Origin: Torpedo marmorata
Taxonomy: Eukaryota
Direction of reading: 5' to 3'
DNA: 64,000 nucleotides
NCBI GenBank assembly: GCA_977017645.1
Contig: OZ360236.1
Location: 48,980,001 to 49,044,000, forward strand
A model generated the notes under the pieces. The model was not told the DNA's origin. It made no database searches and was given only the letters and a program-made list of their open reading frames with translations. Of this stretch, positions 1 to 64,000 are shown piece by piece. Made by a program: the position numbers and the translations under genes. Position 1 is the stretch's first letter. Every line of letters starts with the position of its first letter.

Positions 1-789
1 GTGTATCCTTTACAAAGGTAGGGACAGCACAAGAACTTTGTAAGAAAGATGAGTTATAATTGTTTATATTGAGATTGATTTGTCATGAAATCATTTCAAA
101 CCAGAATAGGTTCTTGGAATTCCTATTGGTAATGATTAAACAACTGTTGCTACATTTAGTCTATATGGATGATGTGAAAAATATTTTTTATGAAAATGTA
201 CATCTAATTTGAATTTAAGGATATTTATATTTGGATTCAACTAAATTGCTTCAATGTTCATCCAAGGTAGTTGCGTAACTTTTGAGTTTCAAACCTAGGT
301 TGATTTTCAACTATTGTTTGGTTTTTAAACTACCGGTACTTGGAATACAGTCCCAAGAAAATTGTTTAATTAAAATGTATATTTGTTCATTTTATCAATC
401 ATTTTATCAATCAATTTTCTAACTTTGCTTATCTATAAAATAAGTAGCGATTTTTACTTTGAGCAAATTTTAAATTGCACAATCGTACAAAGCACAATCG
501 TACAAAGCAGTGTATCAGATATGAGAGGGTTGTGGAACTGGATTATCAGTTATCAATAACTATTGAAAATAGTTTAAAGGGGTGCTTCTGTTCAACATTT
601 TAGCTAATAGCCAAGTAAAATATTGTTTCATAATATTTTTTGCAATGAATGTCTGACCTTGGCCTTATCAGTGACTAGGGTGAGGCTAAATGTATACTTG
701 AGGAACAACACATCATATTCTTCCTGGAGTCTTAAAACCTCATGGTATGAACACAAGCTTTCCAATTTTAAGTTGCCCACCCCCCCCCC

Positions 790-1050
790 CCTTGATCTGG
801 TTCCATGGTTCCCTCTCTCCCTCTCCTTTACCTGCTCAGGTTTTCACTTTTCTATCAAACCTTCCCCCTCCCCTTTCTGCCTCACTACCTCTCCCACGTT
901 CTTGTCCAGAATCCTATAATCTCTTGGCCCCTCCCCAGTCTATATACCTACTATCTCCCCTTACCATTTTAATCCTGACCCAAAACTTTGACCAGTTCCC
1001 TCAATGGATGCTGCGTGACCTGAGTTCCTCCAGCTTCTCGTTGTGTGCTC
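790..1050 (+). mobile_element. Degraded Penelope-like 3' end remnant
   Basis: A pyrimidine-rich tract is followed by ggatgctgcgtgacctgagttcctccagc, which resembles the tail of the Penelope copies at 7140 and 22760. Confidence 0.5.
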
Positions 1051-2143
1051 ACTGTTTGGTTGACTTGTTTCTGGAAAACCAGAAACTTTTGTTGTCAACC
1101 AGTAACTTTATTGAAACTTTCCATTGCCTCTATTTTGTTATATGAAGATCAGCGCTGTCAGCAGAACTCTTGAATGATTTGCTTCATACCAATCTATTTT
1201 GAATGTACATGGTGACTTGATATTCCACAGCTCTCTTGGACAGGGAATTTCAAACGTTCCCTACCCTCTGGGTCTTGTCTCAATCCTGAATGGTCAACCC
1301 TTTTTGCGTTTTTGACACTGACCACTCGTTCCACATACCTTATCTCCACTTTGGTATCATTTGGAAATTTACTGCATTTTTTTTTTCCAGTTAGTCTAAT
1401 TTTGTTTGTTTAATCAATATTGTTTTAAATTTTAGTAAGAATTCAGATAGTTAGAATGACTGTTTCCTCTCTCTTCCAATTCCAGGCACAGCTTGGCATT
1501 TTTACAATCAGAGCCAGGGGATTGTCAGGAGCCTAATAGAGGCTTCTCCTGGAGTGATAACTGCTTTCATCCTGAGATAGGACAACATCCTTCTCCACTC
1601 TGCCTCCGGCATCTCCTGGGGCTTGACAGTTCCAGGAGAATGCCAGAGGTGCTGTCGTGGGATTTGTACTGCTCTCATTGCTGCCTTTAGGCCTTTGCCA
1701 GCCCACACCACCAAATCTTTGGGATGATGCCCATCTTCTGGCTGCTTCAGGTTGGCAATAAGCCGATGTTTAGAAGCTAACTAAGACTTCATTAAGGTGC
1801 ATAGATTTGGAACTGGTTTCTTCTCCCAATTAAACCGAGCCCTGCCAGTCTGCCAACTCCGAAACCATGTTGTAGTTAAGGAGGTGCCCATCAATGACAC
1901 TGAAACGATATGTTCTTGGCACCAATGAAGGTTCTCCTTTGAGAGAATGAAGAAAAAAAAATGTAACATTTGAATATTTTTAATATGCCAAAATTACTTT
2001 ACCACTTGTATCCAACTAAGAACTTGGTAAACTTTGTTCTAATCCTCTATTAGTATCCGAGACCTTTTTATTTTAATACTGACAGATGATGTTACTGTGA
2101 AGTATAGCTCATTCTGTTGAAAATCTCCCATAAATAGAGACAC

Positions 2144-2314
2144 ACAGGAGACTGCAGATGCTGGAATCTGGTGTAACAAGCAGTCTGCTCAGAGCTCAGT
2201 TGTTCAAGCAGCATCAATGGGAGAATGACATTCCGGCCTGAAACATTAACCATTCTCTTTCTTCCACTGCTGCTCAACCTGTTGAGTTCCACCAGCAGAT
2301 TGTTTGTTATTCCT
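2144..2314. mobile_element. 171-bp fold-back element made of two inverted Penelope-type tails, 14-bp TSD
   Basis: The left arm aacaagcagtctgct..agcagca..gagaatg is an imperfect reverse complement of the right arm cattctc..tgctgct..agcagattgtttgtt. ATAAATAGAGACAC flanks both sides (2130-2143 and 2315-2328). Confidence 0.7.
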
Positions 2315-3649
2315 ATAAATAGAGACACTAGTTTAGTGACTGAATAAATTAAATATAGTTTTCCAGAATTCGCATTCTTCAAGCTCTTAGTCATAAATTG
2401 CACTTTTATCTCTGACATAACATCAGCCTGTGTCTTGGCCTCGTGTAATAAATTGATGGCTGCTCTTTCAATACAGCCCTAACCTAAGCAACATTGCACC
2501 ATCTCTTTCAAAACTGGCATGGATACTTTATTCTTCCTACATATCGGATAGGGTCCATTGACAAACACAATCATGATTGATATTTCTTTCTCACTTCTGT
2601 ACAGTTGTAGGATTTTGGCAAGTGTTCTAGGATCTTAATCCACACAAATCCTCCTTGAAAGTGTCTTATCAGGGGCATTTTAAAAATATATTTTGTATTA
2701 AAAAGATGCAAATGCAATACCTGTACTTAAAAAGTTAATTGGAGATGATGTCTTGATAATTATAAAATATTCTTTGTGTAACATTTAGCAAGAAATTGGT
2801 ATATTTCTTGGGGATGGAGTAAATATTCTCAGCAGGAAATAGTTGAACGGAGCAAGATGTGAATAGTGAGGTACGTTATCAACGATGGTATTACAAAGCT
2901 ATGATTGCCCCTCTCGCATTTGCTTTTCCCCTTTCTTTAAAGTCCAATTCAAAGTGACACTATCATTCTCTCTTTCCATGCACTGCTATGCAATCTAACA
3001 TTCTTAGCATGCCACTGCAGTTCATTTATTTTTTCTCTCCTGCGTCCCAATTATTAACAACTCGTATTACTTTTCATGCTAACTTGATTGAATTGCTAAA
3101 TGAGCATTGCCATCCGCTGCTATTCATTTACATAAACACATTGTGCACCAGCAACTTTAAATCGGGGTGAGAATTTTGGTCATTGCTATTATTCCTCAGT
3201 CTGTGCACATCAAACCATTTGAATAGCCACCTGGTTAACATCATCCATTACACAACAGCTTAAGGAGTCAAAAATGGAATGTTTGTTATCTTTTTGAATA
3301 CCATATGTACATTTTCCCAGAGGCCATTTGCAGAGCTTGATTTACTTCTGTGATTAAAATTGATGGTTCTACCCAAATATTTATCTACAAATGTGTAAGA
3401 GGACATTAGGCATGAACTCAGTGTGATATTGTTGAAATATTCCAAAGTCCCTTTCTTTGGAAAATGAATTCAACCTTTATCAGCATTCCAGACAATGACT
3501 GATTCAATGGAATCTGGAAAAGCATGTACCTGATCAAAACATTAAACCACGGTGGCAATCCTTTTTCCTACCTATGCCTGGTAGTAACAACCCTACCAGT
3601 TTCTACAGTTAAAATAGAGAAATTGTAACTCAACTTGGAAATTACTTTA

Positions 3650-4050
3650 GAAACACAAAAACTGCAAAGGCTGAAATCTTGAGTGAACAAAGAGAAGCTG
3701 GAGGGACTGAGCAGGTGAGACAGCATTTATGTATAAGAAATTGTCGGTCAATGTATTGGATCAGGACCCTTTATTGAGATTAAAGTAGGAAGGGGAGATA
3801 TCAAGCCTAAAAACGGGATAAAAAGGGAGGGTCTGAGGATGCTGGAGAGAAGAAGGTGGGAGAAATGAAGGAGAGAGACCACTTGGTAAGGTTAGAAAAG
3901 TGAGAAGGGAGCAGGTAAAGGAGAGATGAAAACAGTACAACTAGATAGGTGGGGGTAACTTACAATTGTAAAATTCAATCTTCTTGCCATTGGGTGTCCC
4001 AGAGGGGTATGTTACGATGGTCCTCATTGATGTTTAACCTCATCCTGGCA
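3650..4050 (-). mobile_element. Degraded Penelope-like 3' remnant
   Basis: Reverse-complement Penelope tail (gctggagggactgagcaggtgagacagcat), a decayed hammerhead region near 3750-3780 and a purine-rich tract. Confidence 0.5.
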
Positions 4051-4281
4051 AAACTTTGTTCATTTGGAAATCACTGTTAATTGTTAAATATTGCACCTTA
4101 TTATCTCAATTTGGTGCTTGAGTAAACAAGCATACTTAATGTTTTGAAAGATGCTTTCAATTCACAATTGTAGGATAATCAGTTTGCAAAATATTTTCTT
4201 CAATTATCTAACTTCACTTTTACTCATGCATGATTGAATACATCTTGTACTTTTATCCAAATGATCATCCTTCATGTGCGA

Positions 4282-5042
4282 GATTTCAGATCAGATACTA
4301 TTTATTGCCATGTAATAAAACAAATGTAATATTACACAAAATTGCCTTTAGTCTGCCATAAGGCAGATCCAAGATTCGCCATTAGCATTGCCTGGCGCCC
4401 CTTAGTCAGAGAATGAGAAGCAAAAGAGACTCCGAGTCGCTGAGTGTCTGGATTTGCCTCCAGCACTCCCGCAGCCTCTGCAGCTGCACAAAACTTCAGT
4501 TCAAAGCATCAGCAACCAAAGCCCAGATTCAAACCTCTGACAAATGAGGAAACCTTCAGCACCAGGGCCCTTCTTGCCCCCAGCACCCTCTCGAATGCCA
4601 GTGCCGATAACTGGTTCTCATGAACCAGTCTCCAGCAGCCCGCAGCCAGGTGTGAGTCCTTTAACCTCAAGTCACCAGCAGCTCACTGCCTGTGTTCTTC
4701 CTTCAGTTGCAGAGCCACTAGCTGGTCTGTTACCGTCCTTCTCAATAGGGGTTGTTCTCCCTGTTAGTGGTGCCCTGCACCAGTCCGCTGCTCCCCGGAG
4801 TCTGAAACCCATCTTGGCTGCTGCTGAACACAGGTGCCGCCATCTTGGGCCCAGACCCTGAGGTCGTAGGATTTCAAATAAGACGCCTTTATCAGGCTGT
4901 TTAAAGCCTGTATGGAGACGTCAGCAGTATGACTGGGTGGGAGGACCCTGTGGGGGAGCGTTGTGTCTCTGCTCCCTGCTCTCCCTGGTTCCGCACCAGC
5001 AGCAGCTCTAACATTGCAGCAGCTTCAGACGCGCCGCCATTC
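4282..5042 (-). mobile_element. Probable non-autonomous retroposon with Rex1-type tail
   Basis: On the minus strand the 3' end has AATAAA and a (tctga)n-like tail, as in the Rex1 copies. The GC-rich body starts aatggcggcg and has a YY1-like aagatggcggc at 4836-4846. No RT coding was seen. Confidence 0.45.
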
Positions 5043-5622
5043 AACCACAGAGGCAGCAGACACCAACCTTGATTGGCAGTGGAGTTTTCCATGCTGTAAA
5101 CTCAGCAGTTTTCTTGTCAGACCAAAATACCTCTGTGCATAAAATGTTTAATTGAAATTGGCTAACTTTTGTATATTTATAAGATTTGAACTGGGATCTC
5201 TGGTCTTGGCTTAACTTCTCCTTTGGATCATGTACAGCATTTGGGACATATTTTTAACGATCTACATACACTATCACACACTCAATAACAAATAATAGGG
5301 TGACTGTTGCTTTCCCATTCATTTCTAGTCTGTCACTTTGTGGCTGTTCTTTATTTCTTATTGCTGGTGTAAATGTAATTAAAGACATTATAAATCTAGC
5401 ATTTAATTTTGGCTTACCTCAGCAGCCCTCACATTTTTGTCTACGACCAAACAGGACAAGGAGCTATATCATAGGAACACAATTATTCCCAATTGGAAGC
5501 ATTGAGTTGGGAATTTATTGCTATTTATCCATGATTTAGTCAAAGTTCTGCAGTTTCCTACATGATACTTTAGTATAAGCCCTATTAATGTGAGGTCTTC
5601 CATCCTGGTTCAGGGAATTGAT

Positions 5623-7179
5623 CAAAGACCCGACCAGTCACCCTCTACCACCACCCTCCTCCGCCTGGCAGAACTTGTCCTCACTCTCAATAACTTCTCC
5701 TTTAACTCATCCCACTTCCTCCAAATCAAAGGACTAGCCATGGGCATAGGTGCCAGCTACGCCTGCCTGTTTGTGGGCTTTGTGGAGCAATCCATGCTAC
5801 AAGCCCACACAGTCAAGACCCCTCATCTCTTCCTCCGTTATATCGACGACAACATCGGGGCTGCCTCATGCACCCACGATGAGCTTGTCAACTTCATCCA
5901 CTTCGCATCCAACTTCCACCCCGATCTCAAACTCACCTGGTCCATCTCCGATAACACTCTCCCGTTCCTGGATCTCTGTCTCCATCTCAGGAGACAAGCT
6001 TTCCACCGACATTTACAACAAACCCTCCAACTCCCACAACTATCTGGACTACACTTCCTCACACCCTGTCCCCTGCAAGGATTCCATCCCCTTCTCTCAA
6101 TTTCTCCGTCTCTGCCGCATCTGTTCCCAAGATGAGGTCTTCCAGTCCAGATCTTCTGAAATGTCTGCCTTCTTCCACAAACATGGCTTCCCCTCCACCA
6201 CCATCAACTCAGCCCTCACCCGCATCTCCTCCATTTCCCGCTCATCTGCCCTGGCCCCCTCTGCCCCCAGACGCAACAAACATAGAATCCCCCTCATCCT
6301 CACCTACCACCCCACCAGCCTCCGCATCCAACACATTATCCGCCAGAAATTCCGGCACTTACTACAGGATCCCACCACCAGACACATTTTTCCTTCTCCT
6401 CCCCTCTCGGCCTTCCGTAGGGACAGCTCCCTCCGCGATTCCCTCATGCACTCATCCCTCCCCACCCATCGCACCCCCGGCACCTTCCCCTGTGCCCGCA
6501 GGAGGTGCAACACCTGCGCCCACACCATCGCCCTCACCACAGTCTGGGGCCCCAAACAGGCCTTTCAAGTGAAACTGCACTTCACTTGTACATCCAGAGA
6601 ACTTATTTACTGCATCCGGTGCTCCCTTTGTGGCTTTCTCTACATCGGAGAGACCGGCTGTAGATTGGGAGATCGCTTTGCTGAGCACCTCCTCTCCGTC
6701 TGCAACAACAGTGACCTCCCAGTAGCCAGCCATTTCAATTCCAAGTCACACTCCCACACTCACATGTCTGTCCATGGCCTTATGTACTATCCCACCCAGA
6801 CTACCCGCAAATTGGAGGAACAACATCTCATTTTCCGTCTGGGCACTCTCCAGCCAGACGGCATTAACATTGACTTTTCTGCTTTCCACTAAACCTGCTT
6901 GTCTTTTCCTTCCCCTCCCCCCTCACCTGTCCTTCCTGTTTTTTTCCCACCCACCCAGCCATCCCCCCTCCCCCTTTTTGCTGCTGTCCCCTCCCTCTTC
7001 TCCACCTATCATCGCCTGCCTTTGCTTCCCCCCCTCACTCTTTTGTTCGGACGCCTGCCGGCATTTTCTCATACTTTGATGAAGGGCTCAAGCCCGAAAC
7101 GTCGGTTATGTATTTCTACCTTTGCTACATAAAATACACTGTTTGACCTGCTGAGTTTCTCCAGCATTTGTGTTTTTTT
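5623..7179 (+). mobile_element. 5'-truncated Neptune/Penelope copy (frameshifted RT C-terminal part + GIY-YIG)
   Basis: Same family as 19021-22497, with YIDD and LIYCIRCSLCGFLYIGETG motifs. TSD AATTGAT at 5616-5622 and 7180-7186. Confidence 0.92.
7070..7110 (+). ncRNA. Minimal type I hammerhead ribozyme motif (U3 variant)
   Basis: catact-TTGATGA-a-gggc(tcaa)gccc-GAAAC-GTC-ggttatg: core, 4-bp stem II, short palindromic stem III and a bulged stem I. Confidence 0.7.
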
Positions 7180-9037
7180 AATTGATAAGTAATGATGAGT
7201 TTTGTAAATGTCAGGCATATTTCATGAACAAATTTAGAAAGGAGGAAGTAAAAACTTCTATTAAACTCTGACAGATGTTTTTGAGACAATTTTCAGCCAT
7301 TGAAGGTAATTCTGTTGGCTGAAGCATTGGATTATACTGTGGTGGTGGGGGGGGGGGATTGATTCTCTCACTTGCACAATTGAATGGATCATACAAAATG
7401 ACAGTTTCATGTTTCCTTTGCTACTTCATTTTTGTAGCCTCCAGTGTGAGCCCTAAGCATATTTGCACATCCTGTAGTCATCTATCTCATTTTCATAAAT
7501 TTGATGTTTTCATTTGTGACTTTCATTCACCCTGGTCTGTATTGAATTAGCTGATCTAATGAAGACTTTTCCAACTTCTATTGACACATCCATGCCAGAT
7601 TGGAAAAAAGCAAAAATATCACAATAGGCAGTGCCAATTTTTGACTGAGCTTTCAGCTTGCTCATTAGAATTGGCATTAAGCTATCTACTTTAGTCACAA
7701 GTTCCTTTTTAAAAACAATTTTTTGCCTAATTCCTTCAATTGGAGTGGCTGAATTTCAGAAGTTGTGGATTCCCTATTTTACAAATTTGCATACAAGTGA
7801 GTTATTTTGAGCTCCTGTTCTTACTCTTGCTGCCCACTTCAGCCTTCCCATTTTTTTGAATTAAGGATAAATTTCTGCCCTCTTTCCAACTATCCCCTTC
7901 CCACTCCCACCTCAAAATACTCTCCACTAACTTTTCTCTCATTTCTGGAAATCCTGACTGTCTAAGAGCTACCCAACTTTTCAATTAGAAAAGTGAAGCA
8001 AAAGGTTCTATTACAATCCTGCCACTGATCTTGCAAAACCCAGTTTATTGCCATTTCAATCTCTTCCTTATTCTCTCTAATTCTGAGTCGAGTTTCTCTT
8101 CTAGTCCTTAAATTGGGGCATATTCCACATATTAGCATTTCACAAAATCAACTATCTTAGTTTAAAAATTATTACGTTGTTGTTTTCAAATGGATTAGTG
8201 AAAGGAATTTCTGTTCCATTTGATGTATGTAGAATGAATTAATCTACTTTGTACTCTGCTTGGTGGATTGGAAAGAAATTTTCTGCAGGAAAATAAACCT
8301 TCATTACTATTCCCATAGGGTTCTTTTAGATTCTTTTTTGGGTTTTAGATGTTACTGGTGAGGCCAATTTTTTTAAAAATTCCTAACTGCCCTTGAAGTT
8401 GTTGTGAGTGGTTTTTGCTTTCTTGAACCTTTGCAGTCCTTGTGTTTAAGATGCTGAACAGAGCTGTTGGGAAAATTCCTGGATTTAGATCCGGAGATGT
8501 TGGTGGGCATGCGATACATTTCTAAGTTGTCAGTGTTGTGTGCAGCATGGATGGGGTGTTCCTATTGGCTGACAACCCTTGCCCTTCTTGATGGTAAATG
8601 TTGTGGGTTTAGGAGGTGTGAGTGGAGGAGCGTGGAATAGTAATTGAAGTGTACTTTGTAAATGGTTTACTGCAAATACTGTGTGCTGAGAGAATGAATA
8701 TTTGGTACTTGATGGAATGCAGTGGCTGCTTTGTTCCGAAAACTTTTAACCGCTTGAGACTTACTATCGTTGTCACCAGAGAAGCGGAGAGCATTGAGTC
8801 ACTCTCCTAACTTGGTCCTTTCTAAACGATGGAAAGGCCTTTAGGTGTAATGAGCTGAATCACTTGATGCTCAGACTTTGACCAGTTCCTGTAGCCATAG
8901 TATTTTTGTGGTGGTCTGGTTGAGTTTTTAATCTATCTTGCCCCTTCAGGATATTTATGATGAACTACTTGGTATATATATTTTTTAAAGCCATTGAATG
9001 TCAGGGGTATGTGCTCAGTGCCTGATGTAAATGTTAC

Positions 9038-9772
9038 TGTTGTGTTTGGAAAGTATCAGGTTCGGTGGGTTCACAGAGGCGAGTCTGGACGCAAGTGTTA
9101 CAATCAAAGGTAACTTTATTGAACACACGGGAAACAAACGGGAAGATGTCAAACGATACTTAATTACTCTACTACTTAATAGCTATAGACATTCACATCG
9201 GACCCAGGTTGGACTCCGATACCAGTGGCTGCCTATCTTCTTCAAGGTATGAGACAAAAACTATAACAGTGTAAGCAGGCATATCGGGCACAAGGGACTC
9301 CGATACCAGCGGCTGCTTACCCTACCACACTCTCGTGCACATGTACACAACTCACAGGCAGGGACGTTCAAACACACTCCCGATTCCCTGTACCAACGGA
9401 GGTGCGGCTCTCTGCAAGCACTGATCTATCGCAGTACTACGGCTCAACTAAGTGTAGTGCGCAGCTTGCCCATGACTCCTCCAGCGATGTCCACAGTAGT
9501 GACCTGGTGTGGAGTGATGTCCGTGACTTGGACCAAGAGGTAGAGAGAAAGAAATGTGGTATGCATTGATGTCTACGCTGGGCATCTAGCCAATGATGAC
9601 ACTGAATCATTTAAATGAGCCAACGGTAAGGTGTGCACTAATGGGTGGCTGGAGTCCAACCTTGATTGGCAGGTGATGCGACTTCTGAATAGGTTTCAGA
9701 GGGAGGTCACGTGATCCTCCGCAATCCACAATGTTTCAGACAGGGAGGCCACGTGTTCCTCCACATATAACA
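9038..9772 (-). repeat. ERV 3' LTR
   Basis: Aligns with 24671-25386. A PPT-like gaggcgtggaa (minus) lies at 9773-9783 and a minus-strand AATAAA at 9115-9120. Confidence 0.92.
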
Positions 9773-11003
9773 TTCCACGCCTCGGAAGTCACATCACTCG
9801 CCTATCACTACAAACATAATGAATAAAGGATTTCTAAACTGCAAAATCTAAATAAAATGTTATAACCGTAAAAATGTGTCTAAAACTACACAAATCAAGA
9901 GGATCGATATATACACAAGTGCTTTCCGTATGATGGAAAGGCACATTATCAAACTCAATGATGCCTCACCAGCTTCTCTTCCCCCCCCCCCCACCCCCCC
10001 CAAACCAAACAGGGTCGTTGTGTTCCCGATGGAGCAGGGTGCTGTGGAAACTGTTTCCCAGTGTGAGAGGGAAGAGAAAGAAAATTGTTCATTGACTCGC
10101 ATGCCTGGTTTCTCCAGCTTAGCTGGCATGTGTGCACCTTTACCACCAATGCATGCAGGCAGTGCAAGGTCATCCATAAGGTGCCGAAGCCCTCTTGGTC
10201 AGTGCATCCCGTGCCTTGGCTTCTCATTTGGGCGCTCCCTCGGCACAGAGCCCCGATAACTGTCGCCGTGCTATCCCATGGAGAGGCAGGGGACAGGCCG
10301 GCAGGTGTGCATTCAGGGTGTACCCGTATTCTCGTGGGAGCGCCCGTTTTTCTGGGCAGTCATCTGACACCAGGATGCCGTTCCTGCTCACGTTCCCTTC
10401 AAACGCGTGCCACATATGCCTGTGTTGGTTTTCTGTACCGATAGCCAGGAGGACTGTAACTTGGCCAAATTAGTAGGTTTTAAATAAATGCTCCTGAAGC
10501 ATCCACCCCATGAGGAATTAGTATCTATTATAGGGAGGACTGGAGGGATGCTGTCATTACCAAGAGGTTAAAAAAATATATACAATATTTTCTGCATGGA
10601 TGACCTGCAACATTGTAATTAAAGGCTGATAGTACAAATTCCTGAGAGTGTGCTGAAAGATGTTAGTGAAGAGTAAATACCATAGGTCAGGGTTCAATTA
10701 AAAAGGTCCATTACGAAGGCTGTAATTAAAAGGTGCATGACAAAGATTGTGAACATTGTTAAATTGGAATTTCCTGTGAGGGAGTGTCCATGGCAACAGC
10801 TCTTGCCGTCTGCTGAAAGGCTTCTGCATAGTTCATGACAACAGCTCCTGCTGCGAAAACGAGCTGATGCTTATGGCTGGAACTCTGTGAAAATCAGTGA
10901 GGAGAATCGCAGCAGTCTGTTGTGTTGAAGTGGAATTTGTCTGTAGGGTGGCCTTCCATGACATTGAGTTGTCTTTGCCCTACAGGGTGGGTGGGAATTT
11001 TCT

Positions 11004-13583
11004 TCACTCCCTCTTGGAGAGTTTGTTAGTGTAGAAACATGTTAACGACATTTCTCCCAGGAACGCAACCCACCGAGTGCTTCCCGGTCCCCGAGCAACT
11101 ACTTCCCCTTTTCTGGGCGGACCTTGTGGCTGCTGCACCCATACCCACCGGACTCCTCAGGATCCTGAAGGTCAACCTCATCTACCTTTTGCTGTGCCGA
11201 TGTGGCCAAATGTCTAGAAAGCGGGGATCCCCCTGTGTAATGGGGCGTGAGTTAAGATGGTCCACTGCTTCTTGCAGCACGCTGAGCCACCCCTTGAGAG
11301 TGTTGTCGGGTGTCAGCGTGCACAGCTTTTGCTGGAGGAGACCGTTCATCCTTTCAATTAGACCTGATGCTTGTGGGTGGTAGGGAATGTGATAGGAGCC
11401 AGGAGATACCAGCCTCTGTCGCCCAGTTTTGTAAAATGTGAGCCCTGATTGGACTGTACCTCCCATGGTGCTCCAGAAATGGAGGAGAGATATTTCAGTC
11501 CCTGTATGGTGTTGTCCTGGTCGGCCCGCTCGCAGGGCACTAACACCAGAGTAGGTATCCACCATAGTCAGTTTAAAGGCCTTTTTCTTTTGGCGTGGGA
11601 GAGGGCCAACATAGTGTACTTGGCCCGCTCCCGTGCCACGCTGAATGTGCCCCAGTGTACCCGTAGCCAGCCCCGTGGTTTAACCTGCTGGCATGTGGGG
11701 CAATTGTCTACCCCAGGTGACCGCTCTTCCTGTGGGCCCATGTTTCCAGGGTACCGGAATCTACATCATTGGAGCAGATGGAGGCTGTGAAGACTTGCGC
11801 TGCACGGTCCACGGCAGCATTGTAAATGGCCTCCGCTGTGGCCCTGTTGGAGTGGGCATCCACATAGTTGACCATGAGTGCCCTCTGCCCAGCCTGCTCC
11901 CAGATGTACCTGCAGTGTTGCTGACCCCACAGTGGGCGATTGTGGATCATCCACCCCGTGTTGTGCCAATGAGGCATCCAAACCACCATCCCGTTCGTCA
12001 CTGCCCATGAGTCCGTACAGATACAGAGCGGACACGTTGATTTAATCGCGAGCGCAACCATCGACTGGAGCCGTCCATGAACCACGCTTGCTGCTGTTGT
12101 TCTTTGGTGAGGGAGTCAAATGGCTGACCCCAGGAAATGGGGGAGGGATTGACGGTGGGGACTTCGGGAAGGGGATCGTGACTCTCAGGGAGGGACATGA
12201 TTTTCTCGTGCAGCCTGCTGACTTCTTCTAGCCCTGCCTCTGCCCTGTCGGCAATATACCACTGCCACTTAACAATAGAGGAACGCTGCACACGTCCCTC
12301 TTTGTGGGTGGCATCGGAGGATTTAATCCACTGCATAATGGGCAGGTGAGGTCAGAGTATAATGGTGCTCCGTGGTGAGGAGAGCCAAATAGCATGCCAG
12401 GAGCTGGCTTTCGAAGGGGGTGTAGTGATAGGTGGGTTCGGAGAGAGTCTTTGTCCAGAATCCGAGTCGAACTCTGCGACCATTAATTTTCTGCCAGAGG
12501 CTCCACTCGGCTGTTGTGGTGGTGGCTGAGACCTGGAGTTCAAAGGGGACTCCGTCTGGTCTGTCGGGAGGCTAGCGGCAGTGCCTGCTCCACGGCTTGT
12601 TTTGCCATCTCGAATGCTAGCTGCTGCTCAGGGCCCCAGTGAAATGTGGTCTTCTTCCTGGAGACGACATATAGCGGGTGCAGCAGCATGATAAGATGGG
12701 GGATGTGCTGCCGCCAGTAGCCTAAAAGGCCGATGAAACTCTGTTTCAGCCTTATTGGTGGGCACTGCTGTGTTTAATATTTTATTTCATGTCGCCTCTG
12801 GGATATCCCTCTGGCCTGAGTGCCACTGGATTCCCAGGAAGAGGACCGTCTGGCTGGGACCCTGTATTTTCTCCCGATTGATCGCCCTGCCACATGCACA
12901 GAACGCAGAGATGAGGGAGTCCAGTGCCTGCACCACTGTCTCCTCCATGGGGCCCTGGATCAGAATGTCATCGATGTAATAACTTGCATCGATGTCGGGG
13001 GGGGGTGGGGAATATATTTTATGTCGCGGGCTATTAACCCGTGGCAGACAGTGGGACTATGGAGATATCCCTGGGGTAGGCGACAAAAGATGTATTGCAT
13101 GCTATCCCGTGAAGGCAAATTGGTCCTGGAGTCTGAACTTAAGGGGATGGAGAAGAACGCATTGGCAAGGTCCACCATAGCATACCAGGGTGTGATATCC
13201 TTGACCAACGTGACCACATCGGGAACGGCTGCAGCAAGGGGGTGTGGGTGAATTTATTTAATTTGCGGTAATCCATCGTCATGCGCTACGTGCCGTTTTT
13301 GTAGATGGGCCAGACTAGCCTTTTGTTGGGGGACACGGCGGGTCTGATCACCCCCTCACTGAGGAGGGCATCAATCGCTTCCGCAATCTCCTCGTTGCCT
13401 CCTGGCACCCGATACTGGTGGGTGCAGACTACCTTGGAGGGGCGGGGATGACCAGGGGAGTCCATTTGGCCACCCCGACAACAATGGTTGCCGGGCGACC
13501 CCAAATATGAATTTTCCCTTGTTACACAGTGACTGCCCCTTGAGCACATTCATTCCAAGAATGCATTCGGGGGAGGCTGCTAC
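11004..13583 (-). pseudogene. pol: ERV pro-pol (C-terminal protease, RT, RNase H, integrase), disrupted; the rest of the protease is at 23192-23290
   Basis: ECILGMNVL, YAMVDLANAFFSIPL, YYIDDILI, WFMDGSS, TDSWAVTNG, SGLIERMNG and the integrase C-terminus WVWVQQPQGPPRKGEVVARGPGSTRWV, with the stop at 11004. Confidence 0.88.
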
Positions 13584-13703
13584 TGTCATGTATTCTATGT
13601 TAAAAATACACTGCAGACGCAGGCATGATGCTTCATTAACCGTTTAATACAAATCTAAAATGGTTCTCCCGCCACACAGTATATATGAGTGAGGACGTCA
13701 ACA
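13584..13703 (-). repeat. Gypsy 3' LTR (120 bp, internal deletion)
   Basis: Aligns to 23023-23191 but lacks about 47 bp of the U3-side hairpin segment. Confidence 0.9.
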
Positions 13704-16700
13704 CTCTTCCCCCCCCACAAATTAAATGCTTTGTGAAAAATATATTTATGTGTGCAGTATTTATAATAAACTGCGATAACTATGTGCGTGTGTAGTATTT
13801 AGGCGTAATACGTGGTGCCTCTAGACTAATGGTGATTACAATTACAATGTAACGTAAGTATGAAATGATAAAATGTTAAGTCACTGAACATAGTCTTTCA
13901 GTCGTTCTGGTGGACGTTTTTCCCGTTTTGATCGTCTCAGAGAGGTCGACTCTGTCGGGATATTTTGCAGACTCTTCGCCTTTTGGGGTAGTACCTCAGT
14001 TGGTGGCAAGGACTGTGAACTTGATCTTTGGCGAACCCCACTCGGCTGTTGTATAGGACTGGGTTGTTGAAGAGGACGTAATGTTGGGCTGCTCGGTTGA
14101 GGGCTACTTGGTTGAGAAGGGGTCTCCCTTCTCACGGATATTTCTGGAGCCCAGGGAATCTCACCTGGAAGCTCATCGGGATCTTGAGCCGAGGGCGTGG
14201 CCATAGGATCATCTACTGCTCTCATCTGGTCGGTGTCGTTTCCATATTTTAGTTCCCACCAGTATAGAATAAGAACAGGGACTTAGTTTTTTAAGAATAA
14301 CCCCTCTTATCCATGACTCTTTGGTGTCTCGGTAATCCCGTACCAGTACTCGCTCTCCCACTTCTAGAGATCTGGTAGGATTACTTGGAGAAGTGGATTA
14401 CTCTATGCGAAGGCCGATGTTCGGGTGTACTGTGGAAAGTCTTGTTCTTAAGTTACGTCTAAACATTAATTCAGCCGGTGTTCTTTTGGTTGTAGAGTGG
14501 GGCGTGTTTCTATATCCTAATAGGAAATCTGCGATTTTGTGATTCCATGATGCGTTTAGGAGTTTTTTAGTTTTCATGGCTTTTTTGAAAGTTTGCACAA
14601 AACGTTCTGCTTCTCCATTAGTGCTGGGGTGGTAGGGTGCTGATAAGACATGTCGTATACTGTTATTGCGTAGGAATACTTTAACAGCATCCGATACGAT
14701 CTGAGGACCATTATCGGAAACCAGTTCAATAGGCAATCCATATAACGCAAATATACTTCGTAGTCTTTCAATTGTCTGGTCTGTTGTTTTTTCATGTGGG
14801 ATACCACTGGCCATTTAGAGTGTGCATCGACAACAATGAGGAAGTTTTCTCCCATAAATAGACCAGCGAAATCAATGTGAATTCTGTACCATGGTTGCAA
14901 TGGCCATTTCCATGGATTAGCTTCGGCTCGAGGAGCTTTGGGTTGCATATCTTGACAAATGCCACATCATCTTACTGTTTGTTCAATATCAATGCCTATT
15001 GAGGGCCACCAGACATGCATACGTGCCAATGCCTTCATTCGAACCATCCCGGGGTGGTTGTTGTGGAGTTCGGATAACATTGCCGTCTGCCATTTTGTAG
15101 GGATGATTGTTCTGGTCCCCCACAATAAACAACCTTCTTCAATCGATATCTCCTGCCATCGTGTATAATAAGGTTTTAGCTCTTCAGAGATAGCTTCGTC
15201 CTCGGGCCATCCATTTAATGTGAAGTATAGGACTTTTGATAGTGTAGCTTCTTTTCGTACTTCTTGGCTGATCGTATGTGCTGTAATTGGTAAGCGGTGA
15301 AGTTGTTCTTGATTAATAGCTGTAGCCTCTGCTGTCCATTTAATTATCTCGTCTTTTTGTTCAGTTTCTGGTAGTGGTAAGTGAGATAGAGCATCAGCAT
15401 GGTTGTTTTTTGTTGCTGGTTTATGTTTCAAATCGTAATTATATGCGGCGAGCATCATGGCCCACCTTTGAATTCTTGTTGCAGCGAGCACTGGTATCCC
15501 CTTTTTAGGGCTTAGAATCAAACTTAGTGGTTTGTTGTCTGTTACTAAGGTAAATTTTCTACCATAAGTATTGGTGGAATTGTTTGACACCAAATATTAT
15601 GGCAAGCCCTTCTTTTTCAGTTGTGCATAATTACGTTCACAAGTCGTCAAAGACCGGGAGGTATAAGCCACCGGTTGTTCTCCTTTTTCCGTTATCTGTG
15701 ACAACACCGCTCCTAATCCTACTGGTGAAGCATCCACCACAAGAGTCACTTCTTTTTATGGGTCGTAGTGGACGAGAACATTGTTGCATGACGTTAATAG
15801 TTCTTTCAAGCGATCCACCACGTGACTTGTCTCTTCATTCCAGCACCATTTTTGGTCTTTTCTCAACAATTGGTTCAGCGGGCTACATAGCGTTGACATA
15901 TTTGGGATATGCTTTCTATAATGGTTAATCAAACCCAGGAACGACTGCAATTCGGCGCTATTTGTGGGATAGGGTGCTCTGCGGACAGCTTCGGTACCCG
16001 CGGTATCCATTCGGACTCCTTCACTGTTAATTGTAAAGCCAAAATATGTTAAGGAAGGTACCATAAATACACACTTATCCATCTGCGCCTAGACGTTTGC
16101 TTGTTGCAATCGAGTTAGGACTTTTTCTAGGTTGGATAGGTGTTCAGAGTCGTCCCGGCCTGTAATTATAATGTCATCGAGGTAACATCCTACATTAATG
16201 CCATGTAATTGTCCATGGTCGCTTGAAATATTGCCGGGGCTGCTGATATCCCATATGGCATTTGGGTATAGGTGAATAGCCCTAAGTGAGTATTGATTGC
16301 CACATATTTCGTTGAGTCTTCATCCAGTTCTATTTGTTGGTATGCTTGTGATAAGTCCAGCTTTGTAAATTTCTTTCCTCCGTTCAGGGCTTGGAATAAT
16401 TCTTCTGCTTTAGGCATAGGGTGTTCCGGTATTTGCAAAGCTTGGTTAATGGTGACTTTGTAGTCACCACAAATTCGGATTTCTCCGTTGGCTTTGCGCA
16501 CTGGCACGATGGGTGCTGCCCAATCGCTGTATTGTATTCTTTCCAGTATTCCCTCTTTTTCCAATCTGTGAAGTTCTGATTCAATTTTTTCTTTTATTGC
16601 AGATGGTACTGTTCTGGGTTTAAAGAACTTTGGTTCTACCTCTGACTTCGGGTGTAATTTTGCCTGGACTCCTTGGATTTTTCCCAGGCTTTTTTCGAAA

Positions 16701-18834
16701 ATCGTCTGGTATTTCTTGAGAACTGCCTCGTTGTTGCTTGGCCTTATCTTCCAGGCCTAAGTTCATTATGGATCCAATTTCCATCCAGTCTAGTTGAATG
16801 TGTGACAGCCAGTTCCTTCCGAACAGCGCTGGCTCCTTGGTGTCAACGATGTAGAAGGGTAATCTTTTCGATGTTTGATCTTTATATTTCACGTTTACGT
16901 TGCATTTTCCAAACTCCTTGACTTTCTCCCCCGTAACTGTTTTTAACACCGTGTCGGCCTCTTTAATGGTGAGGTGGGGTAGCAGTTGTCTTTTTAAAAA
17001 TAGTGGCATTAACGACACTGCTGCCCGTGTCCAACTCCATTCGAAGATGTTCGTTATTAATTTTCACTTCGACGTAAAATTCCGATTTCTATTTATTTAT
17101 TTTTATCGTTCAATCCGCGAACATACATGACTTGCACTGTCGTGTCTTCTGAGTCGTTTGTTTCAGTGCTGGTATTTCATCCTTCTCTTCCACCACCCTT
17201 ACTCCGGGTGAACGCTTTTCATATTTCAGTCCTTTCTTTTTACCTTTGTTTCTCGGACACTTGGTTCTGATGTGCCCCTGTTTATCACATAGATGGCATC
17301 TAGATCTTTTAAAGTAACAATTATCAGGACTGTGATTGCGTTTCCCGCAGCGAAAGCATTCTTGGCGGGAAAATCTGCCCACCACTAGTGGATCGCCTTG
17401 GCCAATGTCCAAGTTATTATCGGCCATTTCGAAACCCAAGGCTGTATCATGCTGAATCAAGTGTTACTTGTTTTTGACTTAGTAATCGTTGACTGGCACT
17501 GCGGTCTGCTAAACCCATTACTAATAATGGGTTTAATTTAATGGGAATAATTATACTCTTAAGGCTTCGGTTAAGAATTCACCAAACTCAGTGTTGTGAA
17601 AGTTTACGAAATTCAGCCAAAAATTCGCTTACCGATTCGCCTGTTCTCTGTTTTCTGAAGTAAAATCTTTGTCTTCTGCCATTACAGGTGGTTTGGGACT
17701 TAGATGTGTCCCTATTATACCCCACAACTCTGCATAACTTTTTGTTCCTGGTCTTTCAGGTTCTATTAAAGATTTTATCAGTTGAAATGTCTTACTTCCC
17801 ATTTGGCTTAGAAATAGCGATCGTTTTCGGTTGAAAGGCGGAGTCTCAGTAATATAGGCAAGACAGTGATGATCAAATCTCTCTATATCTCTATATCCAC
17901 TCCAGATCTTCTGAAATGTCTGCCTTTTTCCACAAACGTGGCTTCCCCTCCACCACCATCAACTCAGCCCTCACCCGCATCTCCTCCAGTTCCCGCTCAT
18001 CTGCCCTGGCCCCCTCTGCCCCCAGACACAACAAACATAGAATACCCCTCATCCTCACCTACCACCCCACCAGCCTCCGCATCCAACACATTATCCGTCG
18101 GAATTTCCGGCACTTGCTGCAGGATCCCACCACCAGACACATTTTTCCTTCTCCTCCCCTCTCGGCCTTCCGTAGGGACCGCTCCCTCCGTGATTCACTC
18201 GTGCACTCGTCCCTCCCCACCCATCGCACCCCCGGAACCTTCCCCTGTGCCCGCAGGAGGTGCAACACCTGCGCCCACACGTCCCCCCTCACCACGGTCC
18301 AGGGCCCCAAACAGGCCTTCCAAGTGAAGCAACACTTCACTTGTACATCCAGAGGACTTATTTACTGCATCCGGTGCTCCCTTTGTGGCTTTCTATACAT
18401 TGGAGAGACCGGTCGTAGATTGGGAGATCGCTTCGCTCAGCACCTCCGCTCGGTTCGCAACAACAGCGACCTCCCAGTGGCCAACCATTTCAATTCTGTG
18501 TCACACTCCCACACTCACATGTCTGTCCATGGCCTCATGTACTATCCCACCAAGACTACCCGCAAACTGGAGGAACAACATCTCATATTCCGTCTCGGCA
18601 CTCTCCAGCCAGATGGAATTAACATTGACTTTTCTGCTTTCCACTAAACCTGCTTGTTGTTCCCTTCCCCTCCCCCCTCACCTGTCCTTCCTGTGTTTCT
18701 CCAGCTACCCAGCCATCCCTCCTCCCCCTCTTTGCCACTGTCCCCTCCCTCCTGTCTCCACCTATTATCTTCTGCCTTTCCCACCCACCCTTCCCCCCCT
18801 CACTCCTTTGTTCGGACGTCTGCCGGCATTTTCT

Positions 18835-18875
18835 CATACTTTGAAGAAGGGCTCAAGCCTGAAACGTCAGTTATG
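18835..18875 (+). ncRNA. Hammerhead ribozyme motif in upstream pseudo-LTR
   Basis: catact-TTGAAGA-a-gggc(tcaa)gcct-GAAAC-GTC^agttatg, with the predicted cut after 18868. Confidence 0.68.
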
Positions 18876-19020
18876 TATTTCTACCTTTGCTACATAAAAG
18901 ACACTGTTTGACCTGCTGAGTTCTCCAGCATTTGTGTTTTTTACTACATTATTACGGTGTCTACAGATTTTCGTGTTTACTTCTTAATTCTACAACAACT
19001 CTGTGAAAACTCTTTGAGGG

Positions 19021-22000
19021 ATGCCTACCCTGAAGAAGTTCGCCTTTGCTCTCCGAAGGGAGTCCCGTGGGATTCTCTCTCACTGCTCCCCATCTGCAAC
19101 CCCTGCTGCTCTCAAGCTCTACGACCATGTACTCACCCAGACTCGATTCCACAGCCACGTTACCTTCCTTGCTACTTGCCTCCGTCGTCATCTTGTGCCT
19201 CGTGGTTTCCAGCTTCGATTCCAGACCTCGCAGTTTGGCCCCCGCAAGGATGTCAGGTATCTCCACAGCATCGACTGCTGCTCTCTCCGCTTCTCCCAAA
19301 GACTCCTCCGCACCACCCTCACCTCGATGCGGAGATACCAGCGGCAACTCGCCCTCTCCCTGCCACAGCTCCGGACCTCGCTGGCCATGGCCTGCAGCGG
19401 ACCCCTCCTATACTACATCCGCCGCCGGATCCACGCGTTCAACCGCCGGCTCTACACCTACCTGGCGTCCATCAAGAACCGTAAGCTTGCCTCCCTTGAA
19501 ACTGCAGCCTCTGCGACCCTCCACGTGGATCCCCATCTCGGCCCCGGCCGCCTGACCTCCGGAACTCCCAACGCTGCGTCCGCCGACCCGACCCTGGACG
19601 CCGGCCGCCGACTTACCGGAGCTCCCAACGCGACGGCTGCCGACCCGACCCTGGACGCCCGCCACCGACTTATCGGAGCTCCCAACGCGACGGCTGCCGA
19701 CCCGACCCTGGACACCGGCCGCCGACTCACCGGAGCTCCCAACGACGCAGCTACCGACCCGACCCTGGACCCCGGCCCCCGACTTACCGGAGCTCCCAAC
19801 GCGACGGCCGCCTACTCCTACCCGCGCCCCGGGCGCCGACACTACGGTACTCCCGACGCTGCAGCCGCCCACCCCAGCCCGGACCCCGAGCCTCTACTCA
19901 CCAGAGTTCCCGATGCCTCCACTGCCGACTCCCGACACAGACTATTACCTGCTGGAGTCTCCCACGCTGACTGCCACTGGAGTCCTCATCCTGCAACAAT
20001 ATCCCACTTACCTATCCCCCACACTACTCCTTCCCTCTCCCCCTGCACCTCTCCCTACTCCACCCCCATCTCCCCCTCTCTGCCCCACTCTCCTCCCCAA
20101 CCCTCAGACCTCATCCCTTCCCGTCCCTCCATCCCCCTCCTCTCTCTGGCTACCCTCCCTACCCCCCTCTCCCACCCTCCTACCTCCCCTACCCCCCACC
20201 TCCCCCCTCCGACTCCCTCCAACCTCCCCCACCCTCTACCTCCCCCCTCTGACCCCCCCAACCCTCCCCCTCCCCCCAACACCCTCCACGACACCGATCC
20301 CCACTCTAACCCCTGCTTGGTGTTTACTATCCCCTCCGACCTTCCCCTCTCTGAGACGGAGCGCTCCGTCCTCAGTAGAGGCCTCACCTTCGTCCCCCTC
20401 CGCCCACACCTCAACGAGTTCCGCGCACGCCATGATGCCGAACTCTTCTTCCGTCGCCTCCGCCTCCGTGCTCACTTCCATGACCGTGATTCTCCACCCC
20501 CCACCCAAGACCCTTTCTCCCGTTTCAAGCCTTCTTCCTCTTCCTGGACACCCCGTCCTGGCCAGCTGCCTGCTCTGGACCTTTTTATATCCAACTGCCG
20601 CCGAGACATCAACCGTCTCAACTTCACCACCCCCCTCTCGTATTCCAACCTCACCTCCTCAGAACGCTCTGCCCTCCACTCTCTCCGCAACAATCCCAAC
20701 CTCACCATCAAACCCGCAGACAAGGGCGGTGCGGTTGTGGTCTGGCGCACTGACCTCTACCTTGCCGAGGTCAGTCGACAACTCTCAGACACCTCCTCCT
20801 ACCGACCCCTCCCACAGGACCCCACCACAGCACATCAAGCCACTGTCTCCAACACCATCTCCGACCTCATCACCTACGGTCACCTCCCCTCCACGGCCAC
20901 CAACCTCATTCTCCCCCATCCCCGCACTGCCCGTTTCTACCTTCTACCCAAAATACACAAACCCAACCATCCGGGCAGACCCATTGTTTCTGCCTGCTCC
21001 TGCCCCACCGAACTAGTTTCATCTTACCTTGACTCCATCTTTTCTCCCCTGGTCCAATCCCTCCCCACCTACATCCGCGACACCTCACATGCCCTCCATC
21101 TCCTCAATGACTTCAGATTCCCTGAACCGGACCGCATCATCTTCACCATGGATGTCCAATCCCTTTATACCTCCATCCCCCACACAGAAGGTCTGAAAGC
21201 ACTTCGCTTCTTCCTGGACCAAAGACCCGACCAGTCACCCTCTACCACCACCCTCCTCCGCCTGGCAGAACTTGTCCTTACTCTCAATAACTTCTCCTTC
21301 AACTCATCCCACTTCCTCCAAATCAAAGGAGTAGCCATGGGTACCCGCATGGGTCCCAGCTACGCCTGCCTGTTTGTGGGCTTTGTGGAGCAATCCATGC
21401 TGCAAGCCTACACAGGCAAGACCCCTCATCTCTTCCTCCGGTATATCGACGACTACATCGGGGCTGCCTCATGCACCCACGATGAGCTTGTCAACTTCAT
21501 CCACTTCGCATCCAACTTTCACCATGATCTCAAACTCACCTGGTCCATCTCCGATAACACTCTCCCCTTCCTGGATCTCTCTGTCTCCATCTCGGGAGAC
21601 AAGCTTTCCACCGACATTTACTACAAACCCTCCAACTCCCACAACTATCTGGACTACACATCCTCACACCCTGTCCCCTGCAAGGACTCCATCCCCTTCT
21701 CTCAATTTCTCCGCCTCCGCCGCATCTGTTCCCAAGATGAGGTGTTCCACTCCAGATCTTCTGAAATGTCTGCCTTTTTCCACAAACGTGGCTTCCCCTC
21801 CACCACCATCAACTCAGCCCTCACCCGCATCTCCTCCATTTCCCGCTCATCTGCCCTGGCCCCCTCTGCCCCCAGACACAACAAACATAGAATACCCCTC
21901 ATCCTCACCTACCACCCCACCAGCCTCCGCATCCAACACATTATCCGTCGGAATTTCCGGCACTTGCTGCAGGATCCCACCACCAGACACATTTTTCCTT

Positions 22001-22497
22001 CTCCTCCCCTCTCGGCCTTCCGTAGGGACCGCTCCCTCCGTGATTCACTCGTGCACTCGTCCCTCCCCACCCATCGCACCCCCGGAACCTTCCCCTGTGC
22101 CCGCAGGAGGTGCAACACCTGCGCCCACACGTCCCCCCTCACCACGGTCCAGGGCCCCAAACAGGCCTTCCAAGTGAAGCAACACTTCACTTGTACATCC
22201 AGAGGACTTATTTACTGCATCCGGTGCTCCCTTTGTGGCTTTCTATACATTGGAGAGACCGGTCGTAGATTGGGAGATCGCTTCGCTCAGCACCTCCGCT
22301 CGGTTCGCAACAACAGCGACCTCCCAGTGGCCAACCATTTCAATTCTGTGTCACACTCCCACACTCACATGTCTGTCCATGGCCTCATGTACTATCCCAC
22401 CAAGACTACCCGCAAACTGGAGGAACAACATCTCATATTCCGTCTCGGCACTCTCCAGCCAGATGGAATTAACATTGACTTTTCTGCTTTCCACTAA
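19021..22497 (+). CDS. Intact Penelope-like RT + GIY-YIG endonuclease polyprotein (1158 aa)
   Basis: Uninterrupted ORF with KPADKGG, YLLPKIHK..GRPIVS, MDVQSLYTSI, GVAMGT, RYIDD, a Cys-rich linker (CARRRCNTC..FTC, typical of Neptune) and LIYCIRCSLCGFLYIGETGRRL. Confidence 0.95.
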   Translation: MPTLKKFAFALRRESRGILSHCSPSATPAALKLYDHVLTQTRFHSHVTFLATCLRRHLVPRGFQLRFQTSQFGPRKDVRYLHSIDCCSLRFSQRLLRTTLTSMRRYQRQLALSLPQLRTSLAMACSGPLLYYIRRRIHAFNRRLYTYLASIKNRKLASLETAASATLHVDPHLGPGRLTSGTPNAASADPTLDAGRRLTGAPNATAADPTLDARHRLIGAPNATAADPTLDTGRRLTGAPNDAATDPTLDPGPRLTGAPNATAAYSYPRPGRRHYGTPDAAAAHPSPDPEPLLTRVPDASTADSRHRLLPAGVSHADCHWSPHPATISHLPIPHTTPSLSPCTSPYSTPISPSLPHSPPQPSDLIPSRPSIPLLSLATLPTPLSHPPTSPTPHLPPPTPSNLPHPLPPPSDPPNPPPPPNTLHDTDPHSNPCLVFTIPSDLPLSETERSVLSRGLTFVPLRPHLNEFRARHDAELFFRRLRLRAHFHDRDSPPPTQDPFSRFKPSSSSWTPRPGQLPALDLFISNCRRDINRLNFTTPLSYSNLTSSERSALHSLRNNPNLTIKPADKGGAVVVWRTDLYLAEVSRQLSDTSSYRPLPQDPTTAHQATVSNTISDLITYGHLPSTATNLILPHPRTARFYLLPKIHKPNHPGRPIVSACSCPTELVSSYLDSIFSPLVQSLPTYIRDTSHALHLLNDFRFPEPDRIIFTMDVQSLYTSIPHTEGLKALRFFLDQRPDQSPSTTTLLRLAELVLTLNNFSFNSSHFLQIKGVAMGTRMGPSYACLFVGFVEQSMLQAYTGKTPHLFLRYIDDYIGAASCTHDELVNFIHFASNFHHDLKLTWSISDNTLPFLDLSVSISGDKLSTDIYYKPSNSHNYLDYTSSHPVPCKDSIPFSQFLRLRRICSQDEVFHSRSSEMSAFFHKRGFPSTTINSALTRISSISRSSALAPSAPRHNKHRIPLILTYHPTSLRIQHIIRRNFRHLLQDPTTRHIFPSPPLSAFRRDRSLRDSLVHSSLPTHRTPGTFPCARRRCNTCAHTSPLTTVQGPKQAFQVKQHFTCTSRGLIYCIRCSLCGFLYIGETGRRLGDRFAQHLRSVRNNSDLPVANHFNSVSHSHTHMSVHGLMYYPTKTTRKLEEQHLIFRLGTLQPDGINIDFSAFH
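19561..19930 (+). repeat. Coding minisatellite, 57-bp/19-aa unit, about 6.5 copies
   Basis: GAPNATAADPTLDAGRRLT-like units starting at 19561, 19618, 19675 and onward. Confidence 0.9.
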
Positions 22498-22683
22498 ACC
22501 TGCTTGTTGTTCCCTTCCCCTCCCCCCTCACCTGTCCTTCCTGTGTTTCTCCAGCTACCCAGCCATCCCTCCTCCCCCTCTTTGCCACTGTCCCCTCCCT
22601 CCTGTCTCCACCTATTATCTTCTGCCTTTCCCACCCACCCTTCCCCCCTCACTCCTTTGTTCGGACGTCTGCCGGCATTTTCT

Positions 22684-22724
22684 CATACTTTGAAGAAGGG
22701 CTCAAGCCTGAAACGTCAGTTATG
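22684..22724 (+). ncRNA. Hammerhead ribozyme motif in downstream pseudo-LTR
   Basis: Identical to 18835-18875, with the predicted cut after 22717. Confidence 0.68.
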
Positions 22725-23006
22725 TATTTCTACCTTTGCTACATAAAAGACACTGTTTGACCTGCTGAGTTCTCCAGCATTTGTGTTTTTTACTACATTA
22801 TTACGGTGTCTACAGATTTTCGTGTTTACTTCTTAAATCTCTCTATATAGTCATACCAGTTTTCTTCGGAGTCCACGCACTTTCCAAATGGTGCTTCAGC
22901 CATTCTGAAGTTTTTCTTCTTCTTTGTTCTTGAGCTTGTAAGGTCCACAGCGTTTCCTTTTTAAATCTTCACTCCAATATTTGGAGCATAGAGGAGGTCC
23001 GTTCAA

Positions 23007-23019
23007 ATCCTCGTTGCCA
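23007..23019 (-). promoter_or_regulatory. Gypsy PBS, tRNA-Ser(GCU)-like
   Basis: Minus-strand TGGCAACGAGGAT versus the expected TGGCGACGAGGAT. Confidence 0.75.
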
Positions 23020-23022
23020 ATC

Positions 23023-23191
23023 TGTCATGTATTCTATGTTAGAAATATACTGCAGACAAAGGCATGATGCTTCATTAACCGTTTAATACAAATCTAAAAT
23101 GGTTCTCCTGCCACACACAGTATATATGAGTGAGGACGTCATCACGCCCGACGTGATGACGTCATACGCATGCAGGCGTATATACATAACA
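23023..23191 (-). repeat. Gypsy 5' LTR (169 bp)
   Basis: TG..CA ends. Contains the inverted repeat gacgtcatcacg-cccga-cgtgatgacgtc with a CRE-like TGACGTCA. Confidence 0.92.
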
Positions 23192-23294
23192 GCTACCAGG
23201 ACAGGGAGGCTCGCCGCCTATGGAGAGGCGGAGAGTGACCTCTCTAGTAGAGAGGATGGAGCCCCCTAGTCCCTCTATACTAACTTCGGGCACT

Positions 23295-24520
23295 TATATA
23301 TTCTAGCCCTTCCAGAAGGGCAATGGCTTCCTGGACGGTGTTGCTGGTCCCATCAAGGGCAAGACCACCATTCTGAGGTCAGGGCGGACGGTGGTAACTA
23401 AGAGCCCTGCCAAGGTGGAGGTTACCCTGGCGTCCTCGGGGAGGTTGTGCCTGGGAGCCCCACCGTAGAGGCTAGTAATAAGGGCCCATTCCCTAATGAC
23501 CCTCGTGCCCTCACTGACTGTGTGCCACTGCAGTTGACATTTCAGGTCGCACTCCAAAAGAGTGGGGAACCTGGTGCGCACTGCAGTCTCTACCTGATCC
23601 CACAAAGTGGGCCCCTCATCGATCCCTTCTGGTGGCACCCGCAGGGAGTTGTTGATCGTCTGCTGCGCGGACAGACTGCCCAGAGTGCTGGTCTCTAGGT
23701 GGGAGAGGCGAATATGGGGGGCCCCCCTCCTCAGCCGGAGTAGCCTTGCGGCTAAATGCTCACCTGACTGCTGGCGGTATCTGTCCACAAGCCCGGCCAA
23801 TTCCTTGGCGGAGTATTCCCTGGTCTCTACGATCTCGTACCGGCCCCTTGCCCGTCCACTCGGACCCTCTCCATTCTCGGCAATTTCCCCATTGTGGAAG
23901 GCCAACAGGGGTCCTCGTGGCAGGTCTGGGACTGCGTGGTTACCGGTCGGGATTGCAAGGTCTCCGGGGTGGGGCGCGCGTAATCGGACTCGGCTTCCTC
24001 AAAATCATCATTGTCCAGCCACATATCCCCATCTCCCGACCACGCATCACTCCCCCGCGCATGATAGTTCTGATTTTTTAAATTTTTTACAGGATTGACC
24101 TGCCAGTCGAATCAGTGGGCTTTGACAAGCTGGCAGGCAGCTTCAGTGTACCTAGCCTCCAAGCTGCTGATACGTGCCCTGGCAGTGTCCAGTGCCTCCT
24201 GTAGGGACCCGCGATGGAGCTTTAGTGATTCAATCTGTTGATCTTTCTGGGTGCACTGATTACTTAAATCGGATGTGGTACCCCACTGGCACTTAAGTAG
24301 AGATATCAGTAACCATAGGGCCCCTCCACGACTCCCCCTGGCCTCGGGAAACCCTGATTCCTCCAGGAGGGAGACCACGTGGTGCCCTATCTTCTCTCCG
24401 TGTGGGTCCAGCCTATCGATCCAGTCGGCCGGCATGGCGTGGTTTGCCAGTCACGTCGCCAAATGGCTGAAGCCCTGACAGTCGTTGGTCCACTAGGAGA
24501 TTTTATATTCCGATCCTGGG
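23295..24520 (-). pseudogene. gag: ERV gag (ERV-L/Fv1-type), frameshifted and C-terminally deleted
   Basis: Coiled-coil N-terminus, a GDGDMWLD motif (ERV-L W.GD.W type) and YSAKEL..RYRQQSGEHLAARLLRL, which resembles the ERV-L capsid start. The start coordinate is approximate. Confidence 0.75.
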
Positions 24521-24650
24521 GTTCCCTTACTAGCTGTGGGTCGCCTTCTTCTGCCCCCGTTGGTGAGCTGGTACACAATAATGCATGCACTCGTTAGCAC
24601 AATCTCCCACATGGTTAGTACTCCATGAGTATCCAGCCGAAACTCTTTGA

Positions 24651-24668
24651 ACCCTGCTCGCAGTGCCA
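24651..24668 (-). promoter_or_regulatory. ERV primer-binding site, tRNA-Ser(UGA-type)
   Basis: Minus-strand TGGCACTGCGAGCAGGGT versus TGGCGCAGCGAGCAGGGT expected from the vertebrate tRNA-Ser 3' end (16/18 match), 2 nt from the LTR. Confidence 0.8.
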
Positions 24669-24670
24669 AT

Positions 24671-25386
24671 TGCTGTGTTTGGAAAGTATCAGGTTTGGTG
24701 GGCTTACAGAGACACGAGTCTGGACGCAAGTGTTACAATCAAAGGTAACTTTATTTAACACATGGGAGACAAACGGGAAGATGTCAAACGATACTTAATT
24801 ACTTTACTACTAAATAGCTACATAGACATTCACATCGGACCCAGGTTGGACTCCGATACCAGTGGCTGCCTATCTTCTACACGGTATGAGACAAAAACTA
24901 TAACGGTGTAAGCAGACACATTGGGCGCAAGGTCCTCGATACCAGTGGCTGCTTACCCTACCACACTCTCCTGCACATGTACACACTCACAGACAGGGAT
25001 TTTCAAACACACTCCCGATTCCCTGTACCAGTGGGAGTGCGGCTCTCTGCAAGCACTGATCTATCGCAGTACTATGGCTCAACTTAAGTGTAAGTGCACA
25101 CCTTACCCATGACTCCTCCAGCGATGTCCACAGTAGTCACCTGGTGTGGACTGATGTCCGGGACTTGGACCAAGAGGCAGAGAGAAAGAAATGTGGTATG
25201 CATTGATGTTTATACTGTTCTAAGCTGGGCGTCTTGCCAACGATGACAGTGAATCATTTAAATGAGCCAACAGTAAGATGTGCACTAATGGGTGGCTGGA
25301 GTTCAACCTTGATTGGCAGGTGATGCATCTTCCGAGTAGGTTTCAGACAGGGAGGTCACGTGATCCTCCGCAATTCACATATAACA
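24671..25386 (-). repeat. ERV 5' LTR (CCAAT near 25311, TATAAA 25209-25214, AATAAA 24750-24755, all on the minus strand)
   Basis: Direct repeat of 9038-9772 with TG..CA ends, adjacent to the PBS. Confidence 0.92.
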
Positions 25387-25545
25387 GTCATGCTTATGTA
25401 ACTGTTAAGTATTGTATAGATCTTGCTGTGTGCGCTGCTTAATTTAGTGAGGAGTCACAGATGAAATGCCAGTGAACATCTTGACTTCTGACCTCATGAT
25501 GAAAGTGCTATCACTGAAATGGTTCAAAATAGTTGGGTCTATAAT

Positions 25546-28466
25546 GTTACGAACTAACTTCAATCAACTCACTCAGGTACAGCTGCGGCACCGCGGGAGT
25601 TTTAAACGGCCAGAGAACGGGCCGTTCAAACTTCGCGGGAGCCGCAGACAGCAGGCACTCAACACAATTACAAATCGCGCAGGATTTAAAGGGACAGCGC
25701 ACGGTCCGTTTAAACACTGCGGGACCTACCGGCAGTGGACCCACGGGCCAGGTAAAGAAGTCCCGACCACGTAGACGCGGATCCAAGGGCCAGGTAAAGA
25801 AGTCCCGACCACGGGGACGCAGAGGGGGGCTACAAGTCAAACTGAGAAGGGGGGACCTGAAGCTTCCGCTCCCTACCATCCTCCTGGCCAACGTTCAATC
25901 CTTGGAGAACAAATTTGATGAACTCCAAGCCAGAATTCAATATCAGGGAGTCATCAGGGAGTGCTGCGTGATGTGCTTCACAGAAACGTGGCTAAACAAG
26001 GACATTCCGGACACGGCGCTACAGCCCAAGGGCTACACCCTCCACCGCGCTGACCGAACACCGGCGTCTGGAAAAACCAGGGGAGGCGGCGTGTGTGTCA
26101 TCATCAATTCATCGTGGTGCACAGACGTGACGGTCATGTCCCAGTCCTGCTCCCCCGACCTAGAACATCTGGCGATCAAGTGTCGCCCATTCTATCTGCC
26201 GAGGGAGTTCACCGCCATCATCCTGGTCGCAGTGTACATTCCGCCCCAGGCTAACGTCAGGCTGGCACTGAAGGGACTGAGCACTGTGATAAACAGCCAT
26301 GAGACAGCACATCCTGATGCCTTCCCGATCATTGTGGGAGACTTCAATCAGGCCAACCTGAAGAAGTCACTGACAAACTACCACCAACACATCACTTGCG
26401 AGACCAGGGGAACCAACACACTCGACCACTGCTACACCACCGTGAAGAACGCATACCGAGCCATACCACGACCGCACTTCGGCAAGTCTGATCACCTGGC
26501 TGTACTTCTACTCCCGGCGTACAAGCAGAGACTAAAGTCCACAGCAACAGTGGAGAGGACAGCGAAAGTGTGGTCAAGGGAGGCGGAGGAGCGTCTGCAG
26601 GACTGCTTTGACTCGGTGGACTGGAACATATTCAAGCACTCAGCCATAGACATAAATGAATATGCAACAGGTGTCACCGACTTCATCAAGACCTGCGTGG
26701 ATGAGTGTGTGCCCACGCGCAAATACCGGGTGTTCCCCAACCAGAAGCCCTGGATGAATCAAAGAATTCGCAACTTGCTGAGGACGAGAACATGGGCGTT
26801 TAAAGACGGGGACCGGGATCTTTACAAAAAGTCCAGGCACGACCTGCGGAAGGCCATCTCTGAAGGAAAGTGGCAATTCCGAAGGAAGCTAGAGACAGAG
26901 ACAGATACACGCCAGCTATGGCAGGGAGTGCAGGCCATTACAGCCTACAAAACGAGGGCGAACACTATAGACGGCTGTGATGCTTCACTACCCGATGAGC
27001 TGAACACCTTCTATGCCCGCTTTGAGAAGAAGAACAAAACGGTGCCTAATAGAATCCCTGAGAGGGCAGAGGACCCTGTGATATCTGTCTCTGAGGGCGA
27101 CGTCAGAACATCATTCAAGAGGGTGAACCCTCGCAAGGCGTCAGGCCCTGACGGCGTACCTGGCAGGGTATTGAAAATCTGCGCCAACCAACTAGCCGGA
27201 GTGTTCACGGACATTTTCAACCTCTCATTGCGGCAGTCAGAGGTTCCCACCTGCTTCAAAAGGGCATCAATCATCCCGGTGCCCAAGAAGAGTAGTGTGA
27301 GCTGCCTCAACGACTATCGCCCAGTAGCACTAACTTCTACGGTGATGAAATGCTTTGAGAGGCTGGTCATGGCCAGAATTAACACATACCTAAGCAAAGA
27401 TCTGGACCCACTGCAATTCGCCTATCGTCACAATCGCTCCACAGCAGATGCAATATCGCTGGCTCTCCACTCAGCTCTGGATCACCTCGAAAACAGCAAT
27501 TCATACATACGGCTGCTCTTCATAGACTACAGCTCGGCCTTCAATACCATTATTCCCTCAGTGCTGGTCAAGAAGCTACAAACTCTAGGCCTCTGTACCC
27601 CACTCTGCAACTGGATCCTTGACTTTCTCATCGGAAGACCACAGTCAGTACGAATTGGAAACAACGTCTCCTCCTCACTGATTATCAACACAGGCGCACC
27701 CCAAGGATGCGTGCTTAGTCCACTGCTCTACTCGCTATACACTCATGACTGTGCGGCCAGGCACAATTCCAATGCCATATACAAGTTTGCCGATGACACC
27801 ACAGTTGTCGGCAGAATCACAAACGGCAATGAGGAAGCGTACAGGAGGGAGATAGATCAGCTCATTGAATGGTGTAATGACAACAACCTCGAGCTCAACG
27901 TCAGTAAAACCAAGGAGATGATTGTGGACTTCAGGAGGAAGTCAGGGGAACACAACCCAGTCCTCATCGAGGGCTCAGTCGTGGAGAGGGTCAAGAACTT
28001 CAAATTCCTGGGTGTCAACATCTCCGAGGATCTGTCCTGGAGCATCCACGTGGATGCAATCACAAAGAAGGCTCGTCAGCGGCTATACTTTGTGAGGCGA
28101 TTGCGGAGATTCGGTATGTCGCCAAAGACTCTCGTGAACTTCTACAGGTGTACCGTGGAGAGCATTCTAGCTGGTTGCATCACTGCCTGGTATGGTGGTG
28201 CCAACTCCCAGGACAAGAGCAAACTCCAGAAGGTTGTTACCTCGGCCTGTGACATCACGGGCACCAAACTTCACTCCATCGAGGACATCTACATGAGGCG
28301 ATGTCTTAATAAAGCAGCCTCTATCCTCAAGGACCCCCACCACCCAGGCCATGCCCTCTTCACGCTGCTTCCATCGGGGAAAAGGTACAGGAGCCTAAAG
28401 ACGAGCACTCAACGGCACAAGGTCAGCTTCTTCCCTGCTGCCATCAGATTCCTGAACAATCAATGA
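25546..28466 (+). CDS. Rex1/Babar LINE endonuclease + RT ORF, open but probably 5'-truncated
   Basis: The frame is open from the TAA at ~25543: [63 protein letters not shown]. The element ends with AATAAA and an (ATTCTG)n tail at ~28616. Confidence 0.9.
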
Positions 28467-28621
28467 ACCAAAGACACTAGTGCACTATTGTTTATAATTT
28501 TTATATAGTAATGTCGTTAGAATGGTTAATATGAATGTTAATTGCACTATGATGCTGCCGCAAAGCACCGAATTTCATGACTTGTTCATGACAATAAATT
28601 CTGATTCTGATTCTGAAACCC

Positions 28622-29712
28622 TGTTAGTATTAACAAAGGAACAGCAATGGAATATGCACCAGACAATGGTAAATTCAAAAATAGTTTTTATTTAAACTAT
28701 TAATAACACAACATATCTTACTTATCTCTACACTTAACTCTAACTTAAACCCCACTATGCACAAATGTAAATGTGTGTGTGTTAAAGTCCAAACTATTTC
28801 AGCTTAAACTTAAATCTGAAAGTCAATTTTTAAAGTCCAGTTTCCAACTTCTTTTGTTGAACTTCAGGATCCCTTTAAATTGTGATTCAGAAGTTATTAT
28901 AAAGCAAGAATGGAGCATTCGATTTCTTTCAAACTCGCACGTCTTTTCATGAGTGGTCTTTCAGAGATAGTCTTCATACGAGTGTGTTCACAAGTTTCCC
29001 CCTATCTTGTTAGGGTTACGGAACTGTGATCTTCACGATGATTTCTTTCTTGATCAGGAGTAACATACGATGATCTTTTCTTAGAAACAATTTGAAAGTG
29101 GTCTTACTTTTTTTAAAACATGGTGTATTTCCTATGATAAAGATAATGCACAGAAACAGCACCTCCATTCATTCCGAGATCACTGTTCATAAAATGATTC
29201 TGCCTTTCCAGAATATCAAAGTTCTTCAGTCTGGTGCAGTCTGGTTCAATCTGTTTCAAAATGTGTCTCTCCTTTCATTATATATTTCTGACATCATGTG
29301 ACATTACATCACCACAGTTTTAGTTTCATTTTCAAAAGCCTTCCTTCAAAATCACTTACATCCACAAAAACATCTGACCTCATCACTGTTCCAAGATTAT
29401 AAGTGATTACAACTCTAAATAGTCTGGCACATGTCACTTAAATGGCACTTGAGTTTGCAACAGCTGCTATCATAAGGCTTTTAAAAACCACACATTGTCC
29501 TTAAATCACTTAAATGCACTTCTGTTTTATTATTGGCTTTTGTCTTTCATAGACGCTTCGACTCCGAAATCTCCCAGCTGCAATTTCTTTCTCTCAGTAA
29601 TGGTTTTTTTCTGCAAATGTGCTGTGACCTGTGTGTGACCCTGTACCAGCCCACAACTAACCTTACTAAGATATATAATTCTATAACTTAAATTTAAATA
29701 TTAACATTAACA
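28622..29712 (-). mobile_element. Probable solo LTR, distantly similar to those at 47475 and 53989
   Basis: Ends tgttagtattaa..ttaacattaaca (TG..CA with a short inverted repeat). Motif order (ggtaaa..tttatt..ccccactat..(tg)n) is shared with the other solo LTRs. No clean TSD. Confidence 0.5.
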
Positions 29713-29807
29713 CATCCGTTTCAATAAATCCTGCAGTAATTCCTAGGATTGGGATGATGTGACTTCCTATATCTTGCGACTCCAAACATTGGAGTGTTTT
29801 CCCTGTG

Positions 29808-30165
29808 ATCAGAATTTATTGTCATGAACAAGTCATGAAATTCGGTGTTTTGCGGCAGCATTATAATGCAAACATTCATATTATAATCATCTTACGACAT
29901 TATATATTAAAAAAAAAAATATATATATATATATAAATAATAGTGCACGAAAAGTAAGGCAGTGTCTTTGGTTCATTGATTATTCAGGAATCTAAAGGCA
30001 GAGGGGAAGAAGCTGTCCTTGTGCCGTTGAGTGCTCGTCTTTAGGCTCCTGTACCTTTTTCCTGATGGTAGCAGAGTGAAGAGGGCATGGCCTGGGTGGT
30101 GGGGGTCTTTGAAGGCAGAGGCTGCTTTTTTAAGACACCGCCTCATGTAGATGTCCTCGATGGAG
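29808..30165 (-). mobile_element. Rex1 3' fragment, same family as the element at 25546
   Basis: Reverse complement of about 28270-28605. Confidence 0.85.
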
Positions 30166-30396
30166 TGCCCTTGCTTTCAATTTTACAAGGGCTCCCTGGT
30201 GTCACATTTAGTCTAATGTTTTGTTGCCAAGGGCAGTCGCTCTTCAACACTGGAATTAAACTCTCCTGCCCATGTTTGGACCAAGTCTGTGTTGAGCTCT
30301 GGACCGAGTAGTCATGGCAAAACCAACCTAGGTATTGGTGAGTAAGTGCAACTTTATAGCAAAGTTCAAGACTCCTACATTCATTGCTTTTTGTAT

Positions 30397-30537
30397 ATCA
30401 GATTTCAGATTTATTGTCAGAGTACATACATGACATCACATACCACCCTGAGATTCTTTTTCCTGCAGGCGAGGAAGAATTACCACTTATTGGTAGTGCA
30501 AAAAAAAACTGTACACAGCGTATACATGTAAACAAAG
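30397..30537 (-). mobile_element. Rex1 tail fragment (family of the copies at 50190 and 56990)
   Basis: Shares ttcagatttattgtcagagta..ccctgagattc with 50190 and 56995. Confidence 0.8.
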
Positions 30538-30981
30538 TAATATACCTTGGAAATTTTCCATATTTATATGGTAGATGTTAGGATTGCCACTGTCCTCGGA
30601 CATATTGGGTTTGAACCCAGCTAGTTCTTGAGTGCAGATGTTATTTGGTTGTATTGCTTTTGTTATATTAATTACTCAGCCATTTCTTAATTCATTTAGT
30701 GAACCAAAATTGTTGAATGCTGGCTTTATGATGTTGGGGTTCTTGAGAGGAAGGCCAGATGGATCAGCCTTGTCTTTAGTGCTGGAGTGCAGGGCCCTTC
30801 CATTTTTTTGAGGATGGTCTGTTCTTAGAGTCGCCTCTTTCCATTAGGTGTTCCGTTCATAATGTGATAGGACGACAGAGTTTTGGTCTGTTTGTGAGAT
30901 TGCTTTTCTCAAACGCAAATATTTTTGTTGTTGAAAAAGCTTGTAGTCCTGTGCAGGTTCCCTATGCCGGAACCTATGCTG

Positions 30982-31228
30982 GGCAGGACAGTTAGCATAG
31001 CAGTTAGCGCGATGCTATTACAGTGCCAGTGACCTGGGTTTGAATCCGGTGCTATCTGTAAGGAGTTTGTACGTACTCCGCATGACCTGCGTGGGTTTTC
31101 CATGGGTGCTCCGGTTTCCTGCCACCCTCCAAAAACATACGAGGTTGTTGGTTAATTGGGTGTAATTGCGCGGCACGGGTTTCAATGGCCGGAATCGGCT
31201 TCCATCCTGTTGTGAATAAAAAAATTTT
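30982..31228 (+). mobile_element. tRNA-derived V-SINE (HE1-like)
   Basis: A/B-box-like head (gggtttgaatcc), V-domain-like ctgtaaggagtttgtacgt..gggtgctccggtttcc and an A-rich tail. Confidence 0.8.
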
Positions 31229-31379
31229 TTAAATCTCAAGTATGAAAGCTGTTGCTTGTGGCCTTCTGCATTCATTGATTCTCTGGTTTGATAACCAGGA
31301 TAGAATAATGGAAATGGTGAGCCGTGAACTTGAATCTTGTAGTGGTGTACACTTGCCTTCATCAGTTGGGGTATTGAAT

Positions 31380-31900
31380 TTAAAAGTTGTCATGTTCTGC
31401 AGCTGTATTAAAATTTGGCTAGGCCACATTTGGAGTATTGTGTACAATTCTGGTTGCTGCATTAAAGAAAGGATGTGGAGCCTTTGGAGATAGTGAAGAA
31501 GAGATTAGCTGGTGTATTGCCTGGATTAAGGATTATTAGCTGTAAAAAGCAGTTGGACAAACTTAGATTGTTTTCTCTGGAGCATCAGAGGTTGAGGGCT
31601 AACCTGATAAGATGTATAAAATTATGAAAAGCATCGAGTGGATAGTCTGTCTCTTTCCCAGGATGGAAATTGTCATTGTTTTAAGGTGAGAGGAGCAAAG
31701 TTTAAAGGGGATTTGTGAGGCAAGTTTCATAAGTAGTAGTAAGCCTGGAACACACTGCTGGGGGAGGTGGTGGAAATACAAATAAAAGCAACATTTGGAA
31801 AGGCACATGAACTGGCAGAGAATGGAAGCATCGAGACAATGTGGGATTAGTTTAAATTGGCATCATTGGCACTGATGTCATAGGCTGGAGGCCCTGTTCC
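31380..31900 (+). mobile_element. Degraded CR1 3' fragment
   Basis: RPHLEYCVQFW-like coding (aggccacatttggagtattgtgtacaattctgg) and a CR1-like tail. Confidence 0.7.
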
Positions 31901-32699
31901 TATGCAGTGCCACCCAACACAATACTGGCTATTCTTAGTGTGGAAACAAAAGTTTGCCTCCTCAGCGACTGTGTTGATCACTTCAACTACTGTTATCATG
32001 GATTGGCACATCTGCCAATGTAAATTGGTGAGAATGATGTCAAGTGGGTTCATTCCTTATGTTCACCTGCATTCATTTGCTGACTGATCAGGCAACTACC
32101 TTCAGGATTCACCAATTTTCTTCCGTGTGGTGCTGTCAAAACTCTTGGCGATGGACATTGAACTCTTGTTCCTTTCACTTCTGCTTACAACTGTTCAAAT
32201 ATGGAATGCTAATTCATTAACTGGAGGAGAACAGACAGTAGGTGGTAATTGGGTGGTTTTCTTGCGATGTTTGACCTGATACCACAGGACATAATGTCTG
32301 GAGTTGATATTGAAGACACTGAGACTGCTCCTTCCTACATACAGCTCTTGTGCTGACATCTCTTGTGGGTCTGATTTAGTGGGATAGAATTTGCCCAGAT
32401 TTTATAATGGAACAATCTAACACATTCATAAGGCTTATTCTAAGGCCACCATGATGTCAGACTGTTGCTGCTTTAGTCTGTGGGACAGCTCTTTTTTATA
32501 CACCTGTCCCCAGATATTTGAGGGGGCCTTTGAAAGAGATCCTGGGATAGGAGTAGCTGCTGTTTCTGCATTAAGTGCTGAGTTTAATTCTAATGTTTCA
32601 TCCTGTTTTACTATCTCTGTATCATTACAGGTGTGTCTAAACAGTGGAGAGGCTTGCTTGGCCATTTCTGAGAATATTTAAGAGAAAAAAATCATTGGG

Positions 32700-32900
32700 T
32701 GTATCAGTAGCTAAGGCCTGGTATGTAGGTTCAGGATGGTAGATTTCCTTCCCTGAAGAACACGAATGAACTAGATGGGTTTTTATGATGATGCTATCAT
32801 TCTTGGGGTAGGTATTACTATGATGTTATTTCCAAATTCTGAATTATTAACTAAATTTAAGTTCCCAGGCTGCCATCATGGTATTTGAACTCTTCTGAAT
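32700..32900 (-). mobile_element. Old SINE-like remnant
   Basis: Minus-strand B-box-like gagttcaaatacc followed by a repeat-like body (aaaaacccatctagttc..gggaaggaaatct). Confidence 0.4.
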
Positions 32901-33194
32901 TTGTAATCTGCTAATTTTGCACATAATTATGGCTCCTGTGGCTACTTGCTCCTGACTTGAAACCTTTGCTTGTGCTCTTCTGAAGAGGCCCTTGCAGAGA
33001 TATTTGTATTTTAGGCCATGGTAAAGTTCCAGAAGTGTGGGTGCGACAGCCCAGTGATCCTAACATCACTGGTAGGAAAGTTGCAGGAGGGGATTCTGAA
33101 GGACAAGAACCTACTAGCATTTTGATAGCTTGGCTTTTTGCTTTGGAAATTGTGGCTCACAAATCTGAGTGTTTTTGAAGAGGTGACCAAGAGG

Positions 33195-33610
33195 ATCAGA
33201 ATCTGGTTTAATTGTCACGAAGTTTGTTGTTTTGCAGCAGCATTATTGGGCATTACATGTGCAAAAATGCTATAAATTACATCTCTGTGAATACACTATT
33301 TAATAAATAAATAAATTAGTGCAAAAGAAGAGAAAAGGGTAAGGTAGTGTCGTTCATTGTCCATTCAGAAATCTGATGGCAGAGGGGAAGAAGCTGTCCT
33401 TGTGCCGCTCGGTGTTCGTCTACAGGTTCCTGTACCTCCTTTCTGATGGTAGCAGTGAGAAGAGGGCATGGCCTGGGTGGTGAGGGTCCTTGATGATAGA
33501 GGCTGCTTTCTTAAGACACCGCTTCTTGTAGATGTCCTTAATGGAGTGAAGACTAATGCTCATGATGACGCTGGCCGAGCTCTCAACTCTCTAGCCTTTC
33601 CTGTCCTGCC
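33195..33610 (-). mobile_element. Rex1 3' fragment
   Basis: Antisense to IIKDPHHPGHALFSLLPS coding, plus the tail. Confidence 0.8.
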
Positions 33611-34600
33611 CTGATGAGGGCAGAGTTGTGGATGTTGTCCATATGGACTTTAGCAAGGCTTTTGACAGGTTCTGCAAGCCAAACAAGTCTAGAAGGTTAG
33701 ATCACATGGAATTGAAGATGAGCTGGCTAATCAGACTCAAAACTGGCTTGGAAAAAGGAATTAGAGGGTAGTAGTGGAGGGTGTCTTTTCTGATTGGAGG
33801 CCTGTGCCCAATGGTGTGTCACAGGAGCTAACGCTGGGTCTACTGTTTGTCATCCAAATCAATTTATATAATGTAGTTAACATGGTTCGTACAGATGACA
33901 CCAAAATTGGTGGTATCGTGGACAGTAAGGATGATTTCTAAGTTTAGAACAGGATCGAGATCAGTTGGGAAGGTGAGCCAAGGAATGGCAAATTAAATTT
34001 AATTCTAACGAGTGTGAGGTGTTGCACTCTGGTAACTCAAATCAGGTCGGACTTAAACAGTAAATGAGCCCTGGAGAGTGTTTATAAATTAGAGGGACAT
34101 GGGAGTATAGGTGCATAGTTCCTGAAAGTGGCAGTTAAGGTGGACAGGGTGGTGAAGGTGCTTGGCACACTTGCCTTCATTGGGTGAGGTATTCATCGCA
34201 AAACTCAGGACAACATGATCTAGTTGTAAATGTCATCAGTGAGACCACTCTTGGGGTATTGTGTGTTGTTCTTGTTACCCAATTATGGAAAAGATATCAT
34301 TAAGTTAGAAAGGGAGCTGAGGAGGGTGTTACTGGGAGTTGAGGACATGAGTCATAGGGAGCAGCTGGATAGGCTGAGTCTTTATGGAGTACAGGAGTTG
34401 AGGGGTGACCTGATAGAATTGTATAAAATCATGAAAGGCATGGATAAAGTGAAAGCTCAGACTTTCTCCCCCCACGATAGATGATTTTGGAGCGAGGGCA
34501 TAGGTTGAAGCTGAGAGGGGAAAGTTTTAAGGGGGACCCAAGAAGCAACAATTTTCATTTAGAGGGTGGTCCGTATCTGCAATGAGTTATCAGAGGAAGC
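33610..34600 (+). mobile_element. Degraded CR1 RT fragment
   Basis: MDFSKAFD-, GVSQ-, DDTKIGG- and VRPLLGYCV-like motifs, with stop codons. Confidence 0.75.
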
Positions 34601-34614
34601 TAGATTTTGGTGTT

Positions 34615-35100
34615 CAAAAAACAGAAAATGCAGGCAACACCCAGTAGGTTTGGCAGCATCTATGGAAAGTAAACAGTTAACATTTTCAGGTTGGTAATTT
34701 TGCACCAGAACTGGGAGAAGTTAAAAATCACATGTTTTAAGTTGGGGGTGGAGGGGGTAAATGGAGAGAATGAAAGGGAATCCAGTGACAGGGTAGAGGC
34801 AGAAGAGAACATACTGAGGCAGACAGACTGGAAAGGTGATCCATCTGGCAACTTCAGCTTCCAATAATCTTCCTTTCCTTAATCATGTTTTCCCTCCATT
34901 ATAAGGAGTAGAGCTCTCAATTAATTGCATGTGCACAATTTTTGTTTTCAACGATTCTCCACTCCATTTTACTCGCCTCCCCATTTAATAGATTTTCCAT
35001 AACTTCAAATATTTAAAACGTTCTACAAGCAAACATATCTTCCTTTCTCCTTCCCTTTCATAGCTGAGGGGTCTGTTCCCTCCCTGATGTTCTGATCTTT
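34615..35100 (-). mobile_element. Degraded Penelope-like remnant
   Basis: Antisense Penelope-type tail at 34615-34700 followed by purine- and pyrimidine-rich tracts. Confidence 0.4.
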
Positions 35101-35132
35101 TTTACATTTCCATCAAAAACCATCGACATTAT

Positions 35133-36425
35133 CAGGTTTATGTTTCAGATGTAATAGAGAGGAAGGTTCTTTTGTACATTCTACGTGGCTTTGTCCAAAG
35201 ATATGATTTCTGGTTGAAAGTTAAAGTTTTTAGATAAAGTATTAAGAATTACACTCCCAATGGATCCTAAGATATTTTTATTTGGAGGTATTAAAAGAAT
35301 TAGTATTAGAATGAGATTAAATATGTATCAAATAGAATTTTTGCGAATTGCTTTAGCTGTTTCAAAGAAATGCATTGCTATTACATGGAAGTCTGATGTA
35401 GATTTAGGGTTAGAGAGATGGCATGCAGAACTTCGTTCAGCTATACCACTTGAAAAAATTACCGTATTTGACGGCATATAGGACCCACTGGCATATAGGA
35501 CCAACCCCCCCCCCATTTTTAGCGTGAGATTTCAGGAAAAAATTGTTTTAGTGTATTTACCTTCACAGCAGCAACACGTCCTCCTGCCCGCCGCACGCTG
35601 AGGCTCAGGCTGCTTCCCCCCCACCGTCCAAACGCTAATTGATTAACAGGTGTGACGGGACATGCGGGCGCGCGAGGGTGGGAGGGAGAGAAGCCAGGAC
35701 AACGGGCAGGGCCCAGGCCCACCGTCGTGGGGAGCAGATGATCGATCGCTTGCTTTGAGGGGAGTGCTGGACGTCGTTGATCAGGCTCCACACTGAGCCT
35801 TTGTTCGACGCGCACAGCCCCTCGAACAGATTGAATGAGGCGCGGGTGGCAGTGAGCAAGCGGGCGGCCTATTGAGCTGAGCTTGACAGGCTGCTCGCTC
35901 ACTGCCACCCACCCCCGCGCCTCATTCAATTTGCTCGATGGTTCGTGTTCGTCGAAAAAAGGCTGATCATCGAGGCCCAGCGCTCCCCTCAAAGCACTGT
36001 TGGTGAGAGTGAGTGGGCGGGGCGAGAGCGGGCGAGAGAGTGCGGGAAGAGCGGGCGAGAGTGAGTGGGCTGGCGGGAAGAGAGCGGGCGAATGCAGGCG
36101 GGTGGGGAGAGCAAACGGGAGGGAGAGAGCGAGCCTTCTTACCGGGGAAGTGAGCGGCGGCGAGTCCGGAAAGCACGGGCCACCCAAGGGAATGTGGTAT
36201 GTAAAGCTGCGGTCCCGCTTCCTGGACTCCACTTGGTGCCCAAAATAGCGGCACCAAAATGTCACCTTCGCATATAAGACCCGGGTTGGTTTTTGAGGCG
36301 ATTTTTTTTGGTTTTTAAAAAAAAGGGGGGTCTTATATGCGGGTCAAATCCGGTACTTATAATTTACGTAACAAATACCATTTTTGAAAGTATGGAGCCC
36401 ACATATAAAAACTGGGTCGAAGGAT
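35133..36425 (+). mobile_element. L1 ORF2 3' fragment interrupted by a Tc2-like MITE
   Basis: Close match to about 48845-49245 (..AITWKSDVDLGLERWHAEL..). It resumes after 36355. Confidence 0.85.
35462..36353. mobile_element. Non-autonomous Tc1/mariner (Tc2/pogo-like) element with GC-rich interior
   Basis: TIRs ccgtatttgacggcatatagga / tcttatatgcgggtcaaatccgg with a TA TSD. The empty site is visible in the L1 at about 49160-49180. Confidence 0.88.
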
Positions 36426-36494
36426 TTCTTCCTTTCCTTTTTCCTTCTTTTCCTTTCTTTTCCTCCCTTCTCTCCTCTCTCTTCTCTTCTCTCC

Positions 36495-36568
36495 TCTCTC
36501 TCTGCCTGCCCCTCTCTCTCTGCCTGCCCCTCTCTCTCTGCCTGCCCCTCTCTCTCTGCCTGCCCCTC
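36495..36568. repeat. 18-bp tandem repeat (ctctctctctgcctgccc) x4
   Basis: Directly visible in the sequence. Confidence 0.85.
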
Positions 36569-36591
36569 CAAGCGCACTTTCCAGGAAGACT

Positions 36592-37333
36592 AGCCCCTTT
36601 TACATAGAGTTTGAAAGCTGTGTGGAAAAAAATAAATAAATAAAAAATCGAAGGCAGATTGGGGGGTCCAAACTTACCCGTCTTCGATCTGCCAAGAGGG
36701 GTAGTGCCAGCGGTGGAGAGTAGTGCTCCGGGACATATCTAAAATGGTACACCCATCTTTCCGCGTCGAAACAGTAAGGGCTGATGACGTCTTTAGCATG
36801 CAATGTGAGTGCAGGAAATTCAAATTGTAGCGACTTCATCAGTACCAACGAACTCAGCATCGAGGTAACACGCAGGATACAGGCAGGTTAGATTCAGTAT
36901 AGAATTCACCATGGTTTCAAATTGGGGAGATAATGAGGTCTGTGAGCTCCTCACTTTAAGGGCTCAGGATGAGATTATTTGGCAGAAGACGGGTACAGTA
37001 AAAGATGGCCTGATTTTTGAGAGACTAGCTAAGGGAGCAGGGTTTTGAGAGGAGCAAGGCCCAGGTCATCAGGAAACTGAAAAGCCTCCGCAAGAGGTAT
37101 CATCAGGTCGTCGATCACAATGGCAGGAGTGGCAGAGGGCATCTGGACTGGCCCTATTTGGACCTATGCCACTCAATATGGGGGACCAGCCACTCTGCCA
37201 ACCCTGTAGTCCTGCGCAGTGTGAAAGGACTCACGGAGCCGGCTTTTTTGTGCTCTGTGTGAACACGCAAGCCGGCTTCCTAAGACGGGTCGTGTCTACG
37301 GGAATACCGCGGCTTTGCAGTATAAAAGGGGCT
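36592..37333 (+). mobile_element. Internally deleted PIF/Harbinger element retaining a Myb/SANT-like ORF remnant (36911-37210)
   Basis: TIRs agccccttttaca / gtataaaaggggct. Translation with one frameshift: MVSNWGDNEVCELLTLRAQDEI..IFERLAK / EQGFERSKAQVIRKLKSLRKRY..WPYLDLCHSIWG, a trihelix Myb/SANT domain typical of Harbinger. Confidence 0.8.
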
Positions 37334-37656
37334 ATTGATGCACTTTCAATTTAACAATTTTTTTCAATTGCAATTTAGACATACTGTACCCAGAGCCCAT
37401 GGCAAGCTTGTTTCCACTTTAAAGAAACCAAACGCAGGTTTTAAACAAGAAAATTACCAGATGCTAGGGTCTTTTTAAAATAAATAAATAAATAGATAGA
37501 AATTAAAAATGGCAGTGCACGAGGTTGCAGTGGCCACTTCAACTCCGTACAACGGTAAAATCTCCAACCCATTAAGATTGTGTATAATCGTGGAATACTA
37601 GAGAAACTAAGAAATATGAACTGGACTTGCGAACTAGAGAATCGGTGGGTAAGATG

Positions 37657-37944
37657 AGCCCCTTTTACACCGAGCTTGAAAGCCGGGTTTTATCCGCCTT
37701 TCGAGTTCTGTTTAAAAAATAAATAAATAAAAATAAAAAATAAATAAATCGAAGGCAGATTGGGGGGTCCAAACTTACCCGTCTTCGATCCGCCAAGAGG
37801 GGTAGTGCCAGCGGTGGAGCATAGCGCTCCGTGAAATGACTCAACGGAGCCAGTTTTTTTGTGCTCTGTGTGAACACGCAAGCTGGCTTCCTAAGACGGG
37901 TCGTGTCTACGGGAATACCGCGGCTTTGCAGTATAAAAGGGGCT
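37657..37944 (+). mobile_element. Harbinger MITE, shorter derivative of 36592-37333
   Basis: Same TIRs and near-identical terminal segments, without the Myb interior. Confidence 0.82.
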
Positions 37945-38410
37945 ATAGTTAGTTTTAGCATACTGAACGAAGGGAGCCAGACTGCAGGAAACCGCGGAGC
38001 GAATCGCTGGAGATGCATGGGAGGCCATCTGAAGCGCTGTGCGAGAAGACAGAAGCGCCGCAAGCAGGCTAGCATTGGGATTAGACTTCAATTTGACCCA
38101 TTCAGACCAGTGCTCCTGACGCTCTTACTCGCAAATGAAAGATTGCTGGAGAAGAAAATGGATTACCTGAGGCTGCATCTGAACCACAAAGAACTGCAAG
38201 GCTGCTGTGCTCTGGTGATTAGAGAAACGTGGCTCCAGGACACCATTCCACATTCAGCCATTCAGCTTGATGGCCTTGTCTCCCTCAGGGAAGACAGATG
38301 CTGCTGGTTCTGGCAAGACTCGAGGAGAGGGACTGTGAAGCGAGAACAGGTGCACAAATGTCTTTGTTGTAAAGACATTCTACTCAGCAGAAATAGAGTA
38401 TCTGTTGGTG

Positions 38411-39885
38411 GAATCAGAATCCGGTTTATTGACACGAACATGCGTCATGAAATTTGTAATTTTGCAGCAGCAGTATTGCAGAACAAGGTGCAAAAGTACT
38501 CTAAATTACAATTCCATAAATGCAAGATTTAAAAAATAAATAATTAGTGCAAATAAGAGAAAAAGTGAGGTAGTGTCCATAGGTTCATTGTTTGTTCGAA
38601 ATCTGATGAAGGAAGGGAAGAAGCTGTTTTTGTAACGTTGAGTGTGTCTTCAGGCTCCTGTACCTCCTTCCTGATGGTAGCAGTAAGAAAAGGGCTGGTG
38701 GAACCAAAAATTACAAAATATATACCGGTATAACCTTCAGGGTAAGCTGCTCAGCTGTTTTTTGTTCGTTTTTTTTTATTAGAGTAGGTTAGGTGGGGTT
38801 TTGTTCTATATGTATAATACTCTTGATGTTTTTTTTCATTGTCACCTATTGCAGTGGAGGGGGAATCAAATTTATACTGTTTGAAGTTTTATTTTAATAT
38901 ATATACATATGTGATATTGTATTTTCAATTTCGTTCCCTTTTCTTCATTGTATTGTATTTCTTATAAAAATCAATTAAAAAGATTGAAAAAGAAAGAAAA
39001 GGCCTGGTGAGGGTCCTTGATGATGGAAGCTACTTTCTTGAGGTACCGCCTCTTAAACATGTCCTGAATGGAGTGAAGACTAATACCCATGATGGCCCTG
39101 GCTGAGTTTGCATCCTCTGTCGCTTTTTCCTGTCCTGTACATTGGCCAGACAACGAGGCAACCAGTCAGAATTCTTTCCACGGTACACCTGTAGAAATTT
39201 GCAAGTCTTTGGTGACATACCAAATCTCCTTAAACTCCTCACGAAATATAGCTGCCTTCATGATTGCATCGATATGATGGGCCCAGGATAAGAATTTGAA
39301 GTTTCTTACCTTCTGTACTGCTGACCCCTCGATGAGGACTGGTTTGTGTTCTCCTGGTTTCCCCTTCCTGAAGTCCATAATCAGTTCCTTGGTCGTGCTA
39401 ACGTTGAGTGCAAGGTCATTGTTGTGACACCACTCAACTAGCTGATCTATCTCGCTTCTGTACGCATCCTCTTTGCCATTTGTCATTGTGCCGACAATCG
39501 TGGTGTCATCTGCAAATTTGTAGATGGCATTTGAATTGTACCTAGCCACATAGTCAAGGGTGTAGAGAGAGTAGAGAAGTGGGCTAAGCATGCATCCTTG
39601 AGGTGCACCTGGGTTGGTGTCAGTGAGGAGGGGATGTTGTTACCGATCCGCACTGACTGTGGTCTTCCGATGGGAAGTCAAGGATCCAGTTGCAGAGGAA
39701 GATACAGAGGCCCAGGTTTTGAAACTTGCTGACCAGTACTGAGAGAATGATGGTGTTGAAATCTGAGCTGTAATCAGTGAAAAGCAGCCTGATGTAGGTA
39801 TTGCTGTTGTCCAGGCGATCCAGGGCTGAGTGAAGAGCCAGTGTGATTGCATCTGCTGTGGAATGATTGTGGCGATAGGCAAATT
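38411..39885 (-). mobile_element. 5'-truncated Rex1 LINE (RT half)
   Basis: FAYRHNHSTADAI, LSPLLYSLYT and YKFADDTT motifs, with the tail at 38411. Confidence 0.85.
38701..38993 (+). mobile_element. Short L1/Tx1-like 3' UTR insertion
   Basis: AT-rich with an A-rich tail, flanked by an imperfect ~16-bp TSD aagaaaagg(g/c)ctggtg. Confidence 0.6.
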
Positions 39886-40337
39886 TCAGTGCAGACCTTT
39901 CTACCTGCTCAGGGATTTCTCTGCAGTGTGCGTTCTGCCATCGGCAAATGAGTGTGAAGCAATGAAGGAGCTTTATAGTGCCATCTATGAAGTCCAGACA
40001 TCCAACCCTGATGGTGCCATGATTGTAGCTGACGACTTCAACCACGCCAATCTGATACTGTTGCACCACTGTTTCAACAGCATGTCCATTTCGCCACCAG
40101 AGGAGTGAATACCCTAGATCGGGTGTACACCAACGTCCCTGGTGTGTACAAAGCTGCCCCTCACCCCTACCTTGATTACTCTGATAACATATCCGTCCTG
40201 GTAACCCCGGTTTACAGACCGCTGGCAAAACTGACAAAGCTGGTTTGCAAGGAGATTAGGACATGGGAGGGGGGTGGGGGGTGTGCACAGCAGTTCAACA
40301 GGACGGTTTTGAGACTATGGTTTGCAGCGGTTTCAGG

Positions 40338-41099
40338 CAGTGGCGGATTAACCATTAAGCTGAGTAGGCTTAACCTAGGGGCCCGGAAGGGAGGAGGGCC
40401 CGAGAGCAAAAAAAATGGTTTAATTGAGTGTACACGTGAGTATTTTTGGATGATATTTCAGCACTTTTGCATATTTTTTCATATCTGGAATATTACAAAT
40501 ATTACAAATACTATTTTGTTTTCTAAATTAGGCTCCAAACGTATAAACATTTAGAAGTAATGCTTTTAGGACTTCGTACTGCAGCCGCGAGATTGTGTTT
40601 ACCATGACGATGTTATTACGTCACGGGTTGGTGTTAACATGCACGTATACTGGTTAAAGACGGAGCGAAGCCTGTTGGAACATGAATGCCAGTATTGTGA
40701 AATCTATAAAATATGACGGTAAACAGAAACGTTACTTTAGTAAGTTCATGTTTTACCGCTCCCTTACAAATGGCGAGAAAATCAGGAGAGGTTGGCTGTG
40801 CTATTCTCCAAGCACAGGTAAGGCGTTCTGTTTTAACTGCAAACTGTTTTCAAGTGAAGACCATGCTTGATTACTCGACAATACCAGTCAGAACGTGATT
40901 ACATGAAAGCACTTCTGGAAAGGGTTGTTGCTACAATTAAATTTCTTGCTTATACATGTAGTACATTATACATAGTACAACGATATAAGTTATTTAACGT
41001 CACTTTATTCTATTCTATTGGTGGGGCAGGGGGGTAAGGTCAGGGGGAGCCTTACTAAAGCTCAGCCTAGGGGCCTGGGTGGTAGTTAATCTGCCACTG
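40338..41099 (+). mobile_element. Internally deleted hAT transposon (Tip100/ZMYM1-like)
   Basis: TIRs cagtggcggattaac / gttaatctgccactg and a perfect 8-bp TSD GTTTCAGG. The remnant RGWLCYSPSTGKAFCFNCKLF resembles a TTF zinc finger. Confidence 0.92.
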
Positions 41100-42901
41100 G
41101 TTTCAGGGAGGTGGCCACCTACAACAGCCATGTAAACATTGAGGAGTATACGTACTCAGTGACTGGCTATATTAGAAAGTCCATCGAGGATGTCATAGTG
41201 ATGGCATAGGTAAAATAAGTGAGGAAGTCCTGAAGAGAGAATACAGAGAATTAGGAAGGAAGCTGAGAAGCAGGACCTCCGGTGATCTCAGGATTACTGA
41301 CTGTGCCGCGTTCTAGTGAGGGCAAGAATAGTGAGATCAGGCAGATAAATATGTGGCTGAGAAACTGGTGCAGTGCTTCAGATTTTTGGATCATTGGGAT
41401 TTCTTTTGGGGAAGGTACACAAAATAGGATGGGTTACACCGGAACCCAAAGGGGACCAATATCCTGCCGGGCAGGTTTAATATAGCTGTTAGGAAGGGTT
41501 TGAACTGATTTGGCAGGCGGATGGGAACCAGAGTGTTTAGGCTGATGAAGGGGGAAACAGAGAAACAGCAGTAAATCAAAGATAGTGTGCAGAAAAGATG
41601 ACAGGCAGGCGATGAGACAAAATTGCAGCCGGAGGGATGACAGAGACACGGTGCATTCAAAAACTGTTCTGAAGGTATTATACTTAAATGCAGGCAGCAT
41701 TAGAAACAAGGTGGATGATCTTGCAGTACAAGTACAGATTGGAGGGTATGATGTGGCCATTACTGAATCGTGGTTACAGGATGGATGTCATTGGGAGCTG
41801 AACGTCGAAGGATACACGATGTATCGGAAAAATAGGCAGAGGAGGCAGTGTGGCTTTGCTGGTAAGCAACAATATTAAATCATTGGAAAGAAGTGACATA
41901 GGATCAGAATTCATGGGTTGAGTTAAGAAATTGTAAAGGGACCCTAATGGCAGTTATATACAGGCCTCCAAACAACAGCCAGGACGTAGACTAGAAAATA
42001 CAATTGGAAATAGAAAAGGCAAGTCAGGAGGACAACGTTATGATAGTCATGGGGGATTTTAACATGAAAGTAGATTGGGAAAGTCAGGTAGGTACGGGAT
42101 CGAGAGAGAGAGTTTGTGGAATGCCAACAGGATGGCTTTTTTGAGCAGGTTGTTGATAAGCCCACTAGGGGATCGGCTGTTTTAGATTGGTTACTGTGTA
42201 ATGAACCAGAGCTTAAGCTAAAGGAACCCTAAGGAGGCAGTGATCACAAGATGATTGAGTTCACTTTGAAATTTGAAAAGGAGAGGCTGAAGCCTGATAT
42301 GTCGGTATTTCAGTGGAGTAAAGGAAATTACAGCCGCACGAGAGAGGATCTGGCCAAAGTCGATTGGAAAAGCACACTGATGGGGAAGACAGCAGATCAG
42401 CGATGGCTGGAGTTTCTGCGAGAAATGAGGAAAGTGCAGGTCAGATACATGCCAAAAAAGAAATTTGTGAATGGGGAAAAATGAGACAACTATGGCTGAC
42501 AAGGGAAGTTAAAGCCAAAGTAAAAGCAAATGAGAGGGCATACAAGGAAGTGAAAATCAGTGGGGAGATAGAGGACTGGGAAGCTTTTAAAAGCATACAG
42601 AAGGCAACTAAGAAGGTGATTAGGAAGGAAAAGATGAATTATGAAAGGAGGTTAGCAAATAACATCAAAGAAGATACTCAAAGCTTTCTGAAATATACAA
42701 AGATTAAAAGAGGGACAAAAGTAGACACAGGTCTGATAGAAAATGACGCTGGAAGACGAGGAGATGGCAGAGGTACTAAATGAATATTTTGGATCAGTGT
42801 TCACTGTGGAAGATATTAGTAGCATACCGGACTCTCAAGGGTCTCTGGGGGTGGGGGGGGGGGGGCGTGACAGTTTGAAATCTATTATTAGCTATTCAAT
42901 A

Positions 42902-42905
42902 ATGG

Positions 42906-42937
<32 letters not shown>

Positions 42938-44144
42938 CAAACAAAAAAAAAAAAAACGAAGGATCAAAAAGCAAAGAAAACTATGATACAGTAAACTCTA
43001 CTACAAGAAGAAAAGCGGCCTACCTCTGTGTTGGGATCCTGGAACTCTGGTAATGCCTCTGCCGAAAACGCAGCGCGTAAGGACGTCGGGTGAAATTGTA
43101 GCGCTGACGCTATCCTCCCAGGGAGCTGGTGAAGATGGCGCCGGCGCTCGGAGAAAAACTACACGAATGCCGATGGAACAAACGCGCATGCGCGAAAAAC
43201 ACCGGGCATTATCAGAAGAGTTTGTTAGAAGAAGAGATGCTCCCCAGACGCTACTATATGCTGGGGAGCAAGAGACATCGTCAGAATCTGAAGGGAAAGA
43301 CAAGGAAATTCAACAGGTTTCAGAATTAGAGACAGAAGAATATGAAGTTTATCCTGAAGACCCAACAAAAGAATATATGTCTCTAAAAGCAAATCAGCAG
43401 CAAATATTACTGGCCATTACAAGATTAGAGTCTTCTATTCAACAAGAATTTAAAGAGGTGAAGCAAGATATTAGAAGTTTGAAAAGTACTGTGAGTAAAG
43501 TGGAACTTAAAGTTCAAAATATTGAAGAAGTTAAAAATAATTATGACGACTTGGTGGATTATAAGGAAAGAGTTGATAAAATAGATGATTCATTTACGGG
43601 TTGGGAACAAGAAAGAAATCAACTTTTACAAAAATTGGATCAATTAGAAAATCAAAGCCGAAGAAATAATGTTAAGATATTGGGACTTCCTGAAAATGTT
43701 GAGAAACAAGACGTAACTGAATTTTTTCAAAATTGGCTTATGCAGACTTTTTCTTTTGATAAACCAGTGGAGTTGGAAAGAGCACATAGAATTGGGAGGC
43801 AAAATCAGTTGATAGACCAAAGACCACGTCCAGTTTTGATGAAATGTCTCAGATACCAAGATGGAGAAAAAATATTAAGAGCAGCTACTCAAAAAGCAAG
43901 AGAAAACAAATCTCCACTGATGATCGATGGAAGCAGAGTGCTTTTTTATCCAGATTTAAGTTCGGCGATAGTTAAAAGTCGGAAAGAATTCAACTCAACA
44001 AAAGCAATTCTTTGGCAAAAAGGATATAAATTTTCCTTTAAGTATCCTGCGGCTTTGAGAATTCAAAGTCAAGGAGAACATTTTATTCTGTTTATGGATC
44101 CCCAGCAAGCGTATAAGCATGCATCATCTTCCTTATTTGTTTAA
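42902..44144 (+). pseudogene. L1 ORF1 (coiled coil + RRM/CTD), 5' part disrupted
   Basis: LENQSRRNNVKILGLPE, ERAHRIG..RPRPVL and FYPDLS motifs. Confidence 0.85.
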
Positions 44145-44568
44145 AGGTCAAGGAGGAAATGTTCGTCACCAAGAGCAAGAGGGTCAGTCAATGCAAGTTT
44201 CTTCACCAAGTTCCTTACCAAGAGAGAAGAAGATCTTAGTCCAGATTGAAGAAGAACAAGATGATTTGAACATTGGATCAGTTAGATGAAGTTATGATTA
44301 ATAATGTTTTGTAAATCTGTTGGGGGGAGGTGGACTTTTTGTCTCTTCTTCCTAGTCATACACCACGTAGTGGCGAGAGCCACTTCTCGAGCAATGGAGG
44401 GGGGTAATACTGGGCTAATTGTACCAGTATTTTTTCTATTGGGGTTTTTCTTTTTCTTTTTTCTTTTCTTATTTTTCTCTATTTTATCTAAGGGGATGCC
44501 AAATAGTTTACAATTTTGGAGGAAAAAGCTAGTGGATTTGATTGAAAGAGATTTGATAGAATTTAATT

Positions 44569-47500
44569 ATGATGGATAGTAAAAATATAAATTTAGTAAG
44601 TATTAATATAAATGGGCTTAATAATCCAATTAAAAGGAAAAGAACTTTAGCATATATTAAAAAGTTGAATGTAGACATAGCTTTTTTACAGGAGACCCAT
44701 TTGATAGATTCGGAACATCAAAAATTAAAGAGGGAATGGGTTGGTCAAGTGGTGGCTTCTTCATTTAATTCTAAAGCAAGAGGGGTAGCTATATTAGTTA
44801 ATAAAAAATTACCTTTTAAGATACAATCGGTAGTTATAGATGGGGCAGGAAGATACGTTTTGATACATTGTCAGATTTATTCAGAATTTTGGACACTTAT
44901 GAATTTATATGTGTCAAATGTAGATGATGAGCAATTTATTCAGGATGGTTTTTTTACATTTGTCAGAAGTTAATGAAAATATTTTAATTGGGGGAGATTT
45001 CAATTGTTGTTTAGATTCAATAATGGATAAAACTTCAAGATCACCTGTTAAAGCTAAAATTGTTAAAAGAGTTCTTACCCTGATGAAGGATTTAAATCTA
45101 ATAGATATTTGGAGGAAATTGAACCCTAGAGAAAAAGATTATTCTTTTTATTCTTTTAGACATGATTCATATTCTAGGATAGATTTATTTTTATTATCCT
45201 CAAGTTCAAGATAGAATAACGCAAGCATCCTATAAAGCGAGAGTAATTTCAGATCATTCACCTTTATTAATATCTTGTATAATTCCGGAAAAAGAAAAAA
45301 TTGTATATAATTGGAGGTTTAATTCATCTTTGTTGAAAAGGAAAGATTTTTGTGAATATATTAGAAGGGAAATTCAGGAATTTTTGCGAATAAATGCTAA
45401 TTCTACTGATAATAAATTTATTATTTGGGAAGCTTTAAAAGCTTATTTAAGGGGTCAGATAATAAGTTACTCAGTAAAAATTAAGAAAGATTACCTTAAG
45501 GAAGTAGAAAAACTTGAGAAGGAGATTGAATGTTTGGAAAAAGATTTACAGAAGAACAGATCAATTCAAAAAAGAAATCATTTAATAGGGAAGAAATTAC
45601 ATTATAATTTATTACAAACATATAAAATGGAAAAATTAATTGAGAAAACTAAAAGATATTATGAATTAGGGGAAACAGCTCATAAAGTTTTGGCATGGCA
45701 ATTAAAAAAAATCACATTTCTAGAACTATAAATGCTATAAAAAAAAAAAAATAAAAAAAAACTCTGGAGAGATAACTTATAAACCTCAAGAAATAAATGA
45801 TTCTTTTAAAGATTATTATTTGAATTTATATAAATCTCAGATTGATCAAGACGATGTTAAAATTACTAGATTTTTATCCAAAATTACATTACCTAAGTTG
45901 AATATTCAAAATAGAGATTCTTTAGATTTACCTTTTACAATGAGGAAGTTAGTGAAGTTCTTTCTTCATTAAAGAGTGGCAAGTCTCCAGGTGAAGATGG
46001 GTTTCCATCAGAATTTTATAAAGAGTTTAAAGATTTATTAATACCTCCATATATGGAAGTATTGCATCAAATTACGGAAACTCATTAATTACCGGAAACT
46101 TTTTAAAATGCAATAATTACAGTTATACCAAAGAAAGATAGAGATATATTGAAAACTGAATCTTATAGACCTATTTCATTATTAAATGTAGATTATAAAA
46201 TAATGGCAAAAATTTTAGCAAATAGAATGGCTAATTATTTACCAAATTTAATTCATGCAGATCAAGCTGGTTTTATTAAAAATAGATATTCAAAAGATAA
46301 TATAGCTAGATTGATCAGTTTAATTAATTTACATAAAAAGGAAGATTTACCATTAGTATTAACATTAGATGCTGAAAAGGCTTTTGATAGAGTAGAATGG
46401 AATTTTTTTATTTAAGGTATTGGAGAAATTTGGTTTTGGAAATACATTTATTAATTGGATTAAAACTATATATAAAGAACCATCTGCTAAAGTAGTTACA
46501 AATGGACAAATCTCTTCAAAATTTTCTTTGACTCGATCTACTAGACAGGGTTGCCCTCTGTCACCAGCATTATTTATTTTGGCGATAGAACCTTTGGCTG
46601 AATTAGTTAGAAAAGATCCTAAAATAGTTGGTATTAAAGTTGGTACGGAAGAACATAAAATTAGTTTGTTTGCAGATGATGTATTGATATATATGACAAA
46701 ATCTATTACATCTTTAGTACAATTGTCTATTTTATTGAGAGAATATGGGGAAATATCTGGATATAAAATTAATTCTGATAAAAGTGAAATTATGGCATTA
46801 TCTCAAGGGGATTATAGTAGATGTAAAGAAATTACACAATTTAAATGGGCAAAGGAAGGAATTAAATATTTGGGAGTAAGGGTTGATACAAAATTAGATA
46901 ATTTATATAAATTAAATTATTTACCATTATTTGCGAAAATAAAGAAAGATTTAGAGAACTGGAAAGATTTACCTATAACTTTAATGGGAAGAGTAAATTG
47001 TATTAAAATGAATATTTTTCCAAGAATTCAGTATCTTTTTCAATCAATTCCTTATGGAATTCCTAAAAATTTTTTAAAAAATTTAAACTTAATTATTAGG
47101 AAATTTTTATGGAAAGGAAAGTTAGCAAGAGTAGGTATGGAAAAATTAACTTGGAATTATGAAATGGGTGGCTTACAACTTCCTAATTTTCAAAATTATT
47201 ATAAAGCAGATCAATTGAAATTTGTTAATGAATTTTTTGATTTAACTAAATTTCCTGCTTGGATTAAAATAGAATTAAATAATATAAGTGATGATTCCAA
47301 AGAAGAAATTATTTATAAATGGGATTCTAAATTAATATCAACAAGAAAGAAAAATTCTCCTATCTTCAAACATTTGTTAGAAATATGGAATAAGACAGAT
47401 AAGGAAATAGGAGGAAAAGGATTGATTTCTTCAAAGATGCCTTTATATCAAAATGGACTTATTCCATTTACTATTGTTACAAATTCAAACCAGCAACGAC

Positions 47501-49249
47501 AGAAGACGCAATGCAAAAGGGGTAAAATTGAAATTACTATTTATTAAAGACAAGTAAACATAATTTCACAACAATTAACCCCACTATAAACGTCTATAAA
47601 CTCTATTCTTATCTAAAAGGTGTGTGTGTGTGTATAAAGCCCAGACCATTACAGTCTGTGCCCAACCCTTATGTAAAAATGGAAAAACTCTCCCCAAAAA
47701 CCCCAGGTCAGTCATAAAAAAACAAGTCAGTCAAAAAAAGGATAATACAGTCTACAAATTCACTCTCTAAGTTCAGGCTTCAACTTCAGCTCTGTGTCTG
47801 GTAGAAGTACTTCTGAATGAACATTGGAGAGAGACAATGACTGTTTATGCTTACAAATACTTGTTTTCTTCTCTGATGACGTCCCCTTCTTGTATGTTCA
47901 TAAGGATTGCAAGTTCAGATCAGTATACCACTGATTTAGGCGTGTGCTTGAATCTCACAGCTGGTCTCGCTGATCTCACGCCTGTTCTCCACAGAAGTTG
48001 CTTTTTCTCAGAATTTCTCTGAGACAGGAGGCCATGTGCTATCTTCTGCTAGTGATTTTCTCTGGCTTGCACAAGCCTGGATTTGGCTGTGTCCTGTAGC
48101 CTTTGCAACTTACAACTGTCTGCTTTTCCTGCAGAAATCTGCAACTGCTTTTTGCAAAAGTGAAACAAATGTATCTTGTCCAGTCTGTCTCTCTCTCTGG
48201 TCTCTCTCTGTCTGGGTACACCAAGAGTGCAACAATGTATCTTGTCTAGGTACACCAAGTAGCTGGGGAAGTTAACTCTTTCAGTACCTGGCCCCAGTGT
48301 ATACTCCAAAAGACTTCATCCTTCCTGCTGACCGTCTGCAATCCAAATGGTCAGTCATGGTCCATAACACTATTAATAATCAATTATTTAGAATTTGGTT
48401 TCAAAAAGGAATTAAAAAGATTAGTGATTGTTTTGAAGCTGGGAAATTTATTACGTTTCAAAGAATGAAAGATAAATTTAATATATTAGATAATACTATA
48501 TTTGCTTATTATCAAATTAGAGCTTTTTTGATTGAGAAATTAGGTCATGCTTTGATTTTACCAAGACAAAATGAATTAGAATTATTAGTTACTAATGGAG
48601 ATGTTAATAAATTTATTTCTCAAATGTATAAATTGTTTCAGAGGAAAATGCCTAAAGTAGGTTTACATAAATCAAGATTAAAATGGGAATTAGATTTGAA
48701 TGTAAGAATAGATGAAAATCATTGGAAAGAATTATGTAAATTAAGTATGACGAAGATTATTAATGTTAGATATAGATTAGTACAATATAATTTTTTTCAT
48801 CAATTATATTTAACACCTAAAAAATTTAAGAAATTTAATCCGGTATTATCAGGATTATGTTTTAGATGTAATAAAGAAGAAGGTTATTTTGTACATTCTA
48901 CATGGTTTTGTCCAAAAGTTTATGATTTTTGGTTGAAAGTTAAAATTTTTTAGCTAAAGTATTTAAGATTACATTTCCAATGATATTTTTGTTTGGAGAT
49001 ATTAGAAAATTCAGCATTAAGAAGAAATTAAATATGTATCAAGTAGAATTTTTACGAATTGCTTTAGCTGTTTCAAAAAAATGTATTGCTATTACTTGGA
49101 AATCTGATTTAGATTTGGGATTAGAAAGATGGCATGCAGAACTTCGTTCGTGTATACCACTTGAAAAAATTACTTATAATTTACGTAATAAATATCATTT
49201 TTTTAAAATTTGGAGCCCATATATGAGAGCTGTGGGTTTAAGGATTTGA
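44569..49249 (+). pseudogene. L1 ORF2 (endonuclease, RT, Cys domain), frameshifted and interrupted by a solo LTR
   Basis: NINGLN, FLQETH, GGDFN, SYRPISLLN, LDAEKAFD, RQGCPLSP, LFADD and CFRC..H..W.C motifs. Confidence 0.9.
47475..48369 (-). mobile_element. Solo LTR
   Basis: tgttac..ataaca ends with a 4-bp TSD CTAT. L1 ORF2 is colinear across it. Orientation is inferred from a minus-strand AATAAA. Confidence 0.85.
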
Positions 49250-50189
49250 TGATCTCTGGGTATCGGATCTACTGGCATGCTTAACCTCCACAATAGAATT
49301 AGTTTATAGATGGCATTCCCCTTACTCTATCCTTTTCTTTCTTTTTTCTATTTTTATCTTTTTATTTTTATTAGATTAGTGGGGTTGGGGAGGGAGGAGG
49401 AAGGGTGAAAATGTATCACATGTATTTTGATAATTTTATATTTTATCTTATGTATTTTGTGATTAAAAATTTAAATAAAATTTATTTTTAAAAAAAAAAG
49501 GGTCTCTGGGAAGAGAAGTTAGCGGTCAAAATCACGAGGAAGAGGGTACTTGGGAAGCTAAATGGTCTAAGGGTAGATAAGTCTCCTGGACCGGATGGAA
49601 TGCAACCTCAGTTTCTGAAGGAGGTAGCTGTAGAGATTGTGGAGGCTTTGGTTATCTTCCAGGAATCAGTGGATTCTAGCACGGTTCCGGTGGACTGGAG
49701 GATAGCGAATGTCACTCCGCTGTTTAAGAAGGGAACGAGGCAGCAGAAAGGAAATTATAGACCTGTTAGCCTGACATCAATGGTTGGGAAGCTGTTGGAG
49801 TCGATTGTCAAGGATAAGGTTACGGAGTACCAAGGGGCACATGACAAGTCAGCGTGGTTTCCTTAAAGGAAAATCATGCCTGACAAACCTATTGCAATTT
49901 TTTGAAGAGATTACAAGTTGGATAGACAGGGGAGATGCAGTGGATGTTGTGTGTTTGGACTTTCAAAAGACCTTCAACAAAGTGCCACACATGAGGCTGC
50001 TTAACAAGATCAGAGCCCATGGGATTACAGGAAGGATACCAGCATGGGTAGAGCATTGGCTGATTGGCACGAAACAGAGATGGGAATAATGAGATCCTAT
50101 TCTGGTTAGCTACCGGTTACCAGTGGTGTTCTGCAGGGGTCGGTGTTGGGGCCACTTTTTATATTGTATATAAATGATTTGGATTATGG

Positions 50190-51958
50190 ATTCAGATTTC
50201 AGATTTATTGTCAGAGTATATACACGACATCACATACAACCCTGAGATTCCTTTTTTCCTGTGGGCGCGGCAGAATTACCACTAATTGGTAGTGAAAAAA
50301 AACCCAAAAACAGTACACAGCGTAAACATGTAAACAATTAAAAGCACTGAACAGATAACGAATATAAACAAACTGTGCAATACAGGGAAAGCAAAGAAAA
50401 TCAATAAAAGTGCACAAGTAAAAGTCCTTAAATGAGTCTCTGATTGACTTTGTCGTTGAGGATTCTGATGGTGGAGGGGTAGCAGCTGTACCTGAACCTG
50501 GTGGTGCGAGTCTTGTGGCACCTATACCTCTGTTCTGATGGCAGCAGCGAGAACAGAGTGTGTGCTAGGTGATGTGGGTCTTTGATAATTGCTGCTGCCC
50601 TCCGACGGCAGCATTCCCTGTAGATGTACTCAATAGTGGGGAGGGTTTTGCCTGTAATGTCCTGGGCTGTGTCCACTACTTTTTGGAGGGCTTTACACTC
50701 AGGGGTATTGGTATTCCCATACCAGACCGTGATGCAGCCGGTCAGCACACTTTCCACCACACCTCTAGAAATTTGCCAGGGTTTCTGATGTCATAACAAA
50801 CTTCCGCAAACTCCTGAGGAAGTAGAGGCGCTGACGTGCTTTCTTCACGATGCCATTGGTGAGTTGGGTCCAGAAAAGATCCTCTGAGAAAGTGACTCCC
50901 AAGAACCTAAATTTGCTCACCCTCTCCACCTCTGATCCCCCAATAATCACTGGATTGTATACCTCGGGCTTTCCTTTCCTGAAGTTAACAATCAGTTCCT
51001 TAGTTTTGGTGACATTAAGTGCAAGGTTGTTATTGGTTAACCATTCAGCCATGTTTTCAATCTCCATCCTGTATGCTGACTCATCCCCTTCCTTTATACA
51101 ACCCACTACCGTGGTATCGTTGGCAAATTTGTAGATGGTGTTATTGTCCTACCGAGCTACACAGTCTTAGGTGTAAAGTGAGTAGAGCAGGGGGCTAAGA
51201 ACACAGCCCTGTGGTGCTCCGTTACTGATGGAGATTGTGGAGGAGAAGTTCTTACCAATCTTTACTGATTGTGGTCTGGAGGTGAGGAAATCCATGATCC
51301 AATTACACAATGGGGTGTTAACTCCCAGGTCTTGGAGTTTGCTGATCAGTTTTGAGGGGATGATGGTGTTAAATGCCGATCTGTATTCGATAAAGAGCAT
51401 CCTGATGTATGCATCTTTGCTGTCCAGGTGTTCCAGCGCTTTGTGTAGAGCCAGTGAGATGGCATCCGCCGTAGACCTGTTGCCGTGATAGGCCGACTGG
51501 AATGGATCCATGTCACCGCTCAGACAAGAGCTGATATGCTTCATCGCCAGCCTTTCAAAACACTTCATCACTGTTGATGTTAGTGCTACTGGTCGATAGT
51601 TGTTAAGGCAGGTTACTGCACTCTTGGGCACCGGTATGATTGACGCCTGTTTGAAACAGGTGGGTACCACGCCCTGCTGGAGTGAGATATTGAAGATATC
51701 CGTGAATACCTTGGTAAGTTGATCAGCACAGATCTTGAATACTCGGCCAGGTACTCCATCCGGGCCGGATGCTTTACTCGGATTCACTCTCCTGAAGGCA
51801 GCACGCACGCTATCCTCAGATACGGACAGAGTGGGATCGTCAGGGGACGTGGGGGTGCGGAGGGGTGGTTCTTCGCTGTTACTGTCGTCAAATCGGGCGT
51901 AGAAAGCGTTGAGTTCCTCTGGGAGAGAAGCTTTGCCCTCGGCTACTTTTCCGGATTT
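50190..51958 (-). mobile_element. 5'-truncated Rex1 LINE inserted in CR1
   Basis: [32 protein letters not shown] and a (tctgaa)n tail. Flanks are ggattatgga / ggatttgga. Confidence 0.88.
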
Positions 51959-53988
51959 GGAATAGATGGCTTTGTGGCTAAATTTGCAGGTTATACCAAA
52001 ATAAGTGGTGGGGGCGGGGGGGGGGGGGGGGAGGGATGCTGAGGATACGGAAAGGCTCCAGAGAGACTTGGATAGATTAGGTGACTGGGCAAAGAGGTGG
52101 CAGATGAAATACAATGTTGGAAAGAGTACGGTCATACACTTTGGTAGAAGAAAATTCAAAATTTGGAGTTGCAAAGGGACTTGGGAGTCCTCGTGCAGGA
52201 TACCCTAAAGGTTAACCTCCAGGTTGAGTCACTGGTGAAGAAAGCGAATGCAATGTTGGCATTCATTTCGAGAGGAATAGCATACAAGATCAGGGATGCA
52301 ATGTTGGGACTCGACAGGGCACTGGTGAGACCTTCTTGGAGTACTGTTTACAGTTTTGGGCACCTTATTTGAGTAATGACGTGCTGGCGTTGGAGAGGGT
52401 TCAGATTTACTGGAATGATACAGGAATGAAAGGGTTAGCATATATGAGGAATGTTTGTCGGCTCTTGGACTGTACTCGGAGTACAGAAGCATTGGGGGGG
52501 GGGTGGAAATCTCATGGAGATATTTTGAATATTGAAAGTCTGGACATAGTAGATGTGGCAAGGTAGGGGAGTCAAGGACAAGAGGGTACAACTTCAGAAT
52601 AAAACGGTGTCCATTGAAAACAGATGCGGAAAAATCTCTTTAGCCAGAGGGTCGTGAGTCTGTGGAACTTGTTGCCACAGGCGGCTTTGGAATCAAGGTC
52701 GTTGGTGTATTCAAGGCAGAGCTTGACAGGTATTTGATTAGTCAGGGCATCAAGGGTTACGGGGAGAAGGCAGGGGTGTGGGGCTGAGTGGGAGGATGGA
52801 TCAGCTCATTATAGAAGGTGGAGGTGACTCAATGGGCCGATTGGCCTACTTCTGCTCCTATCTCTTGTGATCAAGTGCTACACAACCAGGGTTAACAAGA
52901 AACCATGGTTGGGCGCAGAGGTCCATCCACTCCTCAGCTTGTAATGCTGTCTTCACAGGAGTCAAGTTGGCACTAAGATCAGCCAAGGCTGAACTCTCCC
53001 ATGCAAGTCAGAAGGCAATGTGTGGGTACGCACAGAAGATCTTTTGTCAGCTGTGCGACACGAGGCTCATGTGACAAGGATTCAAGACTACAAGGCCACC
53101 TTGCAAGTCAAAGACAATGATGCCTCCCACAGAGGGCGGTACTGACTACCACCCAGTGGCACTGACCTCCACCATTATGAAATGCTCCAAGCATCTGGTG
53201 ATGGAATGCTTCACAGCGCACCTCCCAGAGACACTGCAACCATTTCAATTTGCCTGCAGATGGAACTGTTCTACTGATGATGTGAGAGCCTTGTCCCTCC
53301 ACTCCATCCTGTACCACCTGGAGAATTGACTCTTCACACGCCAGGCTGCTGCTCATTGACTTCAGCCTGGAGAAGCTGTCCTTGCTGGGATACAACACCC
53401 CATTCTGTAACTGGATTCTGGACTTTCTAACGGAAAGACCACAGTCTACCTGGGTTGACAGAAGAACGTGGAGAATCATCACGCTGAGCACTGGCGCACC
53501 GCAGGGCTGTGTGCTCAGCCCGCTCCTGGTCACGCTACTGACCCACGACTGCAATGCCAGATCTAGCTCCAACAGTTTCCTCAAGTTTACAGATGACACG
53601 ACAGTAGTTGGCCTTATCAGCAACCATGATGAGTCGTACTACAGAGAAGAGGTGGAAAGTCTCGTGAAATGGTGTGAGAATAACAGCCTGGACAAGGCGA
53701 AGGAGATGATTGTGGACTTCAGGAGGACCAGGGTCGACCACCCTCCACTAAACATTAATAGTTTGGTAGTGGAGAACACCAAGTTCCTCGGAGTCCACTT
53801 AAGAAGTGTCTTATCCTGGACACAACATTTCCTCACTTGTCTGGAAGGCGCAACAGCGACTGCACTTCCTTAGAAGGCTGAAGCCGGCAAGGCTACCGGC
53901 CACGATTCTGTCAACTTTCTACAGGAGCTCTATCGAGATCATCCTGACCGGCTGCATCATAGTGTGGTACAGTTGCTGTAGAGCATTG

Positions 53989-54793
53989 TGTTACAAATTC
54001 AAACCAGCAACGACAGAAGACGCAATGCAAAAGGGGTAAAATTGAAATTTATATTTATTAAAGACAATTAAACATATAATTTCACAACAATTAACCCCAC
54101 TATAAACGTCTATAAACACTATTCTTATCTAAAGAGTGTGTGTGTATATATAAAGCCCAGACCATTACAGTCTGTGCCCAACCCTCATGTAAAAATGGAA
54201 AACCTTCCCCAAACCCCCAGGTCAGTCATAAAATAAGTCAGTCCCAAAAATACAGTCCACAAAAATTCACTCTCTATGTTCAGGGTCCAAATTCAGCTGT
54301 GTGCTGGCAAGAAGGACTTCTTAATGAACGTTGGAGAGAGACAATGACTGTTTAAGCTTACGAATGCTTGGCCTGCTTTTCTTCTCTGATGACTTTCTCT
54401 TTTGGTAGATACACGAGGATTGCGACTCCAAATCCGTTTTGGATTGAGGCGTGTACTTGGATCTCACAGCCGGACTCGCTGATCTCACGCCTGTTCTTCA
54501 CAAAAGTTATTTTATCTCAGGATTTTGCTGAGACAGGAGGCCATGTGCTATTCTCCCAGCCTTTTCCCCTGGGATGCACAAGCCTGGATTTTCCTGTGTT
54601 CTCCAGCCTTTGCAACTCCAAACTGAATGCTTTTTTCAGAGGTTTACACCTGCTTTTGCAAAAGTGCAACAAAGTATCTCTCCACAGTCTGTCTCTCTCT
54701 GGTGTCTCTCTCTCTGTGAGTACAAGAAGTCCTGGGCAAGTTAACTCTCAGTACCAGGTCCGCAGTCCAAATGGTCAGTCATGGTCCATAACA
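53989..54793 (-). mobile_element. Solo LTR, same family as 47475
   Basis: Near-identical termini to 47475-48369, with flanks attg/aatg. Confidence 0.85.
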
Positions 54794-55201
54794 AATGGAA
54801 CTAAATCCACAGTACCATAAGAGTGGCAGAGAGGATTATTGGGGTCTCCCTCCCTTCCCCCCCCCCCACCCCCCAACATCGATGGAATTTACCAGGATTG
54901 TTGTCTAAAGAGGGATTGCAAAATCAGCGAGGACCCCTACCATCCTGCACACAACATCTTTTATCTACTCCCATCGGGAAAGAGATACAGGAATAGCAGA
55001 GCCAGAACCTCCAAGCTGAGAAACTGCTTCTTCCCACGAGAAGTGAGACTGCTGAACGACTGATGAATGGCGCAAAAAAAACCCCGAGACTCGACTATTT
55101 TTTAAATAATATTTATTTATCTTAATGTGTGTATACAAGTACTGTGCATGTGTATCGTTTGTATGTGTGTTTGCAGTGTGTTGCACCGAGGGCCGGAGAA
55201 A

Positions 55202-55455
55202 GGGGGGCACGGTTAGTGTAGCGGTTAACATAATGCTGTTACAGCGCCAGTGAGTGGGACTGGGGTTCGAATCCCACGCTGTCTGTAAGGAGTTTGTACG
55301 TTCTCCCCGGGTGCTCCGGTGTCCTCCCACTGTTCAAAAACTTACTGGGGGTTGAGGGTCAATTAGGTGTAATTGGGCGACACGGGCTCGTGAGCCAAAA
55401 GGGCCTGTTACCGTGCTGTATGTCTAAATTTACATTTAAATTTTAAAAAAAATTA
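55202..55455 (+). mobile_element. tRNA-derived V-SINE (HE1-like)
   Basis: B box ggttcgaatccc, V-domain-like core and A/T-rich tail, inserted in the Rex1 3' UTR. Confidence 0.82.
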
Positions 55456-55483
55456 AACTCTGTTTCGTCGGGTTGTACTTGTA

Positions 55484-56008
55484 CAGGTAAGTGCCACTTA
55501 ACGTCCACGATACGTTCTGTGAAAGGCATTATGCGAACACTATTATATACTGTACTTAGCAAAGCTATATGGGATACTGTAGTGTACCTGTAAACTTTTT
55601 ATTTCTAAGTAGGGATTGGTGTGGGGACCGACACGGGGCTCTGGGCAGAGAGCGGGGCAGTGGGATCAGTGTGGGGACCGACACGGGGCTGTGGGGAGAG
55701 AGCGGGGCAGTGGTATCAGTGTGGGGACTGATACAGGGCTGTGGGGAGAGTGCGGGGCAGTGGGATTAGTTGGGACTGATACAGGGCTGAGGGGAGAGAG
55801 CAGGGCAGTGGGATCAGTGTGGGGACCGGCGCGGGGCAGTGGGATTAGTTGGGACTCAGTTTGGGTATACAGTATACAATTTCCTATAGCTAGCGATTGC
55901 TTTTTCTAAATTGCTGAGGACTTGCTCGCGGTAACTGAAAAAGTTTGGGACCACGGACTTTTTTCCGGTCGAACGTTGCCCGAACAGACGTTAATCGGCG
56001 CATACCTG
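55484..56008. mobile_element. Tigger/pogo-like MITE carrying a minisatellite
   Basis: TIRs caggtaagtgccacttaacgtc / gacgttaatcggcgcatacctg with a TA TSD. Confidence 0.82.
55610..55860. repeat. G-rich minisatellite, ~50-bp unit x ~5
   Basis: gtggggaccgacacggggctgtggggagagagcggggcagtgggatcagt repeated. Confidence 0.85.
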
Positions 56009-56037
56009 TACAATCAGATGATAAATGAACTTGAACT

Positions 56038-56985
56038 AGTGCAATAAACAAATACTGGAATAACCCAGCAGGTTTCGCAGCATCCAGATGAAGTAAAAGG
56101 CAATCAACGTTTCGGGCTGGAGCCCTTCGGGAATCTGGAAATAAAACAGGTAGATGCCTGAATTAAAAGGTGGGAGGAGGAAGGGGAAAGGGAGGAGCAA
56201 ACAGGTAAGAGATAATAGATGGATACAAGTGGGAGGGTAGAAGGGAAAGAAGCTGAGAAGTGATGGGGAAGAGGGCAAAGAAGGGTAGCTCTTTGATAGA
56301 AGGAAGGGAATGGGGTGGGGAGCTGAAGGACAGAGTAGTGAAAGAGAGGGGAAGGGGGGTTATCAAAGATTAGAGAAGTCGATACTGATGCTGTCTGGTT
56401 GGAAATTGCTGAGATGGAATATCTTCCTCCAATTTGCAGGTGATCTTGATTTGGTAGTACACAAGGCCATGGACAGACATGTCGCTGTCGCAATGGTGTG
56501 TGGAATTAAAATGGTTGGCCACTGGGTCGTCCTTGCTGTTGCAGTGGATAAAGTGAAGATGCTCAATGAAACAATCTCCCAGCCTGCGTCCAGACTCCCC
56601 GATGTAGAGGAGCCCCTGTCGGGAGCACTGGGTCTAGTAAGTGACCCCGACAGATCCATAGGTGAAGTGTTGCTTCACTTGGAAGGTCTGTTTGAGGTCC
56701 AAAATAGTGGTGAGGGAGGAGATGCAAGCGTAGCATTTCTTGTGGTCACAGAGGTAGGCACTAAGGGAGTGATTGGTGGGAAGGGTTGTGGATGAGGGAG
56801 TCGCAGAGGGTAAGGTCCCTCAGGAAAGCGGGGAGGGGAAGGTGGTGGGGTCCTATTGCAGGTGGAGGAAATTGCAGAGAATAACATTGGATGCGGAGGC
56901 TGGCAGGTGGTAGGTAAGGATAACGGGAACCCTGTCCTTGTTATGTCGAGGGTGAGTGAAGAAGGAAGAGCAGATGTGCAGGAAA
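56038..56985 (-). mobile_element. Degraded Penelope-like element 3' part with decayed hammerhead (56104-56135)
   Basis: Minus-strand GIY-YIG coding (YIGESGRRLGDCFIEHL) and cgaagggctccagcccgaaacgtt. Confidence 0.8.
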
Positions 56986-56989
56986 TAGA

Positions 56990-58490
56990 TTTCCGCTTTA
57001 TTGTGAGAGTACATACATGACATCGCATACAACCCTGAGATTCTTTTTCCTGCAGGCGAGGCAGAATTACCACTTATTGGTAGTGCAAAAAAAAACTGTA
57101 CACAGCGTATACATGCTCAATTTATGTATGTAAATCAGTGGTTTTCAAACTGCCCCCCTTAAACTCACATACCACCTGAAGCAATCCCAATGCCATAAGT
57201 GCTCTGTGATTAGTAAGGGATTGCTTAAGGTGGTATGTGAGTGGGAAGAAAAAGTTTGAAAACCACTGTTTTAATCGTACCTAATTGACTCATTATGTGC
57301 TCGGTTTCATAACTCCAAAGGAAATGGGCCAATGACAATTTTTCTCAAGCAAAATATTTCAGTAACAATTGGATCGAGAGCAGTGGTTCTCAACCTTCCC
57401 ATCACACTCACATACCTTCTTAAGCAATCCCTTACTAATCACATTGCACTTATGGCATAGGGATTGCTTAAGGTGGAATGTGAGGTTAGGGGGGCAGTTT
57501 GAAAATCACTGATGTAAACAAATAAAGAAATGTAAACAAACTGTGCAGTACAGAAAAAAATCAATAAAGTGCAAAAGAGTCCTTCAATGAGTCTCTGATT
57601 GAGTTTATTGTTGAGGATTCTGATGGTGAAGGAGTAGCAGCTGTTCCTGAACCTGGTGGTGCAAGTCTTGTGGCACCTACACCTCTTTCCTGATGGTAGC
57701 AGCGAGAACAGAGTGTGTGCTGGGTGATGTGGATCCTTGATGATTGCTGCTGCTCTTCGACAGCAGCGTTCCCTGTAGATGTTCTTGATGGTGGGGAGGG
57801 TTTTACATGTGATGTTCTGGGCTGTGTCCACTACCTTTTGCAGAGCTTTCCTCTCGCGTATTGGTGCCCCCATACCAGACCGAAATGCAGACAGTCAGCA
57901 CCCTTTCCATCACACATCTGTGGAAATTTGCCAGGGTTTCCGATGTCATACCAAACTCTGCAGACTCCTGAGGAAGTAGAGGTGGTAACGTGCTTTCTTC
58001 ATGATGCCATTTGTGCGTTGGGTCCAGGAAAGATCCTCTGCGATCATGACTTCCAAGAACTTAAATTTGCTCACCCTCTCCACCTCTGATTTCCCCCAAA
58101 TGATCACTGGATTGTTTACCTCTGGCTTTTCTTTCCTGAAGTCAACAATCAGCTCCTTGGTTTTGGTAACATTGAGTGCGATGTTGTTATTGGTGCACCA
58201 TTCAGCCACGTTTCCCTCCTGTATGCTGACTCATCGCTCTTTTTTATACAACCCACTACCGTGGTCTCGTCAGCAAATTTGTAGATGGTGTTGTACCGAG
58301 CCACACAGTCATAGGTGTATAGCAAGTAGAGCAGGGGTCTAAGAGCGTTGCCCTGTGGTGCTCTGGTACTGATGGAGATTGTGGAGGAGATGTTCTTACC
58401 GATCCTCACTGATTGTGGACTGGAGGTGAGGAAATCCAGGATGCAATTACACAGGGAGGTGTTGAGTCCCAGGTCTTGGAGTTTGCTGAT
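56990..58490 (-). mobile_element. 5'-truncated Rex1 LINE (family of 50190), split by a hAT MITE
   Basis: YKFADETT and KDPHHPAHTLFSLLPSG motifs; aligns to 50190-51350. Confidence 0.85.
57136..57511. mobile_element. hAT-Charlie-like composite MITE
   Basis: TIRs cagtggttttcaaactgccccc / gggggcagtttgaaaatcactg with an 8-bp TSD atgtaaat/atgtaaac. Confidence 0.85.
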
Positions 58491-58966
58491 AAAGGAGATG
58501 CAAATGAGGGCTGAGTTAATGGAAGATTGGGTAACTGTTTTCCAGAATACCTCTGTTCAATATGCAAAGGTGACTCTGAATTTCCCCTGCCTATCAGTTG
58601 GTTTCTCCATCCCCACTCCTATCAACTATGACTGGCCTCCTAGAATGTTGCAAAAAACAACAATTCAATCAGTGGGGCAGCAATTCATCTCTGACTGAAG
58701 AGGAGTTGCTTGTAGAGTACTGAAGAAGGTAGGGGAGGGGTGCGGGAAGAAGTTGTCTCTGAAAAAATAAAGTTGCATTACCTGCATTTCAATCTAGTCA
58801 CTGATCAAAAACTTTTTCCACAGAGGGAGGGAGGAAAATCACAATTATTTTAGTGGTGTTCATTATTAAATGTTTCCATAATTTTATTTGAAATTAAAGG
58901 TTTATAAACTTGTAAGTTGTCTATTTAATGTGTTGTATGTATAACAAGATATCTCCTATTTTGCAG

Positions 58967-59814
58967 AGGATGCAGACTACAGTGCTTTTGGTACAGATAC
59001 CATAACACGGAAAAAGAACGTCTTGTCAAACGTACTGCGTCCTGATGTTAATCGCAAGAAACCCTCAATTGCAATCAGCTTACCACGTGATTTCCGTCCA
59101 GTGTCTTCAATCATTGATGTGGACATTCTTCCAGAAACCCATCGAAGAGTGCGGCTATACAAGCATGGGTCTGATAAACCGCTTGGTTTCTATATCCGTG
59201 ATGGCTCAAGTGTTCGCGTAACACCTCACGGGCTTGAAAAAGTACCTGGCATTTTCATTTCTAGATTGGTTCAAGGGGGATTGGCAGAAAGCACTGGTCT
59301 GTTAGCTGTAAATGATGAAGTTCTTGAGGTGAATGGGATTGAGGTGTCAGGAAAAAGTCTTGATCAGGTGACTGATATGATGATAGCAAATAGCCATAAT
59401 CTCATCATTACTGTGAAGCCAGCAAATCAAAGAAATAATATTGTGAGAATCAGTCGGACTTCTGGTAGTTCAGGTCAGTCCACTGACAGTGGAACTAGCC
59501 ATCTTGCTTACATAGCATCTCCACATGTTATTCAAAATTTCCATTCTGAAGAATTAGACAGTGATGAAGAAACAGACCTGGTCATTGAGGGCAGTGGTGA
59601 GCCACAGCATATTCCAGTGGCAACTTCTACCAGTGCCAGCATAGCATCTTTAATAAAAACTGACCATAATCATGCCTCAACTTCAAACGGTTCTGTGGCT
59701 GGAATCAAAGAAAATGTGCATATACAATCAGCTCCCGTGAAAGCGGATCTTCTCGAAAAAGAAAATGTGAATGGGCAAACCATTGAGGAGGATGGCACTG
59801 TTATTACACTCTAG
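58967..59814 (+). CDS. PARD6B: Partitioning defective 6 homolog beta, final coding exon (semi-CRIB + PDZ + C-terminal PDZ-binding motif)
   Basis: The acceptor ctcctattttgcag ends at 58966. The phase-1 exon reads (E)[94 protein letters not shown]. The [10 protein letters not shown] start, the [11 protein letters not shown] segment and the C-terminal ITL match PARD6B rather than PARD6A or PARD6G. Confidence 0.93.
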
Positions 59815-61444
59815 GCTTCTTGATCTGCACTTAGAGGTGCCAGTATTTTGTTTGTAAGGTTTGCCTGTTGTACAGTAGCTTTATCATAATGCAAATTGCT
59901 CACTTTTGTGAAATGGGCATCATAATCTCTCTAGTTTGTATCTCCAAAAGTACAGTGTAGTAAGATTTTTCACTGGCTGGGCCTGTTCCTTTATGTGTGT
60001 ATATATATAGACAGAGAATTTTTCAAACAACCACCACTTTTAGAAAGGAGAAACAAAACCCTCCCTCCCAATCCAATGTATCAAAGAAAAGAATGACCTG
60101 GCATTATTCTTGCCTAAAGACAATGATATTTTTCTGATTGTTGAAGTAGATTAAGAAGTGTCTCTTCACAGTACCAGTTATTGGAAGTGGTGGTCTACTT
60201 AATTTCCTTTAGATTTTAAACTTTTTTGAAAAATTCTAACATAACCACACTAAATGCCTCTCACGAGCTTGTTTTATTGTCCTTTTTAGAAGACTGCATG
60301 TAATTGGTACGATATCATTAGGTACTTTTTATAACTAGCACATTTAACAAAGTTGCACAAGAAGATGGGATCAAGTGTAATTAAAATTTAGCACTATTCT
60401 TATAACTAAATTGCTATTTAATTTCTTTATGAAATGCATACTGCAGAGACGAGAGTGCAAAATTCAGTTTTAACAGACTTTGTTTTTTATCTCGTCTGGA
60501 TTTAAAATAAGCAACACATTAAATACTGTAATCAAAGCTCAAAAAGACAAAAGTAATAACAATATGACTAACATTAAAATTCATATTGGAATTTTTATAT
60601 TAACTACTTGATTGTCATTCTTTAACAAAAAAGGTGTGCAGAGCTAATGTTTATATATCTGGAAATTGGTAGCCAGATTATGTCCAACAGAGAACAAGTG
60701 CATATATACGAGACCAAATGTTCTTTCCTGAAAACCTGTGTTGGGTGGTTGAAATTTGGGCAAAGACATAGGGACATACACTCAACAAACGTTTTGTTTG
60801 GGTCTACACAGTGAAGTTGCCAATTTTTCCTTTTATGACCACCAGGGCCTCAACAGATGAAAATCTAATGGATGATTTATTTTAACTCCTTTTCACTGTT
60901 GTACTTCTGAGGATTTTGGTTTTGAATCTACTTATTGATTAATTCCTACATATGAAAAGAAATGAGTACAGTTACAGTATATTTTGAGCCATTTTTAGAT
61001 GTACAATTAAGATAGGTTTGGGGTTATTCAGGTATGCTTTCACCTTCCTGACTTCAGTTTGTTTCCAAATAAATTTGCATCGAACTATAGTGACATACTG
61101 TAAATACAAACGTGGGAGGCCCAAATTTCCAATGCAGGGCAGTTCACACTGGGGAAAATAAGCACCAAGGTGTTACTTCCAAAAGAAGGCTGGGAATGGC
61201 ATTGGATGGTTGCTGAAAGGTTATTTGCTGACATTGGTTGGAATGTAGATATTTTATTGGTTTTAACATGCTGGTTTGTATAGAAGTCTGCATAAACATG
61301 CTTTCTGTTACAATATACCCTTACCAGGCACAAATCCCAATTATTTTACCCAACTGGAAGTCTTGACCTCTTGTTAGATTCAACACATCATTAAACTGAA
61401 AGTTATCTACCGTATATCTTTTAGGTAACGTATTTTTAAATAAA
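59815..61444 (+). other. PARD6B: Probable PARD6B 3' UTR (true end unknown)
   Basis: AT-rich, TE-poor sequence after the stop codon, with AATAAA at 61068 and 61439 and further candidates near 62950. Confidence 0.45.
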
Positions 61445-63169
61445 ATCTTTTACATAGTTGATCTTATTTTTTAGTTGAAGCTTTGTTTATTTTTTGTTTA
61501 ACTTTTAAAAGTTTGCCATTGTACTTTGTAATCTACCCTTGCTCACCACATTGGAGTCAGGATGTGAGCAAATTGAACAGAATTGTGACAAGAAGTTGCT
61601 CCAAATTCTGCATGCTGCTATATCAGTACATTTAGCTGAAATAAATCTAGACGCCCAGCTTGTAGGAGCTAATCTGATTTGGAGTCCTTGCACAGACCTT
61701 TCCACTATTTATTTTTAAAGTCATTAACATTTTGATCATACAAAATTGTAACACCATGGATGCTGATGTCAGGTGCCATTGGTAGATTTAATGTCTGAGC
61801 ATCCCTGTTTTTTAAACAATGTAAATATAATTTTTCTAACATTTTGCATAACAAAACTAAGCAAACATTCTAATCACAATGTATACTATACATTTATGGA
61901 ATGCAACTTTTATTTGAATGCATAGGATTGATATTTTTGTGAGGCATTCTTTTGAATGTTTTGAATTTGTAGTGTCTGAAGTAATTTTTGTGGTCTTTAA
62001 ATCATTAGTGAAGAATGACCATTTGACAAATGAGTTCTTGGGTTACAACTGTGAAGATCCAAAATTGTCCCTTTTTATTAATCTTCTGGGATAGAGTGGT
62101 GTTCCATTCAGAATAGTTTCCTTTTTTCTTTTTGAAATGCTTATTTACACTGAATTCTGTCACAAATTGTACATGCATTCACATTAGTTTTTTATTATCT
62201 CAGCCACTTCATTCATAAGGAGAGGTGTTGAGCAAAGACCTTACAAAAGGAAAGAAAACTCTTAATTGATTCTGCAAACTCACCCAGCTGTTCTTATTGG
62301 AGTGCCATTGACAGAGATTAAGAAGCAGGATGTCCAAGTGTCTTTTTGTTTGGTACAGGATGAGAGGCAATTTAATTTTGTTATAGTCCAAGTACAGTAC
62401 TGGTTCAAAGTTGCTACTTGTTTAGTAGAAACAAAAGTCAGCAGTTCTGAGTTTGCATTAAATAATCTGCTACATCTCTTTCTGACCTGGTACAATTAAG
62501 GCATTTAATGTTTATGCACATCTTAAAACCACCATCTGTCTTGAGAATAATTTAAATTTGCAATGCAAGTGTGCTTTGTGCAATCCTGAATTTGCACCAC
62601 CTCAAAATTATTTTGTTTTGGCAGGAATTCAGTGAATTTCAGTTTATTATTGATGAAACTGATCTTCTGCTGGCAAGTTGCAAGATGATTCATGCACTTG
62701 TGTAAAACTGACTCATAAAGGCGATTCAAATAATTGATCATTTATCAAATTATAGTTAAAAGAATAAGACTTCTATTTTGATTATTAACCTAAATTAAAT
62801 CTAAACAGAACAGTAATTTGTGGAAATTTTTTGCTTGGCTGTCTATTAATAGGATTTGTGAAATTGGATACACGTTCACATATTTCAACGGTCTTGTTCT
62901 AATTAGCATTTTTTCTGTTTTCACTTGGCTACAAAAAAGTTCTTTTAAAATAAATAAATAAATAAATAAATAAAATGAAATCTTTACAGACATTTCATGA
63001 AACTTAAATTCAGAATCTCAATGATGTTACATTTATAAAATAACTTGATTTTCCTGGTGCAAAGAATTTGTCAAATGCTCATCTTTGGTGAAATGTCAAA
63101 CTGAAAATTATCTGCTTGGAATTCTAATCTCTGCATAGATTTTGTAATTGGCCAACAAGTAAACAGCTG

Positions 63170-63300
63170 AAAAGCAAACTGCTATAGATGCTGGAAATTT
63201 GAAAGAAATATAAAAAATGCTGGAAATACTTGTATCAAGAAGTAAATGTGGTGAGAAAGTTAGTGATTAGGGTCAATGACCTTTCAGTGGATCTTCCTCC
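63170..63300 (-). mobile_element. Degraded Penelope-type tail remnant
   Basis: gatgctggaaatttgaaag..aaaatgctggaaatact resembles the tails at 2150 and 3650. Confidence 0.4.
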
Positions 63301-64000
63301 TTGTTTGGATGTAAAGGCTACAGACCTAAAACATCAGTACTATTTTTCACTATCAACAGTTGCTGTTTGATGTACTGATTGTTTGCAGAATTTTCTTTTG
63401 TAAAAAGAATTAGCTGAAATACTTGAGATTTTGAATTTAAATGGCTAAAAAGCATAAGGGTTTTTTTAAAGATACATATTAAATTAATGGAGTGCTTCAG
63501 GTGGTTGGCTTTCATTGATACAATGCTTGCTGCTTTTCATCCACCATAATAATCTTTTACATTAATAGAATCTTGCGGAGGTTTTAAAGTATTAAATGAA
63601 ATCCTATGGTTGAGTTTTTTAATAACATATCAGATGTACGAATACTGCATGTAACTAAGAATCTGGAGTTTGAACCAACAGTGATTTGACTTTCTGAATT
63701 ACAGTAGTATGGATTTCCTTTAATTGCATAGATTTTGATAAACTTAAGAGTTTCTGAAGTGTTTCTGTGACAGACAGCAGATAAAGTGTGAGCAACTTGT
63801 GAAGGGGAAGAAATGGAAATTATTTTCTGCAAGTTGAAATTTGTACCATTACCAGACTCCAACCATTGCAGATACAAGTTCGCTGATATAGATATAAATG
63901 AGCAATTTTGCAGCATTTTTTCAAACTATCACATTTGTGTACTCATTTAGTACAAATGCCAAGTTACTCAACGGAGTCCATTTTTGTTAGATTAAATTTT

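Follow-up and report, generated by a model that had tools for sequence, protein, structure and literature searches.

An intact Penelope-like element with a hammerhead motif in each repeat, in a PARD6B intron of Torpedo marmorata, and how its partial tandem may have formed

Results

The element and its surroundings

The window is a stretch of 64,000 nt from Torpedo marmorata (contig OZ360236.1). The + strand carries an exon 2 of Par6 type 40.8 kb ahead of the window and exon 3 from near 58,966; with GT and AG borders, the PARD6B intron between them is about 99.5 kb long. Inside this intron is a Penelope copy in the sense orientation, as the preliminary description had proposed. The older element that it entered (Table 1) is a Ty3/Gypsy-type remnant with a gag containing two CCHC knuckles, a protease-like region, RT, RNase H and an integrase Zn finger. 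Since the Penelope copy is sense and intronic, host read-through would join both of its hammerheads on one RNA, as had also been proposed; read-through would thus transcribe the copy, yet nothing sets the locus apart. The four family motifs within the intron are all sense, which is too few to judge selection against sense motifs but gives no sign of purging.

The insertion is a 1.28-unit partial tandem, and one 14-bp target-site duplication (TSD) encloses the complete unit including both repeats. The repeats (1089 and 1088 bp) are 99.8% identical; the alignment gives one substitution (G at 17989, T at 21839) and one indel, an extra C at about 18793 in the upstream repeat, in line with the two or so differences first noticed. 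The cut-to-cut unit is 3849 nt long and starts with the 152-nt leader. Signed positions are counted from the predicted hammerhead cut site, with +1 at 18869 in the upstream repeat. Because the 3′ end of the element lies 117 nt past the second predicted cut site, a linear cut-to-cut RNA was not the template of the window copy. A simple pattern search for strong splice-like sites matched none in the element.

Table 1. Features of the Penelope-like insertion and its surroundings (window positions).
Feature	Position	Strand	Remarks
Older, broken Ty3/Gypsy-type element	14967..22900	-	Penelope copy inserted in its gag-like frame
Left TSD, AAATCTCTCTATAT	17876..17889	+	14 bp
8-nt repeat of left TSD end	about 17890-17896		Precedes element start
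Upstream pseudo-LTR	17897..18985	+	0.28 unit, made up of ORF 3′ end, 3′ UTR, hammerhead and the leader's first 117 nt
Minimal type I hammerhead motif 1, U3-G8 core	18835..18875	+	Predicted cut after 18868
Leader, 152 nt	18869..19020	+	Contains 12-codon uORF at 18873 and both family-wide cDNA start points
cDNA start points in leader	about +75 = 18943; about +115 = 18983
1158-aa ORF	19021 (ATG)..22497 (stop)	+	N-terminal domain, linker, DKG, RT, CX4CXXC linker, GIY-YIG endonuclease
Jump re-entry zone, +230 to +300	19098..19168	+	Single occurrence in window insertion
Downstream pseudo-LTR	21747..22834	+	Terminates at +117 start point
Minimal type I hammerhead motif 2, identical to motif 1	22684..22724	+	Predicted cut after 22717
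Right TSD	22835..22848	+	Border blurred, about 1-3 nt microhomology
Par6 exon 3 region	58966..59814	+	Best PDB match Par6 beta

The encoded protein and classification

The 1158-aa ORF is uninterrupted, as first described. Pfam RVT_1 matched aa 646-828 (E 3e-6) and GIY-YIG aa 1062-1099 (E 5e-4), each just below its curated cut-off, and the ORF contains DKG at 565, RT motifs at 710, 770 and 807, and LIY..YIG at 1063. One ORF with RT followed by GIY-YIG is the arrangement of EN+ Penelope-like elements (PLEs), with both Pfam scores under gathering. Two Cys between GIY and YIG (CIRCSLC, 1066) and H..H at 1091-1106 give the CCHH signature, and CARRRCNTC at aa 1026, between RT and EN, has the CX2-5CXXC form of the Neptune/Nematis linker. 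The partial tandem with pseudo-LTRs, the variable TSD and the optional 30-40-bp tail agree with the EN+ PLE layout. In addition, ahead of DKG, the ORF carries a 57-bp repeat and a Pro-rich linker. The label Penelope (Neptune) given at first therefore stands as Penelope-like of the Zn-linker (Neptune/Nematis) type; that the element is Neptune proper is our assumption from the CX2-5CXXC linker and the host range.

Within a very large family of this type, the element is a young and unremarkable member. Like the Neptune/Nematis EN+ PLEs in the cited sections of Craig et al. 2021 (PMC8557442), the family has RT plus GIY-YIG at the C terminus in a single ORF with a Zn-finger-like linker, pseudo-LTRs from a partial tandem with a hammerhead within the repeat, inverted 5′-truncated partners and an optional 30-40-bp tail. 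Unlike the elements in those sections, it combines very high copy number, youth and a fixed U3-G8 core with a long Pro-rich linker with 57-bp repeats.

Hammerhead motifs with a U3-G8 core

A hammerhead motif was found in each repeat, 3849 nt apart, with predicted cuts where the preliminary description had placed them. The core reads UUGAAGA at 18841 and 22690, with C17 at 18868 and 22717, and the fold has an extra A, a 4-bp stem II, GAAA, a palindromic ACGU and a 6-bp stem I with one bulge. An Rfam scan of 17-24 kb returned no hammerhead model at E<=1; the call comes from a manual fold and the published minimal consensus. Stems I and II, the extra base after A9, GAAA, a palindromic minimal helix III and the NUH site of PLE minimal type I hammerheads are all present, whereas in place of the C3-G8 Watson-Crick core pair (or a compensated U3-A8) both copies have U3-G8.

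Counting genomic copies, which had been recommended as a check, gave 61,695 exact matches to a 34-nt motif pattern with any base at position 3, of which 92 have C3, against 0 for the reversed control. All 100 family matches examined among those listed have U3-G8. U3 is thus the family-wide norm, and damage to the window copy is ruled out as its cause: the core sequence behind the earlier caveat was confirmed, whereas the flaw that it implied was not, and the same UUGAAGA core is listed for one Saccoglossus PLE (Cervera and de la Peña 2014, PMC4209133, in the part cited). We found no paper on the kinetics of U3-G8 hammerheads; supplements may bear on the point.

The closing pair of stem I is U-A here, and T>C at 18840 and A>G at 18869 are both listed, unphased, in contigs of four other organisms (four contig sets at 80% likeness, from variant tables only, so at least those listed; no row for 18841 is among them). 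The closing pair therefore appears to covary. Because core and stems are conserved as well, the fold is probably under selection. The two-copy fold does not favour a catalytic dimer. Like the PLE minimal hammerheads in the cited part of PMC4209133, the motif is of type I with an extra nucleotide between 9 and 10.1 and a palindromic 15.2-16.2, and it occurs in both repeats and genome-wide as single truncated motifs. In contrast, its stem II is short (4 bp) where theirs is enlarged, and a non-consensus core is the rule over more than 60,000 motif copies.

Ends of family copies

Twenty-five long insertions share a common layout with differing 5′ ends; a TSD of at least 9 nt was found in 11 of 18, and the ORF is open in 23 of the 25 best-matching. 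The 3′ ends of all 30 sampled motif-bearing loci fall at +74..80 (13 loci) or +110..122 (17 loci), two classes separated by about 38 nt. The leader-ATG junction is present in 1,595 copies in all; of the first 100 listed, 90 were mapped. Among these, 70 continue across the cut site without a seam, 19 end downstream of it and 1 ends within -3..+5. The stop rate is flat from +128 to -1500, lying at 1.6-2.3 per kb in ten bins; the cut-site bin, with 2 events, gives 2.8 per kb.

All three pre-cut bases were mismatched in 223 copies, and 9 of 30 inspected were true flank ends, which gives about 67 (95% range 33-110). The same probe gave 88 copies at +16 (7/30 true, about 21) and 508 at -14 (11/30 true, about 186), where the pattern is looser and adjoins an A-run; the denominator of 92,817 is inflated by a minisatellite. 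The genome-wide end counts do not peak at the cut. For re-start junctions lying behind the +75 site there were 24 matches between about -26 and +1, and 3 of these fall at the cut. A few fossils start at the cut, namely three ~75-nt units at C2:245.85 Mb, the locus L106 (oligo-A then +1) and the locus L328. Four 5′ ends at -5..-7, considered as cleavage products, were taken instead as microhomology at the A-run. Taken together, the family insertion ends show no sign of cut templates. The earlier proposal of self-excision yielding a circular unit holds for the unit itself (3849 nt, whole ORF, 152-nt leader); the cut shows no excess of ends or jumps, and the arrangement is not locus-specific.

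Jump junctions and short arrays

In 300 short loci we found 19 distinct jump junctions, after 6 of 25 rows were dropped as reference-edge artefacts. They leave from -751..+86, none of them from the cut site, and re-enter at +139..+420, 14 of the 19 within +230 to +300. About 14 of 90 leader-bearing copies have such a junction. At three loci (L251, L281 and L283) the inverted arm stops 0-3 nt from the other arm's jump point; this coincidence suggests a physical RNA 5′ end, and hence a linear template with end-to-end jumping. At L271 the re-entry point carries five untemplated A. At C5, L291 and L306 both arms traverse the same junction.

The C5 locus is an array with 11 junctions between identical 363-nt hammerhead units inside one TSD; all 11 genome matches to this junction are at that one locus, and the assembly holds no single-junction donor. 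Splicing was rejected as its source, since the junction has a 2-nt TA microhomology and not GT-AG. The L199 locus is a 262-nt array without any hammerhead, in which the four compared units are identical, and so reiteration needs no ribozyme. This second array and the missing donor weaken the case for a hammerhead circle that the 363-nt array might make. We found no literature on end-to-end jumping in PLE tandems, although supplements may bear on the point; in the cited part of PMC3846280, template jumps are mentioned solely for linker inserts.

Multi-unit loci and shared variants

Insertions of 2.2-3.3 units occur inside a single TSD, and loci with open ORFs are among them. As proof of a rolling circle they are weakened by a crossover signature at C25 (variants T,T,C at unit 2013; C,C,A,A at 2995); the 3.3-unit locus shows an unequal-crossover pattern. 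Among variants private to one of 24 insertions (L184, with a nested older copy, was excluded from the 25), 14 of 63 are present in every repeat of their insertion. One such shared variant, tested genome-wide, had 117 matches and is not private, which weakens shared variants as proof of one template. No substitution is restricted to same-position repeats across insertions; the extra C upstream in both the window and C51 is the one positional match, but it was query-selected.

Discussion

We favour, as the probable history of the window copy, a one-event 1.28-unit insertion copied from uncut linear RNA with an internal start and jumps from the RNA 5′ end back to its 3′ part, the hammerheads seldom cutting. 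The observed basis is the layout, one TSD enclosing the full unit, the +75 and +115 starts, the seamless passage through the cut site and the scattered jump junctions. The protein would bind an RNA extending about 250-300 nt beyond the cut site into the ORF's start, and the +230 to +300 zone may be the common 3′ end of such protein-bound templates. Two RT sites would prime on the two nicked strands, and cDNA arriving at the RNA 5′ end would either stop or re-enter near the 3′ end; re-entry into an identical downstream repeat would leave no seam and would restore the pseudo-LTR. Some full-length copies may instead come from long read-through RNAs of loci with at least two units.

Several observations speak against this reading. 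Full-length tandems show no jump scar, and jumping is extrapolated to them from short copies. A circle or a long read-through RNA accounts no less well for the flat stop rate, which on our reading would require very efficient jumps. The shared junctions of C5, L291 and L306 are equally explained by a small covalent circle, fossils starting at the cut exist, and the hammerhead fold is probably under selection.

The strongest alternative, which we consider unlikely, is that in a minority of transcripts both hammerheads cut, probably aided by protein, ligation yields a 3849-nt circle and the enzyme goes round it more than once, so that full-length tandems come from rare circles and short copies from linear scraps. 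In 2014 Cervera and de la Peña (PMC4209133, in the part cited) put forward cleavage, ligation and more-than-unit reverse transcription as applying to all PLEs, and the idea of cutting and circularising is therefore already known, neither new nor special to the window locus. It keeps its share of probability because no scar would mark a full-length circle once ligated. It also accords with the seamless passage and with a stop rate that stays flat upstream of the first hammerhead. The start point and the downstream ORF segment occur together solely in the 5′ repeat of a 1.28-unit locus, so that some template re-use would be needed if the segment is required. The 363-nt array has its 11 junctions in one TSD at one locus alone, and, in the cited part of PMC11167929, the PAc hammerhead cuts only with protein. 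On the other hand, unligated intermediates should leave traces at the cut, where ends and jumps are not in excess; U3-G8 breaks the Watson-Crick core pair of the published consensus; and the motifs are 3849 nt apart, with a two-copy fold that disfavours a catalytic dimer. The shared variants and the unit number lend the circle weak support, because of the 117 matches and the unequal-crossover pattern.

Improbable, in our judgement, is linear read-through as the only route, with full-length tandems copied jump-free from donors of at least two complete units that were rebuilt by unequal crossing-over at the DNA level. Donor-like loci of 2.2-3.3 units with open ORFs exist, C25 shows the crossover signature, and a multi-copy mRNA was proposed by Frangieh 2024 (PMC11167929, in the part cited). 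However, jump junctions are common enough to indicate that the enzyme re-uses templates, and no substitution is confined to same-position repeats across insertions, the one positional match being the query-selected extra C. The near-identity of the repeats might suggest that they were duplicated by the assembly or by a later DNA event at the locus. This is very hard to credit, because one 14-bp TSD surrounds both repeats, the 3′ end lies at a family start point, the repeats differ at two places and the 25 long insertions have a like layout with different 5′ ends.

The favoured reading of uncut linear RNA resembles what is described in the cited part of Frangieh et al. 2024 (PMC11167929) for the PAc Poseidon element of Anolis. 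There too RT starts internally at two sites and both DNA strands are extended, RNA beyond the start site is needed, as we infer for the window family, no RNA ends lie at the cut site, and the hammerhead is dispensable for insertion in vitro; uncut RNA and dead-ribozyme mutants reproduced the two-start 'tail' signature in vitro. PAc belongs to another clade, and its start sites and cut lie within the ORF, as opposed to a 152-nt leader here; end-to-end jumps, which the window family appears to make, are not reported for PAc in that part of the paper.

More tentatively, and with somewhat less than even confidence, we suggest that Penelope pseudo-LTRs may be regenerated in general by a dimeric RT with two internal starts, a run to the 5′ end and 3′ re-entry on linear RNA, a pseudo rolling circle that would not require ribozyme cleavage. 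This process might also spawn retrozyme-like arrays, and the U3-G8 hammerhead, with more than 60,000 copies, might persist as an RNA element with attenuated activity or a structural role. The role of the PLE hammerhead is left as a question in the cited parts of PMC8557442 and PMC11167929, and no obvious mechanism was seen for pseudo-LTR regeneration (PMC2377424). Nothing about the locus is out of the ordinary; what makes the family useful is its great youth, its many open ORFs, a non-consensus core that is fixed and jump junctions that can be dated. It makes both the hammerhead role and pseudo-LTR regeneration directly testable, and the intact intronic copy is a ready donor for assays.

Non-LTR retrozymes consist of short non-coding tandem units with a hammerhead each. 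The window element, with a 3849-nt unit coding for RT and EN, differs from those in the cited parts of Cervera and de la Peña 2020 (PMC7229834) and Li, Clavereau and Pollet 2026 (bioRxiv 10.64898/2026.07.22.740005) in being autonomous and 3.8 kb long. Only the derived C5 array fits their layout. Its 363-nt units resemble a newborn retrozyme from a pseudo-LTR, set apart from the animal retrozymes in those sources by a single locus and a minimal U3 motif.

Anatomy, setting and class of the element

The coordinates assigned in the preliminary description to the repeats, the ORF and the hammerheads of the Penelope-like element were all upheld (see table). One substitution and one C within a C-run separate the two repeats. 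The ORF encodes 1158 aa with matches to RT and GIY-YIG, and each repeat carries one minimal type I hammerhead, consisting of a 6-bp stem I with a bulge, UUGAAGA, an extra A, a 4-bp stem II, GAAA and the palindromic ACGU. A 14-bp TSD surrounds the entire unit, whose insertion site is a gag-like frame belonging to an older, broken element of Ty3/Gypsy type on the opposite strand. Since Par6-type exon 2 (40.8 kb upstream of the window) and the last Par6-type exon (top PDB match, Par6 beta) lie on either side, both on the + strand, the element is indeed sense within the host (PARD6B) intron of ~99.5 kb. The protein has a CX4CXXC linker and a CCHH pattern, the motifs by which Craig et al. (PMC8557442) describe the Neptune/Nematis type. 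The ORF linker contains 57-bp (19-aa) tandem repeats, whose unit number differs between sister copies with ORFs of 1139 and 1158 aa. Two minus-strand frames in the window may derive from further elements of LTR or retrovirus-like type.

Features of the window
Feature	Coordinates	Strand	Remarks
Older 5′-truncated copy, same family	5620-7178	sense	92% identical; U3 hammerhead at 7076; 3′ end at +74
Integrase-like frame	11182-11679	-	weak rve_3 match
Penelope-like element	17897-22834	+	
Repeats (pseudo-LTRs)	17897-18985; 21747-22834	+	
C17 of the hammerheads	18868; 22717	+	
ORF	19021-22497	+	starts with ATG
57-bp tandem repeats	19480-19935		
231-aa frame	23303-23998	-	directly right of Gypsy-type element
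APE-RT LINE frame	25545-28466	+ (sense)	open, 973 aa; same intron
L1-like element	42987-48953	+ (sense)	broken; same intron
Fragment of distant Penelope family	56372-56989	antisense	67% identical to ORF 3′ end
Last Par6-type exon	near 58,966	+	

This 6.2-Gb genome contains 1,287 candidates for the repeat end, with ~100% identity in the 40 scored. Of the 25 long insertions that match best, 23 keep an open frame of 1139-1160 aa, and a TSD of at least 9 nt surrounds the whole tandem in 11 of 18 long insertions tested. The window element is genuine, young and intact, and belongs to a known class. Since 61,695 sites genome-wide match the 34-nt hammerhead motif pattern exactly, with U at core position 3 in 100/100 among the matches listed, and only 92 sites match when C3 is fixed, U3-G8 is the norm for the family; Cervera and de la Peña (PMC4209133) print an identical U3 core for a Saccoglossus PLE in their supplement. 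On contigs from four other organisms, 18840 T>C and 18869 A>G each occur often and 18841 has no variant among those listed, a pattern that, with the variants unphased, would fit a covarying stem I closing pair.

cDNA start points and the search for cut RNA

Counting from the first nucleotide after the predicted cut (+1), the 3′ ends of 30/30 sampled copies fall at +74 to +80 or +110 to +122. Both clusters mark internal RT start points, the pair from which, according to Frangieh et al. (PMC11167929), the PLE tail arises. The window copy ends at +117, and therefore its cDNA, begun past the second hammerhead, ran across both predicted cuts. A linear RNA reaching from cut to cut is impossible as the template of this insertion, which is compatible only with uncut RNA, with a circle closed by ligation or with a jump.

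Copying of cut RNAs should heap 5′ ends at +1. A probe forcing three mismatches before +1 matched 223 places, with true ends in 9 of the 30 read (an estimated ~67, or ~160 once probe-corrected), and the same design gave ~21 ends at +16 and ~186 at -14; the -14 probe is looser and adjoins an A-run, and the comparison speaks to the absence of a peak and not to an exact rate. Genome-wide, the mismatch probe revealed no 5′-end peak at the cut site. In a sample of 90 leader-ATG copies (1,595 junction matches in total), 70 pass the cut site, 1 stops there and 19 stop downstream; the stop rate in ten bins ranges from 1.6 to 2.3 per kb, and the bin around the cut, with two events, has a rate of 2.8 per kb. 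Re-starts behind the +75 point depart from about -26 to +1, with 3/24 at the cut. Individual loci do start at +1 (L241/L242 at C2:245.853 Mb, L106 and L328), and possibly reflect rare cleavage. At L241/L242, three successive ~75-nt units, each running from +1 to the +75 start point, lie within one TSD; among single loci, this one is the best candidate for a fossil of cut RNA.

Jumps and arrays

Of the 90 leader-bearing copies, ~14 fall short of full length; in these, the cDNA ran upstream from its start point and was then continued from a site downstream of that point, in the beginning of the ORF. The 300 short loci yield 19 different jump junctions (six reference-edge rows left out), with departures from -751 to +86 and re-entries from +139 to +420, 14 of them at +230 to +300; none of the 19 departs from the cut site. 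The inverted partner arms of L251, L281 and L283 end 0-3 nt from the departure point; given the background stop rate, each of these stops has a probability of ~1%. The match between arm stop and departure points to a single RNA, linear and with a physical 5′ end, that was read from two RT sites. At L271, five untemplated A mark the re-entry point, as would be seen at the 3′ end of a tailed RNA. At L075, L291 and L306 one and the same junction is crossed by both arms, a layout compatible with repeated jumping or with a small circle.

L075 (G000:C5:20310798-20314706) is one insertion (TSD TATACTTACTCTTG) whose two inverted arms are built of identical hammerhead units of 363 nt and end at start points +114 and +77. 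Its 11 identical junctions lie inside one TSD and are unique to the locus (11/11 matches), and the insertion looks like a newborn retrozyme-like array. At L199:1611-2960 (C2:106.28 Mb), a full-length insertion carries at its 5′ end at least six 262-nt repeats of the endonuclease-coding region; since this array contains no hammerhead, reiteration does not need the ribozyme. A 3.3-unit tandem with three open ORFs is found at L071/L072 (C25:62.08-62.09 Mb), and its variant pattern would fit enlargement by unequal crossing-over.

Copying models

We infer that templates commonly run 250-300 nt beyond the cut site; the Anolis element requires RNA beyond the start site, according to Frangieh et al. 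(PMC11167929). In a 1.28-unit copy, such a segment would follow the upstream start point only, so that to produce a full-length daughter the cDNA would have to jump to the downstream repeat, which is identical, or be copied from a circle; neither route would leave a scar. We consider it probable that the family's tandems arise from uncut RNA with jumps. End-to-end jumping as a route of pseudo-LTR regeneration was not found in the open-access literature searched, and the D. virilis Penelope paper (PMC2377424), which places the element's own promoter inside the pseudo-LTR, saw no obvious route to regenerate the repeat.

A ligated circle as the template is less likely, and its best argument is that stops upstream of the first hammerhead occur at a flat rate, which a long read-through RNA would explain as well. 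Sample-private variants are common to both repeats of an insertion in 14/63 cases; this fits a jump equally and is weak, as one variant tested has 117 matches genome-wide and the 3.3-unit locus was apparently enlarged by unequal crossover. The self-excising circle of the preliminary description is an already published hypothesis, compatible with the family's fossils but not favoured by them. Cervera and de la Peña 2014 (PMC4209133) already proposed cleavage, ligation and more-than-unit reverse transcription, restated in a 2019 review, and found minimal motifs weakly active, dimers included; Frangieh et al. describe one PLE hammerhead that is assisted by protein and was dispensable for insertion in vitro, and saw no RNA ends at that hammerhead's site. 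That linear multi-unit donors alone supplied the tandems is improbable, and an artefactual tandem is very improbable. The family is of value for testing what the hammerhead does and how the pseudo-LTR is regenerated.

The cut site is also spanned by a long minisatellite at L169-L180 (C1: ~0.70-0.74 Mb), with 27-28-nt units from about -5 to +23, and comparable 26-30-nt arrays occur at C11:71.43 Mb and C25:199.43 Mb.
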